NCBI GenBank assembly: GCA_934230415.1
Contig: CAKQEW010000002.1
Coordinates: forward strand, 64,783 to 128,782
Source: an uncultured Alphaproteobacteria bacterium
Lineage (GTDB): Bacteria > Pseudomonadota > Alphaproteobacteria > Rs-D84
Length of the DNA stretch: 64,000 bases
Direction: 5' to 3'
Shown: piece after piece, positions 1 to 64,000 of the stretch
Layout: each line of letters starts with the position of its first letter
Position numbering within the stretch: position 1 is the first letter of the stretch
The notes under the pieces: model-generated
Databases searched by the model: none
What the model was told of the DNA's origin: nothing
What the model saw: the letters and a program-made list of their open reading frames with translations, nothing else
Made by a program: the position numbers and the translations under genes

Positions 1-148
1 CAACCTCGCGCTGGTCAGACTTCTGCCCCCCCAGCAACATTGTTAACAAAATCAATACGACAATAAACGCCGCACCCAAAAACAGCCACTGAACCCGTTT
101 TGGGGTTGCATTGCGCAGGTCTGAAATTTGTTTTTTGATACCACTCAT
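1..148 (-). CDS. virB10: VirB10-like T4SS protein, N-terminal fragment (gene continues beyond the window start)
   Basis: Reverse-strand translation from the ATG at 148-146 gives MSGIKKQISDLRNATPKRVQWLFLGAAFIVVLILLTMLLGGQKSDQ. This is a basic cytoplasmic tail, one TM helix and a GGQK motif, as in VirB10 N-termini. It lies 15 nt downstream of the virB9 stop, in the virB8-9-10 order. Confidence 0.4.
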   Translation of the reverse strand, partial: MSGIKKQISDLRNATPKRVQWLFLGAAFIVVLILLTMLLGGQKSDQREV

Positions 149-163
149 ATTAACGTTCCAATT

Positions 164-1780
164 TTATTGAATACGAACCACACTGCAGCTGGCGCCACTG
201 AACTTTAACAATTGGTCGCACAGTTTCTGGGCCGTGTCAATATCCGACATTGGCCCGATACGCAAACGATACAAACGTGCCGCACGTGATGTCGCCCCCA
301 GTTCGCCAACACCCTGTTCGTCAACAGCAAAGAACACCTTGTCCTTGTACGGGGTCAGCAATCCCACACCATCGTCACCACTGAATTTTGCCAGCAATCC
401 GGTCCAGTAATCATCCAATGCCTTGACCGACGTGTCTGATTTCAGTTCAACGGCAACGCCTGTTTGGTTACTGGTAATCAGTGGGATGTTCGTCTGGGGC
501 AGGTAAGAGCCCGCCGTCGTCCGACCCGATTGCAGCATTGTCACCGCACCAGTGTTCGCCCCAGTGGTAACCGCAGTTGTCGCCACACCCGCCGGCATAT
601 AAATACCCGTGCCCGCCACAGAATTCGTGTTTGCAACGTATGTCGGGGTTCCCGTGTAATTGATACCTGCGGCATTAATTGCGTTCTGGTCCATTGTGTA
701 TGCAATGTTATTCAGTGATTGTCCAGACATCATGGATTGCGCAACGTTTGCCTCGGCCAATGCCATGACAGACGCCGTATCGGCAATCAAGAATGGCTTT
801 TCACGTTTTTTTATGCAAACGATACGCTGGCCGCTGCGCAGAACCATGTCGCCCACCGCTTCTACAATCAACAGACGGCCGTCTTCGCCATCGGTGCGGA
901 ATCCGACCGGGGATTCGCCGCCTTCTACCAATAATGATACAACCGGACGCTGGGTCATGGCGATAACCTTGTCCCCAAAGTCAATGTATGTAAATATGCG
1001 GTCGCGCCATACGCGTTCCGGGGCAATAACATAATCGTCTGGGTTTGGAACAAAGATATCCAGGTCAAACCGGAATTCAGACGGATCAATTTTCATTGAT
1101 TTAATCCAGCCATAATCTTCGCCATCGGCACCAACCACGCTGGTTGTCGCAGGGGCCTTTTTAAATATAGATGACGCCCCCCCATTTGTGGTGGCGGTTG
1201 TGGTTGCACCCGGCAGTGTTGCATTGCCGTCCAACACGACATCAACCTGGGAATATGTGATTTCGCTGGAATTTGATGGTTCGCTGCGCAGATAGAATAT
1301 GTATTTATTCCCCGATTGCCCTGTCACAATCAGGTTTGTATCAGAACCCTGGTTGCTGGTGGTTGGGCTGATAACCATTGTGCGTTCGCCCTGGTTGGCT
1401 TCTATGGTAAACAGGCCCTGGTTCCCGATAACCGCATCGGCAATCTGTTCCCCGTTGGGCAATGACACCATCGTCACCATCCCATTGCGCAATTTGATGG
1501 GTAATACACTGCCTGTTTCCCACGACAGTTGGGCATATCCGGGCTTTACACTGCCGGCGGCCATGTTTGCAGTTGGGTTATCCCATGCATCCTGGACGCC
1601 ATAATTCACCCCCGCCGCATGCGCCGACGCGCACAGCGCCATCACGCAAAAAACAGAAATGTCTAATTTTATCGCTGTTTTAAAACTCATGCCCTTGTCC
1701 TTACCTTGCTCGTACCAATGGCGGCGATTATTCGTCGGCCAGGTATCCTGTATCCAATGGGTCGCCATTGCCAGATTCAA
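164..1780 (-). CDS. virB9: VirB9/TrbG-like T4SS outer-membrane core protein with a C-terminal SPOR (peptidoglycan-binding) domain
   Basis: 538-aa ORF. An internal Met (MSFKTAIKLDISVFCVMALCASAHAAG) gives a signal peptide. The N-domain has the VirB9/TrbG pattern (GSVLPIKLRNGMVTMVSLPNGEQI...TNLIVTGQSGNKYIFYL). A Thr/Ala/Gly linker follows. The last ~75 aa (VAVELKS...RLYRLRIGPMSDIDTAQKLCDQLLKFSGASCSVVRIQ) fit the SPOR fold. Confidence 0.55.
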   Translation of the reverse strand: MNLAMATHWIQDTWPTNNRRHWYEQGKDKGMSFKTAIKLDISVFCVMALCASAHAAGVNYGVQDAWDNPTANMAAGSVKPGYAQLSWETGSVLPIKLRNGMVTMVSLPNGEQIADAVIGNQGLFTIEANQGERTMVISPTTSNQGSDTNLIVTGQSGNKYIFYLRSEPSNSSEITYSQVDVVLDGNATLPGATTTATTNGGASSIFKKAPATTSVVGADGEDYGWIKSMKIDPSEFRFDLDIFVPNPDDYVIAPERVWRDRIFTYIDFGDKVIAMTQRPVVSLLVEGGESPVGFRTDGEDGRLLIVEAVGDMVLRSGQRIVCIKKREKPFLIADTASVMALAEANVAQSMMSGQSLNNIAYTMDQNAINAAGINYTGTPTYVANTNSVAGTGIYMPAGVATTAVTTGANTGAVTMLQSGRTTAGSYLPQTNIPLITSNQTGVAVELKSDTSVKALDDYWTGLLAKFSGDDGVGLLTPYKDKVFFAVDEQGVGELGATSRAARLYRLRIGPMSDIDTAQKLCDQLLKFSGASCSVVRIQ

Positions 1781-2486
1781 TTACGTATCTGGAAACGCGA
1801 ACCCCCAATGGGTTGTCCAGACGATCCGCCCATTTTAATGTTGCGTTATCGTCCATGTCTAACTTTACGATTATTGTATAATCTTTTTTACCTGTCTGTC
1901 CACCACTATCTTCACAGAAATACTTGAAATTTACCGCCCATGTTTTGTAATCGGCCGTTCGGGGTTGAATTGCGCCATTTTCAAATTCCACACTGCAACT
2001 GAATTCAAAATCAGGCGTGCTGTTCATCAGGGCGTTCCACATGTTCGTCTGGGTGAATGCCGCATATACTTCTGGGGTGGACCACGTGTGAACAACACCG
2101 TTTTCGTCGTTGTTCCATTTGCGCATCATAATGCGACTGTCTGGGGTAATTTCGTTACGGGCCTTGATATATTCACGAATGAATGCGCGCACAAACCATT
2201 TCATATTGTCATCGCGTGGCGGTAATTCAGACAGTGTGATTTCCAGGTTTTCACGTGGTTGCGTCATCAGGAAATAGACCTGGGGACGGTTCAGTGGGAA
2301 CATTTTATATAATGTAAAGCCCAGCACCCCCAGCACGACAACCGCGCCGGCGAACACAAACGTCATCAATCGCGACAATAAAATTGGCGGTTCTATGCGG
2401 TCTTGCAACGATTTCCTCTCCCTGTTATGGGTGAATTGTAGACAAAAAACGGTATGTGGCGCAAGTAAAAAGTGTGCGAAATCCAT
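1728..2486 (-). CDS. virB8: VirB8-like T4SS inner-membrane protein
   Basis: 252-aa ORF with a single TM segment (VFAGAVVVLGVLGFTLY) followed by a periplasmic domain of about 190 aa. It has the conserved NP-x-G motif (RLDNPLGVRV) near the C-terminus and sits immediately upstream of the virB9-like gene. The true start is probably an internal Met. Confidence 0.5.
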   Translation of the reverse strand: MDFAHFLLAPHTVFCLQFTHNRERKSLQDRIEPPILLSRLMTFVFAGAVVVLGVLGFTLYKMFPLNRPQVYFLMTQPRENLEITLSELPPRDDNMKWFVRAFIREYIKARNEITPDSRIMMRKWNNDENGVVHTWSTPEVYAAFTQTNMWNALMNSTPDFEFSCSVEFENGAIQPRTADYKTWAVNFKYFCEDSGGQTGKKDYTIIVKLDMDDNATLKWADRLDNPLGVRVSRYVIESGNGDPLDTGYLADE

Positions 2487-2647
2487 AATTTATAAAACCG
2501 GACATCAGTTTTTGCTTGCAGGGGTGCGTCAAAAATCATATAATAGTTGCGCTTTTTCCACTTGCTTTTTTACATAGGTGTGCTATTCTGGCGCAGACTA
2601 TCGGGGTATATCAGCACAGGAAAGCTGTGTGGATAGGCAGTAAAAAC

Positions 2648-2721
2648 AGGGGCATAGTTCAACGGTAGAATATCGGTCTCCAAAACCGCGGATAAGGGTT
2701 CGATTCCTTTTGCCCCTGCCA
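2648..2721 (+). tRNA. trnW: tRNA-Trp (anticodon CCA)
   Basis: AGGGGCATAGTTCAACGGTAGAA...GGTCTCCAAAACCG...GGGTTCGATTCCTTTTGCCCCTGCCA. Cloverleaf with a 7-bp acceptor stem, anticodon CCA and an encoded CCA end. It precedes secE-nusG as is usual. Confidence 0.9.
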
Positions 2722-2881
2722 AATTCCCTAAAATATGGCGTGTCCATATTTTTGGGAATTTAGATTCCGTAGTGGCAATGGGAAGCGAACCCGGATGGGT
2801 AAAATGGTGTTCGCATACGAGTTGGATTTTGCAAGCATAGCGCGGCGAAATCTGTACGAGTGGTGAGGCGCAGTCCGAATA

Positions 2882-2900
2882 TTCCTTTTGCCCCTGCCAA
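2882..2900 (+). repeat. Direct repeat of the tRNA-Trp 3' end (ATTCCTTTTGCCCCTGCCA), about 160 bp downstream of the gene
   Basis: Exact 19-20 nt match to the T-arm and acceptor 3' strand of the upstream tRNA-Trp. The 160-bp spacer contains an 18-bp AT-rich palindrome (AAATTCCCTAAAATATGG...CCATATTTTTGGGAATTT). Confidence 0.6.
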
Positions 2901-2917
2901 TATAGTGGACGAAGTTT

Positions 2918-3097
2918 ATGAAGAAAGTTATTGATTATATTAAATCGGTGCGCAGTGAATGGTTCAAAATTGTATGGCCGTCACGCGATACGGTTATTCG
3001 TGCGACTATTATGATACTGGTATTTTCGGCCGTTGCAGCATTGTTCTTCTTTGCGGTGGACAGTGTGCTGAACGCGCTGGTTAGTTGGATTTTTTAA
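2918..3097 (+). CDS. secE: Preprotein translocase subunit SecE (59 aa; absent from the ORF track because it is under 60 aa)
   Basis: MKKVIDYIKSVRSEWFKIVWPSRDTVIRATIMILVFSAVAALFFFAVDSVLNALVSWIF. Short single-TM protein in the conserved position between tRNA-Trp and nusG. Confidence 0.8.
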   Translation: MKKVIDYIKSVRSEWFKIVWPSRDTVIRATIMILVFSAVAALFFFAVDSVLNALVSWIF

Positions 3098-3125
3098 TTA
3101 AAACAAACGGGCAAAGGATACGCAC

Positions 3126-3659
3126 ATGGAAGAAAAAATGCAATGGTTTGTTGTGAATGTTCATACTGGCTGTGAAGACAAGGTTGCCCGCGGCCTGCGC
3201 GAACAGATTGACAAACGCCGCTTGAACGCGTTGTTTGGTGAAATTTTGGTTCCCACGCGTGAAGTTACAGAAATCAAGGGCGGCAAACGTGTTAAATCTG
3301 AAAAGAAATTCTTTCCGGGCTATATCGTTGTCCAGATGGTTTTGAATAATGAAACGTTTTCGTTGGTTAAATTGATGCCCCAGGTGGTTATGTTCTTGGG
3401 GGCGAAAAATAAACCAATCGCCGTTACCGAAGAAGAAGCGCGTCGTCTGCAAAAGCAGGTAGAAGAGGGTGCCGTTGCAGTTGATGATATTGAATACGAG
3501 GTTGGCCAGGAAGTCCACGTTATTGATGGCCCATTCAATGGATTCAATGGCATCGTGGCCGAGGTTGATAATCTGAAACAGAAAATGACCGCGACGATTT
3601 TGGTATTCGGTCGTGAAACCAGTGTTGAACTGGGCTTTAACGAGGTTGAAAGAGTTTAA
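3126..3659 (+). CDS. nusG: Transcription termination/antitermination factor NusG
   Basis: 177 aa, with NGN and KOW domains (FPGYIVVQM...VGQEVHVIDGPFNGFNGIVAEVD). Canonical secE-nusG-rplK context. Confidence 0.95.
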   Translation: MEEKMQWFVVNVHTGCEDKVARGLREQIDKRRLNALFGEILVPTREVTEIKGGKRVKSEKKFFPGYIVVQMVLNNETFSLVKLMPQVVMFLGAKNKPIAVTEEEARRLQKQVEEGAVAVDDIEYEVGQEVHVIDGPFNGFNGIVAEVDNLKQKMTATILVFGRETSVELGFNEVERV

Positions 3660-3757
3660 TCGGGGAAACCTGACGGGCGTGTGCAAGGCGCGCAAAACAT
3701 GGTGGTAGATGCGCCACATCGAACCGCCGCACTAACCAAAACAAATGGAGTGAACAA

Positions 3758-4189
3758 ATGGCAAAAAAAGAACTGAAAGGGATTGTCAAATTAGTCGTCC
3801 CTGCAAAACAGGCGAATCCTGCGCCACCAATTGGACCTGTGTTGGGTGCTAATGGTGTTAACATCGCAGAATTTTGTAAACAATTTAACGACAAAACAGC
3901 AGACAAAGAACCGGGTATGCCGATTCCTTGCATTATCACTGTTTATACGGACCGCAGCTTTGAATTTATTATGAAGTTGCCACCGGTGTCGTACTATATC
4001 AAAAAGGCATTGAAACTGAAATCCGGTTCCAAGAAGCCAGGTCGTGATTTCGTTGGTACGATTTCCAAAGATCAGATAAAGCAAATTGCAGAAAGCAAGA
4101 TGCCGGACTTGAATTGCTCTACCATTGAATCCGCTATGAACATCGTTGCGGGTCAGTGCCGTTCTATGGGCGTAAAGGTGGAGGAATAA
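3758..4189 (+). CDS. rplK: 50S ribosomal protein L11
   Basis: [36 protein letters not shown]... Classic L11. Confidence 0.95.
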
Positions 4190-4192
4190 GAC

Positions 4193-4867
4193 ATGAAACT
4201 GACAAAAAGACAGAAAACTTGGGCAAACCTGGACAAGGAAAAAGTGTATTCAATTGCAGATGCGATTGAAGCATTGCGTCCATATACATCCAAGAAATTT
4301 GATGAAAGCCTGGAAATCGCAATCAAATTGGGTATTGATATTACCAAGGCCGACCAGAACATTCGTGGTATGTTGTCATTGCCAAATGGCACGGGTAAAA
4401 CCGTTCGCGTTGCAGTGTTTACTGTAAACAGCGCAGACGATGCCAAGAAGGCAGGTGCCGATGTTGTTGGCGGTGAAGACCTGATTGAAAAGGTTGCCGG
4501 TGGCGAAATCAATTTTGACCGCGTTATCGCAACCCCAGATATGATGCCGAAAATGTCAAAAATCGCGCGTATCTTGGGGCCAAAGGGTTTGATGCCGAAT
4601 CCAAAACTGGGTACGGTTACAAACAACGTTGCCGAAGCGGTTAAGGTTGCCAAGGCAGGCCAGATTGAATATCGTGCGGAAAAGAAGGGTATCATTCACG
4701 CCGGTATTGGTAAAATGTCTTTCACCACAGACCAGTTGGTTGAAAATGCAAACGCATTGATTGACCAGTTGAAAAAGGTGAAACCAGCATCGTCCAAGGG
4801 TCAGTATATCTTGGGTGCGTCCGTTGCGACAACCCAGGGACCAGGCCTGAAGGTTGATGTAAAATAA
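4193..4867 (+). CDS. rplA: 50S ribosomal protein L1
   Basis: 224 aa with L1 signature regions. Follows rplK. Confidence 0.95.
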   Translation: MKLTKRQKTWANLDKEKVYSIADAIEALRPYTSKKFDESLEIAIKLGIDITKADQNIRGMLSLPNGTGKTVRVAVFTVNSADDAKKAGADVVGGEDLIEKVAGGEINFDRVIATPDMMPKMSKIARILGPKGLMPNPKLGTVTNNVAEAVKVAKAGQIEYRAEKKGIIHAGIGKMSFTTDQLVENANALIDQLKKVKPASSKGQYILGASVATTQGPGLKVDVK

Positions 4868-4879
4868 CAGTTCAAAGTT

Positions 4880-5088
4880 CAGAATTCAGATTTTGAATTC
4901 TGGACTTTAGCAAGAGATTTCTGTCCGAGACTGATGGTGTTGGCAACAACTTAATTCCCATCATAGACAAAGAAAAAATTCTTTGGGGCAGGAACAGCAG
5001 CCCCATCCCGGGAAACCGGATGGAAAGTTTAACAAAGCAGGGATTCCGGAAAGGAAACTTTCTGAAATCTGGAAGTAAAGGATAAAAT
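4880..5088 (+). promoter_or_regulatory. rplA-rplJ spacer / L10 leader with an 8-bp inverted repeat (CAGAATTC...GAATTCTG at 4880-4902)
   Basis: A 220-nt untranslated spacer before rplJ, as for the autoregulated L10(L12) leader. The hairpin lacks a strong U tract, so an attenuator role is only inferred. Confidence 0.35.
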
Positions 5089-5565
5089 ATGAGACGCGAA
5101 GAAAAATCAGATTTGATTTCAGCGTTGCAGTCGTCCTTGAAAGAAGCAAACGGTGTTTTCGTTGTTGAAAACCACGGTCTGACCGTGAAAGAACTGGAAG
5201 GCCTGCGCAATGAATTGCGCCCATTGGTTTCCGTGTTCAAGGTTGTTAAAAACCGTTTGATGAAATTGGCGTTAAAAGACACCAATTTTGAACCTGTATC
5301 CGAAATGATGAAACGTCCAACCGCGGTTGCAGTTGCAACAGACGGTCTGGCGGTTACCAAGGTTTTGGCAAAGTTCGCCGAAGAACATCCAAACCTGACC
5401 ATCATTGGTGGTAAAATGGATGCAGATGTCTTGGACAAAGACGGCATTGTGCAATTATCCAAACTGCCATCCCTGTTGGAAATCCGTGGCACGATTGCGC
5501 GTATCCTGGTGGAACCAGCATCGCGTTTGGCGCGCGTTTCCGCAGAGTATGGAAAGAAAAATTAA
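5089..5565 (+). CDS. rplJ: 50S ribosomal protein L10
   Basis: 158 aa. L10 family. Precedes rplL. Confidence 0.95.
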   Translation: MRREEKSDLISALQSSLKEANGVFVVENHGLTVKELEGLRNELRPLVSVFKVVKNRLMKLALKDTNFEPVSEMMKRPTAVAVATDGLAVTKVLAKFAEEHPNLTIIGGKMDADVLDKDGIVQLSKLPSLLEIRGTIARILVEPASRLARVSAEYGKKN

Positions 5566-5615
5566 TATCAAAATGGCAACATTTTGATTTAGCTAAACTA
5601 AATAGGAGCTAAAAA

Positions 5616-5981
5616 ATGGCAGACATTCAAAAATTGGTTGAAGAATTGTCAAAATTGACCGTTTTGGAAGCAGTTGAACTGTCCAAAGCGTTGGAAGAAA
5701 CATGGGGCGTTTCCGCCGCTGCTGCTGTTGCAGTTGCAGCTGGCCCAGCCGCCGCAGCCGCCGAAGAAAAGACAGACTTTGATGTTGTCTTGGCAGAAAT
5801 CGGTGCAAACAAACTGGCCGTTATCAAGGCTGTCAAAGAAATGACAGGTTTGGGCCTGACCGAAGCAAAAGCTTTGGTTGAATCCGCACCAAAGGCTGTG
5901 AAAGAAGCCGTTGCGAAAGATGAAGCTGAAAAAATGAAAGCGACATTGGAAGCAGCAGGTGCCAAGGTTGAATTGAAATAA
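5616..5981 (+). CDS. rplL: 50S ribosomal protein L7/L12
   Basis: 121 aa, with an Ala-rich hinge ([19 protein letters not shown]) and a conserved CTD. Confidence 0.95.
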
Positions 5982-6141
5982 TTCCGCCCGTTGGGGGGAA
6001 CCCCAACAAAACCAAAAAAGTCGCGGCATGTCCGCGCAAACGCCGGCCCACCAGGGAAATTTTCCCCGGTGGGCGCAAAGGCGTAAAAAGAGTTTGAAAT
6101 AGTTTCGTTTGCAAAACGCACAAAAAAAAGGATTGATACCC

Positions 6142-9100
6142 ATGGCAGTTATCCAGAAATTTAGAAAATCTTTTGGAAAAAGTTTTTTGCAAACTCCGCT
6201 TCCTGATCTGGTTGAAATTCAATATAATTCATACAAAGATTTCTTGCAGGCTGATGTAGATCCGCAGAACCGCAAAAATATTGGTCTGCAAAACGTATTT
6301 TCGTCTATGTTCCCAATCAAGGACTATGCCGGCATCGCCGACCTGGAATTTGTTGAATACACACTGGACAAGCCGGTTTATAATGTAAAAGAATGCATGC
6401 TGCGCAATATGACATATTCCAGCAAGCTGAGATTGAAGCTGAGATTGATTTTGTGGGACATCGCCGAAGACGGTAAAAAAACTTTGCGCGATATCAAAGA
6501 ACAAGAAATATTTATGGGCGAAGTGCCGTTGATGACAGAACGCGGCAGCTTTATCGCATCGGGCGTTGAACGTGTTATTGTTTCCCAGATGCATCGTGCC
6601 CAGGGTGTTGTTTTTGCAACAACCAAAGAAGCCAAGATTGCGGGCAACCCAATCACATATACCGCGCGTATTATCCCAGAACACGGCAGCTGGATTGACT
6701 TTGAAGAATCCAAGGGTGTCATCTATGTTCGTATTGACCGCCGTCGCAAGGTTCCAGCGACCGTATTGTTGCGTTGCCTGCCGGCCGCCGAAGACGAAAA
6801 GAAATTCGCCGCCGATCCGCGCAAACCGACAATCCGCGGGATGAGTGACACGGAAATCCTGGCCAGTTTCTATTCACACATTCCATTGAAATTCAATGGT
6901 AAAATGTGGGTGGGCGATGTTGCATCGTTCGCGGGTCTGGATAAATACCGTTTGAATTACGATTTAATTAATCCAAAAGATAAAAAAGTACTGGCGGCCA
7001 AGGGTGACCGCTTGAACGCAAAACGTATGGCGAAAATCACGGCCAGCACCAAAGAATTCGGTATTTTGCCGGAATCACTGGTTGGTGAATATCTGTTTGA
7101 ACCGATTATGTCTGGGGACGAAACGGTATTCCAGGCCGGTACAGAAATCACAGACGAAGTTTTGTCTGATTTGGATAAAATGGGTATCAAGGAAATTTCC
7201 TTGATTGCGATTGACAACACAACGGTCAGTGCACACATGCGCAACACGCTGATGGCGGACAAGACCACAAATCGCGAAGAAGCCCTGATTGAAATCTATA
7301 ACATCATCCGTCCGGGTGAACGTCCAACACTGGAAGCGGCGATTAACTTGTTCCTGCGCCAGGGCTTTGATGCGGCGTTCTATGACCTGTCGGCGGTTGG
7401 TCGTTTCAAGATGAACAAGCGTTTGAAAATTGATTCTGGCAAAAAACCAGAAGATGAACGCGTTCTGACGAAATCTGATTTCTTGGCGGTGTTGAAAACA
7501 CTGACAAACATCATTGACCACAAAGACACAGTTGATGATATTGATAACCTGTCAAATCGTCGTGTCCGCGCGGTTGGTGAATTGCTGGAACAGAATTTCC
7601 GCACCGGTATGGTTCGTATTGAACGTCTGGTTCGCGAAAGCCTGTCATCGCCAAACATTGCAAATATGCAGCCCCAGGATGTCATCAATGTAAAACCGTT
7701 GATGTCACTGGTGTCTGAATTCTTGGGTACGTCCCAGTTGTCCCAGTTTATGGATGCGTATAACCCGCTGTCTGAACTGGAACACAAACGTCGTATTTCT
7801 GCGTTGGGTCCGGGGGGCTTGAACCGTGACCGTGCCGGCATTGACGTCCGCGACGTTCACCCAACACACTATGGTCGTCTGTGCCCAATTCATACACCCG
7901 AAGGTGCGAATATTGGTCTGATTAACCACATGGCGACATATGCACGTGTTAACCCATATGGATTTATTGAAACCCCATACTATGTTGTTGAAAACGGCCG
8001 CGTTACAGATAAAATGGTTTACCTGACCGCGGACGAAGAACTGGGACACAAGATTGCCCAGGGTAATACCCCAACAACAAAAGATGGCACATTGGCCGAA
8101 GAAACCGTGACGGCACGTGTTGACGGCGAATTTACCATGGTTCCAAAATCTGAAATTGACCTGATTGACGTGGCCCCACGCCAGGTGGTGTCCATCGCAA
8201 CTGGATTGATTCCGTTCGTTGAAAACGACGACGCGAACCGTGCGTTGATGGGTTCAAACATGCAGCGCCAGGCGGTTCCATTGTTGCGCGTCCAGGCCCC
8301 ATTGGTTGGTACCGGTATTGAACGCGAAGTGGCACGCGATTCCCGCACGGGCAAGGTTGCAAAGCACAGTGGTATCGTTGAATCTGTGGATGCAAACCGT
8401 ATTGTGGTTAAATGTATGAACAGCCGCAACGTTGTAACCGGTGTTGATATTTACAACCTGGAAAAATTTGACCGCAGCAACAGTGAAACATTGATTCACC
8501 AGAAACCGTTGGTCAAGGTTGGCGACCGTATTTCTGCGGGCGACATCATTGCGGACGGTTCATCAATGAACTATGGTGAATTGGCACTGGGACGTAACGT
8601 TCTGGTCGCATTTGTGCCATGGCGTGGTTATAACTATGAAGACGCGATTGTGATTTCCGAACGTATTTCACGCCAGGATATATTCACATCTGTTAAAATC
8701 GTTGAAAAAGAATTCAAGGTTCGTGATACCCAGTTGGGTCCAGAAAGTCTGACCCGTGATATTCCAAATGTCAGCGAGGAAGCACTGAAAAACCTGGACG
8801 AATCCGGTATCATTTACGTTGGTGCACGTGTGAAGCAGGGCGACATCTTGGTCGGTCGTGTTTCGCCAAAATCTGAAACGTTATTGACCCCCGAAGAAGC
8901 GTTGCTGCGTAACATCTTTGGTGAAAAGGCATTGAACGTCAAAGATACGTCACTGCGCGTTGGGCCGAACGAAGAAGGTACAGTTATCGGTGTGAACGTC
9001 TTGACCCGTCATGGGGTAAAGAAAGACGAACGTACCCAGATGATTGAACTGCAAAAAATTGAACAGATTAACAAAGACCGCGATGAAGAAACATCTATCA

Positions 9101-10278
9101 TTGAAAAGGGCTTTGCAGACCAGGTATTCCAAATTGCCGAAGGCGAAACAATTGATGCCGGCACAGGCAGCCTGAAACCATTCGTGGGCAAGAAATTGAC
9201 CGCCGAAGTGTTTGATGGCATTAAACCGGCCGATATCAAGAAACTGGTTGTGCGTAACAAAGAAGCCCAGGCCAAGATTGATGAATTGCGTGAACAGCAT
9301 ATTGCGAAATTAAAGGCATTGAACGAAAAAGCCGATGCCGAAGTGTCCAAGGCGACAGAAAGCAATTCGCTGAACGCGGGTGTTCTGAAAGAAGTCAAAG
9401 TGTATATCGCCCACAAGATGAAGTTACAGCCGGGTGATAAAATGGCGGGTCGTCACGGGAACAAGGGTATTGTATCCAAGGTTGTTCCAATTGAAGACAT
9501 GCCATACATGGAAGACGGAACCCCAGTTGACATCGTTCTGAACCCGTTGGGTGTGCCATCGCGTATGAACATTGGTCAGATTCTGGAAACCCACTTGGGT
9601 ATGGCGGGACGCGCCCTGGGCCAGCAAATTGGTGATGTGTTGGAAGAAGTCAAGGCGAAACGCGCCGTGACAGACGACCTGCGCGCCATCATGGGCAAGG
9701 TTTATGGCAAAGAAACCGCTGAAAAACTGGAAAAGATGACGGATACCGATGTCCGCGCCGAAGCGGCACTGTTGCGTGATGGTGTTCCAATGGCAACCCC
9801 GACATTTGACGGTGCCACACCAGAGGACATTCGCAGCATGCTGAAATTGGCGAATTTGCCAGAATCCGGTCAGTTCACGATGTACGATGGTATGACGGGT
9901 GAAAAATTTGCACGTCCGGTCACCGTTGGTGTTATGTACATGATGAAACTGCATCACTTTGTTGATGAGAAGATTCACGCGCGTTCAATCGGCAATTATT
10001 CGTTGGTAACACAACAGCCATTGTCCGGTAAGGCGCACATGGGTGGCCAGCGTTTGGGTGAAATGGAAGTGTGGGCATTGGAAGCACACGGTGCGGCACA
10101 CTTGCTGCGCGAAATGCTGACTGTCAAGTCTGACGATATCGTCGGCCGTAACAAGATGTACGAAGCCATCATATCCGGCAGCAACGATATCCAGACCGGC
10201 ACACCAGAAGCATTCAACGTGTTCGTTCGCGAATTGCGTGGTTTGGGTCTGGCGATGACACCAAAGAAGATTGACTAA
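6142..10278 (+). CDS. rpoB: DNA-directed RNA polymerase subunit beta
   Basis: Open frame from 6109. The start is chosen at the ATG at 6142 (MAVIQKF...), which has an AAGGA about 9 nt upstream. About 1378 aa with all RpoB conserved blocks. Confidence 0.97.
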   Translation: MAVIQKFRKSFGKSFLQTPLPDLVEIQYNSYKDFLQADVDPQNRKNIGLQNVFSSMFPIKDYAGIADLEFVEYTLDKPVYNVKECMLRNMTYSSKLRLKLRLILWDIAEDGKKTLRDIKEQEIFMGEVPLMTERGSFIASGVERVIVSQMHRAQGVVFATTKEAKIAGNPITYTARIIPEHGSWIDFEESKGVIYVRIDRRRKVPATVLLRCLPAAEDEKKFAADPRKPTIRGMSDTEILASFYSHIPLKFNGKMWVGDVASFAGLDKYRLNYDLINPKDKKVLAAKGDRLNAKRMAKITASTKEFGILPESLVGEYLFEPIMSGDETVFQAGTEITDEVLSDLDKMGIKEISLIAIDNTTVSAHMRNTLMADKTTNREEALIEIYNIIRPGERPTLEAAINLFLRQGFDAAFYDLSAVGRFKMNKRLKIDSGKKPEDERVLTKSDFLAVLKTLTNIIDHKDTVDDIDNLSNRRVRAVGELLEQNFRTGMVRIERLVRESLSSPNIANMQPQDVINVKPLMSLVSEFLGTSQLSQFMDAYNPLSELEHKRRISALGPGGLNRDRAGIDVRDVHPTHYGRLCPIHTPEGANIGLINHMATYARVNPYGFIETPYYVVENGRVTDKMVYLTADEELGHKIAQGNTPTTKDGTLAEETVTARVDGEFTMVPKSEIDLIDVAPRQVVSIATGLIPFVENDDANRALMGSNMQRQAVPLLRVQAPLVGTGIEREVARDSRTGKVAKHSGIVESVDANRIVVKCMNSRNVVTGVDIYNLEKFDRSNSETLIHQKPLVKVGDRISAGDIIADGSSMNYGELALGRNVLVAFVPWRGYNYEDAIVISERISRQDIFTSVKIVEKEFKVRDTQLGPESLTRDIPNVSEEALKNLDESGIIYVGARVKQGDILVGRVSPKSETLLTPEEALLRNIFGEKALNVKDTSLRVGPNEEGTVIGVNVLTRHGVKKDERTQMIELQKIEQINKDRDEETSIIEKGFADQVFQIAEGETIDAGTGSLKPFVGKKLTAEVFDGIKPADIKKLVVRNKEAQAKIDELREQHIAKLKALNEKADAEVSKATESNSLNAGVLKEVKVYIAHKMKLQPGDKMAGRHGNKGIVSKVVPIEDMPYMEDGTPVDIVLNPLGVPSRMNIGQILETHLGMAGRALGQQIGDVLEEVKAKRAVTDDLRAIMGKVYGKETAEKLEKMTDTDVRAEAALLRDGVPMATPTFDGATPEDIRSMLKLANLPESGQFTMYDGMTGEKFARPVTVGVMYMMKLHHFVDEKIHARSIGNYSLVTQQPLSGKAHMGGQRLGEMEVWALEAHGAAHLLREMLTVKSDDIVGRNKMYEAIISGSNDIQTGTPEAFNVFVRELRGLGLAMTPKKID

Positions 10279-10352
10279 AAATCCAGCCGTGGCGGCGTAA
10301 CCGCCGTCATGGCAAAAGCATTTTGAACAGCGACTTGAAAGGAGCAAAATTT

Positions 10353-13300
10353 ATGACCAATATGTTGCAGAAGATTTTCGGACAAATTGAAACCAAGGAA
10401 CAGTTTGACGCCCTGCGCATCACCATCGCGTCCCCAGAAGAAATTCTGTCCTGGTCCCATGGCGAGGTAAAAAAGCCCGAAACTATCAACTATCATTCTT
10501 TGAAACCAGAAGCAGAAGGCTTGTTCTGCCAGCAAATTTTTGGTCCGGTCAAAGATTACGAATGCGCATGCGGAAAATATAAAAGAATCAAATTCCGTGG
10601 CGTTGTTTGCGAACGTTGCGGGGTTGAAGTTGGTTCTTCATCTGTCCGCCGCGAACGCATGGGACACATTAAATTGGCGATGCCTGTGGCGCACACATGG
10701 TTCCTGCGCGAAGGCAAAATTGCCACATTGTTAAACAATCTGCCCCAGAAAAAATTGGAACAGGTTATCTCGTATGATGCATATATCGTTATTGAACCAG
10801 GTTTAACCAACCTGAAACAGTACGATGTCATCAGCGAAGATGAATACCAGAACGCCGTTGAAGAATTCGGTCCAGACGCATTCCGCGTTGGTATCGGTGC
10901 CGAAGGCGTACGCAGCATCATCGCAAACCTGGACATGGGCGATGAACGTACACGTTTGCGCGCAGAATTGGCGGAAACCAAATCAGAAGCCAAACGCAAG
11001 GGGCTGATCAAGCAGTTAAAATTGGTAGAAGCATTTTTGGATTCCAAAACAGACCCAGCGTGGATGTTGCCGGATATTATCCCGGTTATCCCACCAGATA
11101 TGCGTCCATTGGTAACATTGGATGCGGGCCATGTTGCGGCATCTGACCTGAACGATTTGTATCGTCGTGTTATTATCCGTAATAACCGTCTGAAACGTTT
11201 CCAGGAAATGCATGCACCTGAAATTATCGTCCGCAACGAAAAACGTATGTTACAGGAAGCGGTTGATTCTTTGTTTGATAACGGGCACAAGGCACGTCCA
11301 ATGGTTTCCCAGAACCGCCGTCCGCTGAAATCACTGTCTGATTCACTGCGCGGTAAATCTGGTCGTTTCCGTATGAACATGTTGGGTAAACGTGTGGATT
11401 ATTCCGGTCGTTCGGTAATTGTGTCTGGGCCATCCCTGAAATTGCACCAGGTTGGTTTGCCCAAGACAATGGCACTGGAATTGTTTAAACCATTCGTTTA
11501 TGCACGACTGTTGGCGGGTGATTACGCAAATACATTAAAGACCGCGCGTAAAATGGTTGAAAACGGTGAAGACATCGTTTGGGAAATCCTGGAAAAGGTT
11601 ATTTACCAGCATCCTGTTCTGTTGAACCGTGCGCCATCATTGCACCGTCTGTCGTTGCTGGCATTTGAACCAGTATTAATTGAAGGCAAGGCAATCCGTC
11701 TGCACCCATTGGTTTGCAAGGGATTCAATGCTGACTTTGATGGTGACCAGATGTCTGTACACGTTCCAATTTCACTGGAAGCACAATTGGAAGCGCGCAC
11801 ATTGATGCTGTCGTCTAATAACGTTTTGTCACCTGCAAATGGTGAACCAATGATTGTTCCGGCCCAGGACATGGTGTTGGGTGTATATTATATCTCGCTG
11901 ATTGATGGCGAACACACCGAAAAATCACCACGTTTTGCCAATATGGACGAAGTGAAAATGGCGTTGGAAAATCATTCCATCACATTGCACACACCAATCG
12001 TTGCACGTATTAATGGCAAGATTTACAAAACAACCGCCGGTCGTATGATTTTGGGCGAATTGTTGCCGAAATCTGACAAAATGCCGTTTGACCTGGTGAA
12101 CAAGGTTATGCCGGTTAAAGAAATCAAGGCACTGTTGGCGACAACGTATGAACGTTGCGGCGACAAGGCAATGATTATGTTGGCAGATAACCTGAAAAAC
12201 ACCGGTTTTGAACAGGCAGCGCGCAGTGGTATTTCCATTGGGTTTGATGATATTATCATCCCAGAAGAAAAGAAAACCATGATTGCGGATGCTGAAAAAG
12301 CGGCCGAAGAAATTGAAACACAGTATCAGAACGGTTTGCTGTCTGGTGGTGAACGTCACAACAAACTGATTGACCTGTGGCAGAAAACAACCGATAAATT
12401 GGGTGATTTGGCATACGCCGCATTGGGCAAAACCAGTGGTGAAAACTGGAACTCTGTTCTGATGATGGCTCTGTCTGGGGCGCGTGGTTCCAAACGTCAG
12501 ATTCAGCAGTTGGCCGGTATGCGTGGTATGATGCAGAAGCCAGACGGTTCCATTATTGAAGTTCCAATTATTTCCAACTTTAAGGAAGGTCTGACCATGT
12601 CTGAATACTTTACGTCCACACACGGTGCGCGTAAGGGTATGTCGGATACCGCGTTGAAAACCGCGTCTGCTGGTTACCTGACCCGTCGTTTGGTTGAATT
12701 GTCCCAAAATACAGTTATTACCGAACACGATTGCGGCACCACAGAATACATCACAGCGAAACCTGTGTACCAGGGTTCAACCCTGTCGGTTGCGCTGGGC
12801 GATGTTGTATTGGGTCGTACCGCGGCACATGATATCGTTCACCCGATTACCAAGGAAGTTATCGTTCCGGCCGGTGAACTGATTACCAAGACCGCTGCAA
12901 AACAGATTAATGAATCAGGTCTGCCATCTGTTGATGTGCGCAGTGTTTTGACATGCAGCAGTGATGGTTTGTGCGCAAAATGCTATGGTATGGATTTGTC
13001 GCGTAATGCGCTGGTTCATGTTGGCGAAGCGGTCGGTGTTATCGCTGGCCAGTCCATTGGTGAACCTGGTACCCAGTTGACCCTGCGTACGTTCCACATT
13101 GGTGGTGTTGCCGAAGGTAGTGCAGAAAACCATTTCATAGAGGTTCCAGTTGCAGGTACAATTAAACTGATTGGTGCCAACACGATTAAGAATACAGCGG
13201 GTCGCGTTGTGGTATTGTCGCGTAATGCCGAGGTTGCAGTTCTGGATGCCAAGGGCGAAACCCTGTTCTCGTGCGCGTTGCCATATGCATCTATGCTGAT

Positions 13301-14462
13301 TGTCAACGATGGTGACACCGTTGAAAAGGGTGCCAAGGTTGCAGAATGGGATCCATATTCAAACACAATTATCGCCGAAAAAGACGGTATCGTCAGCTTC
13401 AGCGACCTGGTTGAAAACGTATCGTACCAGGAAGAAGTGGATTCTATGACCGGTATCGTTTCGCGCAAGGTTATTAACTGGAAGGCGAACACGAAAAAGG
13501 CGTTACAGCCAGCCATCCGTTTGGTTGATGCAAACGGCAACGTGATTTCGTTGGGCGGTAAAAAGATTGCAGAATATATGTTGCCGATGTATTCGGTACT
13601 GAACGTTGCAAATGGTTCAACCGTTGTGGCGGGCGATGTTCTGGCGCGTATCCCGGTCCAGGCAAAGAAGACAGGCGATATTACCGGCGGTCTGCCACGT
13701 GTAGAAGAATTGTTGGAAGTGCGTCGTCCTGCAAACCCAGCGTTGCTGGCGGAAATTGACGGTACGGTTGAATTAGAAGATGCAAAATCTAAAATCATCA
13801 TCCGTATTGATCCCGAAGATGGCACAGCCCCAGTTGAATACGCGGTACCAAAGGGTACAAACCTGATGGTGCGCAGTGGTGATGTCGTGCGCAAGGCCGA
13901 TAAACTGGTTGATGGCGATCCGGTTCCACAGGATATCTTGCGTATCTTGGGCCAGAAAGCGTTGGCAACATTTATGGTTGAACAGATTCAGCAGGTTTAC
14001 CGCTTGCAGGGTGTGGTCATCAACGACAAGCACATTGAAATTCTGATACGTGAAATGACACGCCGCGTGGAAATTACGAACCCGGGCGATACCGGATTCC
14101 TGATGGGCCAGGTTGTTGACCGCGTTGACTTTGAAGAAGAAAACGCCCGCGTTGCACACGATGGTGGCAAAGTGGCCGAAGCATCCCAGGTCTTGGTCGG
14201 TTTGACACGTGCATCGTTAACATCACGTTCGTTTATCTCTAATGCATCGTTCCAGCAGACAACCAAGGTATTGGTTGACGCGGCAATCAGCGGTGCGACA
14301 GATAAACTGGTCGGTATCAATGAAAACCTGATTGTTGGTCGCCTGATTCCAATCGGCACGGGTGCATATGTACGTCGCGTGCGCGAAATCGCCAAGGCCG
14401 AAGAACGCGAAGAACGTTTGGCCCGCGAAGGCAATACCCAGCAGCAGTTGTTGGATATCTAA
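10353..14462 (+). CDS. rpoC: DNA-directed RNA polymerase subunit beta-prime
   Basis: Open frame from 10323. The start is chosen at the ATG at 10353 (MTNMLQKIFGQ...), after a GGAG RBS. Contains a zinc-binding CxC...CxxC region and the NADFDGD catalytic motif. Confidence 0.97.
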   Translation: MTNMLQKIFGQIETKEQFDALRITIASPEEILSWSHGEVKKPETINYHSLKPEAEGLFCQQIFGPVKDYECACGKYKRIKFRGVVCERCGVEVGSSSVRRERMGHIKLAMPVAHTWFLREGKIATLLNNLPQKKLEQVISYDAYIVIEPGLTNLKQYDVISEDEYQNAVEEFGPDAFRVGIGAEGVRSIIANLDMGDERTRLRAELAETKSEAKRKGLIKQLKLVEAFLDSKTDPAWMLPDIIPVIPPDMRPLVTLDAGHVAASDLNDLYRRVIIRNNRLKRFQEMHAPEIIVRNEKRMLQEAVDSLFDNGHKARPMVSQNRRPLKSLSDSLRGKSGRFRMNMLGKRVDYSGRSVIVSGPSLKLHQVGLPKTMALELFKPFVYARLLAGDYANTLKTARKMVENGEDIVWEILEKVIYQHPVLLNRAPSLHRLSLLAFEPVLIEGKAIRLHPLVCKGFNADFDGDQMSVHVPISLEAQLEARTLMLSSNNVLSPANGEPMIVPAQDMVLGVYYISLIDGEHTEKSPRFANMDEVKMALENHSITLHTPIVARINGKIYKTTAGRMILGELLPKSDKMPFDLVNKVMPVKEIKALLATTYERCGDKAMIMLADNLKNTGFEQAARSGISIGFDDIIIPEEKKTMIADAEKAAEEIETQYQNGLLSGGERHNKLIDLWQKTTDKLGDLAYAALGKTSGENWNSVLMMALSGARGSKRQIQQLAGMRGMMQKPDGSIIEVPIISNFKEGLTMSEYFTSTHGARKGMSDTALKTASAGYLTRRLVELSQNTVITEHDCGTTEYITAKPVYQGSTLSVALGDVVLGRTAAHDIVHPITKEVIVPAGELITKTAAKQINESGLPSVDVRSVLTCSSDGLCAKCYGMDLSRNALVHVGEAVGVIAGQSIGEPGTQLTLRTFHIGGVAEGSAENHFIEVPVAGTIKLIGANTIKNTAGRVVVLSRNAEVAVLDAKGETLFSCALPYASMLIVNDGDTVEKGAKVAEWDPYSNTIIAEKDGIVSFSDLVENVSYQEEVDSMTGIVSRKVINWKANTKKALQPAIRLVDANGNVISLGGKKIAEYMLPMYSVLNVANGSTVVAGDVLARIPVQAKKTGDITGGLPRVEELLEVRRPANPALLAEIDGTVELEDAKSKIIIRIDPEDGTAPVEYAVPKGTNLMVRSGDVVRKADKLVDGDPVPQDILRILGQKALATFMVEQIQQVYRLQGVVINDKHIEILIREMTRRVEITNPGDTGFLMGQVVDRVDFEEENARVAHDGGKVAEASQVLVGLTRASLTSRSFISNASFQQTTKVLVDAAISGATDKLVGINENLIVGRLIPIGTGAYVRRVREIAKAEEREERLAREGNTQQQLLDI

Positions 14463-14476
14463 TGCAAAACAGGGTA

Positions 14477-14500
14477 TTCGGGGCGCGCATGCGCCCCGAA
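14477..14500 (+). terminator. Stem-loop after rpoC (TTCGGGGCGC-GCAT-GCGCCCCGAA)
   Basis: Perfect 10-bp GC-rich stem 15 nt after the rpoC stop. The U tract is weak. Confidence 0.5.
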
Positions 14501-14508
14501 TATGACAA

Positions 14509-14913
14509 ATGCCAATGACAGAAACACCGGCAATCTTTTGTGACATAGACGGCGTTGTGAATAAAAAATTCGCCATTGCCAACTATGACCGTTTTGGTGA
14601 ACCAAATCCGAATATGATACGTATTCTGGAAACACTGGGGCGGGATTTCACGATTGTGTTTATTACCGGTCGTTGGGCAATGGGCCAGGACAAGGTCCAG
14701 CGTCACATTGATAATTTGTTGCCGAATATAAAAAAGCGCGTGTTCTGTAAACCGCACGATTATCCCGGCACAACCGCAGAATTCAAATTGGCAACGATTA
14801 TCGCATTGGAACAACAGGGGTACAAGTTTTACATGGGTTTGGACGATCACAGCGCGGTTATCGGCCTGATGCATAATCACGGTATGTTTGTCGCCCAGGT
14901 AATATCGGATTAA
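14509..14913 (+). CDS. HAD-superfamily hydrolase-like protein (hypothetical)
   Basis: 134 aa with the N-terminal DxDGV motif (FCDIDGVVNKKF). It occupies the position normally taken by rpsL after rpoC. Confidence 0.45.
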   Translation: MPMTETPAIFCDIDGVVNKKFAIANYDRFGEPNPNMIRILETLGRDFTIVFITGRWAMGQDKVQRHIDNLLPNIKKRVFCKPHDYPGTTAEFKLATIIALEQQGYKFYMGLDDHSAVIGLMHNHGMFVAQVISD

Positions 14914-14980
14914 AGTTTTCCTTGCATTTGCACAGGATTTTAATAGAATATCAAACTGTAAAATTAAAAAGGATAGTAAA

Positions 14981-15130
14981 ATGGCAACGCCAAGAAGTAA
15001 AACAAGTAAAGCACATACAGCACAACGCCGTTCTCATGACGCACTGTCTGTTATGCCATGCACAGTATGCAAGGCCTGTGGCGAAAAGAAACGCCCGCAT
15101 CACATTTGTCCTGCATGCGGCGCAAAATAA
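14981..15130 (+). CDS. rpmF: 50S ribosomal protein L32 (49 aa; not in the ORF track)
   Basis: MATPRSKTSKAHTAQRRSHDALSVMPCTVCKACGEKKRPHHICPACGAK. L32 signature RRSHDAL plus a Cys4 knuckle. RBS AAGGA. Immediately upstream of plsX, as is widely conserved. Confidence 0.85.
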   Translation: MATPRSKTSKAHTAQRRSHDALSVMPCTVCKACGEKKRPHHICPACGAK

Positions 15131-15203
15131 TTCCAACCAAGGAAATATAGGAAAGCAGATTTGGCGCGGCGTGTGCCTTTCTGCTTTTTTATTGTTATAA
15201 ACC

Positions 15204-16271
15204 ATGTCAGAAAAGAAAATTATTTCTGTTGATGCAATGGGTGGGGACAAGGGACCCAAGGCTGTTTTGGGTGGTATGAACCAGTTTTTATACCAGAACG
15301 GTGAATCCCGTGTGTTCTTTCGCCTGTTCGGCGATGAAAATCGCCTGCGTCGTATGTTGGCAAAATATCCACGTGTTGCCCGTAATTGCGAGGTGGTACA
15401 CGCCCCAAACGTTATTCGTGGCACGGACAAGGTTCGTGATGTCATCCGTCATGCCCAGGATACGTCCATGTACATGGCGATAAAGGATGTCCGCGAAGGT
15501 AAATCTGCCGCGGTGGTCAGTGCGGGAAACACTGGCATATTTATGTCGCTGTCTAAACTGATGTTGAAAACGACGGCGGGCATTGCGCGTCCGGCAATTA
15601 CGACCATGTTGCCATCGGGCGGGGGGGATTCCCGTGTGGTGGTGTTGGATTTGGGTGCAAATGTCCAATGTGATGAAACAATTTTGTTTGATTTTTCGGT
15701 ATTGGGAACGGTCTATGCCGAAGTAATCGGTAAAATGCCCCGTCCAAAGTTGGGGGTTCTGAATATTGGTGCCGAAGAAACCAAGGGTAATGAAACCCTG
15801 GTCCATTTGAACCATGTGTTGATGGAACATCGCGATGAATTGCCGTATGAATACATCGGATTTGTTGAGGGGAATGATATCAGCAGTGGCAATGTCCAGG
15901 TTGTTGTGACCGATGGTTTTACCGGAAATATCGTTTTGAAAACGGTTGAAGGTACCGCGAAATTAATAAAGCGCGTGCTGGTTTACAATTTCAAGAAATC
16001 TATTCTGGCGATGATTGGCGCGTTTTTCTTGGTGCACGTGTTCAAGCGTCTGAAACATAAAATTGATCCGCGTTCATATGCGGGTGCGGTGTTCCTGGGG
16101 CTGCAGGGCTTTGCGGTTAAAACCCATGGCAACAGTGATGCGTTGGCATTTGCAAACGCGCTGAAATACGCCACGGATTTAACAAATGCGAACCTGAATG
16201 ATTTAATTGCCCAGCGTGCCGCGGCGGTTACCAAGATTCGTGACGAGTTTAAAATAGAGGTTGAACAATAA
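15204..16271 (+). CDS. plsX: Phosphate acyltransferase PlsX
   Basis: 355 aa (MSEKKIISVDAMGGDKGPKAV...). PlsX family. rpmF-plsX pairing. Confidence 0.9.
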   Translation: MSEKKIISVDAMGGDKGPKAVLGGMNQFLYQNGESRVFFRLFGDENRLRRMLAKYPRVARNCEVVHAPNVIRGTDKVRDVIRHAQDTSMYMAIKDVREGKSAAVVSAGNTGIFMSLSKLMLKTTAGIARPAITTMLPSGGGDSRVVVLDLGANVQCDETILFDFSVLGTVYAEVIGKMPRPKLGVLNIGAEETKGNETLVHLNHVLMEHRDELPYEYIGFVEGNDISSGNVQVVVTDGFTGNIVLKTVEGTAKLIKRVLVYNFKKSILAMIGAFFLVHVFKRLKHKIDPRSYAGAVFLGLQGFAVKTHGNSDALAFANALKYATDLTNANLNDLIAQRAAAVTKIRDEFKIEVEQ

Positions 16272-16300
16272 AAAAAACGGGGCATCGCCCCGTTTTTTTT
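16270..16300. terminator. Bidirectional intrinsic terminator between plsX (+) and mraZ (-)
   Basis: AAAAAAAACGGGGCATCGCCCCGTTTTTTTTT. A GC stem flanked by A and T runs on both sides. Confidence 0.75.
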
Positions 16301-16749
16301 TATTCGCTAATTTTCAGGTCCGGTCGCGCGGCGCGCAAATTGTTTAATGATTTTTCCTGGGCGGCGCGGAATGCATCCGGGTTCCAGATTTGAAAACTGT
16401 GCCCGCGGCCAACAAATACCGCGCGGTCGGTGATTCCGGCGTGCTGTAATAAATCCGCCGGAATAACAATACGCCCCGTCACATCAAATGCCAATTGGCG
16501 CGCATCGGCAAACAGCATCGCCGACAAATCGTCCAATGCATTGTCAAATACGCCCATTTTATCGGTTGCAGCGGCCAACTGTTCCATGCGGGACATGGAC
16601 AGCCCCTCTATACAATTATTGGTAAAAGAACGATACAGCACAACGCCTGGGAATGTTTCGCCGGACACCGAAGCCCGGAAAGAGGCCGGCACAGAAATGC
16701 GCCCCTTGGTATCCAAACGATTTTCATAAGATGAGAGAAACAATGACAT
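16300..16749 (-). CDS. mraZ: Transcriptional regulator MraZ
   Basis: 149 aa with two DxxGR(I/V) repeats (LDTKGRISVP...DVTGRIVIP). It is orphaned: no rsmH/ftsL/ftsI follows on the minus strand, which runs straight into the plsX terminator. Confidence 0.8.
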   Translation of the reverse strand: MSLFLSSYENRLDTKGRISVPASFRASVSGETFPGVVLYRSFTNNCIEGLSMSRMEQLAAATDKMGVFDNALDDLSAMLFADARQLAFDVTGRIVIPADLLQHAGITDRAVFVGRGHSFQIWNPDAFRAAQEKSLNNLRAARPDLKISE

Positions 16750-17133
16750 TTTTACGGTCTTTGTTTTTGTGGGCGTATTCGCCTCGTTCCCTTTCCGACT
16801 TCACTGGGAATGTAGCATGGCGATTTGTGGTTGTCAATGACATTTTATAATTATTTTATGGGATTTTATGGTTTGGTAAATAAAACAGACATTTTTTTAA
16901 ATAAAATGCAAATAAATAAAATTTCCCCTTGACCTGCGATTCGTTTTTGTTTTATGATGTTTGTATAGACAAGGAGAAAAGAAGTTTAAACCCCAGGATT
17001 TCCGCAGGATAGCGGATTTTGGGCAAAAACGAAAAACAAACAAAATCTGAATTGATAAAAATGTAAATACCAATGTAAATACATTAAATCAAACCAGATT
17101 TTTACAACACCCACGGAAAGGAGGGACCCGCAG

Positions 17134-17469
17134 ATGCCAAAAAATATTAAAGAAATCATGATTGCACTAAACAAGGTTTTAACAACAACAGTTTGGGTAA
17201 ATGAAGATCGCCAGATTATATCATTGGCTGATGAATTGAAAATTGGTCATAACAATGCGCCACGTTCTATTGAAGATTTGCCACGTGCGTCCCTGGTTGG
17301 TGCATATGTTTCATTGCAAATTCGTACAGATAATTTTGATGTCGCCGCCGAAAGCATGGACACAAAAACATTGGCACAAAACGTGAAATCAATGGTCTTT
17401 GCCGAAGCGAAAAAGATAATGGATGCCGCCGATATAGAAGAAAAGTCATCTGTTGCGCGCGCCGCATAA
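17134..17469 (+). CDS. Hypothetical protein (111 aa)
   Basis: ORF with a putative sigma70-like promoter upstream (TTGACC-17 nt-TTATGAT at about 16931-16966). No family recognised. Confidence 0.35.
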   Translation: MPKNIKEIMIALNKVLTTTVWVNEDRQIISLADELKIGHNNAPRSIEDLPRASLVGAYVSLQIRTDNFDVAAESMDTKTLAQNVKSMVFAEAKKIMDAADIEEKSSVARAA

Positions 17470-17910
17470 TTGCGCGCCATGCGGGTATAATGGCATCATA
17501 AAAAGTTTCTGGGAATACCAGAAGGAAGGGAGTAGCCACCGATAGAGCAATCGTCGGTGGTTATTTTTATTCAAAGTGCATCCGTCTCCGCTGACGCTCC
17601 GCCGCGATAAAAAGAGCAGAGCGCAGAGAGCAATGAATGTGCTCGCGTTCGCTCGCAACGTTTTATTACCTGGATTCCGGTGCTTGCCGGGCCCCGCGAA
17701 ATTGATAAATTTCGTGGGTGGTGTTCCCGGGATCCAGGTGAATAATGTCGCGCGTCCCGCGCGTTGCGAATATGGATTTTGGGGTAAAACAAAAACCAGC
17801 AGTATTTCGTGCGGCAAAACAGATGTTGGGGGGGCGCCGTGCTAAAACTGACGTCACTGCGTCGTGCCATGACGGGAAAACAAGAACAGAAATAACATCT
17901 GCGTCAGGTA

Positions 17911-17937
17911 AAAAACGCGCCGATGGCGCGTTTTTTA
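17911..17937. terminator. Bidirectional terminator (AAAAACGCGCCGATGGCGCGTTTTTT) after the PLD gene
   Basis: GC stem with flanking A and T runs. It abuts the stop of the minus-strand PLD gene. Confidence 0.7.
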
Positions 17938-19524
17938 TACAAATTTTTCTGGGACCAGACGCATCATGATTTTCCATGTGCGGCGGAATATTGTTGTATC
18001 CGGACTGTAACGATATTCGCGCAAATCTGTATCCCCGCTGCGCATTCCAGTCCAGATTGGATTGCCGTGGCTGTCTTGGGATACGTGCCATGCGGTTTGG
18101 GTATCCTTTAAAATCATTTCGCGCAGTTTTTTTGCAAATTCGCGACTTTCAAATATCGCGACGTTTTCAGTGTTAAAGTATGCGCTGCGTGGGTCCAAAT
18201 TAAAACTGCCAATCCAAGAGATACGGTCATCAAATACAATTGTTTTACTGTGCAGAACGGAAAAACTGGATTGTTTGCGTTCGCGGTCGTGTTCCTGGCC
18301 GCGCAAGTTTTCCGCCGACAACATAAATTCATACACGTCTGCCCCAGATTCAATCAGTTGGCGGCGATACTTCTCCCACTTGGCATACACGGTCGGTGCG
18401 TTGGTTGATGCCAGTGAATTCGTCACGATTGTCATATGCACGCCAGAGTTTTCTTCGCGCATCATGTGTTCCAGACCACCCTGGCCGGGAACAAAATATG
18501 CCGCCGACATATACACAGATTTATCGGTTTCATCCCACAGGTGTTGCAGTGCGCGAACAATATCCCCGCGATATTCTTGCTTTTGCGCCATGGTCATTTC
18601 CACCTTTTCTGGTGGGTCGGCCAAGAATTTTCCGTGTCCCCAACTGAAATCAAAATGATGCTGTTTGTATTTGCGCATGGCCAATTGAATCACGGTGTTA
18701 TACATGCGAGTGTCTTCGGCGCTGCGTTCCTGAATTTCTGTGAATTTGCGTTCCAGACGGCGCATCGCCTTTTTTGATTTTGCCTTTGGAAAAACGTCCG
18801 CTGGTATGGCCAGGTGGTGATTCCAGTATTGATCAAAACTGGCCGTGGCATATTTTGTCATGTCGCCCAAGAACAAAACATCGGTATCTGAAAAATTAGA
18901 CGCGGTTTCTGGATAGAAATAATTGCTGCCCACGTTGCGACCGCCGGTAATATATGCAACATTGTCCACGATAAACAGTTTGTTATGCATGCGCGAATTC
19001 AGACGGTTGAAATCCAGCAAGAATTGTGGGTAATACAGTAATTTTGACCGATTGGCAACGGTGTTAAAAACCTTTACCTCTATATTCGGGTGCTGGTTTA
19101 ACAACATAACGTCCACAATATCGGAATTCGTGCCGTAATCATCCAACAGAATTCGCACGCGCACGCCACGGTCGGCGGCATTTTTCAATTCGCCAATCAG
19201 TACCTTGGACGAGAAATCGTTACTGTAAATATATGTCTGCAAATCAATCGTTTTGGTTGCCATGCGGGCGAACGCCGCGCGAACAACAAACGCCGACAGG
19301 CCGTCTTCTATTAACGTTGCACCGGAAATGTTTTCGCCATTTGCCAATTCATGGGCGTAACATTGGGCAATTGGTGTCTGCATTGGGTCATAATTAAAAT
19401 CATTTGCAGTAATTTTTGCCCTGTATCCATCCAGTCGCCGATCGTTTGTTGTTGTTGGCACGGTTGTGCACCCCAGCGCCGGCAGTGTTAATAAAAACAA
19501 TAAACCACGTTTTAGCTTGGACAA
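17935..19524 (-). CDS. Phospholipase D / cardiolipin-synthase-family lipoprotein with two HKD motifs
   Basis: 529 aa. Lipobox (LLTLPALGCTT). HKD motifs at HNKLFIVD and HSKTIVFD. Confidence 0.8.
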   Translation of the reverse strand: MSKLKRGLLFLLTLPALGCTTVPTTTNDRRLDGYRAKITANDFNYDPMQTPIAQCYAHELANGENISGATLIEDGLSAFVVRAAFARMATKTIDLQTYIYSNDFSSKVLIGELKNAADRGVRVRILLDDYGTNSDIVDVMLLNQHPNIEVKVFNTVANRSKLLYYPQFLLDFNRLNSRMHNKLFIVDNVAYITGGRNVGSNYFYPETASNFSDTDVLFLGDMTKYATASFDQYWNHHLAIPADVFPKAKSKKAMRRLERKFTEIQERSAEDTRMYNTVIQLAMRKYKQHHFDFSWGHGKFLADPPEKVEMTMAQKQEYRGDIVRALQHLWDETDKSVYMSAAYFVPGQGGLEHMMREENSGVHMTIVTNSLASTNAPTVYAKWEKYRRQLIESGADVYEFMLSAENLRGQEHDRERKQSSFSVLHSKTIVFDDRISWIGSFNLDPRSAYFNTENVAIFESREFAKKLREMILKDTQTAWHVSQDSHGNPIWTGMRSGDTDLREYRYSPDTTIFRRTWKIMMRLVPEKFV

Positions 19525-19704
19525 ATTTCTACCCTTTGGCGCGGATTATAGTACATAACAATTAAATATGACAAGACAATTTCATTAAAAAAGATAATAA
19601 TCAGCAAAAGAAAATTCCTATAACATTTGATTTTTAGGTATTTTTTATTTGTATAGCATGACCAAATATGATAAAATCTGGACATTAGGAAGGAATTTTT
19701 CGCC

Positions 19705-21972
19705 ATGAAAAGACTGATTGCTGTATTGAGTGGATTGCTGGTTTTGCCCGCATTTGCAGAGGTTGTGCCCGCATATTACTACGACGATATTACTGAATAC
19801 GCCGATGTGGATGCTGACGACGATGTCGCATATGATGATGTGATTTCTGCGGATACGGTTGCCCCAGATGTTGTTGCACCGGCGACCCAGGGTACCACAA
19901 ATATCAGTCCGCGCAGCGCGGGCGCCCGTGTGTCGGCATCGCGTGGCACGGCGACAACAAATACGCGTCTGGGTACATCCACACGTAACAACACAACGGG
20001 TCGCGTGGTCAGTGCACGCACCACCAGCAATAATGCATCGCGGGTCAGTGTTTCACGCCCGTCGGCCACGGTGAATGCGGCACGTGCGGTGTCAAATAAT
20101 ACCACCAAGACAGTTTCATCACGGCGCAGTGCGACAACCGGTACAAATACCGCGCGCGCATCAATTATTCAATCTGATACGGTAAACACACCGTTGTACA
20201 CGGGGCGTGTCGGTGTGCGCACAATGGCAACAACAACGCGTGCGCCAACGGTTCGTATGTCAGCAACGACCAGCACAACCGCCACCGATGTCACCAGTGT
20301 CAGCACCACAGACATGGACGAATTGGCCCAGGTTACTGATTTTTGCAAGGCACAGTATCAGTCATGTATGGATAATTTCTGTAACGTCCTGGATGATAAC
20401 CAGGGTCGGTGCAGCTGCAGTGCAAACCTGAAAAATTATGAAAAAACCGAAACGGCATTGAAACAGGCGACGGCAGATTTACAAGAAGTTGCACAAAAGA
20501 TTCAGTACATCGGACTGACGGCGGACGAAGTGGACACATTGTTCACCCAGACCGCAGCCGAAGTGCAATTGCAAAAATCCAGCGATAATACCCAGCTGAA
20601 AAATGATTTGGACAAAATTAAAAACGCGATTATCAGTGTAAAATCTGGTAACGCAACGTCCAGTGAAACCGGTATTACGACGGATTTGTCTGGGTTATTG
20701 GATTTCAGTTTCAGCAGCAGCGGTTTTGATTTAAGTTCATTCTTGGGTACATCAACAAATACATCCAGTATCAGCAACCAGCGTGGCGAACAGTTGTACA
20801 AGACGGCCAGCGCGCGTTGCAAGGCGTCTGTGTTGAACAACTGCACGGCCCAGGGTGTTGATGCATCCGTTATCACAAACGCGTATGATTTGGAAATTGA
20901 CAAGCAGTGTATTGCGTATGAACGTTCACTGACCGATGCAAACGACCAAATGGCATCAACCGTGCGCAATGCGAAATCTGTTTTGCAAAAGGCGCGTCTG
21001 TTGGTTGCCCAGCAAAAGAATTCATACGACCTGCGTGGGTGCGTGAACGCATTGGATACATGTATGCAGGATGACTTTGTTTGCGGTTCCGATTATGAAA
21101 ACTGCTTGGATCCATCGGGCAAATACATTGTTGATGGCGAAATCATCGTGGGCAGCACGCCGGGTGAATCTGGCAACCTGAACGGGGCATTGTACACCAG
21201 TGCATGGGGCACGCCGGGCGATAATAACCCATGGTCCGATAAAGGCAGTTTAAGTACGTATATTAATGCCCAGGTTAACGGCACACCTTCCACGACGTCT
21301 AAAGATATTGCAAAATACCTGCAGTACAAAGTCGGATATCATGATGACAGCACCGGCCGCGATATGGGTATGTGCATGTCCGTGTTGAACAAGTGTCAGA
21401 ATATCACGTATGACAACAATGGCAAGTACAAGCCGGCGAACAGTGTGGTCACAGAATTCTTGCAACGCACATTGGCCCAGATTAAATCCAGCCAGGATAC
21501 GATTTTGGCCGATTATGCCGAAACCTGCACCAGCAACGTTTCGTCATGCCTCAGCCAGAATTACTATGACATTGATAATCCTGACACAGGCAAGAGCAAT
21601 TTGGCGATAAAGGCGTGCCAATCACTGATTAACACATGTATGAGTGTTAATGGCGTCACGGGCAACCTGGCCGGGAACAGCGCAGATGCCGGCGCGTGGG
21701 TAAAATCACTGATGGGCAAATCGGCCAGTGATTATACAACGTGCGCAACATGTCTGGCGGCGAATAACCAGTGGACATGGGCAAACGCCGATCATAAGGC
21801 CGGCGCATGCACCGAACCAACGGTTGTGAAAGAGAGCGCGTGCACAGATGACAAGAAATTCGTATCCTATGGTAACGCATGTTCGGATTCCAGCAAAACG
21901 ACCGCAACGGAATGTACAACCGCCGGTGGCACCTGGGAAGAAACAGGTTATTGCCTGAATAAATGTGAATAA
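19705..21972 (+). CDS. Secreted low-complexity protein: Ser/Thr/Arg-rich N-terminal half and Cys-rich C-terminal half (hypothetical surface protein or effector)
   Basis: 755 aa. Signal peptide (MKRLIAVLSGLLVLPAFAEV), an acidic YYDD/DADDD stretch, about 130 aa of RS/TT-rich repeats, and a C-terminal domain with more than 25 Cys. Confidence 0.5.
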   Translation: MKRLIAVLSGLLVLPAFAEVVPAYYYDDITEYADVDADDDVAYDDVISADTVAPDVVAPATQGTTNISPRSAGARVSASRGTATTNTRLGTSTRNNTTGRVVSARTTSNNASRVSVSRPSATVNAARAVSNNTTKTVSSRRSATTGTNTARASIIQSDTVNTPLYTGRVGVRTMATTTRAPTVRMSATTSTTATDVTSVSTTDMDELAQVTDFCKAQYQSCMDNFCNVLDDNQGRCSCSANLKNYEKTETALKQATADLQEVAQKIQYIGLTADEVDTLFTQTAAEVQLQKSSDNTQLKNDLDKIKNAIISVKSGNATSSETGITTDLSGLLDFSFSSSGFDLSSFLGTSTNTSSISNQRGEQLYKTASARCKASVLNNCTAQGVDASVITNAYDLEIDKQCIAYERSLTDANDQMASTVRNAKSVLQKARLLVAQQKNSYDLRGCVNALDTCMQDDFVCGSDYENCLDPSGKYIVDGEIIVGSTPGESGNLNGALYTSAWGTPGDNNPWSDKGSLSTYINAQVNGTPSTTSKDIAKYLQYKVGYHDDSTGRDMGMCMSVLNKCQNITYDNNGKYKPANSVVTEFLQRTLAQIKSSQDTILADYAETCTSNVSSCLSQNYYDIDNPDTGKSNLAIKACQSLINTCMSVNGVTGNLAGNSADAGAWVKSLMGKSASDYTTCATCLAANNQWTWANADHKAGACTEPTVVKESACTDDKKFVSYGNACSDSSKTTATECTTAGGTWEETGYCLNKCE

Positions 21973-21973
21973 A

Positions 21974-21998
21974 AAACGCCCGTTTGGGCGTTTTTTTA
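21974..21998 (+). terminator. Intrinsic terminator (ACGCCCGTTTGGGCGTTTTTTT)
   Basis: Stem-loop plus T run directly after the stop. The same hairpin sequence recurs at 22953-22977. Confidence 0.75.
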
Positions 21999-22011
21999 AT
22001 TGTGCATTAAT

Positions 22012-22347
22012 TTAATTATGCGCCACCAGGTGCAATACCACACTGATTATAAACAGCGCCGTAATCACCCCCAGAATTATTTTCTGGGTATGATGACCCG
22101 CGCCATCCTGGCAATGGTCGCAATCACAGTGGCAATCGCGCACCACCAATACCCATGAAAATCCCAGTGCGCCGGCCGAAAATACAAACAGCCATGGTTC
22201 AATCCATTCGGGCAATAACGCCGTGTGTGCGAATTCTGGGGCGACCAGTGATATTACCGATAATACCATTGGCAATACACAGCAAAACAAATGTGGCACC
22301 AACGATGCAATAATTCCAATCTTTACAGCCTTGTTTTTCATATCCAT
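22012..22347 (-). CDS. Small Cys-motif membrane protein, MerT-like (hypothetical metal-binding transporter)
   Basis: 111 aa with three predicted TM helices, a CC pair in TM1 (HLFCCVLPMVL) and a DCHCDCDHC motif in a loop. Confidence 0.35.
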   Translation of the reverse strand: MDMKNKAVKIGIIASLVPHLFCCVLPMVLSVISLVAPEFAHTALLPEWIEPWLFVFSAGALGFSWVLVVRDCHCDCDHCQDGAGHHTQKIILGVITALFIISVVLHLVAHN

Positions 22348-22357
22348 ATCCCTAAAT

Positions 22358-22378
22358 TGGCGTTCCCACCAGGATTAT
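22358..22378 (-). repeat. Direct repeat of the tRNA-Arg 3' end (TTGGCGTTCCCACCAGGA), about 115 bp downstream of the gene
   Basis: A 17-18 nt exact match to 22492-22511. The spacer contains a GC-rich hairpin (CCCGCCGCGGTCGCGGCGGG). Confidence 0.55.
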
Positions 22379-22493
22379 AATTCCCGCCGCGGTCGCGGCG
22401 GGCCCCTTTCACTTTGCGCTGGCGCGCTGCGTTACGAACCCGCGCAACATATGTTGCTTGTCGGGTTCTTCGTCCCAGTGGAAACGCAAATAT

Positions 22494-22569
22494 TGGCGTT
22501 CCCACCAGGACTCGAACCCGGATTTAATTCTTAGGAGGAATTCGTTCTATCCCGTTGAACTATGGGAAC
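22494..22569 (-). tRNA. tRNA-Arg (anticodon CCT)
   Basis: Reverse complement GTTCCCATAGTTCAACGGGATAGAACGAATTCCTCCTAAGAATTAAATCCGGGTTCGAGTCCTGGTGGGAACGCCA. 7-bp acceptor stem, anticodon loop CU-CCU-AA, encoded CCA. Confidence 0.85.
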
Positions 22570-22660
22570 GCGGTATTTATTTTATTCCTTGGATTTTCAT
22601 ATTGCAAGTTGTAATCGCCGTTTGTATAATACCCACGACAATTAACGAAGGAAGGGTAAA

Positions 22661-22951
22661 ATGGCAACAATTACAAGAAGCGATTTTGCGGCACGTCTGC
22701 GGGACAAGTTTGGTTTAACCACAGCGGACGCATACAAATTGGTGGATATCGTCTTTGACGAAATCCGGGATTCATTGGTTAATGGCGAAGAGGTTAAATT
22801 CGCCGGCCTGGGCAGTTTCAAGATTCTGACCAAGTCCCAGCGTATGGGGCGCAACCCAAAAACAGGTGAATCGGCGGTGATATCGGCGCGCCGTGTTGCG
22901 TCATTTCGCCCCAGCAACGAATTCAGACAACGCGTTGCAAAGCACGAATAA
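22661..22951 (+). CDS. ihfA: Integration host factor subunit alpha (HU/IHF family)
   Basis: 96 aa. Motif GFGSF-like (GLGSFKILTKSQRMGRNPKTGE). Overall resemblance to IHF-alpha. Confidence 0.8.
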   Translation: MATITRSDFAARLRDKFGLTTADAYKLVDIVFDEIRDSLVNGEEVKFAGLGSFKILTKSQRMGRNPKTGESAVISARRVASFRPSNEFRQRVAKHE

Positions 22952-22952
22952 A

Positions 22953-22977
22953 AAAACGCCCGTTTGGGCGTTTTTTA
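22953..22977 (+). terminator. Intrinsic terminator (same hairpin as at 21974)
   Basis: AAAAAACGCCCGTTTGGGCGTTTTTTATT. Confidence 0.75.
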
Positions 22978-24972
22978 TTACCACAATTTTATTCTGTTTT
23001 CTGGGGCAATGTACAGTTTGTCACCCAGTGTCACATTAAACGCATCGTACCACGCGGCGATATGTGGCAATATGCCGTTTACACGGTTTTGTGCCAATGA
23101 ATGTTCGTCTGTTTTTGTGCGGCGTAATTCTTCATCACTGCGTGCGTTTTGCAGCCAGCTGCCGGCATAGGCGACAAAGAAGCGCTGGTCTGCGGTCATG
23201 CCGTTTGCCACACCTGATGGTGTGCCAAAGTTTTTATATGCGGTAAACGATACGGTTATCCCGCCATAGTCCGCCAGATTTTCCCCCAGCGTAAATGTTC
23301 CGTTCGCATGCACGCCGGGTGCAATTATGATTTTATCAAAATGTGCGCGCAACACATCGGCGCGTTTTTCAAATCCGGTGGCGTCATCCGCGGTCCACCA
23401 ATCGGTCATGTTGCCGTTCGCGTCAAAGTGTCGTCCCGAATCGTCAAATCCATGTGTCATTTCATGGCCAATAATACTGCCAATTGCGCCATAGTTAAAC
23501 GCATCGTCGGCCGACATGTCAAAGAATGGATACTGTAAAATTCCCGCGGGGAAACAGACCTCGTTCGTGGATGGGTCATAATACGCATTGATTTCGTGTG
23601 CGTTCATATACCACAGGCTCGGGTCCTTTTCTGCGCCAATTTTATTCAGCCAGAATTCATCTTCAAACGCGGACACGTTTAACATGTTTTGCCACAGACT
23701 GGCATTTGCATCAATGTTGAGTTTTGAATAATCGCGCCATTTATCCGGGTATCCGATTTTCGCATGAAACGTGTTCAGTTTTTTCAGCGCCTGTTGCTTT
23801 GTTGCATCTGACATCCATTCCAGGTTTTCAATTCGCATCCCCAATGCGCGTTGCAGATTTTTCACCAATTCCTGCATGCGTTTTTTCGCGTCCGCCGGAA
23901 AATATTTTTCTACATACAGGTGCCCGATTTCTTCGCCCAGTGTGTCATCCAATAACGCAACCGCGCGTTTCCAGCGTGGCTTTGGTTCCTTTTGTCCCGC
24001 CATTGTTCGGTTATAGAAATCAAATGATATTTCATATGTCGCGTCATCCAGTAATGTGTCGGCCGCACTGACAATGCGATATTTTAAATATGTTTTGATT
24101 AGTCCCAGGTCGGTATCGTTCATAATCGCGATTGATTCGGCGATTGCCTCTGGCTGGGCAATGTTAATTTGTGTCGCCGCGGTCGCGCCACGTGCGGCCA
24201 GGTATGCATCCCAATCAAACCCTGGAAACCGTGATTTAACGTCATCCAGTGTCATTTTGTGATAATTCGCATGTGGGTCACGCAGTTTTTCTTTTGGATA
24301 AAACGCGCCCGCCATGCGCAATTCCAACGCGTACAGTTTATCCACATCCACCGCGATACCAAAATTTTTCATCTGGCGCGCCATGAATTCATGATATTTT
24401 TTACGCACCGCAATGGTTTTATCATCTGAATCAAAATAATAATCACGTGCCATACCCAATCCGGCCTGGCCAATGTTGTACAGGTAATGTGTGCTGTCTG
24501 TTTCGTCCAATCCAACCCCATCGCCCCAGAATGCCGATGTGATTTTATGCATGTGTCCCAGAAACGCCGGTAACTGGGACGCGGATTTAATCGCATCAAT
24601 TTCTGCAATCAGTGGTGCAACCGGGCGCACACCATCGGCGTTTAATTTTTCTGAATCCATCGCAATGTGATACAGTGTGCCGATTTTTCCGGTATCTGTT
24701 TCGGCGATTTCGCGCACGCGTTTCAAATTCTGGTCGTGCAAGATTTCAAATGCACCATATCGTGTATAGTCGTCTGGAATCGGATTTGATTTACGCCATG
24801 TGCCATTTGCAAATTCATAGAAATCATCGCCTGGGCGAATCGTTGTGTCCATATTTTCGTACTTTATTCCGGCGTTCATAATCATTTCCTTTGGTTGTGT
24901 TAATTTGTGCGCGACAATAAACGCGGCGATGACCGCAATAATGCCAATAATGTTTAACAGTTTGCTTTTCAT
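22978..24972 (-). CDS. pepO: M13-family zinc metalloendopeptidase (PepO/neprilysin-like)
   Basis: HExxH (GHEMTHGFDD) and ENxADxGG (ENLADYGG) motifs. N-terminal TM anchor (MKSKLLNIIGIIAVIAAFIVA). The start is taken at the ATG at 24972, overlapping the hemW stop (ATGA). Confidence 0.85.
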   Translation of the reverse strand: MKSKLLNIIGIIAVIAAFIVAHKLTQPKEMIMNAGIKYENMDTTIRPGDDFYEFANGTWRKSNPIPDDYTRYGAFEILHDQNLKRVREIAETDTGKIGTLYHIAMDSEKLNADGVRPVAPLIAEIDAIKSASQLPAFLGHMHKITSAFWGDGVGLDETDSTHYLYNIGQAGLGMARDYYFDSDDKTIAVRKKYHEFMARQMKNFGIAVDVDKLYALELRMAGAFYPKEKLRDPHANYHKMTLDDVKSRFPGFDWDAYLAARGATAATQINIAQPEAIAESIAIMNDTDLGLIKTYLKYRIVSAADTLLDDATYEISFDFYNRTMAGQKEPKPRWKRAVALLDDTLGEEIGHLYVEKYFPADAKKRMQELVKNLQRALGMRIENLEWMSDATKQQALKKLNTFHAKIGYPDKWRDYSKLNIDANASLWQNMLNVSAFEDEFWLNKIGAEKDPSLWYMNAHEINAYYDPSTNEVCFPAGILQYPFFDMSADDAFNYGAIGSIIGHEMTHGFDDSGRHFDANGNMTDWWTADDATGFEKRADVLRAHFDKIIIAPGVHANGTFTLGENLADYGGITVSFTAYKNFGTPSGVANGMTADQRFFVAYAGSWLQNARSDEELRRTKTDEHSLAQNRVNGILPHIAAWYDAFNVTLGDKLYIAPENRIKLW

Positions 24973-26069
24973 TTCGTGTCCGTATCCTGGGTGCATAAGT
25001 CTAGCAATAAATCATCCAAAATTAAAATACCTTTTTCAGTCGCGAAAATGCGTTCATCTGTTTCGCGTACCAATTCCGGATGCGCGTGGATAAATTCATG
25101 GTTGATTATGTGCATAACATCACTGTCCCGACGCACGCCACGCATGGTGCGCATTCCTGTGATGATTTTTTCGGTTGCGCGGGCATCCGTCCCCAGTGGT
25201 TGCATTTGCACATCGCCACCGGTTTGTTCGTACCACACGCCATCAATGTATGGCCGGCCCGCCGCCCCGCGACCAATGCCAATATATGGTGCGCCATCCC
25301 AGACGTTTTGGTTGTGTCGGCACTCGTCCCCTGGACGGGCATAGTTTGAAACCTCGTACCGGGGGATGGACAACGTGTCTGCGATTGCACAGTACATATC
25401 CGCCATTGCGTCATTGAATGGCATATCCAGGTTCATTTGCCCCAGTGGTGTATCTGGTTCCAATGTTAATTCATACATTGATACGTGGGATAACCCCAAT
25501 GCATTTATATCACGACACATTTGAATCACGTGATCGGTCGTGTCGCCTGGCAACCCATATATGAAATCCGCATTCAGGCGAATTCCCGCCGCCTGTGCCG
25601 TGTCCAATATCACGCGTGCGTCATGCACACTGTGCGTGCGTCCCAAAAATTGCAGTGTTTCGTCATCCAGGCGCTGTACCCCCACCGACAGGCGATTAAC
25701 CCCCGCCGCCATAAATTCACCCAGTCGCACCGCGTCCAATGTTTTTGGGTTTGATTCCAATGTGATTTCGGCGTTTGGAGTAATATGAAAGTTTGCGCGC
25801 ACCGTATCCATGATTTTTGCAAATACGTCTGTTGGTATCAGTGATGGCGTCCCGCCACCAAAGAATACGGTTGCAATATTTGTATGGTTTAATTTTTGTC
25901 CCCAGAAATTAATTTCACGAATAATCCCATCACGCCATGCGGCCCAGTCGGGGTTTGCACACGCGGTGGAAAAAAACGCACAGTACCTGCATTTTGATAT
26001 GCAAAACGGTGTGTGAATATAAATATTGTATGTGTCCGACATGGTCTGCATTGTATCGCAGTTGGCCAA
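24969..26069 (-). CDS. hemW: Radical-SAM heme chaperone HemW (HemN-like, oxygen-independent coproporphyrinogen-III oxidase family)
   Basis: 366 aa. CxxxCxxC cluster (HTPFCISKCRYCAF). Size is typical of HemW rather than HemN. Confidence 0.8.
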   Translation of the reverse strand: MANCDTMQTMSDTYNIYIHTPFCISKCRYCAFFSTACANPDWAAWRDGIIREINFWGQKLNHTNIATVFFGGGTPSLIPTDVFAKIMDTVRANFHITPNAEITLESNPKTLDAVRLGEFMAAGVNRLSVGVQRLDDETLQFLGRTHSVHDARVILDTAQAAGIRLNADFIYGLPGDTTDHVIQMCRDINALGLSHVSMYELTLEPDTPLGQMNLDMPFNDAMADMYCAIADTLSIPRYEVSNYARPGDECRHNQNVWDGAPYIGIGRGAAGRPYIDGVWYEQTGGDVQMQPLGTDARATEKIITGMRTMRGVRRDSDVMHIINHEFIHAHPELVRETDERIFATEKGILILDDLLLDLCTQDTDTK

Positions 26070-26140
26070 CTGTGCAAGTGGGAAATGAAAAACCTTTTAT
26101 GATGGCAAAAATTATGATATAATGTGCGCAAGAAAAAGAA

Positions 26141-27586
26141 ATGAAGTCAGGAATTTTAACCTTTATCGGTGGGGTTTTTGCGTCCGTGTCGGCGTTTGCG
26201 GCGGGCGAAGGTGTGCCATCGTATTACCAGACATCCACAACCAACGCGAACCAGGCGGGATATTCCCAGTATCAATCCCAGGGTTATACAAAATACGTTG
26301 GTCAATCTGGCACCAAACAGGTCGTGGGCAGTCGTACATATTCTTACCAGGTTCCGCGCACCGCCACGGCCAGTCCGACATATTCGGGCACAATGACGGC
26401 CAATGGTGTCGCACTGGCAGACGCGCCGGCAACCACACTGACGGCAAAGTATTCGCGCCGTTTTGCGGATTTCCAGTTTGAAACCGGTGTTAATTCCATC
26501 CTGGAATGGGATGACATGGTGTTTAATGAAATTGGTGTTGCCGCGCAACATAATTTCAGTCTGCGCAATTTTGATATGTTCGCATTTGCCGAATACACAT
26601 ATGGCACGATGTCGCATGGCGGCCTGTCCATGGATTATGACTTAAAGCCATATGATGAATCAAAACCCAGCGAGGGGATATTCACCATTTCCATGGGTGA
26701 TCAATCAGGGCGCACGAACTATTTTCGTTTTGGAATTGGGGCGCACCACGTGTGGAATATTGGCGGGTGGAAATTGTCGCCATCGTTTGGGTATGAAATA
26801 TTCAAACATAACCTGGAAATGTCCAATCATTATTACCCAAATCCTGGGGTGTATTTGCCCCTGATGACGGACAAGGGTGACTATGTATATGGTGATTCAA
26901 AAGGTAATTATTGGGCTGTGCCTGTCGGGACAGAAATGTCAGATGAGTATTACCAGGTATGTATGTCCCCTGATGACCTAAAGGTTGTTCATGCAGATGG
27001 CAGTGGCAGCCTGGGTTCAACCCTGACCATGATTGGTTATGATGCCGCATGGGGTGATGTGCCGTGGGGCGTGGGCAGTGATAAATGCGTTATCATCGGT
27101 GGTGATGGTCCCGTTGTGGTAGAGGGTAAAACCCACGAATACAACACAACATGGTCCGGTTTTTACATCGGGCTAGAGGCGGAAAAGCAAATGACCCTGA
27201 CGGACAAATTGCGTTTTTATGTCCAGTTGGGTATGCCAAAATATTCGTCCGAGGGTATTTGGCCAAATCGCACAGATTGGCAACAGAACCCCAGTTTCCT
27301 GGACGAAGGGTCCAATGGCGCGTATTCGTACATGGCCGAAATGGAATACAATATGAAATTATCTGACCGGGTTCAGTTGGCGATAAAGGCCGATACAAAC
27401 TGTTTCCATGTTGGTAAAATTGGTGGGGAATTGTATGTCGCCGAACATTCATATTATGAACAGCAAGAAGATGGCAGCTGGGTTATCAAGACAGAAGCGG
27501 CACATACCGAAAAAATCAATGACCAGTTAAAGCATGCAACATGGCAATCGTTTGGGTTGCATCTGGGAATTAAATACGCATTTTAA
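26141..27586 (+). CDS. Outer-membrane beta-barrel protein (hypothetical)
   Basis: Signal peptide, alternating amphipathic segments and a C-terminal aromatic signature ending in ...LGIKYAF. Confidence 0.5.
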   Translation: MKSGILTFIGGVFASVSAFAAGEGVPSYYQTSTTNANQAGYSQYQSQGYTKYVGQSGTKQVVGSRTYSYQVPRTATASPTYSGTMTANGVALADAPATTLTAKYSRRFADFQFETGVNSILEWDDMVFNEIGVAAQHNFSLRNFDMFAFAEYTYGTMSHGGLSMDYDLKPYDESKPSEGIFTISMGDQSGRTNYFRFGIGAHHVWNIGGWKLSPSFGYEIFKHNLEMSNHYYPNPGVYLPLMTDKGDYVYGDSKGNYWAVPVGTEMSDEYYQVCMSPDDLKVVHADGSGSLGSTLTMIGYDAAWGDVPWGVGSDKCVIIGGDGPVVVEGKTHEYNTTWSGFYIGLEAEKQMTLTDKLRFYVQLGMPKYSSEGIWPNRTDWQQNPSFLDEGSNGAYSYMAEMEYNMKLSDRVQLAIKADTNCFHVGKIGGELYVAEHSYYEQQEDGSWVIKTEAAHTEKINDQLKHATWQSFGLHLGIKYAF

Positions 27587-27601
27587 TGGGGAATTCGTCT
27601 G

Positions 27602-28813
27602 ATGAAAATGGGCGCACGTTTTGCATACGTTTTGTGTGCGATGCTGGTTGGCATCGTTGGTGACGTTGCGCGCGCCGATGATATCGTTGTTGCGTCACCT
27701 GTGACCGCACCTGTTGCACCCGTGACCACGGTTCCTGATACGCCCGCGCAAACACCTGTATCGCCGGCACCCGTTATAATTGTTGAAACGGTCGCGCCCG
27801 ATGCGCCGGTAATTGCAACGCGTGGGACATTTGATATGGCGCGCTGGGATGATGTGCTGGGGGATATTCGTGCACGCGCCATGGCGGAAAAAATATCCAA
27901 GCCTGTGATTGATGCAACGTTGAAAAATCCCGCGTTTATTCCAAATATTGTAAAGCGTGACCAGAATCAATCAGAATTCAAGTTAACGTTGGATGGGTAC
28001 CTGGCGCGTACGGTGAACGCAAACCGTATTGCCACGGGACGCAAAATGGCCGCGAAATATCCGACACTGTTGCGTCGTGTGCAACATGCATATGGTGTTC
28101 AACCGCATGTGATTTTGGCGTTCTGGGGCATGGAATCAAATTATGGTGCGCGCATGGCGGATCATCCATTGCGTGATGCATTTATTACATTGATATACGA
28201 AGGGCGCCGCCAGACATTTTTCACCAATCAATTAATTGCCCTGATGAAGATTGCCGAAAAAAACGGCACCGCGGTTTCTGATTTCGGGGGCAGTTGGGCC
28301 GGCGCCATGGGGCATTTTCAGTTTATTCCGACAACATTGTTGCAATATGGTGTTGATGGCAATTCTGATGGTAAAATTGATATCAGTGCCAGCGTTGGTG
28401 ATGCAATGATGTCGGCGGGAAATTACCTGAATAAATTGGGGTGGAACCAGAACGAACGTATCGTGCGTCGTGTTGTTTTGCCGGCGGATTTTGATTTGTC
28501 GTTGCTGGATGGCAAAACGAAAAAGACATTATCAGAATGGGCGGCGTTGGGCGCGGTGATGCCCGACGGGCGTGCGTTACCAATAACCGATATGATGGCG
28601 GGCATGGTTGCCGATGTTGCGGCAATTTCTGATGTGCGTATGAACGCGGCGATTGCACCAACTGATCCCAATGCGGTGGATACCGATGTTGCCCCAATGC
28701 CGGCGATAAACGCGTATCTGACATATCCGAACTTCTATCGTATAAAGCGCTGGAATAATTCAAACTGGTACGCGATTGCGATTGCCGAATTGGCGGATGA
28801 ATTACACCAATAA
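27602..28813 (+). CDS. Lytic murein transglycosylase (MltB/Slt35 family)
   Basis: 403 aa. Signal peptide, Pro/Thr linker, and family motifs (AFWGMESNYG...GAMGHFQFIP). Confidence 0.75.
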   Translation: MKMGARFAYVLCAMLVGIVGDVARADDIVVASPVTAPVAPVTTVPDTPAQTPVSPAPVIIVETVAPDAPVIATRGTFDMARWDDVLGDIRARAMAEKISKPVIDATLKNPAFIPNIVKRDQNQSEFKLTLDGYLARTVNANRIATGRKMAAKYPTLLRRVQHAYGVQPHVILAFWGMESNYGARMADHPLRDAFITLIYEGRRQTFFTNQLIALMKIAEKNGTAVSDFGGSWAGAMGHFQFIPTTLLQYGVDGNSDGKIDISASVGDAMMSAGNYLNKLGWNQNERIVRRVVLPADFDLSLLDGKTKKTLSEWAALGAVMPDGRALPITDMMAGMVADVAAISDVRMNAAIAPTDPNAVDTDVAPMPAINAYLTYPNFYRIKRWNNSNWYAIAIAELADELHQ

Positions 28814-28894
28814 TTGTTAAAAATAAAAATAATTGCCAATGTGCGTGTTCTTTGATAATCTTCCTGTTATAGATTGATATAAAAGGATGAATTT

Positions 28895-29857
28895 ATGGCT
28901 ATCAAGGTTCGTGATTACGAAGTCCGTTTGACCAGAAATAAAGAAGAACGCCGCCAGGTGCGCCAGTTGCGCTATGCCGCATTTGTAGAAGAAGAGGGGG
29001 CATCCGCAACCGAAGAACAACACAGCCTGCGCGAAGAATACGATGCATATGATCGTTTCGCGGATTACATGGCGGTATTTCATAATGGGCGCGTGGTTGG
29101 AACATATCGTATTATTGATCGCGCCGCGGCTGAAAAAATGGGCGGTTTTTATACCGAAAATGAATTTAATATTACCAAGATTAAAAAGGTAAATGGAAAC
29201 ATCGCCGAAATGTCGCGCGCATGTGTTGATCGCGAATATCGTGAAAATGCATTGGTTATGCGCATGCTGTGGGCGGGATTGTCTGAATATGTTTTCCGGC
29301 GCAAGATTTTGGTTCTGTTTGGTGTTGCGTCATGGGCGGGCGATAAACCGGTCGCGTCGGCCCAGGCGATTTCGTATCTGTATTACAACCATTTATCGCC
29401 ATTGCGCCTGCGTGCGACTGTGTTGCCTGAAAAATTTGCCGATGGTGTTGATCCGCGCCTGGCCCAGATGAATATCTTGCCACGTGCGTTCGTGGATGCG
29501 AACGATGCGCGCGCACAAATGACACCATTGATAAAGGGGTACTTGCGCCTGGGTGCCACATTTGGACGTGGGGTGTTTGTTGATAAGCCATTTCATTCAT
29601 ATGATGTGTTTGTGATGTTGGAAACACGAAACATTGACCGCGCATACCAGAAACACTTTCTGGGGCGTGAAAATGCGCTGGATGGTTTTGAGGTCAAAGA
29701 TGGCGCCATGAAAACATTGGGCAAAATTATGTTGTTCCCGGTGACCGGCCCGTTAAAGGTTATTGGGGCATTTGTGGAATTCCTGTTGCGCGAAGATGCC
29801 GCGGATGCAGAATATATTGATGAATCCAAGGAAGAAGAAAATGCCACGGCAGAATAA
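28895..29857 (+). CDS. olsB: Ornithine lipid N-acyltransferase OlsB (GNAT/hemolysin-like)
   Basis: N-terminus QVRQLRYAAFVEEEGA, characteristic of OlsB. It is followed by a PlsC-type acyltransferase with a 17-nt overlap. Confidence 0.7.
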   Translation: MAIKVRDYEVRLTRNKEERRQVRQLRYAAFVEEEGASATEEQHSLREEYDAYDRFADYMAVFHNGRVVGTYRIIDRAAAEKMGGFYTENEFNITKIKKVNGNIAEMSRACVDREYRENALVMRMLWAGLSEYVFRRKILVLFGVASWAGDKPVASAQAISYLYYNHLSPLRLRATVLPEKFADGVDPRLAQMNILPRAFVDANDARAQMTPLIKGYLRLGATFGRGVFVDKPFHSYDVFVMLETRNIDRAYQKHFLGRENALDGFEVKDGAMKTLGKIMLFPVTGPLKVIGAFVEFLLREDAADAEYIDESKEEENATAE

Positions 29858-30683
29858 GCGTGTTGCGCGTATAAACATCTTTAACGTTATATTTGGCACA
29901 CTGAAATTCATCGCGTTCTGGATTGGCGTTGTGATTCAGGTGCCGATTATATTCATACTGCCACGTGGGCGCGTTTCTGTGTGGTATATGCGTGTGTTTA
30001 TGCGAATCTTGCTGTTGTTGGCGGGGATACGTGTACGCGTGCATGGCACGCTGTCATCGCATCGGCCATTGTTGGTGGTTTCCAATCACATGTCACTGTT
30101 TGAAATTGCAACGTTCCCGGTCGCATTCGGGGGCAGCTTTGTTGCCAAGGCAGACGTGCGCAAATGGCCATTGGTCGGATGGGTTTCTGAAAAATTCGGC
30201 GTTGTGTTTATTGACCGCCGCCCGTCCCATGCGTTGGAGGCCCTGCGTGCCGTCCAGGAACGCGTGAAAAATGTACAATACCCAATGTTCTTGTTCCCCG
30301 AAGGAACAACCACAAACGGCGCATATGTAAAGCCGTTTAAGAGCACACTATTTAATTTTGTTGAAAATTCAGACGTTGCGGTGCAACCTATGGCGGTGCA
30401 TTATCGTTTTCGTGATGGCACACCGATTTCTGATGATGACCTGGCAAATCACTATGCGTATTTTGATAATAAAAAGCAGGACATAGGCCCATATTGTACC
30501 CGTGAACGCAGTGCATTTATGCAGGTGTTTCATATAATGATTATCGGTGGATTTCGTGTTGATATCACGGTAATGCCACCACCCGCCACCGCGGGCATGG
30601 ACAGAAAACAAATCGCAGATGTACTGCACACAATGGTGGCTGACAAATATATGGAATTAAAAGACAAGAAGACAGAAAAATGA
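29841..30683 (+). CDS. olsA: Lyso-ornithine lipid O-acyltransferase OlsA (PlsC family)
   Basis: NHxSxxE/D block (VSNHMSLFEI) and FPEGTT block. The start is chosen at the ATG at 29841 (MPRQNKRV...). The longer ORF from 29763 overlaps olsB. Confidence 0.65.
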   Translation: MPRQNKRVARINIFNVIFGTLKFIAFWIGVVIQVPIIFILPRGRVSVWYMRVFMRILLLLAGIRVRVHGTLSSHRPLLVVSNHMSLFEIATFPVAFGGSFVAKADVRKWPLVGWVSEKFGVVFIDRRPSHALEALRAVQERVKNVQYPMFLFPEGTTTNGAYVKPFKSTLFNFVENSDVAVQPMAVHYRFRDGTPISDDDLANHYAYFDNKKQDIGPYCTRERSAFMQVFHIMIIGGFRVDITVMPPPATAGMDRKQIADVLHTMVADKYMELKDKKTEK

Positions 30684-31960
30684 AAATTGAAAATTTATGT
30701 GTAAAACGTTTATATGGTGATGTTGCGGGCGCAACAACCCCGGGACACAAAATGGCGGTCAAGGCCGGATATATATACCAGACGTTCCAGGGCGGGTACA
30801 CGCTGTCCCCATTGGGATGGCGCGTTGTTCGCAATATTGAAAACATTATTCGTGATGAAATGAACGCCACCGATGGCCAGGAAATCCTGATGCCGGTGGT
30901 CAGTAGCGCGGAAATCTGGAAACAATCCGGGCGTTATGATACGGTTGACGTACTGGCAAAATTCAAGGGTCGTGGTGGTGCGGATTATGTGCTGAACCCG
31001 ACACACGAAGAAGTGGTGGTGGACTTTGTTAAATCTGTACTGACGACATATCGCCAATTGCCATTTATGGTGTACCAGATTCAGACAAAGTTCCGTGATG
31101 AATTGCGCGTGCGTGCGGGCCTGATTCGCACCCGTGAATTTATTATGAAGGACGCGTATTCGTTCCATGAAACCCAGGCGGATTTAGAGGCATACTATGC
31201 CCGTCAACTGGCGGCGTACAAGCGGATTTTTGCGCGTTGTGGCCTGCGTAATGTTGTAGATGTGTTGTCATCAACCGGCGACATGGGTGGCAATATCGCG
31301 CACGAATTCCAACTGATAAACGAAATGGGCGAAGATACCATTTACATGTGCGACTGTGGATTTCGCGCAAACAAGGAAATGGTTGATGAAAACAATGAAA
31401 ATTGCCCACACTGTGGCAAACCAATGCACAAGGTCCGCGGGGTAGAGGTTGGCAATATCTTTCAACTGGGAACAAAATATTCTGCGTCTATGAACCTGAC
31501 GTACACGGCGGCCGATGGCACGGAAAAGCATCCGATTATGGGTTGCTATGGCATCGGCGTTGGGCGCACCCTGGCGGCAATTTTGGAAGAAAGTGCGGAT
31601 GAATACGGCCCACGTTGGAACATGGCCACCGCCCCATTCGCAGCAGAGGTTATCGCACTGCCGGACAAAGAAGGTCGCACGGTGCCACTGGCGGAAAAAA
31701 TCTATAATGATTTGCGTGCTGCGGGTGTGGACACGCTGTTGGATACGCGTGATGCGCGCGCGGGTGAAAAGTTTGCGGATGCCGACCTGGTCGCGGCGCC
31801 AATTCGCCTGATTGTATCGCAAAAGAACCTGGCCAATAATGTGTTAGAGGTGAAATATCGTGTAAACGATATGGATACGTCATCTATGCCGGGGACAATT
31901 GGTGTTGATACGTATGTTGCGGATGTTCAGCATGCAATCCAGAAATTGTCTGGCAAATAA
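30680..31960 (+). CDS. proS: Prolyl-tRNA synthetase, short form lacking the editing insertion
   Basis: 426 aa with class II motifs. N-terminus alignable to ProRS (AGYIYQ...PLGWRVVRNIENIIRDEMNA). Confidence 0.9.
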   Translation: MKIENLCVKRLYGDVAGATTPGHKMAVKAGYIYQTFQGGYTLSPLGWRVVRNIENIIRDEMNATDGQEILMPVVSSAEIWKQSGRYDTVDVLAKFKGRGGADYVLNPTHEEVVVDFVKSVLTTYRQLPFMVYQIQTKFRDELRVRAGLIRTREFIMKDAYSFHETQADLEAYYARQLAAYKRIFARCGLRNVVDVLSSTGDMGGNIAHEFQLINEMGEDTIYMCDCGFRANKEMVDENNENCPHCGKPMHKVRGVEVGNIFQLGTKYSASMNLTYTAADGTEKHPIMGCYGIGVGRTLAAILEESADEYGPRWNMATAPFAAEVIALPDKEGRTVPLAEKIYNDLRAAGVDTLLDTRDARAGEKFADADLVAAPIRLIVSQKNLANNVLEVKYRVNDMDTSSMPGTIGVDTYVADVQHAIQKLSGK

Positions 31961-31985
31961 TCTGTGACCAGAAATGTTTAGGATA

Positions 31986-32014
31986 AAAATCCCCCGGGAC
32001 GCCCGGGGGATTTT
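31986..32014 (+). terminator. Intrinsic terminator after proS (TCCCCCGGGACGCCCGGGGGATTTTG)
   Basis: 9-bp GC stem plus a T run. Confidence 0.7.
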
Positions 32015-32464
32015 GCATACAAATAACTTGCAAAATACAATGTGAAAATGTATCATAGCAGATGAATCTTATGGGAATAAGGTTCGGGATCTTCAAAAAT
32101 CCTGATGTACCGCGGTGCAAAGAAAATGTTGCGCCGTAATCCGCACAATAATGCGGCGCGATTGCGCCATTTATTGTGTTCAGACCCCGTCAATTTGGTC
32201 GGGGGGCCGCCAGCGTATACCACAGGGGGAACCCAAAGACTGGCGGGGTCATTTGGTACAATGATTTTTGAACCTCCCGGCCACCATTTTATTGGTGGTT
32301 TTCTTTTTCCTGTAATTTTCATTTGTTGTATGGGCGGAATCGGGTTATCGCAAGAAATCCGAAAACTGTAAGATTTATATGATCTGTCGGTTGTTTGAAC
32401 AATTCCGCCCACCCATAGGAAAAAGGTGCATTATGCCAAAACGTTTTGTTTTTGCGCAACTTTA

Positions 32465-32488
32465 CCCCCCCTCCCCCCCCACACACAC
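32465..32488 (+). repeat. Simple-sequence tract C7-T-C8 followed by (AC)4, about 115 bp upstream of the next gene start
   Basis: Read directly: ttaCCCCCCCTCCCCCCCCACACACACggg. Confidence 0.95.
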
Positions 32489-32601
32489 GGGACGTTTGCG
32501 TGACTGCATAAATGCGGTTCTGGTGCGTACTTTTTCAAATTTTGAATTTGTCCCATTGTGTAAAACAAATTGGAAATAAAAATAAGTCAGGAGAAAAAAG
32601 T

Positions 32602-34125
32602 ATGAAAATTATTATCCAAGCGGGTGGTATGGGTACCAGAATGCAGGCGTTAACGCATGTAAAGCCAAAGGTTTTGGTCACGGCGAAATATATGCCGATT
32701 ATTTTCCATATGTTCAAGAAGTATCCAAAGGATGAATTTATCATTATTGGCGACTATAAATTTGACGTGTTGGACCGTTATTTGGCCACGTTTGCCAAGG
32801 ATGTTAATTACATTTTGTTAAAGGCCGATAAAAAGGGTAATGCCGCCGGCATCAAGGAAGCCGTTGCGTGTGTTCCTGATGGCGAACCGTTTATGATTGT
32901 GTGGTCTGACATCATTTTATCCGAAGCGTTCAATGTTAATGAAATTCCGCATGGGTGCCAGGTCGGCGTTGTTGATTTCCCATGTTCATGGAGTATCAAG
33001 GACAATAAACTGGTTCATGAAGCGATACCTGGAATGGGCGTTGGTGGCCTGTATGTATTTGATGACAAATCGTGGTTTGATGATTTCCCAGGCGAAGGTT
33101 CGTTTACAACGTGGTTGGCGAACAAGGATATTCCATTGCACCCAATATCATTGATGGGCAGTATTGATGTCGGCACATTGGAGGCATACAAACGCCTGTC
33201 GTCAACGGCAAATCGTTGTCGGCCATATAATAAGATTGAATTTATTGATGGGCGTGTTGTAAAAACAGGCCTGACCCCGGATGCGGTTAAATTGATTCAG
33301 CGTGAAATTGAATGGTATGAAAAAATCAGCAGCTATGGTTTCCATGCCATCCCAAAGATTTATTCAACTAATCCATTAACAATGGAAATTATCAAGGGAA
33401 AAAATATTTTCTTGGCCGATTTGGATAAAGACGGAAAACGCGAAACAATCCATAAAATTGTTGACGCATTGGCAACAATGCATGGATATGAAACGGCGCC
33501 GGCGTCTGCGTGGGATTTGTATACGGAATATTTTAAAAAGACCATACATCGCCTGGAATCAATCATGTTTGCGATTCCGTTCGCGTTTGATGAAACAATC
33601 AACATCAATGGTACAACGTGCAAAAACGTGCTGTATCATCCGCATTTGTTGCGTGCGGCGGTATTGGACACACTGATGCATACGCATTACGGGCCAATTC
33701 ATGGCGATTGCCAATTAACAAACACGATGATTGATGAATCTGGGCGTGTGTTCTTTATTGATGCACGTGGTTATTTCGGCAAGAGCAAAATCTTGGGCGA
33801 TGTCAGATACGACTGGGCCAAGGTGTACTATGCAATTTCCGGTAATTTTGATCAATTTAACGTCAAGAATTTTGACTTTGATGTGCAACCAGACGGTGTG
33901 AATTTCCAGATTCACAGTGGTGGTTGGGAAGATTTGACAGAATATTTCCTGGATATGATTCCGCGCAGCGAGGCAAATATCAAAGAAATTAAACTGATTC
34001 ATGCGATTATATGGTTGTCGCTGGCATCGCACGCATGGGAAGATTTTGATTCCATGTGTATTGCGTTCTATAACGGAACATTGTTGTTTAACCAGTGGTT
34101 GGCGGAGTATGGCAATGACAAATAA
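32602..34125 (+). CDS. Bifunctional sugar/alcohol-phosphate nucleotidyltransferase (LicC/MurU-like) plus aminoglycoside-phosphotransferase-fold kinase (LicA/AmgK-like)
   Basis: Start at the ATG at 32602 after AGGAG. The N-terminal IIQAGGMGTRM is the NTP-transferase G-loop. The C-terminal HGDCQLTNTMIDESGRVFFIDARG is the APH/choline-kinase Brenner and DFG-like motifs. Confidence 0.6.
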   Translation: MKIIIQAGGMGTRMQALTHVKPKVLVTAKYMPIIFHMFKKYPKDEFIIIGDYKFDVLDRYLATFAKDVNYILLKADKKGNAAGIKEAVACVPDGEPFMIVWSDIILSEAFNVNEIPHGCQVGVVDFPCSWSIKDNKLVHEAIPGMGVGGLYVFDDKSWFDDFPGEGSFTTWLANKDIPLHPISLMGSIDVGTLEAYKRLSSTANRCRPYNKIEFIDGRVVKTGLTPDAVKLIQREIEWYEKISSYGFHAIPKIYSTNPLTMEIIKGKNIFLADLDKDGKRETIHKIVDALATMHGYETAPASAWDLYTEYFKKTIHRLESIMFAIPFAFDETININGTTCKNVLYHPHLLRAAVLDTLMHTHYGPIHGDCQLTNTMIDESGRVFFIDARGYFGKSKILGDVRYDWAKVYYAISGNFDQFNVKNFDFDVQPDGVNFQIHSGGWEDLTEYFLDMIPRSEANIKEIKLIHAIIWLSLASHAWEDFDSMCIAFYNGTLLFNQWLAEYGNDK

Positions 34126-34510
34126 AGAATTACGCATTTCGCCACTGAACCATACATGGATTCTGGATTTTGATGGGACATTGGTTCGTCATAATGGGTA
34201 CAAGGATGGCATTACAAATACGGATGCCTGGTTGCCGGGGGCATTGGATTTCTTGAAATCAATACCGGCGGGGGATTATGTACTGATATTGACCGCCCGC
34301 GAAGATGAACCAGACGTTCGCCGCCGCACCATTGATTTTATTCGCGCGGCCGGTGTCCGTTTTGATGATATTAAATTCGGCATGCCGATGGGTGAACGCA
34401 TTTTGATAAATGACAACAAACCATCTGGCCTGGTGTGTTCGCATGCGATTACGCCCGATCGCAACCAGGGGCTGGAAACATTTAACGTAATCATTGATAA
34501 CGATTTATAA
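34109..34510 (+). CDS. HAD-family phosphatase (small)
   Basis: LDFDGTLV motif at the N-terminus. The internal start MAMTNKEL is preferred. It overlaps the upstream gene by 17 nt. Confidence 0.5.
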   Translation: MAMTNKELRISPLNHTWILDFDGTLVRHNGYKDGITNTDAWLPGALDFLKSIPAGDYVLILTAREDEPDVRRRTIDFIRAAGVRFDDIKFGMPMGERILINDNKPSGLVCSHAITPDRNQGLETFNVIIDNDL

Positions 34511-34528
34511 AAACACAGGGGGAAACAC

Positions 34529-35422
34529 ATGCAAGTCTTGAAACCAATCGTTCACGAAACAATATGGGGGGGAAATAAATTAACCCCGTATTCTGGTACC
34601 GATTGTCAGAAAATCGGTCATCTGTATTCTGCAATTGATACAGAACAATTTTGTAATGAAATTATCACAGGTCCGGACAGTGGTAAAAATCTGCACCAAT
34701 GGTTTATGGAAAATCGCGCGAAATATGGCTTGGAAAAATACGATGAATTGCCAATCTTAATGGCCCTGGTGGAAGCAGACGATAACTTGTCTATTCAGGT
34801 TCACCCAGACGACAAAATGGCCCAAGAACTGGAACACAAATCGTTCGGCAAAAACGAATCTTTCTATACATTGGTTGCACCAACATGTGGCAAAATGTAT
34901 AACGGGTGCAGGGCGGCGTCTGTGGCAGAAATGCAACAAAAGATTGCCGCAGGCAAAATTGATGAAACATTGGATATGATGCCGTGCGCCGCCGGTGATT
35001 ACACATACATTGTTGGTGGCACATTGCACGCGGCGACCGCTGGGTCATTGCACTTTGAAATTGAAGAAAACAGTGAATACACATATCGCTTCTATGATTT
35101 TGATCGCGTTGATAAAAACGGCAACAAACGCCCATTGCAGTTGGACAAGGCGTTGGCGTGCCTGGACGTGTCAAAGAAATCTGTCGCCCGCAAATACGGC
35201 CCAGAACCAATTGTGGAACGTATGTATTCAACCCAATTAATCACCAACAGTGATACATTTACCAATACCGGTGATATGTTCGCGTTTGCGGTTATGCTGC
35301 GTGGGGATAAAACAATTGACGGTGCACACGTCATGCCGGGAACGGCGATTTTGATGGAACCTGGCGAAACGCTGGATACAACAAATGCCGAATTTATAAT
35401 CGCAAAACCACGCCGGGGATAA
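34529..35422 (+). CDS. Type I phosphomannose-isomerase-like cupin
   Basis: WGG (ETIWGGNKL), LSIQVHPDD and ESFYTL blocks, typical of class I PMI. Confidence 0.5.
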   Translation: MQVLKPIVHETIWGGNKLTPYSGTDCQKIGHLYSAIDTEQFCNEIITGPDSGKNLHQWFMENRAKYGLEKYDELPILMALVEADDNLSIQVHPDDKMAQELEHKSFGKNESFYTLVAPTCGKMYNGCRAASVAEMQQKIAAGKIDETLDMMPCAAGDYTYIVGGTLHAATAGSLHFEIEENSEYTYRFYDFDRVDKNGNKRPLQLDKALACLDVSKKSVARKYGPEPIVERMYSTQLITNSDTFTNTGDMFAFAVMLRGDKTIDGAHVMPGTAILMEPGETLDTTNAEFIIAKPRRG

Positions 35423-35423
35423 T

Positions 35424-36086
35424 TTGATGTCTGAAATAAAATTATGTCCGTCATTAATGTGTGCAGATTTCGGCAATTTCGCGACCGAGGTTTCCGCCAT
35501 GGATGCCGCCGGTGTGTCTGAATATCATATGGATATTATGGACGGTGAATTTGTGCCGAACTTTGCACTGTCATGGGCGGATTTTGCAGCGATACGTAAA
35601 ATGACCAAAACACCGATGGATGTACACCTGATGGTGAAAAATCCGGGTGTTCATTTGCCATATGCATTGCGATATGGTGCGGATATTATTTATGTCCATT
35701 GGGAATCCGGCAACGCCGAAACGTATTTGCGTGAAATTCGCAAAAATGGTCGCCTGGCAGGATTGGCGATTAACCCCAGTACCACAGTTGACGATGTGCG
35801 TGGGGTTCTGCCACTGGTGGACACATTGATGGTTATGCGTGTCAATCCGGGCTTTGCCGGCCAGACGGCGATTCCTGCGGTTGATGATAAAATCACAGAA
35901 TTGGTATCCATGCCGAACCGTACATTTGGTATAAAACTGGATGGCTGTGTTGGCCCCGATGTGATAACGCATTGGTCGTCGCGTGGTGTTGATTCATTTG
36001 TATGCGGTACCGCATGTGGTATGTTTGGCGCGAAACGCCGCAACCGCACATACCAGGAAATTGTTAACGAATTAAGACAAAGGTAA
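35424..36086 (+). CDS. Ribulose-phosphate 3-epimerase family protein (pentose/hexulose-phosphate epimerase)
   Basis: SLMCADF, HMDIMDGEFVPN, DVHLMV and VNPGFAGQ motifs. Confidence 0.7.
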   Translation: MMSEIKLCPSLMCADFGNFATEVSAMDAAGVSEYHMDIMDGEFVPNFALSWADFAAIRKMTKTPMDVHLMVKNPGVHLPYALRYGADIIYVHWESGNAETYLREIRKNGRLAGLAINPSTTVDDVRGVLPLVDTLMVMRVNPGFAGQTAIPAVDDKITELVSMPNRTFGIKLDGCVGPDVITHWSSRGVDSFVCGTACGMFGAKRRNRTYQEIVNELRQR

Positions 36087-36094
36087 TATACGTT

Positions 36095-37229
36095 ATGCGA
36101 AATTTTCTTGTGCGTTTTATCTGTTGTTTCGTCCCCAGCCGCCGTCCCAGACATGCCATACGACAGCATATGACATTGGTGCGTGGTATCACCCCATATA
36201 GGCCAAAACGGGACACTTTTGTAATTTTTTCATATCCACGTGCAATTCACCATCCAACAACAACGGATGTTTGTGTAAATATGGGCGATTATGTCCAGTC
36301 TGTGGCCACGAAATCATTATTGAATCAGTTGTTTCATACGGCAAAATTCCAGACCTTGGATCGTGATAATTTAATCGGTTTTCAGCCGTGTGAACGGGTA
36401 TCGTACATTACTGTGTACCAGGGATTTTTCCCGGCTGATATTGGATGGACACCGACACAGTTTATATTCCCTGTTTTTGTGGGCTTTCATCTGGGGGGGG
36501 GGAATGGAGTATAATCAACAAGATAACGGCAGTGAAATCGTGTTTCAGCGTTTTTGTGCCGCGAATCCAGACTATTTCAATCACAGGTCGGTCGGATGTC
36601 GCGATTTACGAACAACTGGATTTTGCAAAAAGTTGGGATTGAATGCGTATTTTTCCAGATGTTTAACACTGACATTGCCATTACGTAAAACCGGCCCCAG
36701 ACAAACCCAGGTTTTTATATCAGTATTCCCGCAAATTTATGATATTGTGGTGCAGCAGTGTCGTGAACACGGCATTGTTAATTTTGAAACACACAGTGCA
36801 GTAGTCAGCCTGGAAAAATATCGGACAGATGATTATAAATCCGTGGCCCAACACGATTTTATGCCTGATTGCGAACAATATCTGGCGACATTTCGGGACA
36901 ATGCCCGATTGGTAATAACAGACAGAATCCATGTTGCGGCACCGTGTATTGCAATGGGCATACCGGTAATTGTTATTAAACGTGCCGAAAACGACCCCAG
37001 ATATGATATCTTTAATGGGATTATTAAATGCTATTCAGAACAGGAATTAAGAAGTGGAAAAATAGATTTCAATGTGTCTGCGGTTGATATTGAACCATTA
37101 AAAGCCTTGATGCGTGAAAATCTGAAATTGACAATAATGGGCGAGGTATACGGTGAACATGTATCTAAATCACGTCTGCGCCATATCAGAAATCAAATCG
37201 CCAATTTCACAGTGACAGAGGAGGAGTAA
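36095..37229 (+). pseudogene. Polysaccharide pyruvyl-transferase-like gene interrupted by a frameshift at a G10 tract (likely phase-variable, currently OFF)
   Basis: The ORFs 36095..36514 (…NMGDYVQSVA…HLGGGNGV*) and 36390..37229 (…GGGMEYNQQ…DRIHVAAPCIAMGIPVIVIK…) are in different frames and meet exactly at the G10 run. Nine Gs would fuse them into one protein of about 375 aa with the family's N-terminal NxGD and C-terminal R-H…G-P-I-I motifs. Confidence 0.45.
36493..36502 (+). repeat. Homopolymeric G10 tract inside the coding sequence
   Basis: Read directly: catctGGGGGGGGGGaatgg. Confidence 0.95.
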
Positions 37230-37250
37230 AAGTGAACAAAAATAAATACT

Positions 37251-39545
37251 GTGCAGGGGGGGGGGATGAGATACTACTTTGAAGACGCCAGGGCTTTTTA
37301 TAATAACGTTGAAAAACTGTGCAAAAAAAATGCATATAACCTGGTGTTGCATAAACATCTGGGCGATATTTTTTATGCGATTGCAGCCAAGCCATTTTTT
37401 GAGACGCAATACAAAGCCCCACTGCATTTTATTATTCGTCCACAACACGAATTTTTGATGAAAATGTTAGGCGTTAAAAATTATGCTGTATATGATATTG
37501 ATGCACTGGTCAAAAAAAATACAGATTTCAAAGAATTGTATTTTAATGGTGCGCACCACGATCACTTTGCCGATGACAGAATTGAAAATGAAATGTTCCA
37601 GGCATTGTTTCCGTGTATTCCCGCCAACAAGGGTGTGCCATTTGTTTGCGAAAATTTGATAAACAACTTCTTTACGTATGACGATTATTGGGCATACAGA
37701 TGGTCCAGTAATATGGGTTTGGACACAAATTTCCGTTTTCTGTTGCCACAACATAAACTTGATTTGTCGGATGCGGCCAGGCGAAAAATCAGTAAAATTG
37801 CACCGTTGGATAAAATTGTCTTGATTGCACCCGAAGCTGCCACTTTCCCGGAATTTGGCCCGGAATTTTGGAATATTATTGCCGATGTGGTACATGCACA
37901 TGGGTATACAATTATCGTGAACAGTAAAAAATTCAAAATCAATCATGGCGTGTCTGCGTTTGATATGGGATTAAGTTTGTCGGACGTTGTGGCACTGGGG
38001 CTGAATTGTGCATATGTATTTTCATTGCGTTCGGGGTTGTGTGATGTGTTGGTTGGATGTGGCAAACGGTTGTATGCATTTTATCCGGCCCAGGGTCGGC
38101 GCGAATTACATTCGTTGACTGTTCCGTTTGTTCAGCAAACAGGTGTACATGAAATACAAATTGGAAATTGGAAAATCGATTCTGTTGTATGGGATGGGGT
38201 TGATTTAACAAAAGCATTACAGAAATATGTATCGGGATTGTACCGCAATTATATATTGGAAACAATGCGTCGTGCGTTATCGTTCGGACATCACAAGGCT
38301 GTGCATACGTTCCGGCGGAATTTGGCGCGTGATCTGGCGGGTGTGTCCAGGCTGTTTCCTGAAAATAATATCCAGAATCCAGTACTTGGGACAGATACGA
38401 ATTTGGCACCGATTTACAACAAGAAAACAAAAAACATTGCAAATGTAACCGTTCAGAAAGAATCTGTGTTGGGTGGGCTAATAACGTTCAAGCGGGATTC
38501 GCATGGTGTCCAGATATTGCGCGTCTGTGGCATAGTTGTGTACAGTAAAAAGAACAAAAACGGGGTCAGAATATCACGCATGTTCAGTATCCCGTTCCAC
38601 AGAAAAAATCTGAGACAAGAAATGTTGGCCAAAATCACACGTGATATTGGTAATGATGTTGATGATATATATATTATGCGTCACAATATTGGTGAAACCT
38701 ATGTGTTTCTGACACATCTGAAAAATTGGATAAAACGTAATGGGTCGGTGCATCCTGTGGTTCTGGTGTGGCGTGAAAAAGACATCCCATTATATGAAAT
38801 GTTTTTGCCAAAGAATATTGGCATGCATTATGTTCCGATTACCACGATAGAATTAAGTGATACATTGGGGGATGAAGTATTTGAATATAATGGTCATCGT
38901 ATATTTTGTCCAACGCCGGTTGATATTGTACAGTATATGTTAAAGCAACGGGAATCAGGGGATCCGAACCTGACATTCTATACGTATATATGTAAATATT
39001 TTTTGTTAGATTCGCCTGATAAACTGGCGCGTCCAATTGTGCCACAATCGGTTCGTGATGATGTGCGTGCACGTATTGCAACATATTTTCGTCGTCCATT
39101 TGTGGTAATTATGCCAAATGCAAATTCGTTGGGGCTGATGCCGGTTGAATTCTGGAACAAGATAATTCATGAAATGGATGTGCGTGGTTACGATGTTTTT
39201 GTGAACATGCATCACGCTAGCAATGTACATGAAACAGGATTGAATTTGTCCAGTGCAATCATGTTTGATTGCAATATCGCGGAAATATACGAACTGGCGC
39301 GTAATGCCGCGGGCATTATAACGTTGGCATCGGGATTGGCGGTACTGATGACGGCCACTAATACCCAGATGGATTTAATTTACACCGATTGCAAATATAA
39401 TGTTAAAGCTGACACAATGCAGGCACTGTATTCTGTGTACAGTTTGCCTGGTGTGAACCCAAAACGGGTTCGGGAATATGATGCAAATATACAATCCCCA
39501 GATGCGTTGGCGGATTTAATATTATCCCGTTATCCACAGCAGTAA
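37251..39545 (+). CDS. Large glycosyltransferase-like protein with internal tandem duplication (two LGD-motif, GT9 heptosyltransferase-like halves)
   Basis: 764 aa. Residues about 20-60 (LVLHKHLGDIFYAIAAKPFFETQYKAPLHFII) and about 450-500 (IYIMRHNIGETYVFLTHLKNWIKRNGSVHPVVLVW) repeat the GT9-type N-terminal pattern. The start lies inside a G9 tract (GTG-CAG-GGG-GGG-GGG-ATG). Confidence 0.4.
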   Translation: MQGGGMRYYFEDARAFYNNVEKLCKKNAYNLVLHKHLGDIFYAIAAKPFFETQYKAPLHFIIRPQHEFLMKMLGVKNYAVYDIDALVKKNTDFKELYFNGAHHDHFADDRIENEMFQALFPCIPANKGVPFVCENLINNFFTYDDYWAYRWSSNMGLDTNFRFLLPQHKLDLSDAARRKISKIAPLDKIVLIAPEAATFPEFGPEFWNIIADVVHAHGYTIIVNSKKFKINHGVSAFDMGLSLSDVVALGLNCAYVFSLRSGLCDVLVGCGKRLYAFYPAQGRRELHSLTVPFVQQTGVHEIQIGNWKIDSVVWDGVDLTKALQKYVSGLYRNYILETMRRALSFGHHKAVHTFRRNLARDLAGVSRLFPENNIQNPVLGTDTNLAPIYNKKTKNIANVTVQKESVLGGLITFKRDSHGVQILRVCGIVVYSKKNKNGVRISRMFSIPFHRKNLRQEMLAKITRDIGNDVDDIYIMRHNIGETYVFLTHLKNWIKRNGSVHPVVLVWREKDIPLYEMFLPKNIGMHYVPITTIELSDTLGDEVFEYNGHRIFCPTPVDIVQYMLKQRESGDPNLTFYTYICKYFLLDSPDKLARPIVPQSVRDDVRARIATYFRRPFVVIMPNANSLGLMPVEFWNKIIHEMDVRGYDVFVNMHHASNVHETGLNLSSAIMFDCNIAEIYELARNAAGIITLASGLAVLMTATNTQMDLIYTDCKYNVKADTMQALYSVYSLPGVNPKRVREYDANIQSPDALADLILSRYPQQ
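37256..37264 (+). repeat. Homopolymeric G9 tract spanning the translation start region
   Basis: Read directly: gtgcaGGGGGGGGGatgagatac. Confidence 0.95.
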
Positions 39546-39551
39546 AATTTG

Positions 39552-39580
39552 CCCGCGTTGTAATTTCAACGCGGGTTTTT
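39552..39580. terminator. Bidirectional terminator between convergent genes (CCCGCGTTGTAATTTCAACGCGGGTTTTT)
   Basis: 9-bp stem with a T run on the + side and an A/T-rich flank on the - side. Confidence 0.7.
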
Positions 39581-39586
39581 GTTGTA

Positions 39587-40123
39587 CTATGCGGCCATGC
39601 CCGCCACGTGCCAATGCACCCATCGCGCGCGCGATGCCGAACTGGCATACAGTGTTTCGGTCTGGATAAATATACCATTTTGCGTTTTGCCGGTTTGGTT
39701 ATCTGTGTTGTCCGAATTTATACCACCAATACATGTTAATATCGTTGATACCCCATCCAGGCCATATGATGTACCGGTTGCGGTGTACATACTGGTTGCC
39801 ATCTTGATGGGGAAACTGACGCTGACCCCCGCCCAACGATTGGTGGTGGTGGCAATTTTTGCAATTCCCCCTTGTTCAACCCAGCCGCTTTTGTATTTGC
39901 GATACCAGGTATAGTTGTTGTCTGCGGTGGGCGTTTGCCATGCGATGACGTAATCAATCGCGTCCAGTGCACTTTGTCGCGCCAACATTGTGCCGCCGGG
40001 GGTCGTGCCGTCGTGCACGCGAATGGTTTTGTTCGTGGTATCAACCGTGATTTCGCCTTCGGCCCCGGTAAATGTTGCGTGTTCGTCGGCGGTACCACGC
40101 CGAAATTGTATCTGTCGTGACAT
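39587..40123 (-). CDS. Phage tail-fibre N-terminal-domain protein (DUF2793/hyaluronidase-like N-terminus), stand-alone
   Basis: MSRQIQFRRGTADEHATFTGAEGEITVDTTNKTIRVHDGTTPGG matches the conserved tail-fibre N-terminal pattern RRGT…GE…DT…L.IGDGxTPG. 178 aa, with no other phage genes adjacent. Confidence 0.5.
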   Translation of the reverse strand: MSRQIQFRRGTADEHATFTGAEGEITVDTTNKTIRVHDGTTPGGTMLARQSALDAIDYVIAWQTPTADNNYTWYRKYKSGWVEQGGIAKIATTTNRWAGVSVSFPIKMATSMYTATGTSYGLDGVSTILTCIGGINSDNTDNQTGKTQNGIFIQTETLYASSASRARWVHWHVAGMAA

Positions 40124-40318
40124 TTGTGTGTGTTTCCTTTGGTTCGTTGGGTTAAATCGGTCGGTTGTTGAACAAAAAAATACCGGCGCGTTTCGCGTCG
40201 GCTGATATGCGCATTATATCACAAAATATGAAAAAAATCAACAAGGCTTTTCCTGTTGGACGGTATCGCAAATATCTGATATAATTGTCGCGATATAACA
40301 ATGGGGGGAAATACAGAT

Positions 40319-41254
40319 ATGAAAATTGCAATTATTGGTATTGGAACGGTTGGGTCTGCGGTTGCGACCGCGGTCAAGAACACCGGGTTTGTTCATGAAA
40401 TTGTCTTGTTTGATCGCGACGGCATTCGTGCGCGTGCCGCCGCCGAAGATTTGGGTCACGCCGCCAGTTTTGGATTTGATGTTAAAATTTCCGCAGCCAG
40501 TAATTATCGCGCCATTCGCGGGTCTGATGTTGTGATTATATCGGCCGGTGCAAACCAAAAGCCGGGCGAAACACGTACCGATTTGCTGAATAAAAATGTG
40601 GCGGTGATTTCAGACATCGTGCCACGCGTGATGGCAAACGTGGATCCAAAACATGTCCGCATTATTGTCGTGACGAACCCATTGGATGTGATGGTTATGC
40701 TGACCCAGAAACTGTCGCGTCTGCCGGCTGGGCGTGTGATTGGTACGGGGACAATGCTGGATTCGGCGCGTCTGCGCACAATTTTGTCACGCCAGTTGTC
40801 CGTTTCAACCAGTTCTGTTAACGCATATGTTTTGGGCGAACATGGTGATTCCAGCATGATAAACTGGACATCGGCAACAATTGGTGCAATTGCGCTGGAT
40901 GATTTCTGTCGCCAGATGAAGATGCCATTGCCGGCGACAACGCGTGCAACCATTGAACATCGCGTGCGAAATGCGGCATATGAAATTATCCAGGGCCGTG
41001 GTGCCACATGGGATGGAATTGGTGCGGCCGCGGCGGATTTGTTGCGTTGCATCATCAATAACGAACATCGTATTTTGACGGTCAGTTGCTGTCATGGTGT
41101 TGGTGCAAGTATGGTCGCCATGTCGTTGCCACGTATCGTTGGTGCCGATGGTGCCGGTGCGCCAATTATGCCGAAAATGTCGGCGTCTGAAAGTGCCGCA
41201 TTGCGCAAGTGCGCAAAAATAATTCGCAAGAATTACGATGCGATTGGAAAGTAA
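40319..41254 (+). CDS. L-lactate/malate dehydrogenase family protein
   Basis: Rossmann GxGxxG (KIAIIGIGTVGSA), the catalytic His region and an LDH/MDH-like active-site loop. The start is chosen at MKIAII. Confidence 0.8.
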   Translation: MKIAIIGIGTVGSAVATAVKNTGFVHEIVLFDRDGIRARAAAEDLGHAASFGFDVKISAASNYRAIRGSDVVIISAGANQKPGETRTDLLNKNVAVISDIVPRVMANVDPKHVRIIVVTNPLDVMVMLTQKLSRLPAGRVIGTGTMLDSARLRTILSRQLSVSTSSVNAYVLGEHGDSSMINWTSATIGAIALDDFCRQMKMPLPATTRATIEHRVRNAAYEIIQGRGATWDGIGAAAADLLRCIINNEHRILTVSCCHGVGASMVAMSLPRIVGADGAGAPIMPKMSASESAALRKCAKIIRKNYDAIGK

Positions 41255-41360
41255 TCATATAACGCGGAAATGTACAGGTTTCCGCGTTTTTTATGCATTC
41301 AATCATATTTAAAGCATGTGCGCCCCCTGGTATAATTTATCGTATCAGGGGGCGTAAAAA

Positions 41361-41663
41361 ATGGCAGAGAAAATTAGTTATACATTGTATTCAAATGGTC
41401 TGGGGTTCAGTGCGGACGTGGCACATCATCACATTGGTGAAATAACATTTTTTCGTTCGGGCCTGGACAAGTTGGTCATTGACCATACCGCCGTTGTCCC
41501 AGAATATCGCAACGCGCAAATCGGATTGAACCTGGTGCGTCATGTGTGCAGTTTGGCGCGGCGCCAGCGGCGCAAGATTATTCCCCTGTGTCCATTCGCG
41601 CGCGCAATGTTTAATCGGTATTCTGAATTTGACGATGTGCGATTGATGCATCACAACGCATAA
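41361..41663 (+). CDS. Small GNAT-fold N-acetyltransferase-like protein
   Basis: 100 aa. Resembles the minimal GNAT (YjdJ/Acetyltransf_CG-like) with a conserved C-terminal CPF motif. Confidence 0.45.
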   Translation: MAEKISYTLYSNGLGFSADVAHHHIGEITFFRSGLDKLVIDHTAVVPEYRNAQIGLNLVRHVCSLARRQRRKIIPLCPFARAMFNRYSEFDDVRLMHHNA

Positions 41664-41753
41664 TTTCATGGGTTATATGCGAATTATTGAAAAAATGGCT
41701 TGCGCGTGCGGGCGCACAATTTTATAATTCGGTCAGGAAAAAAAGGAGAATCC

Positions 41754-42332
41754 ATGAAAAAGTTATCAATTCTGTCTGCGGTGTTGGGAATGACACTGTT
41801 TGGTGCGGCGTCTGCGGCCGATATTACTGTTTATTATTCACCAACATGCCCACATTGCCATCATGCGCGTGAATTCATCGGTGGCCAGATGGTATATGAA
41901 TATCCAAAATTGGTTGTCAGTGAAGTCAACGTTATGAACCCAGATATGTTGCCAAAATTCCAGGACGCATTAAAGAAGTGCGAATATGAATCTGGTGGTG
42001 TGCCGGTAATTGTTGTTGGTGAAAAATGTTTCCAGGGTTATGCGGATTTCATGCAACAGGATTTGCGTGACGCCGTAGAGGTTGACCTGACCGATGCTGA
42101 CAAGGCAACCGCGGCAGAAAACCGTGCCGAATTGGAAAAGGACGCGGATGCGTTCAAGGCTGCGCACAGTGATCGCGCCAATGCGATTTCTGAATACCAG
42201 GCGACCGCCCCAGAACAGGCCGACGAAACCGCACAAAAAAAAACTGAAAATGGCGGCAGTGGGTATTTCTATGGTCTGCTGATTGTTCTGGTTGCGGCAT
42301 TGGGATTTGTTCTGGTTCGCAAAAAGAAATAA
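41754..42332 (+). CDS. Secreted thioredoxin-fold protein with a CPHC motif and a C-terminal membrane anchor
   Basis: Signal peptide, YSPTCPHCHHAREF, an acidic linker and a C-terminal hydrophobic segment (GLLIVLVAALGFVLV). AAGGAGA RBS. Confidence 0.5.
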   Translation: MKKLSILSAVLGMTLFGAASAADITVYYSPTCPHCHHAREFIGGQMVYEYPKLVVSEVNVMNPDMLPKFQDALKKCEYESGGVPVIVVGEKCFQGYADFMQQDLRDAVEVDLTDADKATAAENRAELEKDADAFKAAHSDRANAISEYQATAPEQADETAQKKTENGGSGYFYGLLIVLVAALGFVLVRKKK

Positions 42333-42365
42333 TCGCAAACTGTAATCAAAGACACAGGATATACG

Positions 42366-43091
42366 ATGTTTGATTTAACCGCATTGGACTATGTTTTTGG
42401 TGGCGTCATATTGGCGTCAACAATTTGGGCAACCGTGCGTGGTGGCATATACGAAACAATCGCGACAATGTCGTGGGTTGTGGCGGCGGTGTCGGCGCGT
42501 TTCGCATCCCCGTGGTTGGATACTGTGTTACAGAAATGGTTTGACCTGCCGGATTCTACGGTTGGGACATTGGTCGCATCGTATTTCATTGTGTTCTTTG
42601 CAATATTGATGATTGTCGGTTTCTTTAACCAGAAATTGCGCGACAAGATTCAGGCCAGCATGTTAAAGGTGACGGATCGCACACTGGGTGTTATATTCGG
42701 CATCGTGCGCGGGATATTCGTGATGGGCATCGTGTATTGGGGTGCGCTGTGGTATTATTCTGATGCGCCACACATGCCAGATTGGATTGCGGCGGCACGC
42801 ACACGCCCGATTATGCAATTGACCGCGGTTAAACTGGACGAATGGTTTATCCCGGGTGCTGAAAACAAATTGTTGGCGCGTGATATGACCGGTACCCAGG
42901 AAGCGCTGGAAATATACAAAAACCTGATAAATCCGGCGGTGTCTGATGCGAAAAAGACCGACACGACCACCGCAGATGCACCAGAAACAGGATACAAATC
43001 GTCCGAACGTACAGCACTGGAAAACCAGTTGTTGCAAATTGAAACGGCCGCCCGTGCCGCCGCCGATGATGTGGATGAAACCGCAGAGTAG
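42366..43091 (+). CDS. cvpA: CvpA-family (colicin V production) membrane protein
   Basis: Four N-terminal TM helices with the CvpA pattern. Soluble acidic tail. Confidence 0.7.
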   Translation: MFDLTALDYVFGGVILASTIWATVRGGIYETIATMSWVVAAVSARFASPWLDTVLQKWFDLPDSTVGTLVASYFIVFFAILMIVGFFNQKLRDKIQASMLKVTDRTLGVIFGIVRGIFVMGIVYWGALWYYSDAPHMPDWIAAARTRPIMQLTAVKLDEWFIPGAENKLLARDMTGTQEALEIYKNLINPAVSDAKKTDTTTADAPETGYKSSERTALENQLLQIETAARAAADDVDETAE

Positions 43092-43122
43092 GCCGTATTA
43101 TACATATTCAACACCGCCAAAT

Positions 43123-43148
43123 ACGGCGGTGTTTTTTTATGATTTCAT
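43123..43148 (+). terminator. Intrinsic terminator after cvpA (CACCGCCAAATACGGCGGTGTTTTTTT)
   Basis: 7-bp stem plus a T7 run. Confidence 0.75.
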
Positions 43149-43211
43149 GCCCATGGTAATACAGTGCCCGATATGCAAAAATAGAGGTATATAAAACAAA
43201 AGGGGCACAAA

Positions 43212-43652
43212 ATGATGTTGCGATTAAAAATATGTACCACGGTTCTGTTTGTTTATGAAATTATTGCGGTGATATTGCTGTATGGGGCGCGTACATGTGG
43301 CGCGTTGTTCGGTATGAATTTTTGTGCAACTGGCGCATTTAAATATTTCATTGTTTGCGCCGCAGTGCCAATGATTGGTGCCATAATTATAATGTGGGTG
43401 CGTGAAATCATCCATGCACGCCGCCGGCGTTATTCGCCGATATCACGCGCATTTGGTGCGGCACGTGCGGTTGCGCGAAACGTCCGCGCCCGTGTGATGG
43501 AACATATTGACCAGGACGATTTGGAAAAACTGATTGCGGGTGCGCTGGTGGTCGGGTTGCAGCGATATACATCACGTCACGCGTCTGATGCGGGTGAAAA
43601 ATCGCCGGCCAAGAAAACATCGCGTCGTCGCCGTTCACAGCCCAAGAAATAA
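43212..43652 (+). CDS. Hypothetical membrane protein with a basic C-terminal tail
   Basis: 146 aa. Two to three TM helices. C-terminal KKTSRRRRSQPKK. Confidence 0.35.
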   Translation: MMLRLKICTTVLFVYEIIAVILLYGARTCGALFGMNFCATGAFKYFIVCAAVPMIGAIIIMWVREIIHARRRRYSPISRAFGAARAVARNVRARVMEHIDQDDLEKLIAGALVVGLQRYTSRHASDAGEKSPAKKTSRRRRSQPKK

Positions 43653-43671
43653 TAAATACGTAATAACAAAA

Positions 43672-43696
43672 AAATCCGCCATCGGCGGATTTTTTA
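43672..43696. terminator. Terminator hairpin (ATCCGCCATCGGCGGATTTTTT)
   Basis: Lies between a + strand gene and the 3' end of the - strand tRNA-Thr. Confidence 0.65.
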
Positions 43697-43699
43697 TTC

Positions 43700-43775
43700 T
43701 GGTGCCAGTTGTCGGACTTGAACCAACGACCCTCTGATTACAAATCAGATGCTCTACCAGCTGAGCTAAACTGGC
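43700..43775 (-). tRNA. tRNA-Thr (anticodon TGT)
   Basis: Reverse complement GCCAGTTTAGCTCAGCTGGTAGAGCATCTGATTTGTAATCAGAGGGTCGTTGGTTCAAGTCCGACAACTGGCACCA. Anticodon loop UU-UGU-AA. Confidence 0.85.
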
Positions 43776-43882
43776 AACGGGCTTTACTATACAGTGTTCT
43801 GATTCTGATTTCAAGTATAAAAATTTATAAATTGCTTGATTTTATTTCTGAACGATAAAAAATATATCCAAAAGGGTAACAG

Positions 43883-45127
43883 ATGATTAAATTACCAGAA
43901 TTATTGGCACCGGCCGGGACGCTGGACGCGTTCAAAACGGCGATTTTATACGGCGCAGATGCGATTTATGCGGGTTTGCCGGGTTTTTCAATGCGTGCAC
44001 GTGCCAAGATTACCGTGGAAGAAGTCAAACAGGGCATAGAACTGGCACATGCGGCGGGCAAGAAAGTTTATCTGGCATTTAATCTGTTTGCGCATGACCG
44101 CGATTTTGCAAATATGGACCGGGTCAGTGATATTATAAATTACCTGGCGCCGGATGCACTGATTGTGGCCGACCCGGGCGTTATGATGTGGGTGCGTGCG
44201 CATCACCCTGATATGCCAATCCACGTATCAACCCAGGCGAACATTTGTTCCGCCGCATCGGTCAAGTTCTGGCAGAACGCCGGCGCAAAATTGTGCGTCC
44301 TTGCGCGCGAGGTTTCATTCCCAGAATTCCGTGCAATTCGTGCGGCGTGTCCGGATGTTGGTCTGGAAATATTCGTCCATGGTGCCATGTGTATGAGTTA
44401 TTCGGGCCGTTGCCTGTTGTCCAATTTTATCACCGGTCGTCCCGCAAATCGTGGCGCATGCGCGCAATTGTGCCGGTGGAAATACGATGTTATTTTGCGT
44501 GAATGTGAATCCGGCATAGAGATGCCGTTAATGCAAGATGAACGCGGCGCATACATTATGAATTCGCGCGATTTGTGCCTGATGCCACATTTGGCAGAAA
44601 TCATTTCTGCGCATCCCGATTCGTTAAAGATAGAAGGCCGCAATCGCAGTGAATATTACGTCGGGCGTGTTACACATGCATATCGCACCGCGATGGATGC
44701 GTATGCCGCCGACCCGGAACATTTTAACCCGGCGCCGTTTATGGATGAACTGAACCAGTTGGAAACGCGTGGATACACCACGGCATTCTTTGATGGAAAC
44801 TTGGGGCCGGATGCGCATAATTACGAAACCACGCGTTCAACATCTGATTGGCATGCGGCGGGCGTGATTACGGCGCGCGCGGTGGATAATATTACACTGG
44901 AATTGCGAAACGAAATTCGCGCCGGGGGTGACATAATGTTCGTGTTGCCGGGTGTGGCCATGGGTGTCACCGTGCATTTACCACAAATCATAAATGCAAA
45001 AAATGGCGATGTGTTGCCAAAAATGTCGGCGGGCCAACATAACAGTATCACAATACCGCGTCAATGGATTCCGGCGGAATTCTGGGAAAAATTTGTGCCA
45101 TACATTTTGGCATACCAGCATAAATAA
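43883..45127 (+). CDS. Peptidase U32 family protein (YhbU/RlhA-like)
   Basis: 414 aa with the conserved U32 N-terminal block (ELLAPAGTLDAFKTAILYGADAIY) and Cys motifs (CMSYSGRC). Confidence 0.8.
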   Translation: MIKLPELLAPAGTLDAFKTAILYGADAIYAGLPGFSMRARAKITVEEVKQGIELAHAAGKKVYLAFNLFAHDRDFANMDRVSDIINYLAPDALIVADPGVMMWVRAHHPDMPIHVSTQANICSAASVKFWQNAGAKLCVLAREVSFPEFRAIRAACPDVGLEIFVHGAMCMSYSGRCLLSNFITGRPANRGACAQLCRWKYDVILRECESGIEMPLMQDERGAYIMNSRDLCLMPHLAEIISAHPDSLKIEGRNRSEYYVGRVTHAYRTAMDAYAADPEHFNPAPFMDELNQLETRGYTTAFFDGNLGPDAHNYETTRSTSDWHAAGVITARAVDNITLELRNEIRAGGDIMFVLPGVAMGVTVHLPQIINAKNGDVLPKMSAGQHNSITIPRQWIPAEFWEKFVPYILAYQHK

Positions 45128-45297
45128 ATTTTGCAAGAAAAAGATTTCTTTGACTTTATTCCCATAATAGGTATATCCTGATGGATGTTCATGTCACCAA
45201 AGCGCACTGTTGCCAATAATGGGCGGTGTGGATATGGACCCCGGTCTTGCCAATAATGGGGGCCGTGGCATTTCATCACAACCAAGGAGTTAATTTG

Positions 45298-46401
45298 ATG
45301 AAAAAAACAATTACGTTGGCGACAGCAGTGGCTGCGCTGACTGCGCCGGCGATGGCGGCAAATATTCCAGGGCCGTATTCCACGGTTAATAACATGGAAA
45401 ATCCGTTGTACCTGCCAAAACAGAATATGTTTTATTCTAAATTGTCCAACGGCATTATGTTAAAGGTCGCCGATGATTCATGGGCGCATCGCGAAAAAGG
45501 ACACGATGGTTCGTTTGAATTCCCAATTCTGCGTGTCCAAGAAGAAATGGGTTATGGTATTACAGATCGTTGGGCGGCACATTTTATGTTGCAGTATACC
45601 CACGATAACGATATTGGTCGTACCGGTCTGTCCGGCGGCCGTTTGGGTACAACGTACCGTATCTTGAACCTGTATCATGGGTTCGTATGGGATGTGTATG
45701 GTGATATCCATTTGGGCGGTGTCGGTGAAATGCGTGGCACATATAATGTAAAGGGTAATTTACAAAACCCAAGCAGTGTATACGGCGTGTTTGACTATGA
45801 CAACTATTCCGATGGTATGTGGGGTTTCCATGCTGGGACCAAATTTGGTCATGTATGGGACAAATTCACGGCCCAGGCATTTGTTGAAATCTTGCAAACA
45901 TTTGGTGGCGACAATAACATGATACGTGTTATTGGCGACAAAACACCATTTGGTTCAATCTCATTGAGTGGTGGGATGACCGGTGTTATGTCTACGGCAA
46001 CCCAATTGGCATTGTTCGGTGCCCCCAGCCAGATTTCTGCGAAATTAAAGGGTTATACGGATGTCAGTGCCGGGGTCCAGGGATTTTATCAATTCTCGGA
46101 CCGGTGGAGCACCGGCGGTTGGTTCAAATTCAACCGTCATTCGGACAAGGGGATAAAAGAAATCACCAGCTATATTCCATCTGCATTGACGCCATTGAAA
46201 CTGGCCCTGGAACAGCAGTTGGCGAATATGAAGGATGGTTGGGATGAATACGTTATTGGTGCATCTGTGTCAAACCAGTTGACCGATAACACCCAGGTCA
46301 CCCTGTATGGCGAATATACATTTGACGACTCGCATCGTAAATCCCAAAACGGGACAGATGTAAAGGCGGAATTTGGTGTTCGCTTGAACTTTACGTTCTA
46401 A
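45298..46401 (+). CDS. Outer-membrane beta-barrel protein (hypothetical)
   Basis: Start at MKKTITLATAVAALTAPAMA after AAGGAG. C-terminal ...FGVRLNFTF. Confidence 0.5.
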   Translation: MKKTITLATAVAALTAPAMAANIPGPYSTVNNMENPLYLPKQNMFYSKLSNGIMLKVADDSWAHREKGHDGSFEFPILRVQEEMGYGITDRWAAHFMLQYTHDNDIGRTGLSGGRLGTTYRILNLYHGFVWDVYGDIHLGGVGEMRGTYNVKGNLQNPSSVYGVFDYDNYSDGMWGFHAGTKFGHVWDKFTAQAFVEILQTFGGDNNMIRVIGDKTPFGSISLSGGMTGVMSTATQLALFGAPSQISAKLKGYTDVSAGVQGFYQFSDRWSTGGWFKFNRHSDKGIKEITSYIPSALTPLKLALEQQLANMKDGWDEYVIGASVSNQLTDNTQVTLYGEYTFDDSHRKSQNGTDVKAEFGVRLNFTF

Positions 46402-46430
46402 AAATAAAAAACAAAAAATATTGGACTGAC

Positions 46431-46460
46431 AACCCCGCCATGTGGCGGGGTTGTGTTTTA
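46431..46460 (+). terminator. Intrinsic terminator (AACCCCGCCATGTGGCGGGGTTGTGTTTT)
   Basis: GC stem plus a T-rich tail after the OMP gene. Confidence 0.65.
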
Positions 46461-46521
46461 CTAAATTCTTTTATCATGGAAATTTTTATGATATAATACT
46501 GGCAAAGGAAATGGATCCATC

Positions 46522-47616
46522 ATGAAAAAGTTCAGTTTTTTTGCCACCTGTGTGGGTGCGATTGCCGGCGTATCATTTGGTGCGAATGCGGCGTATCCCA
46601 TATATAACGCGGCGTACCAGGCAACCAATGCCCAGGGCCAGGTTATAAACCTGCCGGCGAACAGCCGCATTGTCGCGACAACCACGGGCGGAACAATGAT
46701 TAACACCAACGCGGCCCAGAATACGCGGGTCACGGGTGCATTGCCACGTGTTGGATCATCGGCCACCAGTGCAGGTCGTAAATATTACCAGGCATCTGAT
46801 TATGACCGCCTGGCGGACAGTGGGCTGTACATCGGTCTGTCGGCGGGGTATTCGGCGTCCATTATGGGCGGAATGAGTGCGGATTACGCCGGCGAAGATA
46901 AATCATACGCGGTTCCAGGTGCGTTCAAACGTGCGGATTTTTCATCGGACACCGTAATTCCATTACAGGTTTCAATTGGTGCGGCAATTAATAATGACGT
47001 GCGTGTTGACTTTTCGTATACGCGTTATTCTGGATTGGGGTACCCAGATACGGTTGAAACCGCCGATGGCAACGGCAGCTATGTCACCGGCCGGGTCAGT
47101 GGTGGTGCAATCACGGCGAATGCAACGATGCTGAACGTGTATTACAATATTGATTCATATACGGGATATTTGGCGGGTGGTTCATTGCGGCCGTATATTG
47201 GTGCCGGGGTTGGTATGTCGCTGAATACGATTGCCGACTATGTCGTATACGACCCAACACATTATTATATCATAGAAAATTTAAGCACGGCGGCGGCTGG
47301 TGATTTGACCACGATTTCTGATATTTACGCGTATCACAATGGTGGCACCACAGAACAGTTGGCGTTTTCATTAGAAGGTGGTATTACCACTGAATTGGAT
47401 GGTGGGATAAAGTTGGACTTCTTTGTTCGTTATGCCAACCTGGGCAAGGTTAAAACATCGGGCAGTATCGTCGTATCCCAAACCGAATGGTTAAGTGACG
47501 GCAACGGCAAAGAATACCAGGCCCCGTATGACAGCGTGTTCCACTATACAAACTGGTACGAAAGTGCGCGTTTGGGATTGGTTGATATTGGTATCCGTGC
47601 CCGCTTGCAGTTCTAG
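46522..47616 (+). CDS. Outer-membrane beta-barrel protein (hypothetical porin/surface-antigen-like)
   Basis: Signal peptide. C-terminal ...GIRARLQF. Confidence 0.5.
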   Translation: MKKFSFFATCVGAIAGVSFGANAAYPIYNAAYQATNAQGQVINLPANSRIVATTTGGTMINTNAAQNTRVTGALPRVGSSATSAGRKYYQASDYDRLADSGLYIGLSAGYSASIMGGMSADYAGEDKSYAVPGAFKRADFSSDTVIPLQVSIGAAINNDVRVDFSYTRYSGLGYPDTVETADGNGSYVTGRVSGGAITANATMLNVYYNIDSYTGYLAGGSLRPYIGAGVGMSLNTIADYVVYDPTHYYIIENLSTAAAGDLTTISDIYAYHNGGTTEQLAFSLEGGITTELDGGIKLDFFVRYANLGKVKTSGSIVVSQTEWLSDGNGKEYQAPYDSVFHYTNWYESARLGLVDIGIRARLQF

Positions 47617-47648
47617 GGTTGCAGTGACCAGAGTAGGGGGGAGAGAGA

Positions 47649-49322
47649 ATGAAATCGCATTATTATCTATTATCTATTATCTGTGCTCTATGCTCTGTCT
47701 CGGCCGATGCCGCAGTGCGTGTCGGTAATGCATCGCGCAGCTATGCCAGTGGGTATCAACAGGTAAATGCCCAGCGTGAACAGGTCGCCATGGCGGCCCA
47801 GCAGCCAATTGCCACCACCCAATCAGCGGATATGGAAACAAATCTGCCGGTGCGGGTTGCAAACCAGGAACTGGCCCAGAAATTATCGCGTGGCGAAACC
47901 GACAGTCGCACCAGTATTGAACGTCTGGAATCATGCGCAATGATTTATCCAAATGGTGAATTCGCATGGGATTCGCCAACGGTCGGGACCCGTGCCGGCA
48001 CGTCATCAACATGCGTTGCGGTGGTTGAATTGCGTGTGCCGGGGTCTATGGTTGGTTCAAACCAGGCCGAAGTAACACTGGCGCATGCGAACCTGGCGGC
48101 GGGCGATGCGTTTAAGTGCAATATATCAGAATTTCCAGAGGCAACATATACCCAGGCGGCGGGCGCGGTTACATTTCCCGCGGATAATCCGCCAACGCGT
48201 GATGACGTTGTAAAGGTTTTGAACCAGGAACAGAAGCAAAACGCCGGATTGCGTATTGCGGCGGGTGCCCTGGTCGGCAGTTTGGCCGGCAACGCCGCCG
48301 GCAAGAACGAGGTTGGTCAAGATGGCCTGTTTGGTACCGGTCGCGATAAAACCAAGAGCACGGTAATCGGTGGCCTGTCTGGGGCGGCATTGATGGCGAC
48401 AAACGCATACGCGGGTAAAACGGCGGGTGACACAATACTGTCGGCGGGTGTGAATGCGGCGGGTGGCGCGTTGGTTGGTAATATCGCGGCCAGTGGCGAA
48501 TCCGTGTTGCGCATTGAAAAATGCACCGTTGACGGCAGTGATACAACATGCCTGTGGGGTATGATTATATCCAGTAAAGATTTAGAAGCGAACCAGGTCG
48601 CGTTCCAAAACATCAGTGACAGCCAGAGCGCATTGGTGTGTAAACGTCCTGGTGATGGTGATGCAGGCACAGCGGGTGTGGAATGCGAATCAAAACAGTT
48701 GGTAAATGTTCAGCTGGCGGACTATAAAGACAAAACCCCCGAAGAGGCCAGTGCGGAGCAATACATAAATTTGCCGAGTGATAAGTATTATTACTATGAT
48801 GCCAGCACTAAAACAATGAAAACAGACAAGGGCGGCAGCGATAGAACACCATATGCAAAAATTTCCAAGGCGGGTCTTGCCGGTGACCGTTTCGCCGCGA
48901 TGGTTGTTGGCGTCCCGGACAAGGCATTTGGTATGAAACAGGCCGACTGGAACAAATGGCGTGCGAATAATCATAATGCCCGGGTTGTTGGGCGTACGGC
49001 AACCGGTGGTGCGTACACGTTACAGAATACCGCAGATTACAACATTGATAATTTTTACCCAATATCAATTGGGGCCGAAGATGGCGATATCATTGATCTG
49101 AATAACAAGGCCCGGTTAAAGGGTACACTGATTGGTACCGGTGCGGGTGGCGCATTGGGGGCATTTTCTGGATACCAGGGCGCCCAATCAGACATAGAAG
49201 ATCGTTGGGTCACGGCGGTTCGCGAATATAACGATTCTTTGCAGAAAGTGTATTGTGCAACCGGCAAACGATTCCTGGGTTATTATAACGATCAGGTTGT
49301 TATCCAAGGTTTATCTGAATAA
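47649..49322 (+). CDS. Secreted protein with a Gly/Ala-rich glycine-zipper-like region (hypothetical)
   Basis: Signal peptide. GxxxG-rich segment (GALVGSLAGNAAGKN...GGLSGAALMATNAYAGKTAG...GGALVGNIAASG). Confidence 0.4.
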   Translation: MKSHYYLLSIICALCSVSADAAVRVGNASRSYASGYQQVNAQREQVAMAAQQPIATTQSADMETNLPVRVANQELAQKLSRGETDSRTSIERLESCAMIYPNGEFAWDSPTVGTRAGTSSTCVAVVELRVPGSMVGSNQAEVTLAHANLAAGDAFKCNISEFPEATYTQAAGAVTFPADNPPTRDDVVKVLNQEQKQNAGLRIAAGALVGSLAGNAAGKNEVGQDGLFGTGRDKTKSTVIGGLSGAALMATNAYAGKTAGDTILSAGVNAAGGALVGNIAASGESVLRIEKCTVDGSDTTCLWGMIISSKDLEANQVAFQNISDSQSALVCKRPGDGDAGTAGVECESKQLVNVQLADYKDKTPEEASAEQYINLPSDKYYYYDASTKTMKTDKGGSDRTPYAKISKAGLAGDRFAAMVVGVPDKAFGMKQADWNKWRANNHNARVVGRTATGGAYTLQNTADYNIDNFYPISIGAEDGDIIDLNNKARLKGTLIGTGAGGALGAFSGYQGAQSDIEDRWVTAVREYNDSLQKVYCATGKRFLGYYNDQVVIQGLSE

Positions 49323-49349
49323 AAAACGCGCCATCGGCGCGTTTTTTTA
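49321..49349. terminator. Bidirectional terminator (AAAAAACGCGCCATCGGCGCGTTTTTTT) between convergent genes
   Basis: GC stem flanked by A6 and T7. Confidence 0.75.
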
Positions 49350-50708
49350 TGCATTAATGATTTCTGTTACGCGACGCGGAACATCGGCAATGGCAACGCG
49401 TTCCTGGCTCATGTCATCGCGATGGCGCAGGGTAACCGTACCATCTTCCAGTGTTTGGTGATCAACAGTGATACAAACCGGTGTGCCGATTTCATCGTGC
49501 CGGCGATAGTTTTTACCGATGTTGCCAGAATTTTCCAATTCAATACGACCAATGTGCAACGCGCGCAACGCGTTTTCAATATCGTTCGCGGTCTGGACCA
49601 ATTCTGGAACATTGCGTGCCAATGGAATAACCGCCGCCTTGACCGGGGCCAATTTTGGTTTCAGTTTCAAAACTGTACGGGTCTTGCCATCGGGCAGTGT
49701 TTCTTCGGTATACGCCTCTATCATAACGGCCAACATTGCACGGTTCACACCCATTGCGGTTTCAATAACGTATGGGATGAAACTTTCGCCACTTTGTGGG
49801 TCAGAATACGCCAATTTAACCGTGCTGTCGTGGTTTTCCATAACATGCGCAGAAATCTTAAATTCATTTTGTGCCTTGGTATGCGACCCCAGGTCAAAGT
49901 CTTGGCGGTTGTGGACGCCTTCTACTTCGTCAAAACCATCTGGGAATTCGTATTCAATGTCGCCTGCGGCCTTGGCATAGTGGGCCAGTTTTTCGTGTGG
50001 CGTAAAGCGCAATTTTTCCGCCGGAATCCCCAAGACATTTGTCCACCACGCCATACGTGTTTTTTTCCATTCTGCGAAATATTTTTCGTCATCCGCCGGG
50101 TTGATAAAGTACTGCATTTCTGCCTGTTCAAATTCGCGCATACGGAACACAAATCCGCGTGGTGAAATTTCATTACGGAACGCCTTGCCTATTTGGGCAA
50201 TACCAAATGGCAATTTATGTGGACACGCATCCAACACATTTTTGAAATTCACATATGTTGTGGTCGCTGTTTCTGGGCGCAGGTACGCATTGATTGCACC
50301 ATCGGCGGTTGCCCCAATGGACAGCCCCATCATCAACTGGTACGCGCGTGGGGCGGTAATATCCGTACTGCCACAATTATCGCATTTGGTTGGATCTTTC
50401 ATTTTATCCTGGCGCATGCGGGCACCACACTTTTTGCATTCAACCAGTGGGTCGGAAAAGCTGCCTTCGTGGCCAGAATATTTCCACATCAGACGATTAG
50501 AAATCAATGCCGCATCCAGCCCCTCTATATCATTGCGGGAATAAATCATGGCGTTCCACCATGCATTTTTAATATTCTTCATCAGTTCAACGCCATATGG
50601 ACCGTAATCGTATGCACCCCCCAGGCCGCCATAGATTTCAGAACCGGTGAAAATAAAACCGCGTCGCTTGCACAATGCGACAATATCATTAACTGTTTTT
50701 GCTGGCAT
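49347..50708 (-). CDS. glyQS: Glycyl-tRNA synthetase, dimeric alpha2 type
   Basis: 453 aa. Class II aaRS with the eukaryote/archaeal-type GlyRS signature (GFIFTGSEIYGGLGGAYDYGPYG). Confidence 0.85.
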   Translation of the reverse strand: MPAKTVNDIVALCKRRGFIFTGSEIYGGLGGAYDYGPYGVELMKNIKNAWWNAMIYSRNDIEGLDAALISNRLMWKYSGHEGSFSDPLVECKKCGARMRQDKMKDPTKCDNCGSTDITAPRAYQLMMGLSIGATADGAINAYLRPETATTTYVNFKNVLDACPHKLPFGIAQIGKAFRNEISPRGFVFRMREFEQAEMQYFINPADDEKYFAEWKKTRMAWWTNVLGIPAEKLRFTPHEKLAHYAKAAGDIEYEFPDGFDEVEGVHNRQDFDLGSHTKAQNEFKISAHVMENHDSTVKLAYSDPQSGESFIPYVIETAMGVNRAMLAVMIEAYTEETLPDGKTRTVLKLKPKLAPVKAAVIPLARNVPELVQTANDIENALRALHIGRIELENSGNIGKNYRRHDEIGTPVCITVDHQTLEDGTVTLRHRDDMSQERVAIADVPRRVTEIINA

Positions 50709-50769
50709 TTTTATCCTCTATTTTTAACGCACCAATTATTATACTGTTTTTGCATATTTGCAACAAAAA

Positions 50770-50795
50770 GAAACGGGGCGCGCGCCCCGTTTTAT
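50770..50795 (-). terminator. Terminator for the ferredoxin gene (GGGGCGCGCGCCCC stem with a T run on the minus strand)
   Basis: AAACGGGGCGCGCGCCCCGTTTT. Confidence 0.6.
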
Positions 50796-50811
50796 CTGTA
50801 CCAGTGCTTTT

Positions 50812-50994
50812 TTACTGTACATCTGGGGCAATTGCCGCAACCGGGCATACCGCCGCGCATGTACCACATGAAATGCACTTTGCTGGGTCAATAACACATT
50901 TGCCATCGGCCGCGGTTGCAATCGCGCATACCGGGCATGCGCCAGTACATGTGTGGCAACCAATGCATTTTGCTGGGTCAATCTTGTACGCCAT
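50812..50994 (-). CDS. 2x[4Fe-4S] ferredoxin
   Basis: 60 aa with two CxxCxxCxxxCP motifs. Confidence 0.75.
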   Translation of the reverse strand: MAYKIDPAKCIGCHTCTGACPVCAIATAADGKCVIDPAKCISCGTCAAVCPVAAIAPDVQ

Positions 50995-51017
50995 TTCTTG
51001 TCCTTTTATGTTTGTAA

Positions 51018-51761
51018 TTAATCACGGTTAAACAGGCTCAACAGATACTGGAACATTGCAATGAATGAAATATACAGGTGCAATGCCCCCAATACCGCCA
51101 ACTGGTTTTTCTGGTGTTCATTATCCGCAATCGCATTATATGCATACTTCAAATTCTGCATATCATACGCGGTAAACAGGGCGAATACCAAAATACCGAC
51201 CAGGCATACGATTGTACCAAATGTGCCACCAACCAGTGCCGGCCATATGAACGATGCCAATCCAACCAGAATTAATCCAATCATGCCCATGAACAAGAAT
51301 ATGCCCAAGAACGACAGGTTTTTAACAGTTTTATATCCGAACAATGCCATGCATGCGAACATCGCCGCCGCCAGCACAAACGCCGACAGGATTGTGAACG
51401 GATTTGTCGTAATTGCGATAATCAACAGCGGTGTCATCACAATGCCCAATGTTGCCGCATAGATAAACAGCAACGCTGCTGCCTTGGCCGGTGACATTGA
51501 AAACGCACGTGCCTGGGCCCAGATGGACAATGCCAATCCGCCGAACATCAGGACATAATAAAACGCCGACATGCCTGTTTCGGAAAACAGCATTCCCCAC
51601 AGTGGGGTTGCCATTGTAACAAATGCCGCCAGTGCCGTCACACCAACCGCACCAAACATTAACGCAAAAATTCGTTTCAGATACAGGCCCATACCATCTG
51701 CTGCACGTGGTGAACGTACGCTGGCCGTGACTGTTCTGACTCTTGATTTCTTTTCGGTCAT
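51018..51761 (-). CDS. Bax-inhibitor-1/YccA-family membrane protein
   Basis: Start at MTEKKS (ATG at 51761) after AAGGAGA. Seven TM helices. BI-1-like C-terminus. Confidence 0.7.
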   Translation of the reverse strand: MTEKKSRVRTVTASVRSPRAADGMGLYLKRIFALMFGAVGVTALAAFVTMATPLWGMLFSETGMSAFYYVLMFGGLALSIWAQARAFSMSPAKAAALLFIYAATLGIVMTPLLIIAITTNPFTILSAFVLAAAMFACMALFGYKTVKNLSFLGIFLFMGMIGLILVGLASFIWPALVGGTFGTIVCLVGILVFALFTAYDMQNLKYAYNAIADNEHQKNQLAVLGALHLYISFIAMFQYLLSLFNRD

Positions 51762-51825
51762 AACTTTCTCCTTGTTATTCACCGAATATATAATACAATG
51801 CCACCGTAAATTCAAGAGATTTAAC

Positions 51826-52680
51826 ATGGCAATAATGATTGACCCGATTTCACCGGTTGCGTTTTCTGTGTTTGGTTTGGACATACGTTGGTATGCGCTG
51901 GCATATGTCGCCGGATTTATCGCGGGCTATTATTTGTTTCGTTATTTGATGCGTCGCAGTGACAGTCAAATTCACCTGAACAAAAAACAGATGGATGATT
52001 TGCTGACCGCGGTTATTTTGGGCGTTATTTTGGGTGGCCGACTGGGGTATGTGTTGTTTTATAATTTGCCATTTTTCTTGGCGCACCCGTTAGAAATATT
52101 CGCGGTGTGGCATGGCGGGATGAGCTTTCATGGTGGTCTGATTGGTGTAATCGTGGCAACATTTTTATATGCACGCACATTGCACCGTGCGCCTGATTCT
52201 GGGATTCATGGTGGTACGGTGAATATTGCGTTGCGGATACTGGACTTGCTGGCGGTGGTGACCCCAATTGGGTTCTTTTTCGGACGCATCGCGAATTTTA
52301 TTAATATGGAGGTTATGGGTCGCCCAACCGATGCACCATGGGGCGTTGTATTCAATGGATATACGCAAATCCCATTGCACCCCAGTCCCTTGTACGAGGC
52401 CGCATGTGAAGGCATAATTTTGTTCACATTCATGTATTGCGTATACCGTTTTACAGGATTACGTCGGCATGCCGGCGCAATTGGCGGGGTGCTGGGCATG
52501 GCATATGCCATCGTGCGCATTTTCTGTGAACAATTCCGCATGCCAGATGCCCAAATTGGATTTTTAACCAGTTGGGGTCTGACCATGGGCCAGTTGTTGT
52601 CGGGTGCAATGTTTGTTGCCGGTGCCACACTTTTTATCATTGCAGCGAGGGGGAATAAACTCAAAGGAAAAAACAAATGA
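51826..52680 (+). CDS. lgt: Prolipoprotein diacylglyceryl transferase
   Basis: Lgt signature (HGGMSFHGGLIGV...GRIANFIN.E..G). The start is chosen at the ATG at 51826. Confidence 0.85.
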   Translation: MAIMIDPISPVAFSVFGLDIRWYALAYVAGFIAGYYLFRYLMRRSDSQIHLNKKQMDDLLTAVILGVILGGRLGYVLFYNLPFFLAHPLEIFAVWHGGMSFHGGLIGVIVATFLYARTLHRAPDSGIHGGTVNIALRILDLLAVVTPIGFFFGRIANFINMEVMGRPTDAPWGVVFNGYTQIPLHPSPLYEAACEGIILFTFMYCVYRFTGLRRHAGAIGGVLGMAYAIVRIFCEQFRMPDAQIGFLTSWGLTMGQLLSGAMFVAGATLFIIAARGNKLKGKNK

Positions 52681-52943
52681 TTCTTGATTATAAATTGCCT
52701 GATGTCTTGGTTGCGAACCTGACCGACACTGGCGCGTGTGATAAATGTTGCTTTAACGGGTTCTTTCCAGCGTGTTTCAAATTGCAATGCGAGGCCCCCA
52801 ATGGCAAGGTTGTGCATTGGACACTGACACACGATTGCAACCCATTTTATATGCCCGAACTGTGGCACGAATACGCACGCACGTTTCCAAATTATACAAA
52901 AATGTGCGCGGAAAAAATCGCACAGGCACAAAAAACAAAATAA
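52677..52943 (+). CDS. Small Cys-rich hypothetical protein (7 Cys)
   Basis: 88 aa. ATGA overlap with the lgt stop. No family assigned. Confidence 0.3.
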   Translation: MILDYKLPDVLVANLTDTGACDKCCFNGFFPACFKLQCEAPNGKVVHWTLTHDCNPFYMPELWHEYARTFPNYTKMCAEKIAQAQKTK

Positions 52944-53020
52944 GTTTCAGATTTTACGGTTGCAAAGTATAAAAAAAATATATACAATGCGACCGCACCG
53001 AACAAAAGTGCCGGCAAACG

Positions 53021-53071
53021 CCAGAAACAGTTTCGGATGGGTGGCAGAGCGGGGCAATAGCGACGGTCTTG
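53021..53071 (+). repeat. Degenerate tandem copy of 14 upstream nt plus the tRNA-Ser 5' half
   Basis: CAGAAACAGTTTCGGATGGGTGGCAGAGCGG...GCGACGGTCTTG recurs at 53174-53224. Only the D-loop differs. Confidence 0.6.
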
Positions 53072-53187
53072 CGTATGAGTCAGCAAGGCAAGCAGAGCGC
53101 CGCCGAGCGCGAACGAATGGTGAGCCCGCAGCGCGGTGCGAACAAAACCGCAGGTTGAAAAGACCGGCGGCAAAATGAAACAGTTTC

Positions 53188-53277
53188 GGATGGGTGGCAG
53201 AGCGGTCGAATGCGACGGTCTTGAAAACCGCTGAAGGGGCAACTCTTCCGGGGGTTCGAATCCCTCCCCATCCGCCA
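53188..53277 (+). tRNA. tRNA-Ser (anticodon TGA), class II with a long variable arm
   Basis: GGATGGGTGGCAGAGCGGTCGAATGCGACGGTCTTGAAAACCG...GGGGGTTCGAATCCCTCCCCATCCGCCA. Followed by an 11-bp perfect hairpin (ACATCCCGTGG-TAAT-CCACGGGATGT). Confidence 0.85.
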
Positions 53278-53499
53278 GAAATATTAGACATCCCGTGGTA
53301 ATCCCACGGGATGTTTCTTTTTCCCCAGAAACCGGGGATTTTTATGCGTGTGGGTAACACTGTATGTCCGTTACCAACGCCATTCCCACCAAAATTCCTC
53401 GTTACACATAGTTCACCAAAAATCCCGATGCCAGTTTGATAAAAATATATTGAAACCTAATAAACTTGTAATCAATAATAGGGTTAAAAGGATATTTAT

Positions 53500-54369
53500 A
53501 TGAATGCTAAACAAAAGCGCAATGGAGATAAATTTGGCATGGAGTGGATAAAGGATAATGCTTTCGCATTAGTCTGGTTACTGCTGTTTTTTGCTGCCGT
53601 GTTCAATGTTGGATATTTTTTGACCTTAGACTTAAAATATATCGGTTTTTTGAGTGTAAGTGACTACTATGCAGGAACAATGATATATCTTGGTTTAATG
53701 CTATTGGTGGCGTTTGGACTATGTTTATCATTTAATCTCAGAACAAAAAATACTTGGGTACAAGCCGGTAGAGCTTTTTTGTTTTGGATGAAAAATATTA
53801 TACATTTATTTAGATGCAACGTTTCTTTAATATACGAAAAATGGCAAATCAAAATAATGTTAAAAAAAATGCAGGAATATGGGACCAAACGCTATATACA
53901 GATATGGACGAAACGAACCAAAAAATTAGAAGATAAAATCTTATCGATAAAAAATGAAATAATAGGATTGCAAAAGACAGCAGTTAAAAATATTCTTAAT
54001 ATTTTAATAACAATCGGTTTTCTCTCGCTTATTAGCTTTTTAGTGTTTTATGATATTTATATACTTTCTGGTCTAAAACCCGCAATAGTAATGGTAGCTC
54101 TATTTATCGGTGGACTGTGTATGGATTCATTGGTTTCTAATGCACTCATGAGAAAAATCGTATTAGTAATAATAATTGCCGCATTTACAACTGCTTTGGG
54201 CTATAGTGTACTGATGCGTGATTTGCAAAGAAGTAATATTCAGATATGTGCAGAAACTGATTGTTTCTATCTTGTAAGAAAAATTGAAAAAGGATACTTT
54301 GTAACTAATACAACAGAGCTGTTGTTTTTAGACAACGAATTGAATATAAAAACCAGACAGAAGATGTGA
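53500..54369 (+). CDS. AT-rich multi-pass membrane protein (hypothetical; island edge)
   Basis: 289 aa with about 6 TM helices. Very low GC compared with neighbouring genes. Confidence 0.4.
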   Translation: MNAKQKRNGDKFGMEWIKDNAFALVWLLLFFAAVFNVGYFLTLDLKYIGFLSVSDYYAGTMIYLGLMLLVAFGLCLSFNLRTKNTWVQAGRAFLFWMKNIIHLFRCNVSLIYEKWQIKIMLKKMQEYGTKRYIQIWTKRTKKLEDKILSIKNEIIGLQKTAVKNILNILITIGFLSLISFLVFYDIYILSGLKPAIVMVALFIGGLCMDSLVSNALMRKIVLVIIIAAFTTALGYSVLMRDLQRSNIQICAETDCFYLVRKIEKGYFVTNTTELLFLDNELNIKTRQKM

Positions 54370-54370
54370 A

Positions 54371-55963
54371 TTAGAATAGTTTACTATTATTAGCTATTTT
54401 AAACAAATCGTTAATGTTGATTTTTAATTTCCCAGACAAGATTTGATTTATCTTTTCTGGATTTATATATGCTAGGTCGATATAGCGATAAAACTGACGT
54501 GGAGAAATGTGTTCTGATACGATGATTGTGTCCGCGTCACCGCATTCTTCATACATCTCCCGATATTTCCATGCAGTGGCGAAGGCTTTGACGATCAGGT
54601 GGTTGTTGTCGGTAATGGTCAAGACCCCGTTCATGGACTTATCAAATACTGTATTCACGTATTTGCGCAGGACAATCGGGACGGTTATGACTATTCGGTT
54701 GTCAACGACCGTGAATTCCATCGGGTCGGATTTCTGGTTGATGAAGTTTGCCTTTGCGAACTGCTGTAGTTTCGCGATGTCTGGCGTCAGATAACATATC
54801 AATTTTTCTTGCGAATATATAACCCTATCAACCAGTGATTGAATGAGTGCCTTCTTTTCTGTGTATTGTATATTGTGTATGTTGATACGTTTTAGTATGT
54901 CAACGGTCGCGGGCGGTAGCGCTGATAAATCTGCATCTAAGAACCGTGTTATGGTTTGAGTAGCAATTTCATCCACCTGGGGCGCGGGCAGATAGAAACC
55001 TTTGGTCGCATAATAATGAGTGTTTGTCTTGCCCTTGCCACAGGTTCGCTGGTTGGTAAATCGTACCCCATTGTGGTTAAACAGTTTACCAGTCAACAGG
55101 TTGGGTGAACCGCGTGTTTCAGATTTATTATTCGCATTGTTCCGTAATGCCACCTGAACACGATTAAATAATTCAGTGGATAATATCGCCGCATGCTCGC
55201 CCTGTGCAGTGGTGCCGTTGGTCTTATTTACAATCTGACCAATATAAGTTCTGTCGCGCAGAATGCGATGCATACTCATTTTTGCAATTGGTCGCCCACC
55301 TTTTGTTATGCCCTTGGCTGTTGTCCATTGTTTTGCGTGTATGTTGTGCGCCGCGGCATATTCGGTCAACGCATTTACAGATTGCAGTTCCAGATATTTT
55401 TCAAACAAGTGTCGAACGTTTGCAGCTTCGGCCTCGTTCGGAATTAACGTTTTATTTACCACGTCATAACCAAGTGGTGGATTGCCGCCCATCCATAGAC
55501 CTTTGGCCTTACTCGCACGGATTTTATCGCGCACACGTTCACTTGATACTTCGCGCTCAAACTGGGCAAATGACAGCAGCATATTCAGCGTCAGTTTCCC
55601 CATAGATGTACTGGTGTCAAACGACTGGGTAATGGACACGAAATTCGCACCATATTTTTCGAAATACTTCATCATGTTATGAAAATCCAGAATTGAACGC
55701 GACAATCGATCAACCTTGTACACAACAACAGTGTTGACCAGACCATGCGCCATATCATCCAACATTTGTTTAAGCGCAGGCCGTTCCATCGTGCCACCAG
55801 ATATCGCTGCGTCGGTATAAGTCTTGTAATATTGCCATCCGTTAAACGATTGGGACGCAATATATGCCTTGCAGGATTCTTCCTGATTTTGCAGGGAATT
55901 AAATTCCATGTCCAATCCGTGCTCGGTGGACTTACGCACATAAATCGCACATCTATTTGGCAT
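54371..55963 (-). CDS. Large serine recombinase (resolvase N-terminal domain plus recombinase and zinc-ribbon domains)
   Basis: N-terminal CAIYVRKST...S...R catalytic-serine region (YKVDRLSRS). About 530 aa, typical of phage integrase-type serine recombinases. Confidence 0.85.
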   Translation of the reverse strand: MPNRCAIYVRKSTEHGLDMEFNSLQNQEESCKAYIASQSFNGWQYYKTYTDAAISGGTMERPALKQMLDDMAHGLVNTVVVYKVDRLSRSILDFHNMMKYFEKYGANFVSITQSFDTSTSMGKLTLNMLLSFAQFEREVSSERVRDKIRASKAKGLWMGGNPPLGYDVVNKTLIPNEAEAANVRHLFEKYLELQSVNALTEYAAAHNIHAKQWTTAKGITKGGRPIAKMSMHRILRDRTYIGQIVNKTNGTTAQGEHAAILSTELFNRVQVALRNNANNKSETRGSPNLLTGKLFNHNGVRFTNQRTCGKGKTNTHYYATKGFYLPAPQVDEIATQTITRFLDADLSALPPATVDILKRINIHNIQYTEKKALIQSLVDRVIYSQEKLICYLTPDIAKLQQFAKANFINQKSDPMEFTVVDNRIVITVPIVLRKYVNTVFDKSMNGVLTITDNNHLIVKAFATAWKYREMYEECGDADTIIVSEHISPRQFYRYIDLAYINPEKINQILSGKLKININDLFKIANNSKLF

Positions 55964-56393
55964 TTTTGCTCCTTTTATTTAATCCAAAGAATTCTGTTCC
56001 GGATATTTTTATCCCGGTGATCTCTCGGGCGATACCGGATAATGACCGAAACTTGCGACCGCTATAACAGAATGTGCCGTCATCATTTGCTGTAACATTA
56101 TGTTCAATTCCGCGAAATGTGCGCCTTAAAATCGCGCCCGGTCGGATAGCGTATTTGTTTTTATAGACCCGTGTAGCGCATTCGGCAGGATTGTCTTTGT
56201 ATTTCTTGATTTTGTTCAGGAACTTTGGCTCAATTCGCAGTTTCAGACGGTCGCATTGCACGTAGTACCAAAGCGCCCGCATTTGTCGTTTGAAGGGATG
56301 TGGACTGTATTTTGCCCATATCGCCGCCCGATCTGCAAATGGCATCGCCCGCAATTCATCCAGCGTTGTTGGTAATTCAGTTTTCGCCATCAC
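55953..56393 (-). CDS. DUF2924-like small protein partnered with the serine recombinase
   Basis: 146 aa. Overlaps the recombinase start by 11 nt. Resembles the accessory proteins commonly encoded upstream of large serine recombinases. Confidence 0.35.
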   Translation of the reverse strand: MMAKTELPTTLDELRAMPFADRAAIWAKYSPHPFKRQMRALWYYVQCDRLKLRIEPKFLNKIKKYKDNPAECATRVYKNKYAIRPGAILRRTFRGIEHNVTANDDGTFCYSGRKFRSLSGIAREITGIKISGTEFFGLNKRSKNAK

Positions 56394-56582
56394 CGACTCC
56401 TCTTAAGGTTGTGCAATTACTGCTTACATTGGGAGCGAAGTCAAGAACAAAAACAAAGTATTTATAATAAGTTATGTGATTATGAAAAATTCTAAATGGC
56501 CATCACTGTATATTATATAGCAATACGGGCAAAAAATAACCTCCGTATTGCGGCCAAAAACAACCAAACATGGAGGTATTAT

Positions 56583-57887
56583 ATGGCAAATTTAACAATT
56601 GAAAATATGGCGCTGAATCAAATTCGTGTCTATGCAAAAAACACAAAAAGTCACCCCGAGGGGCAAATTCAGCAAATAGCAGCATCTATCCGGCAATTTG
56701 GGTTTAATAATCCAATACTGGTGGATGAGAATTTGGAAATTATCGCCGGACACGGTCGCATGGACGCTGCACAAATATTGGGGCTGAAAACTGTGCCCGT
56801 TATCAGACTGTCGCATTTGTCAGAGGCACAAAAGCGCGCTTATCGTTTGGCTGATAATAAAATCGCCGAAAATGGTGGTTGGAATGCGGATTTGTTGCGC
56901 CTAGAAATATCCGAATTGGAACAAATCTGTGACGATATGGATATATCCATTACAGGATTTACGGATGTCGAGTTAGATATCTTGGCGATGGACGATAGAC
57001 CAACCGCAGCATCCAAGGTAAATAACGTGCCATACATCCCCGAAAACGAAATCGTAACGCGCCTTGGTGATGTGTGGCGCATTGGTGACCATCGGATTAT
57101 TTGTGGCAACAGTTTGGATAGTGGTGCCTTTGAAAGACTGTTGGGCAATAGGCAGGCGGATATGGTTCTGCAAGATCCGCCATATAACGTGAAAATCAGT
57201 GGTCACGTATGTGGCGCGGGTAACGTACACCATAAAGAATTTATGATGGCATCGGGCGAGATGAGCACGGACGAGTTCACGCAGTTTTTACGCAAGAACT
57301 TTGATTTGTGTGCGAAATATTCGCGTCCTGGGGCATTGCAGTACAATTTTATGGATTGGCGCCACATGGGCGAAATATTGGCCGCGGGAACGGGCGCGTT
57401 TTCAGGTCTGATAAACATGTGCGTCTGGTGCAAGTCTTCGGGCGGCATGGGCAGTCTGTATCGCAGTCAACACGAACTCTGCTTTATATTCAAAAACGGT
57501 GAAGATGCGCATGTCAACAATGTCAAGCTTGGCTCGAATGGTCGATATCGTACAAATGTTTGGCAGTACGCGGGTGTAAATGCGTTCGGACGGCACAAAA
57601 ATGATATAAAAATGCACCCAACGGTAAAGCCTGTTGAAATGCTGAAAGATGCGATATTGGACGTCACACGGCGCGGCGATATTGTTTTGGATGCTTTTCT
57701 GGGCTCGGGCAGCACACTGATTGCTGCGCATCAATCTAAACGCGTTTGCTATGGCATTGAACTTGATCCGCTGTATGTTGATACATCAATTCGCCGATTT
57801 TTCGACTTGTTTGGCATAGATGCCATACACGAAGCATCTGGTAAAACGTATTCAGAATTACTAGTCACCCGGCGGGAGGTCGCGTAA
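56583..57887 (+). CDS. ParB-like nuclease domain fused to a DNA methyltransferase (N6-A/N4-C, DPPY motif)
   Basis: N-terminal ParB/Srx fold (ILVDENLEIIAGHGR), DPPYNV, and a C-terminal FxGxG AdoMet motif (DAFLGSGSTLIAA). Common in phage packaging modules. Confidence 0.75.
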   Translation: MANLTIENMALNQIRVYAKNTKSHPEGQIQQIAASIRQFGFNNPILVDENLEIIAGHGRMDAAQILGLKTVPVIRLSHLSEAQKRAYRLADNKIAENGGWNADLLRLEISELEQICDDMDISITGFTDVELDILAMDDRPTAASKVNNVPYIPENEIVTRLGDVWRIGDHRIICGNSLDSGAFERLLGNRQADMVLQDPPYNVKISGHVCGAGNVHHKEFMMASGEMSTDEFTQFLRKNFDLCAKYSRPGALQYNFMDWRHMGEILAAGTGAFSGLINMCVWCKSSGGMGSLYRSQHELCFIFKNGEDAHVNNVKLGSNGRYRTNVWQYAGVNAFGRHKNDIKMHPTVKPVEMLKDAILDVTRRGDIVLDAFLGSGSTLIAAHQSKRVCYGIELDPLYVDTSIRRFFDLFGIDAIHEASGKTYSELLVTRREVA

Positions 57888-58255
57888 TGAAAGACTACGA
57901 AATGGGATATATGAAACCGCCCAAATCGGGACAATTTCGTCCTGGTCAATCGGGTAACCCCAAGGGGCGACCCAAGGGCAGTAAAAATACATACAAGTTA
58001 TTGGATGAAATTTTAAACGAAAAAGTTCAAATCGTTAAAAACGGCAATCCAATCAAAATACCTAAAAAGTTAGCGATGTTATTACAGGCGGCAAACAAGG
58101 CGGCCAAAGGTGACCTAAAAGCGCTTCAGATTTTAATCCCTTTGATGATAGAGGCGGATAATAAAAATGAAGAACTGGCCAAGGTCGCGGCGACCATCCG
58201 CCAGGATGACATGACCATAGTCAAACAATTTTTAAAGGATAATAAAAATGGATAA
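57887..58255 (+). CDS. DUF5681-like protein, putative terminase small subunit
   Basis: N-terminus YEMGYMKPPKSGQFRPGQSGNPKGRPKGSKN. Immediately precedes and overlaps terL. Confidence 0.4.
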   Translation: MKDYEMGYMKPPKSGQFRPGQSGNPKGRPKGSKNTYKLLDEILNEKVQIVKNGNPIKIPKKLAMLLQAANKAAKGDLKALQILIPLMIEADNKNEELAKVAATIRQDDMTIVKQFLKDNKNG

Positions 58256-59684
58256 AAATATATTTAACGCAATATTGCGTACAGATTTTAAATCTTTTGT
58301 CATAAAGGTGTTCAATGAGGTATCGCCCGGCTCAACATATATGGATAACTGGCATATAGACGTTATCTGTGATGCCGTTATGAATATGTATGATGCCGAA
58401 AATCGACGTTTAATAATAAATATGCCACCGCGATATATGAAAAGTATAATTTGTTCGGTTGCGTTGCCTGCATGGCTGTTGGGACATAATCCCAAACTAA
58501 ACATAGGATGCGTCAGTTATAACGATGAATTGGCGGCTAAATTCGCCAATAATTGCCGTGATGTTATGCAATCCGATTGGTATCGCAATTTGTTTCCGAT
58601 GACGCGCTTGCACCCGTCAAGACAGGCTATAAATGATTTTGAAACCACCCAGGCTGGCGGTCGAATGTCCACTTCGATTGGCGGTACATTTACGGGACGT
58701 GGGGTAGATTGGTTGATAATCGATGATCCGCAAAAGGCCTCGGATGCGAATTCAGAGGCATCGCGAACGAAACTAAACGATTGGTTTGGTGCAACCGCAT
58801 ATTCGCGCCTTAATGACAAGGCAACAGGAAAGATTTTGCTGGTTATGCAACGTTTGCATCAAGATGATCTGACCGGACATTTATTGGATACTAATGCGGG
58901 ATTCAAGGTTGTTAAACTCCCCGTTATTGCAACCGAGGATGAAACATGGATAATTAAAAATCGAGTTTTCGGCACAACGCAGACAATTTCTCGCCAACAA
59001 GGAGAACTGTTGCATCCTGCGCGTGAAAATGCACAAATTGTGGCGGAAATAAAGGAGTCTATGGGTGAGTATGCATTTGTTGCACAATATCAGCAAGACC
59101 CATGCCCGCCAGAAGGCGGAATTGTCAAAGAGTCGTGGCTGAAATATTATGAGGATGCTGCCATAAATTCGCGACTTCAACCGAAGCACGTGTTTATCAG
59201 TTGGGATACAGCTAATAAGACGGGTGATAATAACGCGTATTCTGTTGGGTGCGTAATTCTTATGACAAACAACTATAAATTTTACCTAATAGATATAATT
59301 AGAGGGAAATGGGATACGCCGCAATTATTTGATAAAATAATAGAGGTATATAACGAATATAAATATGACCAACAGGCCGGTAATTATGTGAAATTGTTGA
59401 TAGAGGACAAGGCTAGTGGCGAGTTCCTTATCCCGATGTTAGGTAAGGCACGTGATCGTATCGGTCGGCGGATAGAGGTTGTACCCATTAAACCTACGAT
59501 AGATAAAATATCTCGCGCAAAGGCATTAGGTGTTATGATTGAAAAAGGGAATTTGCTATTTCCACAAAAAGATGAAGCCTGGTGGCAAAATTGTAAAAAG
59601 GAACTACTGGGGTTCCCAAATACAAAATATAAAGATCAGGTTGATGCCATGTCACAGTGTATAAACTATGCCATGCAACAATAA
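58248..59684 (+). CDS. terL: Phage terminase large subunit
   Basis: ATPase N-domain with a Walker B-like block (WLIIDDPQK) and a C-terminal RNaseH-like nuclease block (ISWDTANKTGDNNAYSVGCVIL...DQVDAMSQ). Confidence 0.8.
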   Translation: MDKNIFNAILRTDFKSFVIKVFNEVSPGSTYMDNWHIDVICDAVMNMYDAENRRLIINMPPRYMKSIICSVALPAWLLGHNPKLNIGCVSYNDELAAKFANNCRDVMQSDWYRNLFPMTRLHPSRQAINDFETTQAGGRMSTSIGGTFTGRGVDWLIIDDPQKASDANSEASRTKLNDWFGATAYSRLNDKATGKILLVMQRLHQDDLTGHLLDTNAGFKVVKLPVIATEDETWIIKNRVFGTTQTISRQQGELLHPARENAQIVAEIKESMGEYAFVAQYQQDPCPPEGGIVKESWLKYYEDAAINSRLQPKHVFISWDTANKTGDNNAYSVGCVILMTNNYKFYLIDIIRGKWDTPQLFDKIIEVYNEYKYDQQAGNYVKLLIEDKASGEFLIPMLGKARDRIGRRIEVVPIKPTIDKISRAKALGVMIEKGNLLFPQKDEAWWQNCKKELLGFPNTKYKDQVDAMSQCINYAMQQ

Positions 59685-59687
59685 ACT

Positions 59688-59712
59688 CAACGCCCCATTT
59701 GGGGCGTTGTAA
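59688..59712. terminator. Bidirectional terminator (CAACGCCCCATTTGGGGCGTTG) between terL and the convergent cassette
   Basis: 9-bp GC stem. Confidence 0.65.
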
Positions 59713-59715
59713 ATA

Positions 59716-60138
59716 TCAATATTCTTTCCGTTCAACGATACAATCCCTTTCCCATGAAAAACATTCTTGTTTTTGAATATCTTTTTGGGCGCAATCCCCA
59801 TAATACACAGGAACGGTTCTTTGGGCACTTGTCGCCGTTGTAAATGAGAATGATTTACGTGTATTCTCCAAAATTCCAGACCATACATAGTATTGGCCAT
59901 CAACCCATTCATTCTCGTATTTACAATTCTCCAGAATTAATTTAACACTGTATACAACACCCCATTTTTCTCCTTGTGGTCCCAGATAGCCAACATTCGC
60001 TAATACAACTTTTTTTGTGTCTGACTGGTCAAGCACCTGATGAACATAAGCCCAATGTTTGACCTCTACATCTCTGGTTCCTGTGGTACAAGAGGTTAAG
60101 CTCAATAATCCTAATATAAAAAATGATACTTTTTTCAT
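59716..60138 (-). CDS. Small lipoprotein (hypothetical)
   Basis: Lipobox (LLSLTSCTT). 140 aa. Last gene of the minus-strand cassette. Confidence 0.4.
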   Translation of the reverse strand: MKKVSFFILGLLSLTSCTTGTRDVEVKHWAYVHQVLDQSDTKKVVLANVGYLGPQGEKWGVVYSVKLILENCKYENEWVDGQYYVWSGILENTRKSFSFTTATSAQRTVPVYYGDCAQKDIQKQECFSWERDCIVERKEY

Positions 60139-60142
60139 TTTG

Positions 60143-60826
60143 CTACTCCTTTGGTGGTATTTTGACTAATAAAAATTTGAACAGGCCGTTTTGTGCAGTC
60201 ATCTCATAGAAATCCTGCCAAGTAAATTCATAGTTGTTCCTGATATCCAAATTTGGACGCGTTTTTAGCAATTTTTCTGGATTTGTGCAGTTGGCTAAAT
60301 TCCAGTTATATTCCCCTTTGTATTTGGCTCCGGGGCTTATGCGAAATGCATATGCCTGAGTTTTTATATTGCATTGACCGTTCCAATAATATTTATCGTT
60401 GGCAATGCATATAAAAATACCACTGTGGGCAAAGCCAGAATCAACCAATCTCTCTATGCGCGATATGTCTTTCCAACAGTCATAACAACCTTCGTCTTCT
60501 GCCCCTTGGGATTTTAATATATCTCTGATCGGAATACCGGTGTCTTCATATAATGTGTCTGAGTCTATTTGGTCGGTCTTGTATTTTAATTCAATAGGGA
60601 ACCTTTTGCCATCAGCTATAATCAGAATATCGATATAAATCGTTCGCCATTTGTTGTCGTATATGCGCACAGGAAATTCACGGTATATTTTGACGTTCGA
60701 CCAATCTTTAAATGCCTGCATCAATTCCCAGGTAAAAGATGCCTGAAAATCAGCCTCTGACACAAAGAAACGATGTTTTTGTTTCAGGTTTTTAAATGCA
60801 GAAATAATAGATTCTGTAATATTCAC
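60143..60826 (-). CDS. PD-(D/E)xK nuclease-fold protein (hypothetical)
   Basis: GTG start. Motif arrangement E(SEADFQ)...D(IYIDILI)...ExK(PIELKYK) with the spacing of restriction-endonuclease-like nucleases. 227 aa. Confidence 0.35.
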   Translation of the reverse strand: MNITESIISAFKNLKQKHRFFVSEADFQASFTWELMQAFKDWSNVKIYREFPVRIYDNKWRTIYIDILIIADGKRFPIELKYKTDQIDSDTLYEDTGIPIRDILKSQGAEDEGCYDCWKDISRIERLVDSGFAHSGIFICIANDKYYWNGQCNIKTQAYAFRISPGAKYKGEYNWNLANCTNPEKLLKTRPNLDIRNNYEFTWQDFYEMTAQNGLFKFLLVKIPPKE

Positions 60827-60829
60827 ACC

Positions 60830-61090
60830 CGTTTTCCCTTTTTATAAACAAAGACCGTCAACAGAATTGACGGCCGGGGAGTTGGTGTCAGCAAACGAAT
60901 GCTCCGTGCTTTCGGGCAAGCCCTGTTGTATAGCGAACGGCTCCCCGACCACAGTCGGGGGACTTTAACGACAAATTTGTGCCGCGTCTGCGGGCCACCA
61001 CAGCCCCGAACCCAATTCCCATTGGATTCAGTGAGAATTTTACCGTGAGAAATAAAGTAAATCAAGTTGATTTATGAAGATAAAGATTAA
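60830..61090 (-). ncRNA. GC-rich, highly structured non-coding element between the S8 protease gene and the nuclease-fold gene (candidate ncRNA)
   Basis: About 55% GC inside a cassette of about 35% GC. Multiple perfect hairpins (CCGTCAA-CAGAA-TTGACGG, GGGGAG...CTCCCC, CCCGAC-CACA-GTCGGG, CCGC-GTCT-GCGG). The only ORF is an 80-aa TTG-start frame with no RBS. Confidence 0.3.
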
Positions 61091-63562
61091 TTATGCAAGA
61101 ACTTCTAGTATGTTTCTCACTTCTATATTATTTTCAATTGGAGTGTAAATATCTATGTCAACGTCTCCCGCATCAATGCTAACAATAAGACTAAAACGCG
61201 TTCTTGTGTCTTCGGGTCTAATTTTTTTACTATCTCTCCACCACCCACCAACGCTGTAAATAGCAATATTTTTCATATCTGCTAATTCAGAACCATTTGT
61301 TATCAAGAAATCCTGATGTATCGAGCCAGCCGTACGCATTGGCGATTTCTTTCCATAAACCCATCTATCGTCTTTAGTACGCGATGCGTTTTTATGTTCA
61401 GAATCTTCCTCCGCTATATTCGCATTTATCCTATTCATAAACATAGTTTCTGTTTCAGTTGGCATTTGTAAATCAAATCGCAAATTATGTGATTGATATG
61501 CAAATTTTCTACTGTATCCTCGCGAACTTGGATTTGGTGCAACAAAATAAGATAATGTTATTTTGACTTTTATTTTCTTATCTTTTAGTTCATCGCTTTG
61601 AAATAAGTCCGTAGGCCACGGCATAGGAATCATTAAAATTTGGCAAACTTTGTCATTTTTTAACTCATTCTTTTTTACTAATCTTGGTATTATTCCATTT
61701 GCATCTCTCTTGTAGTCGTATACTTGGAACTCTTTTTCGGCGATCAATGTTAATGCGTTGTTTCCGCTATATAGTGCTTGATCTAAATTTGGTACACCGT
61801 AACCGCACATTTTGATAAAATTCGTTAATTGTTCTTTATTCCAATTTTCTGGCAGTCTTGTTGATAACATAGTTTCTGTCCATTCGGCAGAATTAACTAT
61901 TAGTCCTCTAATAGTCTCTGGCCAATATGTTGGATATTTTGCAAATAGATTACCAATAAATTGACCTGCCATACCAGTGGCAGCACTGGTCATATTAAGT
62001 CCACAGAATGAAGGATTGTTTATTGTTGAAGAACAAGTGACCAACTCAAACATATCGCCATCATATACATAGGAGTCTTTATCAATGACTTTATTTCCGC
62101 CTTCAAACACAACTTCTGGTTTTATAGGCCATTGTTTTTCAAATTTTATGGAAGTTCTAGAGTAAGGCGATAAATCGCCTGCTTGTGCATATGGAACAAA
62201 GCCACTGTTAGCACACAGTTTTTGGTCTGCTAAATTTGTATATGCTCCTACCGATAGAGAATTCCAGGACTGAGCAGGATCTTCAACACATGAATTTTTT
62301 TGGTGCTCATCATAGTCTTCTGCTTTGCATAACCCGTCAACGTTTCCAACCGATATAGCAAATAATTTACTATTTTTAAAAACAATATCATCAATTTTTG
62401 CAGACCAGCTGGTTGGAGCCCCAAATTTTTCAGAAATGTTTTCAGCAGATGCCGCCATAACATATGCATTAACAATATTCTCATCGGTATTTGTTTTATT
62501 TACAGATAGTTCTGTAATCGTTCCCCATAACTCCCGATCTGTGCCACTAGAATCGCAAATCTGAACGCTTTCTATCTTGTATGGTATAGTTATACTTTGT
62601 AAAGTTTTTGCCTGTGCTATGTCGCCAAATGCAACCAGGCTCCCCATACTAGTTGTGTGTGCATTTGTGGGACTGTTCGCAAATGTACTTACAGCTTTAA
62701 GGTTTCTGACAATTAATCGATCCAACAGCGGATGTCTGACAATAAGTCCTTCGTCCAATATTGTCATACGCACTCGGTTTGTATCATCTGGATATGTTGT
62801 TTTCCTTTCCAACTCTGCTACTATTTCATCTTGAATTTCCTGAGGTTGACCAACAATAGGAGGATTAATTTTTTTTGCTAAATGTATTTCTGTAACAACA
62901 ACATCGTAATTAGTGACAAATGTATTTAATTCTATTATAGATGCGTTACAAATAAAAACGTATCTGTCTGGAAAATCTATGTATTTCTGATTAAAAACTA
63001 ACCTACAATCATTCGCGACCTGCATAAATTTTTCTAAAGCATTTTCTTGTTTTTTGTTGATCCACAGTTCCCACCAGTGCTTATTATTATCCTCTGGTAA
63101 TAAACGAATATCGTCCATAAACAAATCAGATATTTTTATCTCGTCAGTTATGGAACCAATGCTTCCTACATATGAGAGTGTTTTGCTGCCTGGTACTGAC
63201 TCTGAATATTTTTGTGCGACCTTTTGTAGTTTGTTAAATGCTTTTCCAGATTCAACGGATACGTTAGCAGAAATGACCTTGCCGTCTTTCTCTTTTATGG
63301 AAAGTAACTCCATTCCTGAACCGGGTTGATTCAAATTTTCGAAAAACAAACCAGTTTCTGTATTGCCGTTAAATTTTATCGTATAAATCGTGTTTTCTGG
63401 ATGTCTGCTCTTAATTAATTGTATTTCATCGGACAAGCGCCTGCCATGTGCAAACCGATTTTTTATGTTCGGGATAATCTGGTTCCCGCGTCCTGTGCCT
63501 TTAAATAGACTAGGAACAATATCATCTGTTTTCAAGATTAAATGCTGTTTATTTCGTGGCAT
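61091..63562 (-). CDS. Subtilisin-like serine protease (peptidase S8) with a large N-terminal extension, IetS-like
   Basis: 823 aa. Catalytic Ser block MTSAATGMAG (GTSxAAP-like), a His block (NAHTTSMGS) and an upstream Asp. Five nt downstream of the AAA ATPase gene. Confidence 0.75.
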   Translation of the reverse strand: MPRNKQHLILKTDDIVPSLFKGTGRGNQIIPNIKNRFAHGRRLSDEIQLIKSRHPENTIYTIKFNGNTETGLFFENLNQPGSGMELLSIKEKDGKVISANVSVESGKAFNKLQKVAQKYSESVPGSKTLSYVGSIGSITDEIKISDLFMDDIRLLPEDNNKHWWELWINKKQENALEKFMQVANDCRLVFNQKYIDFPDRYVFICNASIIELNTFVTNYDVVVTEIHLAKKINPPIVGQPQEIQDEIVAELERKTTYPDDTNRVRMTILDEGLIVRHPLLDRLIVRNLKAVSTFANSPTNAHTTSMGSLVAFGDIAQAKTLQSITIPYKIESVQICDSSGTDRELWGTITELSVNKTNTDENIVNAYVMAASAENISEKFGAPTSWSAKIDDIVFKNSKLFAISVGNVDGLCKAEDYDEHQKNSCVEDPAQSWNSLSVGAYTNLADQKLCANSGFVPYAQAGDLSPYSRTSIKFEKQWPIKPEVVFEGGNKVIDKDSYVYDGDMFELVTCSSTINNPSFCGLNMTSAATGMAGQFIGNLFAKYPTYWPETIRGLIVNSAEWTETMLSTRLPENWNKEQLTNFIKMCGYGVPNLDQALYSGNNALTLIAEKEFQVYDYKRDANGIIPRLVKKNELKNDKVCQILMIPMPWPTDLFQSDELKDKKIKVKITLSYFVAPNPSSRGYSRKFAYQSHNLRFDLQMPTETETMFMNRINANIAEEDSEHKNASRTKDDRWVYGKKSPMRTAGSIHQDFLITNGSELADMKNIAIYSVGGWWRDSKKIRPEDTRTRFSLIVSIDAGDVDIDIYTPIENNIEVRNILEVLA

Positions 63563-63567
63563 AAATA

Positions 63568-64000
63568 TTACAAGCTCCGACGCGTTTCAACATCTTTTAA
63601 AAGATTTATAAGAAGAGAGGTGTCCACGATCGTACCGTCCAATATGTTTTGCTTTATTGCATTGTTACAAACTTGAGCGATTTCTGCGTAACTAAGTTTG
63701 TCGGATTCCTTCTCTATTTTTGTCCAGTTAATCCCCGCGACGTATTTTTTTGTTAAATATTTCTTAAAAGCCTCAATTCTTAATTTGTTGTCTGGTAAAT
63801 CATAATGCAGAATGTCGTCAAAACGACGGAATAGGGCTTTATCTAATAATTCTTCATGGTTTGTCGCCGCCAATATCAAGCTATCAGAACGAGAGTTTTC
63901 AATAAATTGCAGAAAAGAATTCAATATGCGACGTATTTCGCCAACATCATTCGTGGCGCCGCGACTGCTGCCAATAGCATCAAATTCGTCAAAGAAATAA
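63568..64000 (-). CDS. Classic-clade AAA+ ATPase, C-terminal part (gene continues beyond the window end), IetA-like
   Basis: In-frame translation to the window edge gives ...YFFDEFDAIGSSRG...ILAATNHEELLDKALFRRFDD... These are Walker B (DEFD), sensor-1 (ATN) and the Arg finger (RRFD). The TTG at 63924 is not the real start. Confidence 0.75.
   Translation of the reverse strand, partial: YFFDEFDAIGSSRGATNDVGEIRRILNSFLQFIENSRSDSLILAATNHEELLDKALFRRFDDILHYDLPDNKLRIEAFKKYLTKKYVAGINWTKIEKESDKLSYAEIAQVCNNAIKQNILDGTIVDTSLLINLLKDVETRRSL

Follow-up and report, generated by a model that had tools for sequence, protein, structure and literature searches.

The lgt glycosyltransferase genes of Neisseria are controlled by poly-G tracts (PMC2192423), and the capsule and LOS genes of Campylobacter jejuni belong to a poly-G/C phasome (PMC6321876, PMC8437040). 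A poly-G/C tract of at least 7 bases is the accepted cut-off, and every run of at least 8 varies in C. jejuni 11168 (PMC6321876). In gut commensals, phase variation has so far been studied mostly as DNA inversion: invertible promoters control surface polysaccharides in Bacteroides and in Akkermansia, whose cps1 locus (PMC13343947) differs from the cassette that we describe here. Our locus indicates that slippage-based contingency genes also occur in uncultured alphaproteobacteria of gut metagenomes.

We analyzed a 64-kb stretch of DNA from such a bacterium (the window; features are on its forward strand unless stated otherwise). Runs of G or C of at least 8 bases are confined to one glycan-decoration island between proS and ldh (32080..40160), where they form three tracts, T1 (32465..32488), T2 (36493..36502), and T3 (37256..37265). 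A first-pass annotation, made from the letters of the window, had claimed three tracts in one gene cluster, and all of them are present at the places that it gave. Their G/C cores (C7TC8, G10, and G10) reach 7-8 bases or more and all lie within ORFs. Two runs of at least 10 were observed, as compared to 0.058 expected, and just 0.2% of 500 shuffles contained two or more. We consider it fairly probable that the island is an acquired mobile cassette for an NDP-sugar, with three coding G/C tracts that vary in length by slippage.

The limits of the island were set by GC content, which is 38-45% inside and 47-50% in the flanks, and by breaks in backbone homology: contigs from sister species (L061 and L062) stop matching at about 32075-32080 and match again at about 40163-40257. 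Sister species carry other glycosyltransferase cargo at the proS-ldh site. This alternative cargo does not contain G/C tracts, and its one split gene (in L065) reflects an ordinary C2-to-C3 insertion. By these signs, the ~8-kb island at this hot spot is horizontally acquired. The operon is closed by a hairpin that resembles an intrinsic terminator (39551..39576; a 10-bp stem with 7 GC pairs and then a run of T). The cassette is accompanied by a gene on the reverse strand (39587..40123) for a 178-aa tail-fibre-like protein, which matches Pfam Mtd_N (E = 4e-16) and a PHROG tail protein; its C-terminal 140 amino acids are 59% identical to the gene at the same position in L021. We considered a phage origin for the cassette and rejected it, as viral contigs had no homologue of its 759-aa transferase. 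A search of the window with Rfam found only tRNAs, and neither an invertase nor inverted repeats were found in the window's lineage.

The first cassette gene encodes a 507-aa fusion of an N-terminal sugar-1-phosphate-type nucleotidyltransferase and a C-terminal APH-fold kinase (32602..34125). It is followed by genes for a 131-aa small HAD-type phosphatase (34115..34510), a 297-aa cupin similar to type-I phosphomannose isomerases (34529..35422; Pfam PMI_typeI_cat), a 219-aa ketose-phosphate 3-epimerase of the Rpe/AlsE family (35427..36086; Pfam Ribul_P_3_epim, E = 4e-47), a pyruvyl-transferase-like protein (36095..37229; PS_pyruv_trans), and a 759-aa tandem GT9-like glycosyltransferase with two modules (37266..39545). 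The isomerase-like cupin matches mannose-6-phosphate isomerase from Bacillus subtilis (PDB 1qwr, E = 3e-31), and the epimerase matches both Rpe (1tqj, E = 1e-36) and AlsE (3ct7, E = 3e-34). Most of the gene content proposed in the first-pass annotation was matched in this way. The HAD assignment is more tentative: the NCBIfam match, to the BT0820 HAD family, is weak (E = 1e-3), but a DxDxT motif (ILDFDGTL) is visible and synteny is conserved. The 759-aa protein has a GT-B fold that is closest to solved GT9 structures, with a resemblance to WaaF, WaaC, and TibC. It does not match the Pfam model for this family (PF01075) at E = 0.01, while 10 of 32 relatives do, with a best E value of 1.6e-6.

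The same gene order is kept in about 30 loci from many gut phyla, and the PMI-like, Rpe-like, HAD, and GT9-fold genes are invariant. We regard the cassette as mobile. Samples labelled Hadza are the source of many of the related contigs. We did not find a description of the cassette in the literature; it seems to be a widespread and uncharacterised sugar-activation unit. Switching its product on and off evidently pays, probably because this product is recognized by phages or by host immunity.

What does the cassette make? The fusion had been called LicC/LicA-type, which would imply that glycans are decorated with phosphocholine or another phospho-alcohol. That likeness holds only at the level of the folds; the island's proteins include no match to the LicB permease or the LicD transferase. 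Furthermore, MurU is the best structural match for the nucleotidyltransferase domain, and GMPPB, HddC, and MurU all score as well as LicC or better. A profile search placed three types of sugar-1-phosphate nucleotidyltransferase (glucose-1-phosphate cytidylyltransferase, HddC, and mannose-1-phosphate guanylyltransferase) above LicC. The fusion does not reach equivalog level for MurU (27.3 bits for NCBIfam model NF045761, versus a cut-off of 250). Because the strictly conserved partners across the ~30 loci are PMI-like, Rpe-like, HAD, and GT9-like proteins, we favor a pathway from a sugar phosphate to an NDP-sugar, and decoration with a phospho-alcohol seems very improbable. The product that the cassette synthesizes and transfers is most likely a rare NDP-sugar rather than phosphocholine. 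The 3-epimerase and the PMI-like isomerase would convert a ketose phosphate to an unusual aldose phosphate; the kinase and the HAD phosphatase would then yield the sugar-1-phosphate, and the fused nucleotidyltransferase would form the NDP-sugar. This sugar may be a heptose or a rare hexose. The two-module GT9-like enzyme would attach it to a glycan of the cell envelope, and the accessory pyruvyl-transferase-like enzyme would make a further modification.

In the model that we propose, the three hypermutable tracts change length through slipped-strand mispairing. T2 would toggle the pyruvyl-transferase ORF, and T3 would set the fate of translation from an upstream GTG at 37232, which would either continue into the transferase ORF or stop after 16 codons. 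If it stops, the protein could start only at the ATG directly after T3. In the window, the ORF with T1 is in frame, the pyruvyl-transferase-like gene is OFF, and the transferase is uncoupled from the leader.

T2 is a G10 tract at the HLGG(G) codons of the pyruvyl-transferase-like gene. As the first-pass annotation had noticed, the gene is frameshifted there: it is split into a 139-aa ORF and a 241-aa ORF, with the latter called from an ATG (36504) that is in frame directly after the G10. Removing one G in silico gives a single ORF of 377 amino acids (about 375 had been predicted), and adding two gives 378. The repaired ORF matches PS_pyruv_trans (PF04230) with 42.5 bits, above the gathering cut-off of 25.3; in the PDB, the only sequence match is to Pvg1 and is weak (E = 0.22). 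The predicted in-frame variants of 377 and 378 amino acids were absent from the protein collection. The sister strain (L002/L004) does have an intact allele of 379 amino acids, with T2 as G8CA (in frame) instead of G10A (out of frame). Across contigs from this species, T2 was OFF in 6 and ON in 3. In a sister species, G9T and G6TGGT are in frame and G7TGGT is out of frame, which gives ORFs of 150 and 243 amino acids when OFF versus 384 when ON. OFF alleles at T2 arose independently in two species.

Long homopolymers are error-prone, and one contig (L004) begins within T1 and another (L005) begins 8 nt downstream of it, so we considered whether the frameshift at T2 and the other tract differences might be errors of sequencing or assembly. 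However, an ENA scaffold (L001) and a Logan contig (L003), from different pipelines, both have G10 at T2 and G10 at T3 and share 100% identity across 11.6 kb. Also, the alternative alleles bear substitutions (G8C at T2 and A-to-G at T3) and linked SNPs, and the OFF allele of the sister species was recovered in two assemblies. We view errors as a highly implausible explanation. The contig breaks at or near T1 could instead be a sign of switching within the population, but they are only suggestive.

Tract lengths are not uniform among related strains and species, and both in-frame and out-of-frame alleles are known for T2 and T3. A second strain is 99.3% identical to the window, and two of the three indels between them over 20.9 kb lie within T1 (24 versus 27 nt) and T2 (G10 versus G8C). 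By our own arithmetic, with about 45 tract bases per 20.9 kb, the chance of such placement is about 1e-5. T3 differs in length between lineages only. These differences support the core of the first-pass proposal, which was that slippage switches a glycan-decoration operon, and it is credible that this is a slippage-driven contingency locus of a known type. For this species, we read two strain types in total, with contigs from the same neighborhood displayed once. In principle, the three tracts allow eight combinatorial states; the species has been seen in two strains only.

T3 had been placed exactly at the start of the transferase gene, but it is G10 rather than G9, does not mark the true start, and is within a leader ORF (37232..37282) that begins at GTG 37232, behind the ribosome-binding site GGAGGAG (37220-26). 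With G10, the leader stops at a TGA (37280-82); G9 or G12 would be required for it to read into the transferase ORF. The mechanical ORF of 764 amino acids begins at GTG 37251, while gene callers choose ATG 37266, immediately 3' of the tract, which gives 759. In the sister strain, an A-to-G change makes T3 G11, and the total length and the frame are unchanged. L059 has G9 and an in-frame ORF of 770 amino acids; L022 and L027 have interrupted tracts; and L060 has no tract. In a distant homologue (L009), the corresponding 5' end reads ATG-G9. The leader codons (MEKNKYCA...) are kept in L022 with synonymous changes, and purifying selection acts on the leader peptide. Leader and transferase are fused in frame in three proteins (P0003, P0007, and P0288). 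This comparison shows GTG 37232 as the apparent older start of the transferase gene.

Nevertheless, T3 might not be an on/off switch: if ATG 37266 works, with the G tract as its ribosome-binding region, then the transferase would always be made. Orthologues that lack a pyruvyl-transferase gene upstream begin at the corresponding methionine (of MRYYF) with their own ribosome-binding site, as in L021, so ATG 37266 may suffice and T3 would then be a modulator instead of a switch. Consistent with this, the ORF is perfectly conserved between the two strains even though T3 is out of frame in both, and T2 likewise has an in-frame ATG right after its G10. But a canonical GGAGG is absent upstream of this ATG, and the conserved leader (MxKNKYCA, with synonymous substitutions and a strong ribosome-binding site) and the in-frame fusions argue for the GTG start. 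We regard constant production from ATG 37266 as possible but on the unlikely side. No in-frame transferase variant of 770 amino acids or longer from this species was found in the database.

T1 is C7-T-C8-(AC)4 (C7 at 32465-71, then T, C8 at 32473-80, and (AC)4 at 32481-88) and ends 113 nt before the ATG of the fusion gene (32602). The first-pass annotation had viewed it as an upstream tract ahead of this gene, but it lies inside a 48-codon ORF (32433..32579), where it encodes PPSPPTHT. A T1 in the spacer of a sigma-70 promoter was rejected because promoter-like sites were no commoner than in shuffles and also because 24 nt is too long. RNA structure at T1 and T3 was no better than in shuffled sequence. 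The T1 region had no homology to the sequence that precedes the cassette in the sister species. L062 carries a 279-aa family-2 glycosyltransferase (GT2) at this site; in BLASTP comparisons to it, the first 42 amino acids of the ORF matched with E = 1e-7 and the last 12 matched the C-terminus of the GT2 (E = 3e-4). The ORF is thus an internally deleted GT2 remnant. Its ribosome-binding site and start region are conserved, and 22 nt separate its end from the first cassette gene. In the sister strain, T1 is C17(AC)5, or 3 nt longer, which keeps the frame. Changes in the length of T1 might act on the operon via coupling or polarity, but T1 may also be a fossil, since it lies within a gene remnant.

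This raises the question of whether the whole island is decaying: the tracts could be mere mutational hot spots in an island that is being lost piecemeal, with the frameshifts at T2 and T3 effectively permanent. Besides the remnant around T1, the species lacks an observed in-frame allele of T3, and many cassette loci lack the pyruvyl-transferase gene. Between the two strains, this gene has 7 synonymous and 6 non-synonymous differences and a 6-bp indel (the ratio for proS is 23:2). It seems to be under relaxed constraint, which fits decay and intermittent selection alike. On the other hand, the affected ORFs have no lesion beyond tract length, and the 759-aa ORF has zero differences between the strains. 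Pure tracts of G9 to G11 persist at identical codon positions across several lineages, even though synonymous interruption would be easy and interrupted alleles exist. The independent OFF alleles at T2 and the selection on the leader peptide also argue against decay. We consider decay to be unlikely, and favor slippage at retained tracts.

Relatives of the cassette may be switched in other ways. In MAGs labelled Akkermansia, the cassette includes an acyltransferase-like gene (assigned by eye) with a mid-gene tract of C9 to C17 that keeps the reading frame in L019 and breaks it in L017. In sister lineages of the cassette, there appears to be an inverton with an invertase-like gene. It is possible, but doubtful, that an undescribed five-gene NDP-sugar pathway, analogous but not orthologous to the nucleotide-heptose route, has spread across phyla and that gut bacteria brought it under stochastic control on several independent occasions. 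G/C tracts would exert this control here and in the MAGs labelled Akkermansia; in the sister lineages, an invertase and an invertible segment would do so.

The nucleotide-heptose route (GmhA, HldE or HddA/HddC, and GmhB, with WaaC and WaaF) has the same logic of isomerase, kinase/nucleotidyltransferase, HAD phosphatase, and GT9 transferase, and the similarities to HddC and to WaaF, WaaC, and TibC fit this likeness. However, the families are non-orthologous. The canonical route uses a SIS isomerase and a ribokinase or GHMP kinase; the cassette has neither, but has a PMI cupin, an APH-fold kinase, and an extra Rpe/AlsE-like 3-epimerase. As in AmgK-MurU, an APH-fold kinase is paired with a MurU-like nucleotidyltransferase, but here the two are fused and lie in a setting of glycan synthesis instead of cell-wall recycling. 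The cassette shares kinase and nucleotidyltransferase folds with lic1 of Haemophilus influenzae and Streptococcus, along with, putatively, repeat-mediated variation of surface decoration. Unlike lic1, it lacks LicB, LicD, and the tetranucleotide repeat; sugar-phosphate enzymes and a GT9-fold transferase take the place of the lic1 partners, which makes a sugar the probable activated group. As in Bacteroides and at cps1 of Akkermansia, surface glycans of a gut commensal are putatively phase variable, but the window's lineage uses simple-sequence tracts and no invertase. Like the lgt genes of Neisseria and the phasome of C. jejuni, the locus has G/C tracts, 8 to 11 bases long, within glycan-modifying genes, tract length shifts the frame, and several tracts per locus would make combinatorial glycoforms possible. 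Unlike those systems, it belongs to an uncultured gut commensal alphaproteobacterium and is known from sequence, it involves a pyruvyl-transferase-like protein and a double GT9-like transferase, and one of its tracts is placed within a short leader and is followed immediately by an alternative start.

The glycan-decoration island between proS and ldh is probably a simple-sequence contingency locus of a well-known kind, which may switch reversibly within one population. All three tracts claimed by the first-pass annotation are present in the window: T1 (C7-T-C8-(AC)4, 32465-32488), T2 (G10, 36493-36502), and T3 (G10 instead of G9, 37256-37265). The outline of that annotation stands, but three points had to be revised: how long T3 is and where it lies, what T1 represents, and which chemistry the cassette carries out. 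No other G/C runs of at least 8 occur in the 64-kb window, and the two runs of at least 10 compare with an expectation of 0.058; two were reached in only 0.2% of 500 shuffles.

Exact-protein look-ups recovered contigs from two strains: L001, L003, and L005 were 100% identical to the window strain, and L002 and L004 came from a second strain that is 99.3% identical to it. Over 20.9 kb, the strains differ by 136 substitutions and just three indels. Two of these indels are in tracts: T1 is C7TC8(AC)4 in the window strain versus C17(AC)5 in the second strain, and T2 is G10 versus G8C. By our own arithmetic, the probability that two of three indels would fall by chance in the roughly 45 tract bases is about 1e-5. 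The sole indel outside the tracts is at window position 36179, where the second strain has 6 bp duplicated in tandem (TGCGTC/TGCGTG) within the stretch of the pyruvyl-transferase-like gene that encodes the N-terminal region. Assembly errors are unlikely to account for the tract differences: the outputs of two assembly pipelines match, and substitutions and linked SNPs accompany the alternative alleles. The first base of contig L004 falls within T1, and that of L005 falls 8 nt past the tract. Two other runs are a G7 in the PMI-like gene (34566-34572, Trp-Gly-Gly codons), which is the same in both strains, and an A9 in a glutaredoxin-like gene (42235-42243), which reads A10 at that position in sister species. 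Substitutions between the strains number 0-4 per kb in the cassette (32500-35500 and 37500-39500) versus 14-21 per kb in the flanks, with none in the 2.3-kb transferase gene; such a near-invariant cassette suggests a recent transfer or sweep between strains.

As claimed, the pyruvyl-transferase-like gene is broken in two by the G10 of T2. With one G fewer it becomes a 377-aa ORF whose match to PS_pyruv_trans (Pfam) exceeds the cut-off, and the tract spans codons, His-Leu-Gly-Gly-(Gly/Ala/Cys), that are conserved in orthologues. The window strain (six contigs) has G10A, which is out of frame and leaves ORFs of 139 and 241 aa; the second strain (three contigs) has G8CA, which is in frame (379 aa). 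A sister species with the same cassette has G9T or G6TGGT, both in frame (384 aa), and two assemblies of that species have G7TGGT, which is out of frame (150 and 243 aa). Thus, OFF alleles arose independently in two species. Neither species' OFF gene has further lesions. Between the strains, the ratio of synonymous to non-synonymous changes is 7:6 in this gene, as compared to 23:2 in proS and 15:1 in ldh. Such relaxed constraint is as compatible with decay as with a gene that spends much of its time off; overall, we consider decay without adaptive switching to be a rather unlikely explanation.

Under the contingency reading, T3 might work differently from T2. The sister-species copy of the transferase gene begins three bases past the pyruvyl-transferase stop, with ATG GAG AAA AAC AAA TAT TGT GCG (MEKNKYCA...). 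The equivalent in the window, at 37232, is GTG AAC AAA AAT AAA TAC TGT GCA, preceded by the ribosome-binding site GGAGGAG. Because three of the differences between these are synonymous, this leader is taken to be translated, and T3 lies behind it, not at the gene's very start as first proposed. Among related loci, L060 has no tract, and its leader is joined straight to MRYYF (765 aa); the leader is followed in frame by G6AGGG in L022, by G5TAGGA in L027, and by G9 in L059 (770 aa), which also has G9 at T2. The window strain has an A and G10 after the leader, which is out of frame (stop at 37280-82), and so is the G11 of the second strain, where the total length is as in the window. No in-frame T3 variant of the window species was found in the database. 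With T3 out of frame, the only possible start for the 759-aa protein is the ATG at 37266, which adjoins the tract; the equivalent methionine is the usual start in orthologues without the pyruvyl-transferase gene (L021). T3 may therefore modulate more than strictly switch on and off, with strong coupled translation in one state and weak translation or none in the other. In L009, a distant homologue, this 5' end reads ATG-G9. Both G10 tracts have an in-frame ATG directly 3' (G10-A-ATG GAG, 36503-36506; G10-ATG AGA, 37266-37268); speculatively, the G run could be a putative ribosome-binding site for internal initiation while the tract is out of frame.

The window is chromosomal DNA of an uncultured alphaproteobacterium. 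Its proS and ldh were confirmed, and a pair of long ORFs (6109-14462) is putatively rpoB and rpoC. The nearest named relatives of ProS (87% identity) are from MAGs labelled Alphaproteobacteria. Metagenome assemblies are the source of the identical or near-identical contigs, and most contigs of the sister species bear gut or Hadza labels. Homology to the sister-species chromosomes ends at about 32080 and returns at about 40160-40257; GC content is 38-45% within 32080-40160 versus 47-50% outside; and sister species have different glycosyltransferase cargo at this site. Therefore, the tracts lie within about 8 kb of acquired DNA, an island that occupies a hot spot for glycan genes. Across L061-L068 (sister species with ProS 97% identical), the cargo is either a GT1 with a Caps_synth-like glycosyltransferase or a hexapeptide acetyltransferase alongside two GT2-type genes, and this alternative cargo contains no G/C tracts. 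At the island's edge, 39587-40123 (minus strand) encodes a small protein that has a phage-tail domain, Mtd_N, at its N-terminus. Over the C-terminal 140 aa it shares 59% identity with the cassette's neighbour at the same position in other lineages, whose N-terminus resembles T7 tail fibres, not Mtd_N, so a tail-fibre-like gene with swapped heads travels with the cassette. No homologue of the cassette transferase was found in viral contigs.

T1 does not lie in a promoter spacer; it sits within a 48-codon ORF (32433-32579). Residues 1-42 match the N-terminus of a 279-aa GT2 at the same site in a sister species (L062; E = 1e-7), and the last 12 residues match its C-terminus (E = 3e-4), so this ORF is the remnant of an internally deleted gene. 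The poly-C encodes PPSPP, and the frame is kept in both strains (24 versus 27 nt). With T1 in frame, the ORF ends 22 nt upstream of the first cassette gene; with T1 out of frame, it ends about 90-100 nt earlier. Possibly T1 acts on the operon via coupling or polarity, or it may be a fossil of a formerly phase-variable GT2 gene.

Switch-like elements recur at other cassette loci. In Akkermansia-labelled MAGs, an inserted gene, identified by eye as a putative membrane acyltransferase, separates the PMI-like gene from the Rpe-like one and has a mid-gene tract of C9 (L017, 1818-1826; L019, 1033-1041) or C17 (L015, 8-24); the frame is intact in L019 and shifted in L017. A 186-aa DNA-invertase-like gene stands ahead of the cassette in sister lineages of the Alphaproteobacteria, and an 80-nt segment with 22-29-nt inverted repeats on either side lies upstream of this gene (L022, 7286-7409; L053, 2376-2514). 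The segment's orientation is opposite in these two loci, which makes it a candidate inverton that might control the cassette. This recurrence suggests that variable expression of the decoration is perhaps selected.

The cassette encodes the 507-aa fusion, whose Butyrivibrio counterpart is 53% identical; a small HAD phosphatase (a weak profile match, with a visible DxDxT motif); a PMI-type isomerase (matching PDB 1qwr, 3e-31); an Rpe/AlsE-family 3-epimerase; and the double GT9. This gene order is common to about 30 loci of gut and rumen MAGs labelled Proteobacteria, Sutterella, Oxalobacter, Mailhella, Akkermansia, or Elusimicrobiota. Phosphocholine decoration, as originally suggested, is very improbable: the resemblance is at the level of the fold only, and neither LicB nor LicD is among the island's proteins. 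By our reading, the cassette would therefore convert a ketose phosphate into an NDP-sugar and also supply the transferase for it; the identity of the sugar we infer. What is newest about the locus is this uncharacterised cassette. It shares its logic (isomerase, bifunctional kinase/nucleotidyltransferase, HAD phosphatase, and GT9) with the nucleotide-heptose route, but it is assembled from unrelated families.

Follow-up and report, generated by a model that had tools for sequence, protein, structure and literature searches.

Gene content of the locus

The window analysed here is a stretch of 64,000 nucleotides from an uncultured gut alphaproteobacterium. Its end carries, on the minus strand, an AAA+ ATPase gene, an S8 subtilase gene, a GC-rich spacer and two further genes. 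The gene order and the 5-nt and 4-nt gaps between open reading frames are those given in a preliminary description of the sequence. The ATPase gene, ietA, is present with its C-terminal 143 codons (63568-64000, minus strand) and runs past the window end; its start lies about 548 bp further, and extension along the same contig (locus L001) recovered the full protein of 326 aa. The fragment matched Pfam AAA (3.7e-10) and PADLOC IetA (2.5e-38), and the full protein matched PADLOC IetA with 2.5e-72. After the ietA stop codon, a 5-nt gap precedes ietS (61091-63562, minus strand), which encodes an 823-aa S8 subtilase. IetS matched Pfam Peptidase_S8 over residues 266-589 (6.8e-36) and PADLOC IetS (1.7e-20), the latter with a modest score of 70.7 bits and coverage mainly of the protease core. 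In the end-to-end alignment of 15 homologues, residues D270, H302 and S526 and the oxyanion-hole residue N407 are invariant.

From these profile matches and the intact catalytic residues, the ATPase and subtilase genes form an ordinary two-gene IetAS system, in agreement with the preliminary description, and its protection against phages is putative. As in known IetAS systems, an S8 protease gene encoding about 820 aa comes immediately after the ATPase gene, and both products match the family HMMs. The ATPase gene comes first, adjacent to the protease gene and on the same strand, in every homologous locus examined; the pair of 326 aa and about 820 aa is intact across distant homologues, with the catalytic D/H/N/S residues kept. 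No architectural difference was found, and the pair in the window is a diverged member of the family. IetAS was originally described as a plasmid-stabilising toxin-antitoxin pair (PMC13069673). By analogy with published IetAS, the IetS protease would be the toxic effector and the IetA ATPase would hold it back.

Beyond the 264-bp spacer (60827-61090, minus strand), a gene with a GTG start encodes a protein of 227 aa (60143-60826, minus strand). This protein combines a restriction-endonuclease-like core fold with a conserved D...(D/E)xK motif, which supports the PD-(D/E)xK assignment made earlier. The gene is part of the island backbone, within an operon led by a structured RNA located in the spacer; distant homologues in Firmicutes are found in unrelated contexts. 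The second gene of the operon (59716-60138, minus strand) starts 4 nt after the 227-aa reading frame and encodes a putative lipoprotein of 140 aa. Its translation begins MKKVSFFILGLLSLTSC, in which a signal peptide and the lipobox LTSC can be read by eye, following the pattern of a signal peptide and then [LVI][ASTVI][GAS]C; the earlier lipoprotein call agrees with this. The 140-aa gene is confined to close relatives, and genes of 153 aa, 188 aa or 170/165/212 aa occupy its place elsewhere. It is a replaceable second gene of the operon. A terminator hairpin with a 9-bp stem including 7 G-C pairs (59688-59709), also noted previously after the lipoprotein gene, lies between the terL stop (59684) and the convergent stop of the 140-aa gene.

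At the host-side edge of the island lies a tRNA-Ser(TGA) gene (53188-53277, plus strand; ARAGORN and Rfam), and immediately past it the GC content falls from 0.47 to 0.31. According to Pfam, the island encodes a large serine recombinase (54371-55963) and a DUF2924 protein (55953-56393) on the minus strand, and a ParB-N6/N4 methylase (56496-57887), a DUF5681 protein (57887-58255) and the terminase TerL (58248-59684) on the plus strand. TerL shares 33-35% identity with the terminases of cultured phages. The GC content is 0.35-0.37 in IetAS, 0.38-0.40 in the 227-aa and 140-aa genes, 0.41-0.48 from terL to the recombinase, and 0.45-0.55 in host genes, consistent with the AT-rich cassette described before. 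IetAS as separately acquired cargo in a phage-like island was likewise upheld; its placement directly downstream of terL was not, as the 140-aa and 227-aa genes intervene. Two complete related islands (L008 and L011), of about 14 kb, both carry genes for TerL and DUF5681, and L011 has an additional HNH gene; neither contains a capsid or tail gene. The island may behave in a satellite-like way.

IetAS as cargo of a defence slot

The host of the related loci is Candidatus Enterousia, which belongs to the gut Alphaproteobacteria. In these loci, the structured leader and the 227-aa gene that follows it are usually accompanied by the backbone block of terL, DUF5681 and ParB-methylase genes, which flanks the 227-aa gene. 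The variable cargo is located between a conserved left segment and the RNA leader. Besides IetAS in L011, this slot holds a class II pAgo (pAgo_II) with an Aga REase (L007), an M78 peptidase with Beta_protein (L008 and L015), Gabija (L022), PD-Lambda-4-like genes (L017 and L051), and unknown genes (L013, L014 and L021). The 227-aa gene, the RNA and the terL backbone are found in this way beside at least six other cargo sets without IetAS. In locus L012, unknown genes lie beside a 227-aa homologue and the terL block, without a full leader copy.

The right-hand junction between variable cargo and conserved backbone was located with blastn, by comparing L001 with L007, L008 and L013, whose cargo differs. 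Homology begins at L001 positions 12482-12491, equivalent to 61081-61072 of the window, 10-19 bp past the ietS stop and at the conserved promoter-like motif of the leader. On this comparative sequence evidence, IetAS was acquired separately and is an interchangeable cargo, placed in the defence slot of an integrative island of phage-like type, and the locus shows the features of a defence hotspot, namely conserved flanks with alternative known defence systems at one position. Anti-phage hotspots have been described in P2-like phages and P4-like satellites (Rousset et al. 2022, PMC9122126). Similar to those, conserved phage-related flanks bracket the slot, and the defence systems vary by strain or species. 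However, the element here is a different one, encoding a serine recombinase, DUF2924, ParB-methylase, DUF5681 and TerL, its host is Candidatus Enterousia, and its complete forms lack capsid and tail genes. Moreover, the right flank is a structured leader RNA instead of a protein-coding gene.

It is highly probable that the locus consists of two independent units arranged head to tail, a canonical IetAS cargo and an RNA-led backbone operon. The preliminary description had instead joined all parts into a single composite, in which IetA and IetS would act as sensor, the PD-(D/E)xK protein as nuclease effector, together with the lipoprotein and an RNA component. The shared strand, the short gaps and the fact that no terminator separates ietS from the spacer agree with such a composite, as does the same adjacency in a second lineage (L011), and the described three-gene variant ietHAS (PMC13069673) shows that recruitment of a partner by IetAS is possible. 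Nonetheless, co-occurrence, junction and identity step all contradict it, and we regard it as very improbable. Across homologous loci, the five components do not co-occur as one set. None of the 39 species-representative loci with a 227-aa homologue contains IetS, and the 227-aa gene and RNA accompany the other cargo sets listed above. Conversely, four loci with IetS homologues (77%, 62% and two at 45% identity) keep IetA, and no 227-aa or 140-aa gene was found within the flanks fetched. The adjacency of IetAS, RNA and 227-aa gene was found only in the window lineage and L011. Between these two, IetAS is 87-97% identical and the 227-aa gene 75-81%, the level of the backbone, with identity stepping from 0.92 to 0.79 within the RNA; the homology break and the identity step fall at the passage from ietS to the RNA. 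In L011, the 140-aa gene is exchanged for an unrelated 153-aa gene, not homologous to it. The leader also has its own conserved promoter-like motif, kept even where the upstream cargo lies on the opposite strand, and a terminator ahead of the 227-aa gene. Both findings that had been named beforehand as contrary to the composite, ATPase-S8 pairs without the downstream genes and a promoter-like motif belonging to these genes, were made.

Since IetAS and the downstream genes are co-oriented, with no terminator before the leader promoter, read-through from IetAS is allowed, and some transcriptional coupling between IetAS and the leader is conceivable in the window lineage. The RNA was again found beside IetAS in two further loci, directly after ietS in L099 and divergent from ietA in L104. 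These could hint at a link between IetAS and the RNA; they are better explained by the RNA heading many island operons.

Structure and distribution of the leader RNA

The spacer contains a promoter-like motif, TTGATT-17 nt-TAAAAT (61037-61065, minus strand; consensus scan), in which TTGAT hardly varies among 27 copies of the leader, irrespective of what precedes them. The motif is followed by a structured, pseudoknot-like leader RNA of about 185 nt (60846-61030, minus strand). The RNA comprises a P1 hairpin, a G/C-tract hairpin whose loop pairs far downstream, and the helices P2, P3, P4 and P5. The spacer folds better than shuffled sequences (z -2.9), and RNAalifold detected compensatory changes in 27 of 52 pairs across the 27 copies. 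The covariance model R1 scores 244.5 bits on the window copy. In an independent viral set, 96.4% of cells are paired, and both sides have changed in 39 of the 52 pairs. The loop-to-3' and P2 helices are complementary in nearly all of 36 copies, with 22 and 32 distinct helices, respectively. An intrinsic-terminator-like hairpin (60853-60875, minus strand) closes the leader 27 nt ahead of the GTG of the 227-aa gene; its 10-bp stem, which covaries in other copies, is followed by TTTGTTTAT. Judged by fold and covariation, the GC-rich spacer, earlier described as RNA-like, is a real structured RNA ended by a terminator.

Viral contigs contain relatives of the RNA (at least 28 significant copies, whereas six coding false positives had none), and copies are also present in a Shinella plasmid and in a Paracoccus plasmid record. 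Apart from the 227-aa operon, the genes led by the RNA include a 795-aa gene with a downstream Fic gene, a 1450-aa gene, a TPR/Slam operon and UzuA. In phage contigs, it leads genes for glycosyltransferases, an outer-membrane beta-barrel protein, lipoproteins and a serine recombinase. No copy reached any Rfam threshold. The closest comparison is with sRNA-Xcc1 (RF02221), an sRNA of integrons, transposons and plasmids. For this family, a search of 501 nt gave the window copy 27 bits (E 0.015), below the gathering score of 53; among viral loci, none of 14 matched at that score and none of 8 at E<=1. Similar to sRNA-Xcc1, the RNA is associated with mobile elements and located upstream of accessory genes, and its 3' half can be drawn as Xcc1, with an outer G/C-rich stem, an AUACAA...CCCGAAAG hairpin and a second hairpin. 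However, it is about twice as long, and covariation favours another fold, in which the region of the second Xcc1 hairpin pairs with the 5' domain. Going by these homologues, the RNA belongs to a family of mobile-element leader RNAs that is widespread and uncatalogued. This family, and not the ordinary IetAS, is the interesting part of the locus.

Possible mode of action of the leader RNA

The RNA is probably a cis-regulatory leader. Like riboswitches and other cis-acting leaders, it has a covarying multi-helix core in the 5' leader and mutually exclusive helices that share a strand, and its expression platform is an intrinsic terminator in Enterousia or, in phage copies, directly the ribosome-binding site. 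Unlike them, the genes that follow it share no common metabolic theme and are accessory, envelope-related or defence genes carried by mobile elements. The 5' strand of the terminator overlaps an alternative helix, GGUCGGGGAG:CUCCCCGGCC. The predicted energies are -79.9 kcal/mol for the terminator state and -69.3 kcal/mol for the forced antiterminator state. In the regulatory logic proposed here, the terminator would form in the compact fold of the leader and the operon would be off. If some ligand or factor favoured the alternative helix, in which GGUCGGGGAG pairs with CUCCCCGRCC, the terminator would be broken up and the operon switched on. In the phage relatives, the same segment adjoins the ribosome-binding site, which the alternative helix would free. 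Because the G- and C-tract helices of the proposed switch do not vary, covariation gives no indication of the pairing in use.

More tentatively, the spacer might be the founding case of a widespread, as yet uncatalogued pseudoknot-like class of cis-regulatory RNA, either a riboswitch or a factor-bound leader. If so, the class would gate genes for accessory functions, lysogenic conversion and defence that proteobacterial phages, transposons and integrative islands carry. A conserved three-way competition of G/C-tract helices would then act on the terminator or, in other copies, on the ribosome-binding site, and sRNA-Xcc1 would be a partial view of a related leader.

A free-standing, trans-acting sRNA similar to sRNA-Xcc1, with separate expression of the 227-aa gene, seems unlikely. 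The Enterousia copies lie between a promoter-like motif and a terminator, as for a discrete transcript of about 185 nt, and sRNA-Xcc1, which they weakly resemble, was itself detected as an sRNA. However, in most viral-contig copies a Shine-Dalgarno-like sequence and a start codon follow directly on the RNA and no terminator intervenes, an arrangement typical of a 5' UTR. Furthermore, the copies always point at a downstream gene, and no further promoter is evident in the 27 nt from the terminator to the GTG.

A recombination or attachment site acting as DNA at the edge of the cargo slot would fit the position exactly at the slot boundary, the serine recombinases of the islands and the breaks of three assemblies within the element (L003, L004 and L006), but is very doubtful, as compensatory changes keep Watson-Crick or G-U pairing in at least six helices, one of them long-range, which is the signature of a transcribed, folded RNA, and copies also occur away from slots. 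The assembly breaks are explained by the presence of three or more copies in each genome, together with strain variation. One of the copies away from any slot is found elsewhere in the window (32018-32326), where it lies before a chromosomal sugar-nucleotide operon.

IetAS and the operon downstream of it

The contig of the window was recovered from human-gut metagenomes. All the ORFs listed in the preliminary description are present on the minus strand. The IetA fragment was called at 63568-64000 and matches Pfam AAA and the PADLOC profile IetA (2.5e-38). After a gap of 5 nt follows the 823-aa IetS (61091-63562, minus strand), which matches Pfam Peptidase_S8 (6.8e-36) and PADLOC IetS (1.7e-20), and the earlier assignment of this ATPase and subtilase to IetAS is borne out by these matches. 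In the longer record of the same contig (L001), the complete IetA has 326 aa and matches the IetA profile at 2.5e-72. Residues D270, H302, N407, and S526 of IetS are invariant among 15 homologues from many phyla. These homologues align end to end; therefore, the 260-residue N-terminal region is a feature of the family and not an add-on. The IetAS of the window is a standard two-gene unit.

A spacer of 264 bp separates IetS from the 227-aa ORF (60143-60826, minus strand), which is followed after 4 nt by the 140-aa ORF (59716-60138, minus strand) and by a G+C-rich hairpin (59709-59688) common to the 140-aa gene and the convergent terL. The 227-aa protein has no family in Pfam or PADLOC, and tblastn against GenBank phages gave no match. 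Twenty-eight homologues were found, and their alignment is invariant at E24, D66, and E79-x-K81. The N-terminus of the 140-aa protein, MKKVSFFILGLLSLTSC, reads as a signal peptide with a lipobox. The GC content is 0.35-0.37 in IetAS, 0.38-0.40 in the two downstream genes, 0.41-0.48 from terL to the recombinase, and 0.45-0.55 in the host genes. The structured RNA encoded in the spacer, the gene with the PD-(D/E)xK fold, and the lipoprotein gene constitute a separate operon, which belongs to the backbone of the element.

Upstream of IetA, L001 contains a 141-aa ORF (8291-8716), in which a stretch of 51 residues is 43% identical to the C-terminus of TerL. At the corresponding place, L099, a locus whose IetS is 77% identical to that of the window, has a complete terL (3245-4531). 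This suggests a capture of IetAS from such a position, and the terL fragment may have come along with it from a related element.

Exchangeable cargo in a family of small islands

The preliminary description had joined IetA, IetS, the spacer, the 227-aa protein, and the lipoprotein in a five-part composite. This proposal was not supported, since the components separate when followed from the nuclease side as well as from the IetAS side. Contigs with close homologues of the 227-aa gene always carry this gene, a small gene, terL, DUF5681, and the ParB-methylase on one side, and the other side varies between contigs. This cargo consists of a Piwi protein and a DpnII/MboI-like protein in L007 and L009 (class II pAgo, 3.7e-214, and Aga helical-REase by PADLOC in L007), an M78 peptidase and Beta_protein in L008, IetA-IetS in L011, and genes of no recognised kind in L012. 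PADLOC also detected GajA and GajB in L022, PD-Lambda-4-like proteins in L017, PD-Lambda-4_A in L051, a type II methylase in L027, and UzuA in L020, here between the leader RNA and the 227-aa gene. A survey with one genome per species yielded 39 loci with a 227-aa homologue, nearly all labelled Candidatus Enterousia or uncultured Alphaproteobacteria. Searches with the window proteins (tblastn) found terL adjoining the 227-aa homologue in 18 out of 30 alphaproteobacterial loci, and IetS in none of the 39.

Followed from the other side, four loci with IetS homologues (L099, L102, L104, and L106, with 77%, 62%, 45%, and 45% identity) all possess a 325- or 326-aa IetA immediately upstream. The genes after the pair differ from locus to locus, and include a 1450-aa protein, pyrophosphatase-like and NERD genes, a 318-aa protein, and DUF2924, DUF5681, and ParB-methylase on the opposite strand. 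Homologues of the 227-aa and 140-aa proteins were found in none of the four loci by tblastn. Three of the four lie in related elements with DUF2924, DUF5681, or ParB-methylase, and two of these three elements also encode a serine recombinase; therefore, IetAS is a recurrent cargo of this element family. It is one of many alternative cargos, and tight linkage and common orientation within a defence island are no proof of a single system.

Alignment of the window lineage with loci bearing other cargo begins at L001 12482-12491 (window 61081-61072), which places the right junction only 10-19 bp past the stop codon of IetS. A second conserved segment of about 250 bp, on the left, lies upstream of IetA and beyond the window. 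L011 is the only other lineage found in which IetAS adjoins the 227-aa gene. Its sliding identity to the window lineage stays at 0.87-0.97 over IetA and IetS and, within the RNA, drops to the 0.75-0.81 of the 227-aa gene, a level shared by the remaining backbone (0.63-0.85); an unrelated 153-aa gene stands in place of the 140-aa gene. Therefore, even in direct contact with its neighbours, IetAS has a history that differs from theirs. In three independent metagenome assemblies (L003, L004, and L006), the contig carrying the same IetS gene ends 89-201 nt past the stop codon, inside the leader RNA, and these breaks fit a multi-copy element at a strain-variable junction.

The island starts, on the window side, at a tRNA-Ser gene (53188-53277). 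Between this gene and the serine recombinase lies a plus-strand gene (53500-54369, about 31% GC, no Pfam family), whose translation reads as a 289-aa multi-pass membrane protein and which may represent further cargo, at the opposite end of the island. The serine recombinase with DUF2924, the ParB-methylase, DUF5681, and TerL follow in this order (Pfam). TerL shares 33-35% identity with the terminases of cultured phages. The complete relatives L008 and L011, flanked by host genes, measure about 14 kb each, and neither contains capsid or tail genes. The element appears to be a satellite and not a prophage. In L007, the backbone and the pAgo cargo lie between two modules of DUF2924 and serine recombinase (2003-4037 and 12443-15313; 51-58% and 81-83% identical to the window proteins), which suggests tandem or nested elements.

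P2 and P4 elements carry hotspots of anti-phage systems (PMC9122126), and the Enterousia slot, the site of exchangeable cargo beside the leader RNA, is a hotspot of like kind, with occupants differing by locus. The locus defines a site of defence exchange in a family of small islands with a serine recombinase and a terminase. Three gene pairs in the slot have no Pfam or PADLOC match, and are candidate new defence systems: L013 6141-9720 (966 and 245 aa), L014 3049-6271 (606 and 469 aa), and L021 6084-9723 (899 and 328 aa). To our knowledge, almost nothing is known of phage defence in the hosts, uncultured gut Alphaproteobacteria.

To the left within the slot, many islands encode a 216-238-aa protein and, directly after it, one of 141 aa (L008 3656-4733, L013 4254-5331). 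The L008 pair matches DuOB weakly and DUF488 (N3a 'active' subclade), and the 141-aa protein of L013 is also DUF488. Pairs matched by ORF size only occur in L015, L017, L021, L022, and L051. The two proteins may form a conserved pair with an accessory or defence role. In L020 (7491-10678) and L048 (7492-10165), a 340-385-aa gene (UzuA-like by PADLOC in L020) and a 386-aa gene stand, in this order, between the leader RNA and the 227-aa homologue; therefore, cargo can insert within the RNA-led operon too.

Structure of the leader RNA

IetAS itself being standard, the noteworthy by-product of the analysis is an RNA family. The spacer had been described as GC-rich and structured, which is confirmed, and as part of the IetAS system, which is not, as the leader RNA belongs to the neighbouring 227-aa operon. 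Its conserved block starts with TTGATT-17 nt-TAAAAT (61065-61037). The TTGAT core is almost invariant in 27 leader copies, and is kept even where the nearest upstream cargo gene lies on the opposite strand. RNAalifold predicted 52 pairs from these copies, 27 of them with compensatory changes.

The pattern GGTCGGGGAG-N50-80-AACTCCCCG matched 47 IMG/VR contigs. A covariance model built from the Enterousia copies alone was significant in 28 of the 47, and matched none of six re-scanned coding false positives (L058, L064, L065, L075, L084, and L096). Pattern matches in coding-like sequence (L058, L061, the identical copies L076 and L086, L064, L065, and L096) or lacking the motif (L075 and L084) were rejected, and AT-rich model hits of 60-130 nt at 15-22 bits were set aside as partial promoter or terminator matches. 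In the independent viral set, whose alignment was fitted to the model and so leans to its structure, 96.4% of cells were paired (shuffled 71%, slid partners 41-52%), 39 out of 52 pairs were changed on both sides (27 and 11-21), and the covariation score was 0.483 (0.151 and at most 0.08). The loop of the first G/C hairpin pairs with 5-6 nt just 5' of AACUCCCC. This helix and the long-range helix P2 are complementary in nearly all of 36 copies despite sequence differences, with 22 and 32 distinct helices, respectively.

Proposed function and distribution of the leader RNA

Every copy of the RNA is oriented towards a gene downstream of it, and these genes are very diverse. In Enterousia and relatives they are the 227-aa operon, a 795-aa gene with a Fic-containing operon behind it, a 1450-aa gene, a TPR/Slam operon, UzuA, a gene before T5orf172, and a chromosomal nucleotidyltransferase/kinase gene (window 32512). 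The viral copies precede genes for small lipoproteins and membrane proteins, for a double GT2 glycosyltransferase, for an outer-membrane beta-barrel protein, for a tRNA_anti-like OB protein, and for a serine recombinase. An intrinsic terminator closes the Enterousia copies (60875-60853 in the window), and most viral copies lead directly to a Shine-Dalgarno-like sequence with its start codon.

The segment GGUCGGGGAG can pair with either the upstream UCCCCCGAC or the downstream CUCCCCGRCC. Pairing of GGUCGGGGAG with UCCCCCGAC would give a compact fold in which the terminator is able to form, and pairing with CUCCCCGRCC would overlap the 5' strand of the terminator or, in phages, the segment adjacent to the ribosome binding site. 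ViennaRNA gave -79.9 kcal/mol for the terminator state and -69.3 kcal/mol for the forced alternative; covariation is silent on which pairing of GGUCGGGGAG holds because the switching helices are invariant. We give about even odds to a leader acting in cis, with OFF as its default state and some ligand or factor to switch it on; a free-standing sRNA appears less probable. If a common leader of this type controls such horizontally acquired genes, this would point to a shared signal behind the expression of 'morons'.

The family was not detected by Rfam 15. The window copy reached only a sub-threshold 27 bits with sRNA-Xcc1 (gathering score 53), so that membership was rejected, and the viral copies gave no match. 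Published sRNA-Xcc1 comes from integrons, genomic islands, and phages, and in APSE phages it was placed ahead of a gene with an ORF6N domain. These descriptions lack the extended structure of the leader RNA, and no description of the longer structure was found in the literature on sRNA-Xcc1, riboswitches, and prophages. BLASTN found no match in GenBank phages or complete E. coli genomes, and a structure-aware search is needed. A few plasmid matches, in Paracoccus and Shinella, were confirmed by the covariance model. The Shinella copy (L110 3918-4081, plasmid pShin-06 of Shinella sp. HZN7, 40.7 bits) closely follows a Tn3-family resolvase gene and precedes an ISL3 transposase; no feature is annotated at this place in the public record. 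The RNA family is robustly structured and widespread in mobile elements. It occurs in phage contigs, plasmids, and chromosomes, always ahead of accessory genes.

The window possesses a second, diverged copy (32018-32326, plus strand, 161.7 bits with the covariance model R1), with a prolyl-tRNA-synthetase-like gene on one side and, on the other, a gene for a 537-aa nucleotidyltransferase/APH-like kinase (32512-34125). The latter heads a sugar-related operon, in which HAD-like, mannose-6-P-isomerase-like, and ribulose-phosphate-epimerase-like ORFs were read from the translations. Therefore, the leader RNA is not confined to the island. A third full copy (L001 7977-8269, minus strand, 163.8 bits) lies about 1.3-1.6 kb beyond the window end and points away from IetA, leading a 795-aa gene with ParB-N-like similarity, then genes of 271, 143, 282, and 136 codons and a Fic gene. 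Thus, IetAS is bracketed by two diverging leader copies in this lineage.

Follow-up and report, generated by a model that had tools for sequence, protein, structure and literature searches.

An uncatalogued structured RNA, apparently a remote relative of sRNA-Xcc1, lies at the head of diverse genes in gut Alphaproteobacteria

Introduction

The small RNA sRNA-Xcc1 (RF02221) of Xanthomonas is borne on integron cassettes, transposons, plasmids and phages. It was detected on Northern blots as an 88-nt RNA (PMC2996969). The integron cassette most widespread in Xanthomonas carries it ahead of symE (10.1101/2025.06.18.660453), some APSE phages have it ahead of an ORF6N gene (10.1101/2020.03.17.996009), and Xylella has seven copies (PMC12189769). 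In Bartonella, the nine RNAs Brt1-9 are 194-203 nt long and each terminates just before an HTH gene; they have been proposed to act both in cis, as a riboswitch, and in trans, as a small RNA (PMC5387305).

Here we analyze a gap between two genes in a 64,000-nt stretch of DNA from an uncultured Alphaproteobacteria bacterium (GCA_934230415.1 CAKQEW010000002.1:64783-128782), which we refer to as the window. The gap is non-coding, measures 264 nt (60827-61090) and has minus-strand genes on both sides. One is IetS (61091-63562, minus), which is recognized by the Peptidase_S8 and PADLOC IetS models, and the other is a 227-aa ORF that we call p227. The C-terminal part of IetA (from 63568, minus; AAA and PADLOC IetA models) lies beyond IetS. 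An initial annotation of the gap, made from the sequence, had described a GC-rich, hairpin-dense element embedded in a defence cassette.

Results

Composition and coding potential of the gap

The GC content is 54% at 60830-61030 and 48% over the whole gap, compared to 33-40% in the flanking genes, which bears out the description of a GC-rich patch between AT-rich genes. Because the window as a whole has a mean GC of 46% (SD 6%, 200-nt windows), the patch stands out against its AT-rich, horizontally acquired neighbours and not against the genome. When folded as RNA, the minus strand reaches -87.3 kcal/mol (z = -2.87), a value matched by 1 of 200 shuffles, and the plus strand gives z = -2.35. 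The hairpin density noted at the outset is real as well: several local stems were found, plus an inverted repeat, GGCCGGGGAG/CTCCCCGACC, in which 60872-60881 and 60941-60950 are complementary at 9 of 10 positions. Scans of the element for a tRNA or tmRNA and for tandem or direct repeats found none.

An 80-aa frame with a TTG start (60823-61065, minus) is open in the window, as a small-protein gene would require. The same frame contains in-frame stop codons in all 21 other sequence variants, is crossed by length differences of 3, 19-20 and 40 nt between relatives, and has no Pfam or PADLOC match; in addition, the longest open frame among relatives shifts in both strand and phase. Judged by this conservation check, the frame is spurious and the segment non-coding, in line with the earlier claim that there is no credible ORF. 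The small-protein reading is thereby ruled out by conservation, and we consider it practically out of the question.

Covariation and family

A scan of reference genomes with a p227 alignment gave 39 loci (numbered with an L below), mostly MAGs labelled Candidatus Enterousia or Alphaproteobacteria, and the exact IetS and p227 proteins are present on human-gut metagenome contigs. Across the p227 loci the gap sequence is 71-94% identical at the nucleotide level, even where the p227 proteins are only ~45% identical. We aligned 22 distinct copies with MAFFT, using no structural model, and then ran RNAalifold, which gave 51 base pairs, 21 of them compensatory. The covariance model built from this alignment, R1, finds its first copy in the window at 61037-60841 (minus) with 199 bits (E = 1e-60).

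A metagenome scan with a 25-base degenerate pattern from the conserved core gave at least 120 stretches from rumen, termite-gut and human-gut samples, and R1 confirmed ~73 of the 80 loci listed. Overall, the relatives amount to at least 100 copies; they come from alphaproteobacterial MAGs, from metagenomes of gut, rumen and termite samples, and from two viral contigs, where R1 scores 208 bits (L050, 5251-5444) and 169 bits (L051, 4872-5111). Some contigs carry two copies, which are almost tandem in one case (L084:7727-8285, minus) and lie farther apart in others (L114:2374-4700, minus; L023:4395-4592 and 12169-12400), and this hints at many copies of the RNA per genome.

In 77 metagenome members, among the matches listed, standard pairs fill 96.7% of cells, and compensatory changes are seen at 43 of the 51 pairs. 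The covariation score reaches 0.49; shuffling the columns lowers it to 0.19, and shifting the partners by 1-3 columns lowers it to 0.10 or less. A caveat is that this alignment was fitted to R1, which favours the structure, although the model-free MAFFT result gives the same picture. The covariation-aware check thus upholds the proposal that the element is a functional structured RNA.

Frequent G-U pairs on the minus strand, which would be C-A mismatches on the opposite strand, indicate that the pairing works on the minus strand only and favour an RNA over an inverted repeat in DNA. The multiple copies, the inverted copies that flank the IetAS genes and the position at the edge of a variable slot could also be explained by an element that acts as DNA, for instance a site of recombination, a promoter that can invert or a miniature mobile element. 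In addition to the G-U pairs, what speaks against it is that helix sequences vary while pairing is kept, unlike a DNA site recognized by a protein, that the orientation is fixed relative to the promoter and the downstream gene, and that no target-site duplications or terminal repeats were seen. We regard a DNA-level element as very improbable.

Architecture of the RNA

The structured RNA unit covers 61065-60844 on the minus strand and consists, in that order, of a promoter, an RNA of ~190 nt and an intrinsic terminator. A consensus scan identified a sigma-70-type promoter (minus) with TTGATT at 61065-61060, a 17-nt spacer and TAAAAT at 61042-61037, which predicts a transcription start at ~61030. 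This promoter block is conserved across the aligned homologues, and the pattern TTGnnn-16..18-TAnnnT, ending at model position +1/+2, is found in 70 of the 92 members listed (76%) as opposed to 12% of shuffles. The RNA body, which runs from the predicted start through the U-rich tail (60844-61030, minus), is ~187 nt long.

The 5' end forms a hairpin, P1 (GAAUCCAAU-GGGA-AUUGGGUUC; 61008-61029, minus), which corresponds to helix 1 and shows changes on both sides in 8 of 8 pairs. A CsrA-type GGA motif in the P1 loop was considered and dropped, as many members have GAGA there. P1 is followed by the 5' strand of a long-range helix, P2, which RNAalifold and covariation both support. This strand (60986-61007, minus) carries GGGG, UGGUG and GCAGAC, and the 3' strand (60896-60876, minus) carries GUUUGC, CACCA and CCCC, so that the paired segments are GGGG/CCCC, UGGUG/CACCA and GCAGAC/GUUUGC. 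In helices 3 and 4, which belong to P2, all four Watson-Crick pair types occur at nearly every position. The 3' end of the P2 3' strand is overlapped by CUCCCCGGCC (60881-60872, minus).

P2 closes a junction that carries P3, P4 and P5. The P3 hairpin (60968-60985, minus; helix 5) is a site of variable inserts, and long forms have GNRA-capped hairpins there. The P4 hairpin, CCCCGAC-UGUG-GUCGGGG (60943-60960, minus; helix 6), has its 3' arm inside the invariant GGUCGGGGAG (60950-60941). The P5 domain (60904-60940, minus) comprises CCG..GC, UAUACAACA, a GGG-CUUG-CCC hairpin and GAAAGC..CGG; all pairs of its helices 7 and 8 are compensatory, and it is the part of the RNA most similar to sRNA-Xcc1.

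The RNA ends in an intrinsic terminator (60844-60875, minus), identified by a scan, in which the stem-loop GGCCGUCAAU-UCU-GUUGACGGUC (60875-60853) is followed by UUUGUUUAU. Its stem covaries (helix 9), has 8 of 8 pairs in 70 of the 93 members listed, and is followed by a mean of 6.3 T in the next 10 nt. The minimum-energy fold of nearly all members is the covariation fold plus the full terminator. From the terminator end it is 8 nt to the ribosome-binding site of p227 (AGGGA, 60839-60835) and 17 nt to its GTG start (60826-60824), which together occupy 60824-60839 on the minus strand. The same arrangement recurs in the family, where the start codon follows the terminator by some 15-25 nt. A same-strand ORF of at least 60 aa starts no more than 60 nt past the model end in 67 of the 76 members listed (88%); the median distance is 15 nt, and it is at most 300 nt in 75 of the 76 members listed with enough flank.

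The initial annotation had also pointed to a longer-range GGGGAG/CTCCCC pairing. The complementarity is real, but the covariation-supported fold gives each arm another partner, and the pairing corresponds solely to an alternative that resembles sRNA-Xcc1. Considering the covariation together with this layout, we are highly confident that the element is a real structured RNA of ~190 nt, as yet uncatalogued, with its own promoter and terminator, and we consider its structure and layout well established.

Genes downstream and further copies

The first gene behind the leader, p227 (60143-60826, minus, GTG start), is probably a PD-(D/E)xK-type nuclease. Its family is very small, with 28 matches among 5.8 billion proteins. 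Searches of p227 against Pfam and PADLOC gave no match, and a sequence search of the PDB gave nothing. The invariant residues D66, E79 and K81 form a D..ExK motif, and an AlphaFold (AF2) model of p227 has a pLDDT of 92. Foldseek matches to this model are weak, with none at E < 0.001; ranks 2-4 are PD-(D/E)xK proteins, and the matches include Cas4, Hjc, EcoRV and MunI, whereas the top-ranked match is Tdp2, which has a different fold.

The second gene of the unit, p140 (59716-60138, minus), encodes a 140-aa protein with a lipoprotein-type signal (LTSC); it has no PADLOC match and co-occurs with p227 in close relatives. The unit is convergent towards phage genes on the plus strand that encode TerL, DUF5681 and a ParB-methylase, and the pair of p227 and the small lipoprotein p140 is conserved at the prophage end beside the terminase. 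Between the convergent p140 and TerL genes there is a GC-rich hairpin (CAACGCCCCAAATGGGGCGTTG, 59688-59709) that resembles a bidirectional terminator.

In the family at large, the proteins encoded downstream of the RNA are heterogeneous. Many are uncharacterized and have signal peptides or lipoboxes. Others are outer-membrane beta-barrels, Flg_new and BspA-type repeat proteins (two of more than 1100 aa), glycosyltransferases, a C-5 DNA methylase, GIY-YIG and NERD nucleases, HTH proteins and p227 itself. In fact, most family members head genes unrelated to defence.

A second, diverged copy of the RNA is located in the chromosomal part of the window (32056-32312, plus; R1 99.7 bits, E = 1e-29). 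A TTGCAA/TATCAT promoter of its own precedes this copy and a strong terminator closes it; the next long ORF is 200 nt further on. Its neighbours are, on one side, a class II aminoacyl-tRNA-synthetase-like gene (30680-31960) and, downstream, a nucleotide-sugar/polysaccharide cluster (32512-37229). From the varied downstream genes and this second copy, it follows that the RNA is a general device of the lineage for surface-related and horizontally acquired genes.

A third copy, in inverted orientation (L001:3991-4231, minus; R1 148 bits), lies ~1.4 kb past the window end, at the head of a 795-aa gene in which a motif resembles that of N6-adenine methylases. Between this copy and the one at 61037-60841 are IetA, IetS and a 141-aa gene, such that inverted RNA copies bracket the cargo. 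These inverted copies could serve as recombination anchors around the IetAS cargo.

Comparison with described RNAs

The element gave no BLAST match in E. coli genomes, phages or plasmids. The Rfam scan that the initial annotation had called for was run against Rfam 15 at E up to 10; no family reached its threshold, and the matches were sub-threshold ones to sRNA-Xcc1, with no riboswitch model among them. The sRNA-Xcc1 model (RF02221) scores the window copy at 27 bits (E = 0.15; the gathering threshold is 53) and is the best family for it. In 10 of 20 relatives tested, it is likewise the best family and matches over the full model length with 32.6-45.7 bits.

The likeness to sRNA-Xcc1 is in the 3' half of the RNA, which aligns end to end from GGUCGGGGAG through P5 to CUCCCCGRCC and has in common with it the UAUACAAnA motif, a 3-bp hairpin, the GAA motif and the outer-stem sequences. 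Both RNAs are also found on mobile DNA, just upstream of a same-strand gene (10.1101/2025.06.18.660453; 10.1101/2020.03.17.996009). There are also differences. The predicted transcript, from promoter to terminator, is ~187 nt rather than 88 nt; it has ~100 extra nucleotides at the 5' end, which supply P1, the P2 5' strands, P3 and the P4 5' arm, and a clear terminator closes it. The hosts differ as well, being gut Alphaproteobacteria instead of Xanthomonadaceae.

A further difference is that covariation backs another global fold, in which the arms of the Xcc1 outer stem pair with other partners. For the Xcc1 fold, with a 9-bp outer stem and two hairpins inside it, 93% of cells in our RNA allow the pairing. 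Covariation is seen at one pair of this fold (A-U 47, G-U 21, G-C 8, unpaired 1), which has fewer mismatches than its counterpart in the default fold. Forcing the outer stem costs a median of 11.6 kcal/mol over the default.

As a reference for the family itself, a genuine Xcc1 on the P. aeruginosa plasmid NZ_CP093017.1 (L177:1498-1580) scores 72.6 bits with the Rfam model and 4.6 bits with R1. It is located 37 nt upstream of a same-strand BRO-family gene, and a mer operon adjoins, which supports the view of Xcc1 RNAs as leaders of genes carried by mobile DNA. We conclude from these sequence comparisons that the RNA family is a remote and extended relative of sRNA-Xcc1, and not a member by the Rfam criterion. 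Since Xcc1 can be integron-borne, an attC-like site was also considered for our element; it was dropped because R'/R'' core motifs are missing and the orientation follows the logic of an RNA.

The nearest functional analogue, by our comparison, is the Brt family of Bartonella. Common to both are the alphaproteobacterial hosts, similar length, multiple copies, high degree of structure and termination immediately upstream of a gene. Brt always heads HTH regulators, whereas the RNA here heads diverse genes. On the Brt plasmid loci of pTLV-1 and pBGR3 (L175, L176), R1 scores at most 8 bits with filters off, and the resemblance to Brt is thus one of layout only.

GEMM (c-di-GMP) riboswitches are found ahead of surface and adhesin genes, and phage DNA carries them too. 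The same is true of the RNA family described here, and it has several copies per genome, as do the c-di-GMP-I/II riboswitches. It further shares with these terminator-type riboswitches the succession of promoter, multi-helix aptamer-like RNA, intrinsic terminator and ribosome-binding site, although no Rfam riboswitch model matches it, even at E = 10. The layout is indeed that of a riboswitch or attenuator: a structured RNA and an intrinsic terminator stand before a same-strand gene with no intervening promoter.

A further comparison is with HK022 put and Bacillus EAR, which, like our RNA, are cis-acting structured RNAs just past the promoters of phage or polysaccharide operons. In HK022, putL and putR head divergent units. 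By analogy, the RNA could modify the polymerase so that it ignores the terminators of the operon (processive antitermination), and its promoter-proximal position, the two inverted copies that head divergent units in the prophage, and the copies that head long polysaccharide and giant adhesin genes would suit such a function. Our RNA is larger than put and EAR, which are not known to have a strong terminator of their own directly after them, and it shows no sequence or Rfam similarity to EAR or other known antitermination RNAs. Moreover, many of the units that it heads hold just one or two short genes. We therefore judge processive antitermination to be improbable.

The neighbouring defence slot

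The element had been assigned to a defence cassette, and this assignment is not supported. IetA and IetS are confined to the near-identical loci L001-L007, and all other RNA-bearing loci are without IetAS. In homologous prophages, the slot just upstream of the RNA is occupied instead by Gabija, PD-Lambda-4-like genes or large uncharacterized genes, with the RNA retained. In several loci, a gene other than p227 comes first after the RNA, and p227 homologues are also found without it (L027, L029-L032, L034, L037-L045). Because the RNA is kept while IetAS is swapped, the RNA belongs to the unit that it heads, and IetAS is one of several inserted cargoes. The initial annotation had proposed to look for absence of the element from otherwise conserved cassettes; such a separation is observed with respect to IetAS and not with respect to the downstream gene.

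The upstream slot is a variable defence hotspot of serine-recombinase prophages (window 61091-64000; L009, L010, L013, L017, L018, L047). Its contents include a GajA homologue in L018 (E = 2e-157) and PD-Lambda-4-like genes in L013 and L047; in L009, L010 and L017, it holds large genes without a PADLOC match, which are candidates for unknown systems. On its other side, the slot is bounded by a conserved 141-aa ORF (L001:4291-4716, plus), in which a stretch of 51 residues is 43% identical to TerL residues 389-439.

Location between IetS and a nuclease-like gene, beside a defence hotspot, could still suggest that the RNA is the non-coding partner of a defence system involving IetAS or p227, as a retron msr/msd, a DRT ncRNA or a type III antitoxin. 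In ToxIN, the order is RNA, terminator, protein gene, and the order in our locus recalls it. A Pfam and PADLOC search of all neighbouring ORFs found no reverse transcriptase near the element, its hits being Peptidase_S8/IetS, AAA/IetA, terminase and methylase. The tandem direct repeats found upstream of the endoribonuclease toxin in ToxIN-type systems are likewise missing, and the downstream gene varies, being PD-(D/E)xK-like here. The absence of IetAS from all other loci that keep the RNA, the presence of the same RNA before lipoproteins, porins, glycosyltransferases and methylases, and the p227 homologues without it count further against such a partnership. The suggestion of a retron, DRT or toxin-antitoxin RNA is thus largely refuted already, and we give it hardly any credence; the RNA is not a defence component.

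Discussion

We lean, with modest confidence, towards a model in which the leader gates downstream transcription by conditional termination, in the manner of an attenuator or riboswitch, and releases a stable small RNA. The element would form a self-contained head of a transcription unit, with a constitutive-looking sigma-70 promoter, an RNA of ~190 nt and a terminator. Since there is no room for a promoter between the terminator and the gene, we infer from the layout that p227 and p140 are expressed by read-through only. If the downstream gene depends on read-through, then the leader would set its expression by terminating or not. Because the minimum-energy fold holds the complete terminator, termination would be the default state: transcription would end and a stable small RNA of ~185 nt would be released. 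Under some signal, RNA polymerase would instead continue past the terminator into the downstream gene.

We hypothesize that the switch is a re-pairing of four nearly invariant segments. In the default fold, UUCGGGG would pair with CUCCCC, and CCCCGAC with GUCGGGG. In the alternative, GGUCGGGGAG would pair with CUCCCCGRCC over 10 bp to form the Xcc1-like outer stem, and this would sequester GRCC, the base of the terminator (4-nt overlap). If CCCCGAC (60960-60954) were weakened, GGUCGGGG would be freed, and more read-through would be expected. The Rfam Xcc1 model has the counterpart of this alternative pairing as its outer stem, and the two segments are complementary at 9-10 of 10 positions in all members among the matches listed. 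Precisely because these segments are almost invariant, covariation barely tests the alternative fold. As for the signal, the heterogeneous set of downstream genes argues against a metabolite riboswitch, whereas a protein factor, a stress cue or a second messenger would still fit.

A different view of the same architecture is that the element is an independent, trans-acting small-RNA gene, as sRNA-Xcc1 has been described. The RNA would then be its sole relevant product, with other transcripts or proteins as targets, and the downstream gene would be expressed by incidental leak-through. Its own promoter and U-tailed terminator are the usual architecture of small RNAs of the Hfq type, the default fold is very stable, and Xcc1 is seen as a discrete RNA on Northern blots (PMC2996969). 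Some copies fit this view better than others: the chromosomal copy at 32056-32312 and a few more have a strong terminator and are 100-260 nt from the next gene, which makes them more like stand-alone small-RNA genes. The proximity of 88% of copies to a same-strand start codon (at most 60 nt) would be unexpected for free-standing genes, no conserved single-stranded seed is evident, and the variable P2 strands pair with each other and not with the downstream mRNA.

Copy-specific antisense action was considered separately and rejected, since the variable P2 strands pair no better with the 90 nt downstream of their own copy than with non-cognate ones (p = 0.30, 0.40); between themselves, the two P2 strands pair in a strongly cognate-specific way (-17.6 versus -8.3 kcal/mol). 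An independent small-RNA gene is, in our estimate, possible rather than probable. It is also not exclusive of conditional termination, as both functions were proposed for Brt1 (PMC5387305), and the two may coexist in this family.

Returning to conditional termination, a bolder and more tentative extension, which we think less likely than not, is that the family is a new class of two-state sensor RNA, either an orphan riboswitch or a factor-dependent attenuator. Such a class would be spread genome-wide in uncultured gut Alphaproteobacteria and copied by prophages, with sRNA-Xcc1 as its minimal core. One signal, for instance a second messenger or a cue of envelope or phage stress, would then co-activate surface-protein and polysaccharide genes together with nuclease and methylase genes of prophages.

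The IetAS genes upstream of the RNA are an unrelated cargo insertion, and this carries a caution for the annotation of defence islands: a structured RNA beside a defence system need not belong to that system. Here, the RNA marks the fixed border of a prophage slot that exchanges defence cargo, namely IetAS, Gabija and PD-Lambda-4.

Taken together, these observations add a large and strongly supported structured RNA family, with at least 100 copies and captured by no Rfam model, whose hosts are a poorly known, uncultured gut lineage. They also suggest a wider set of leader RNAs on mobile DNA, one that includes sRNA-Xcc1, until now regarded as a virulence small RNA of Xanthomonas. If the leader does sense a signal, the family would define a regulon that links the cell surface with the accessory genes of prophages.
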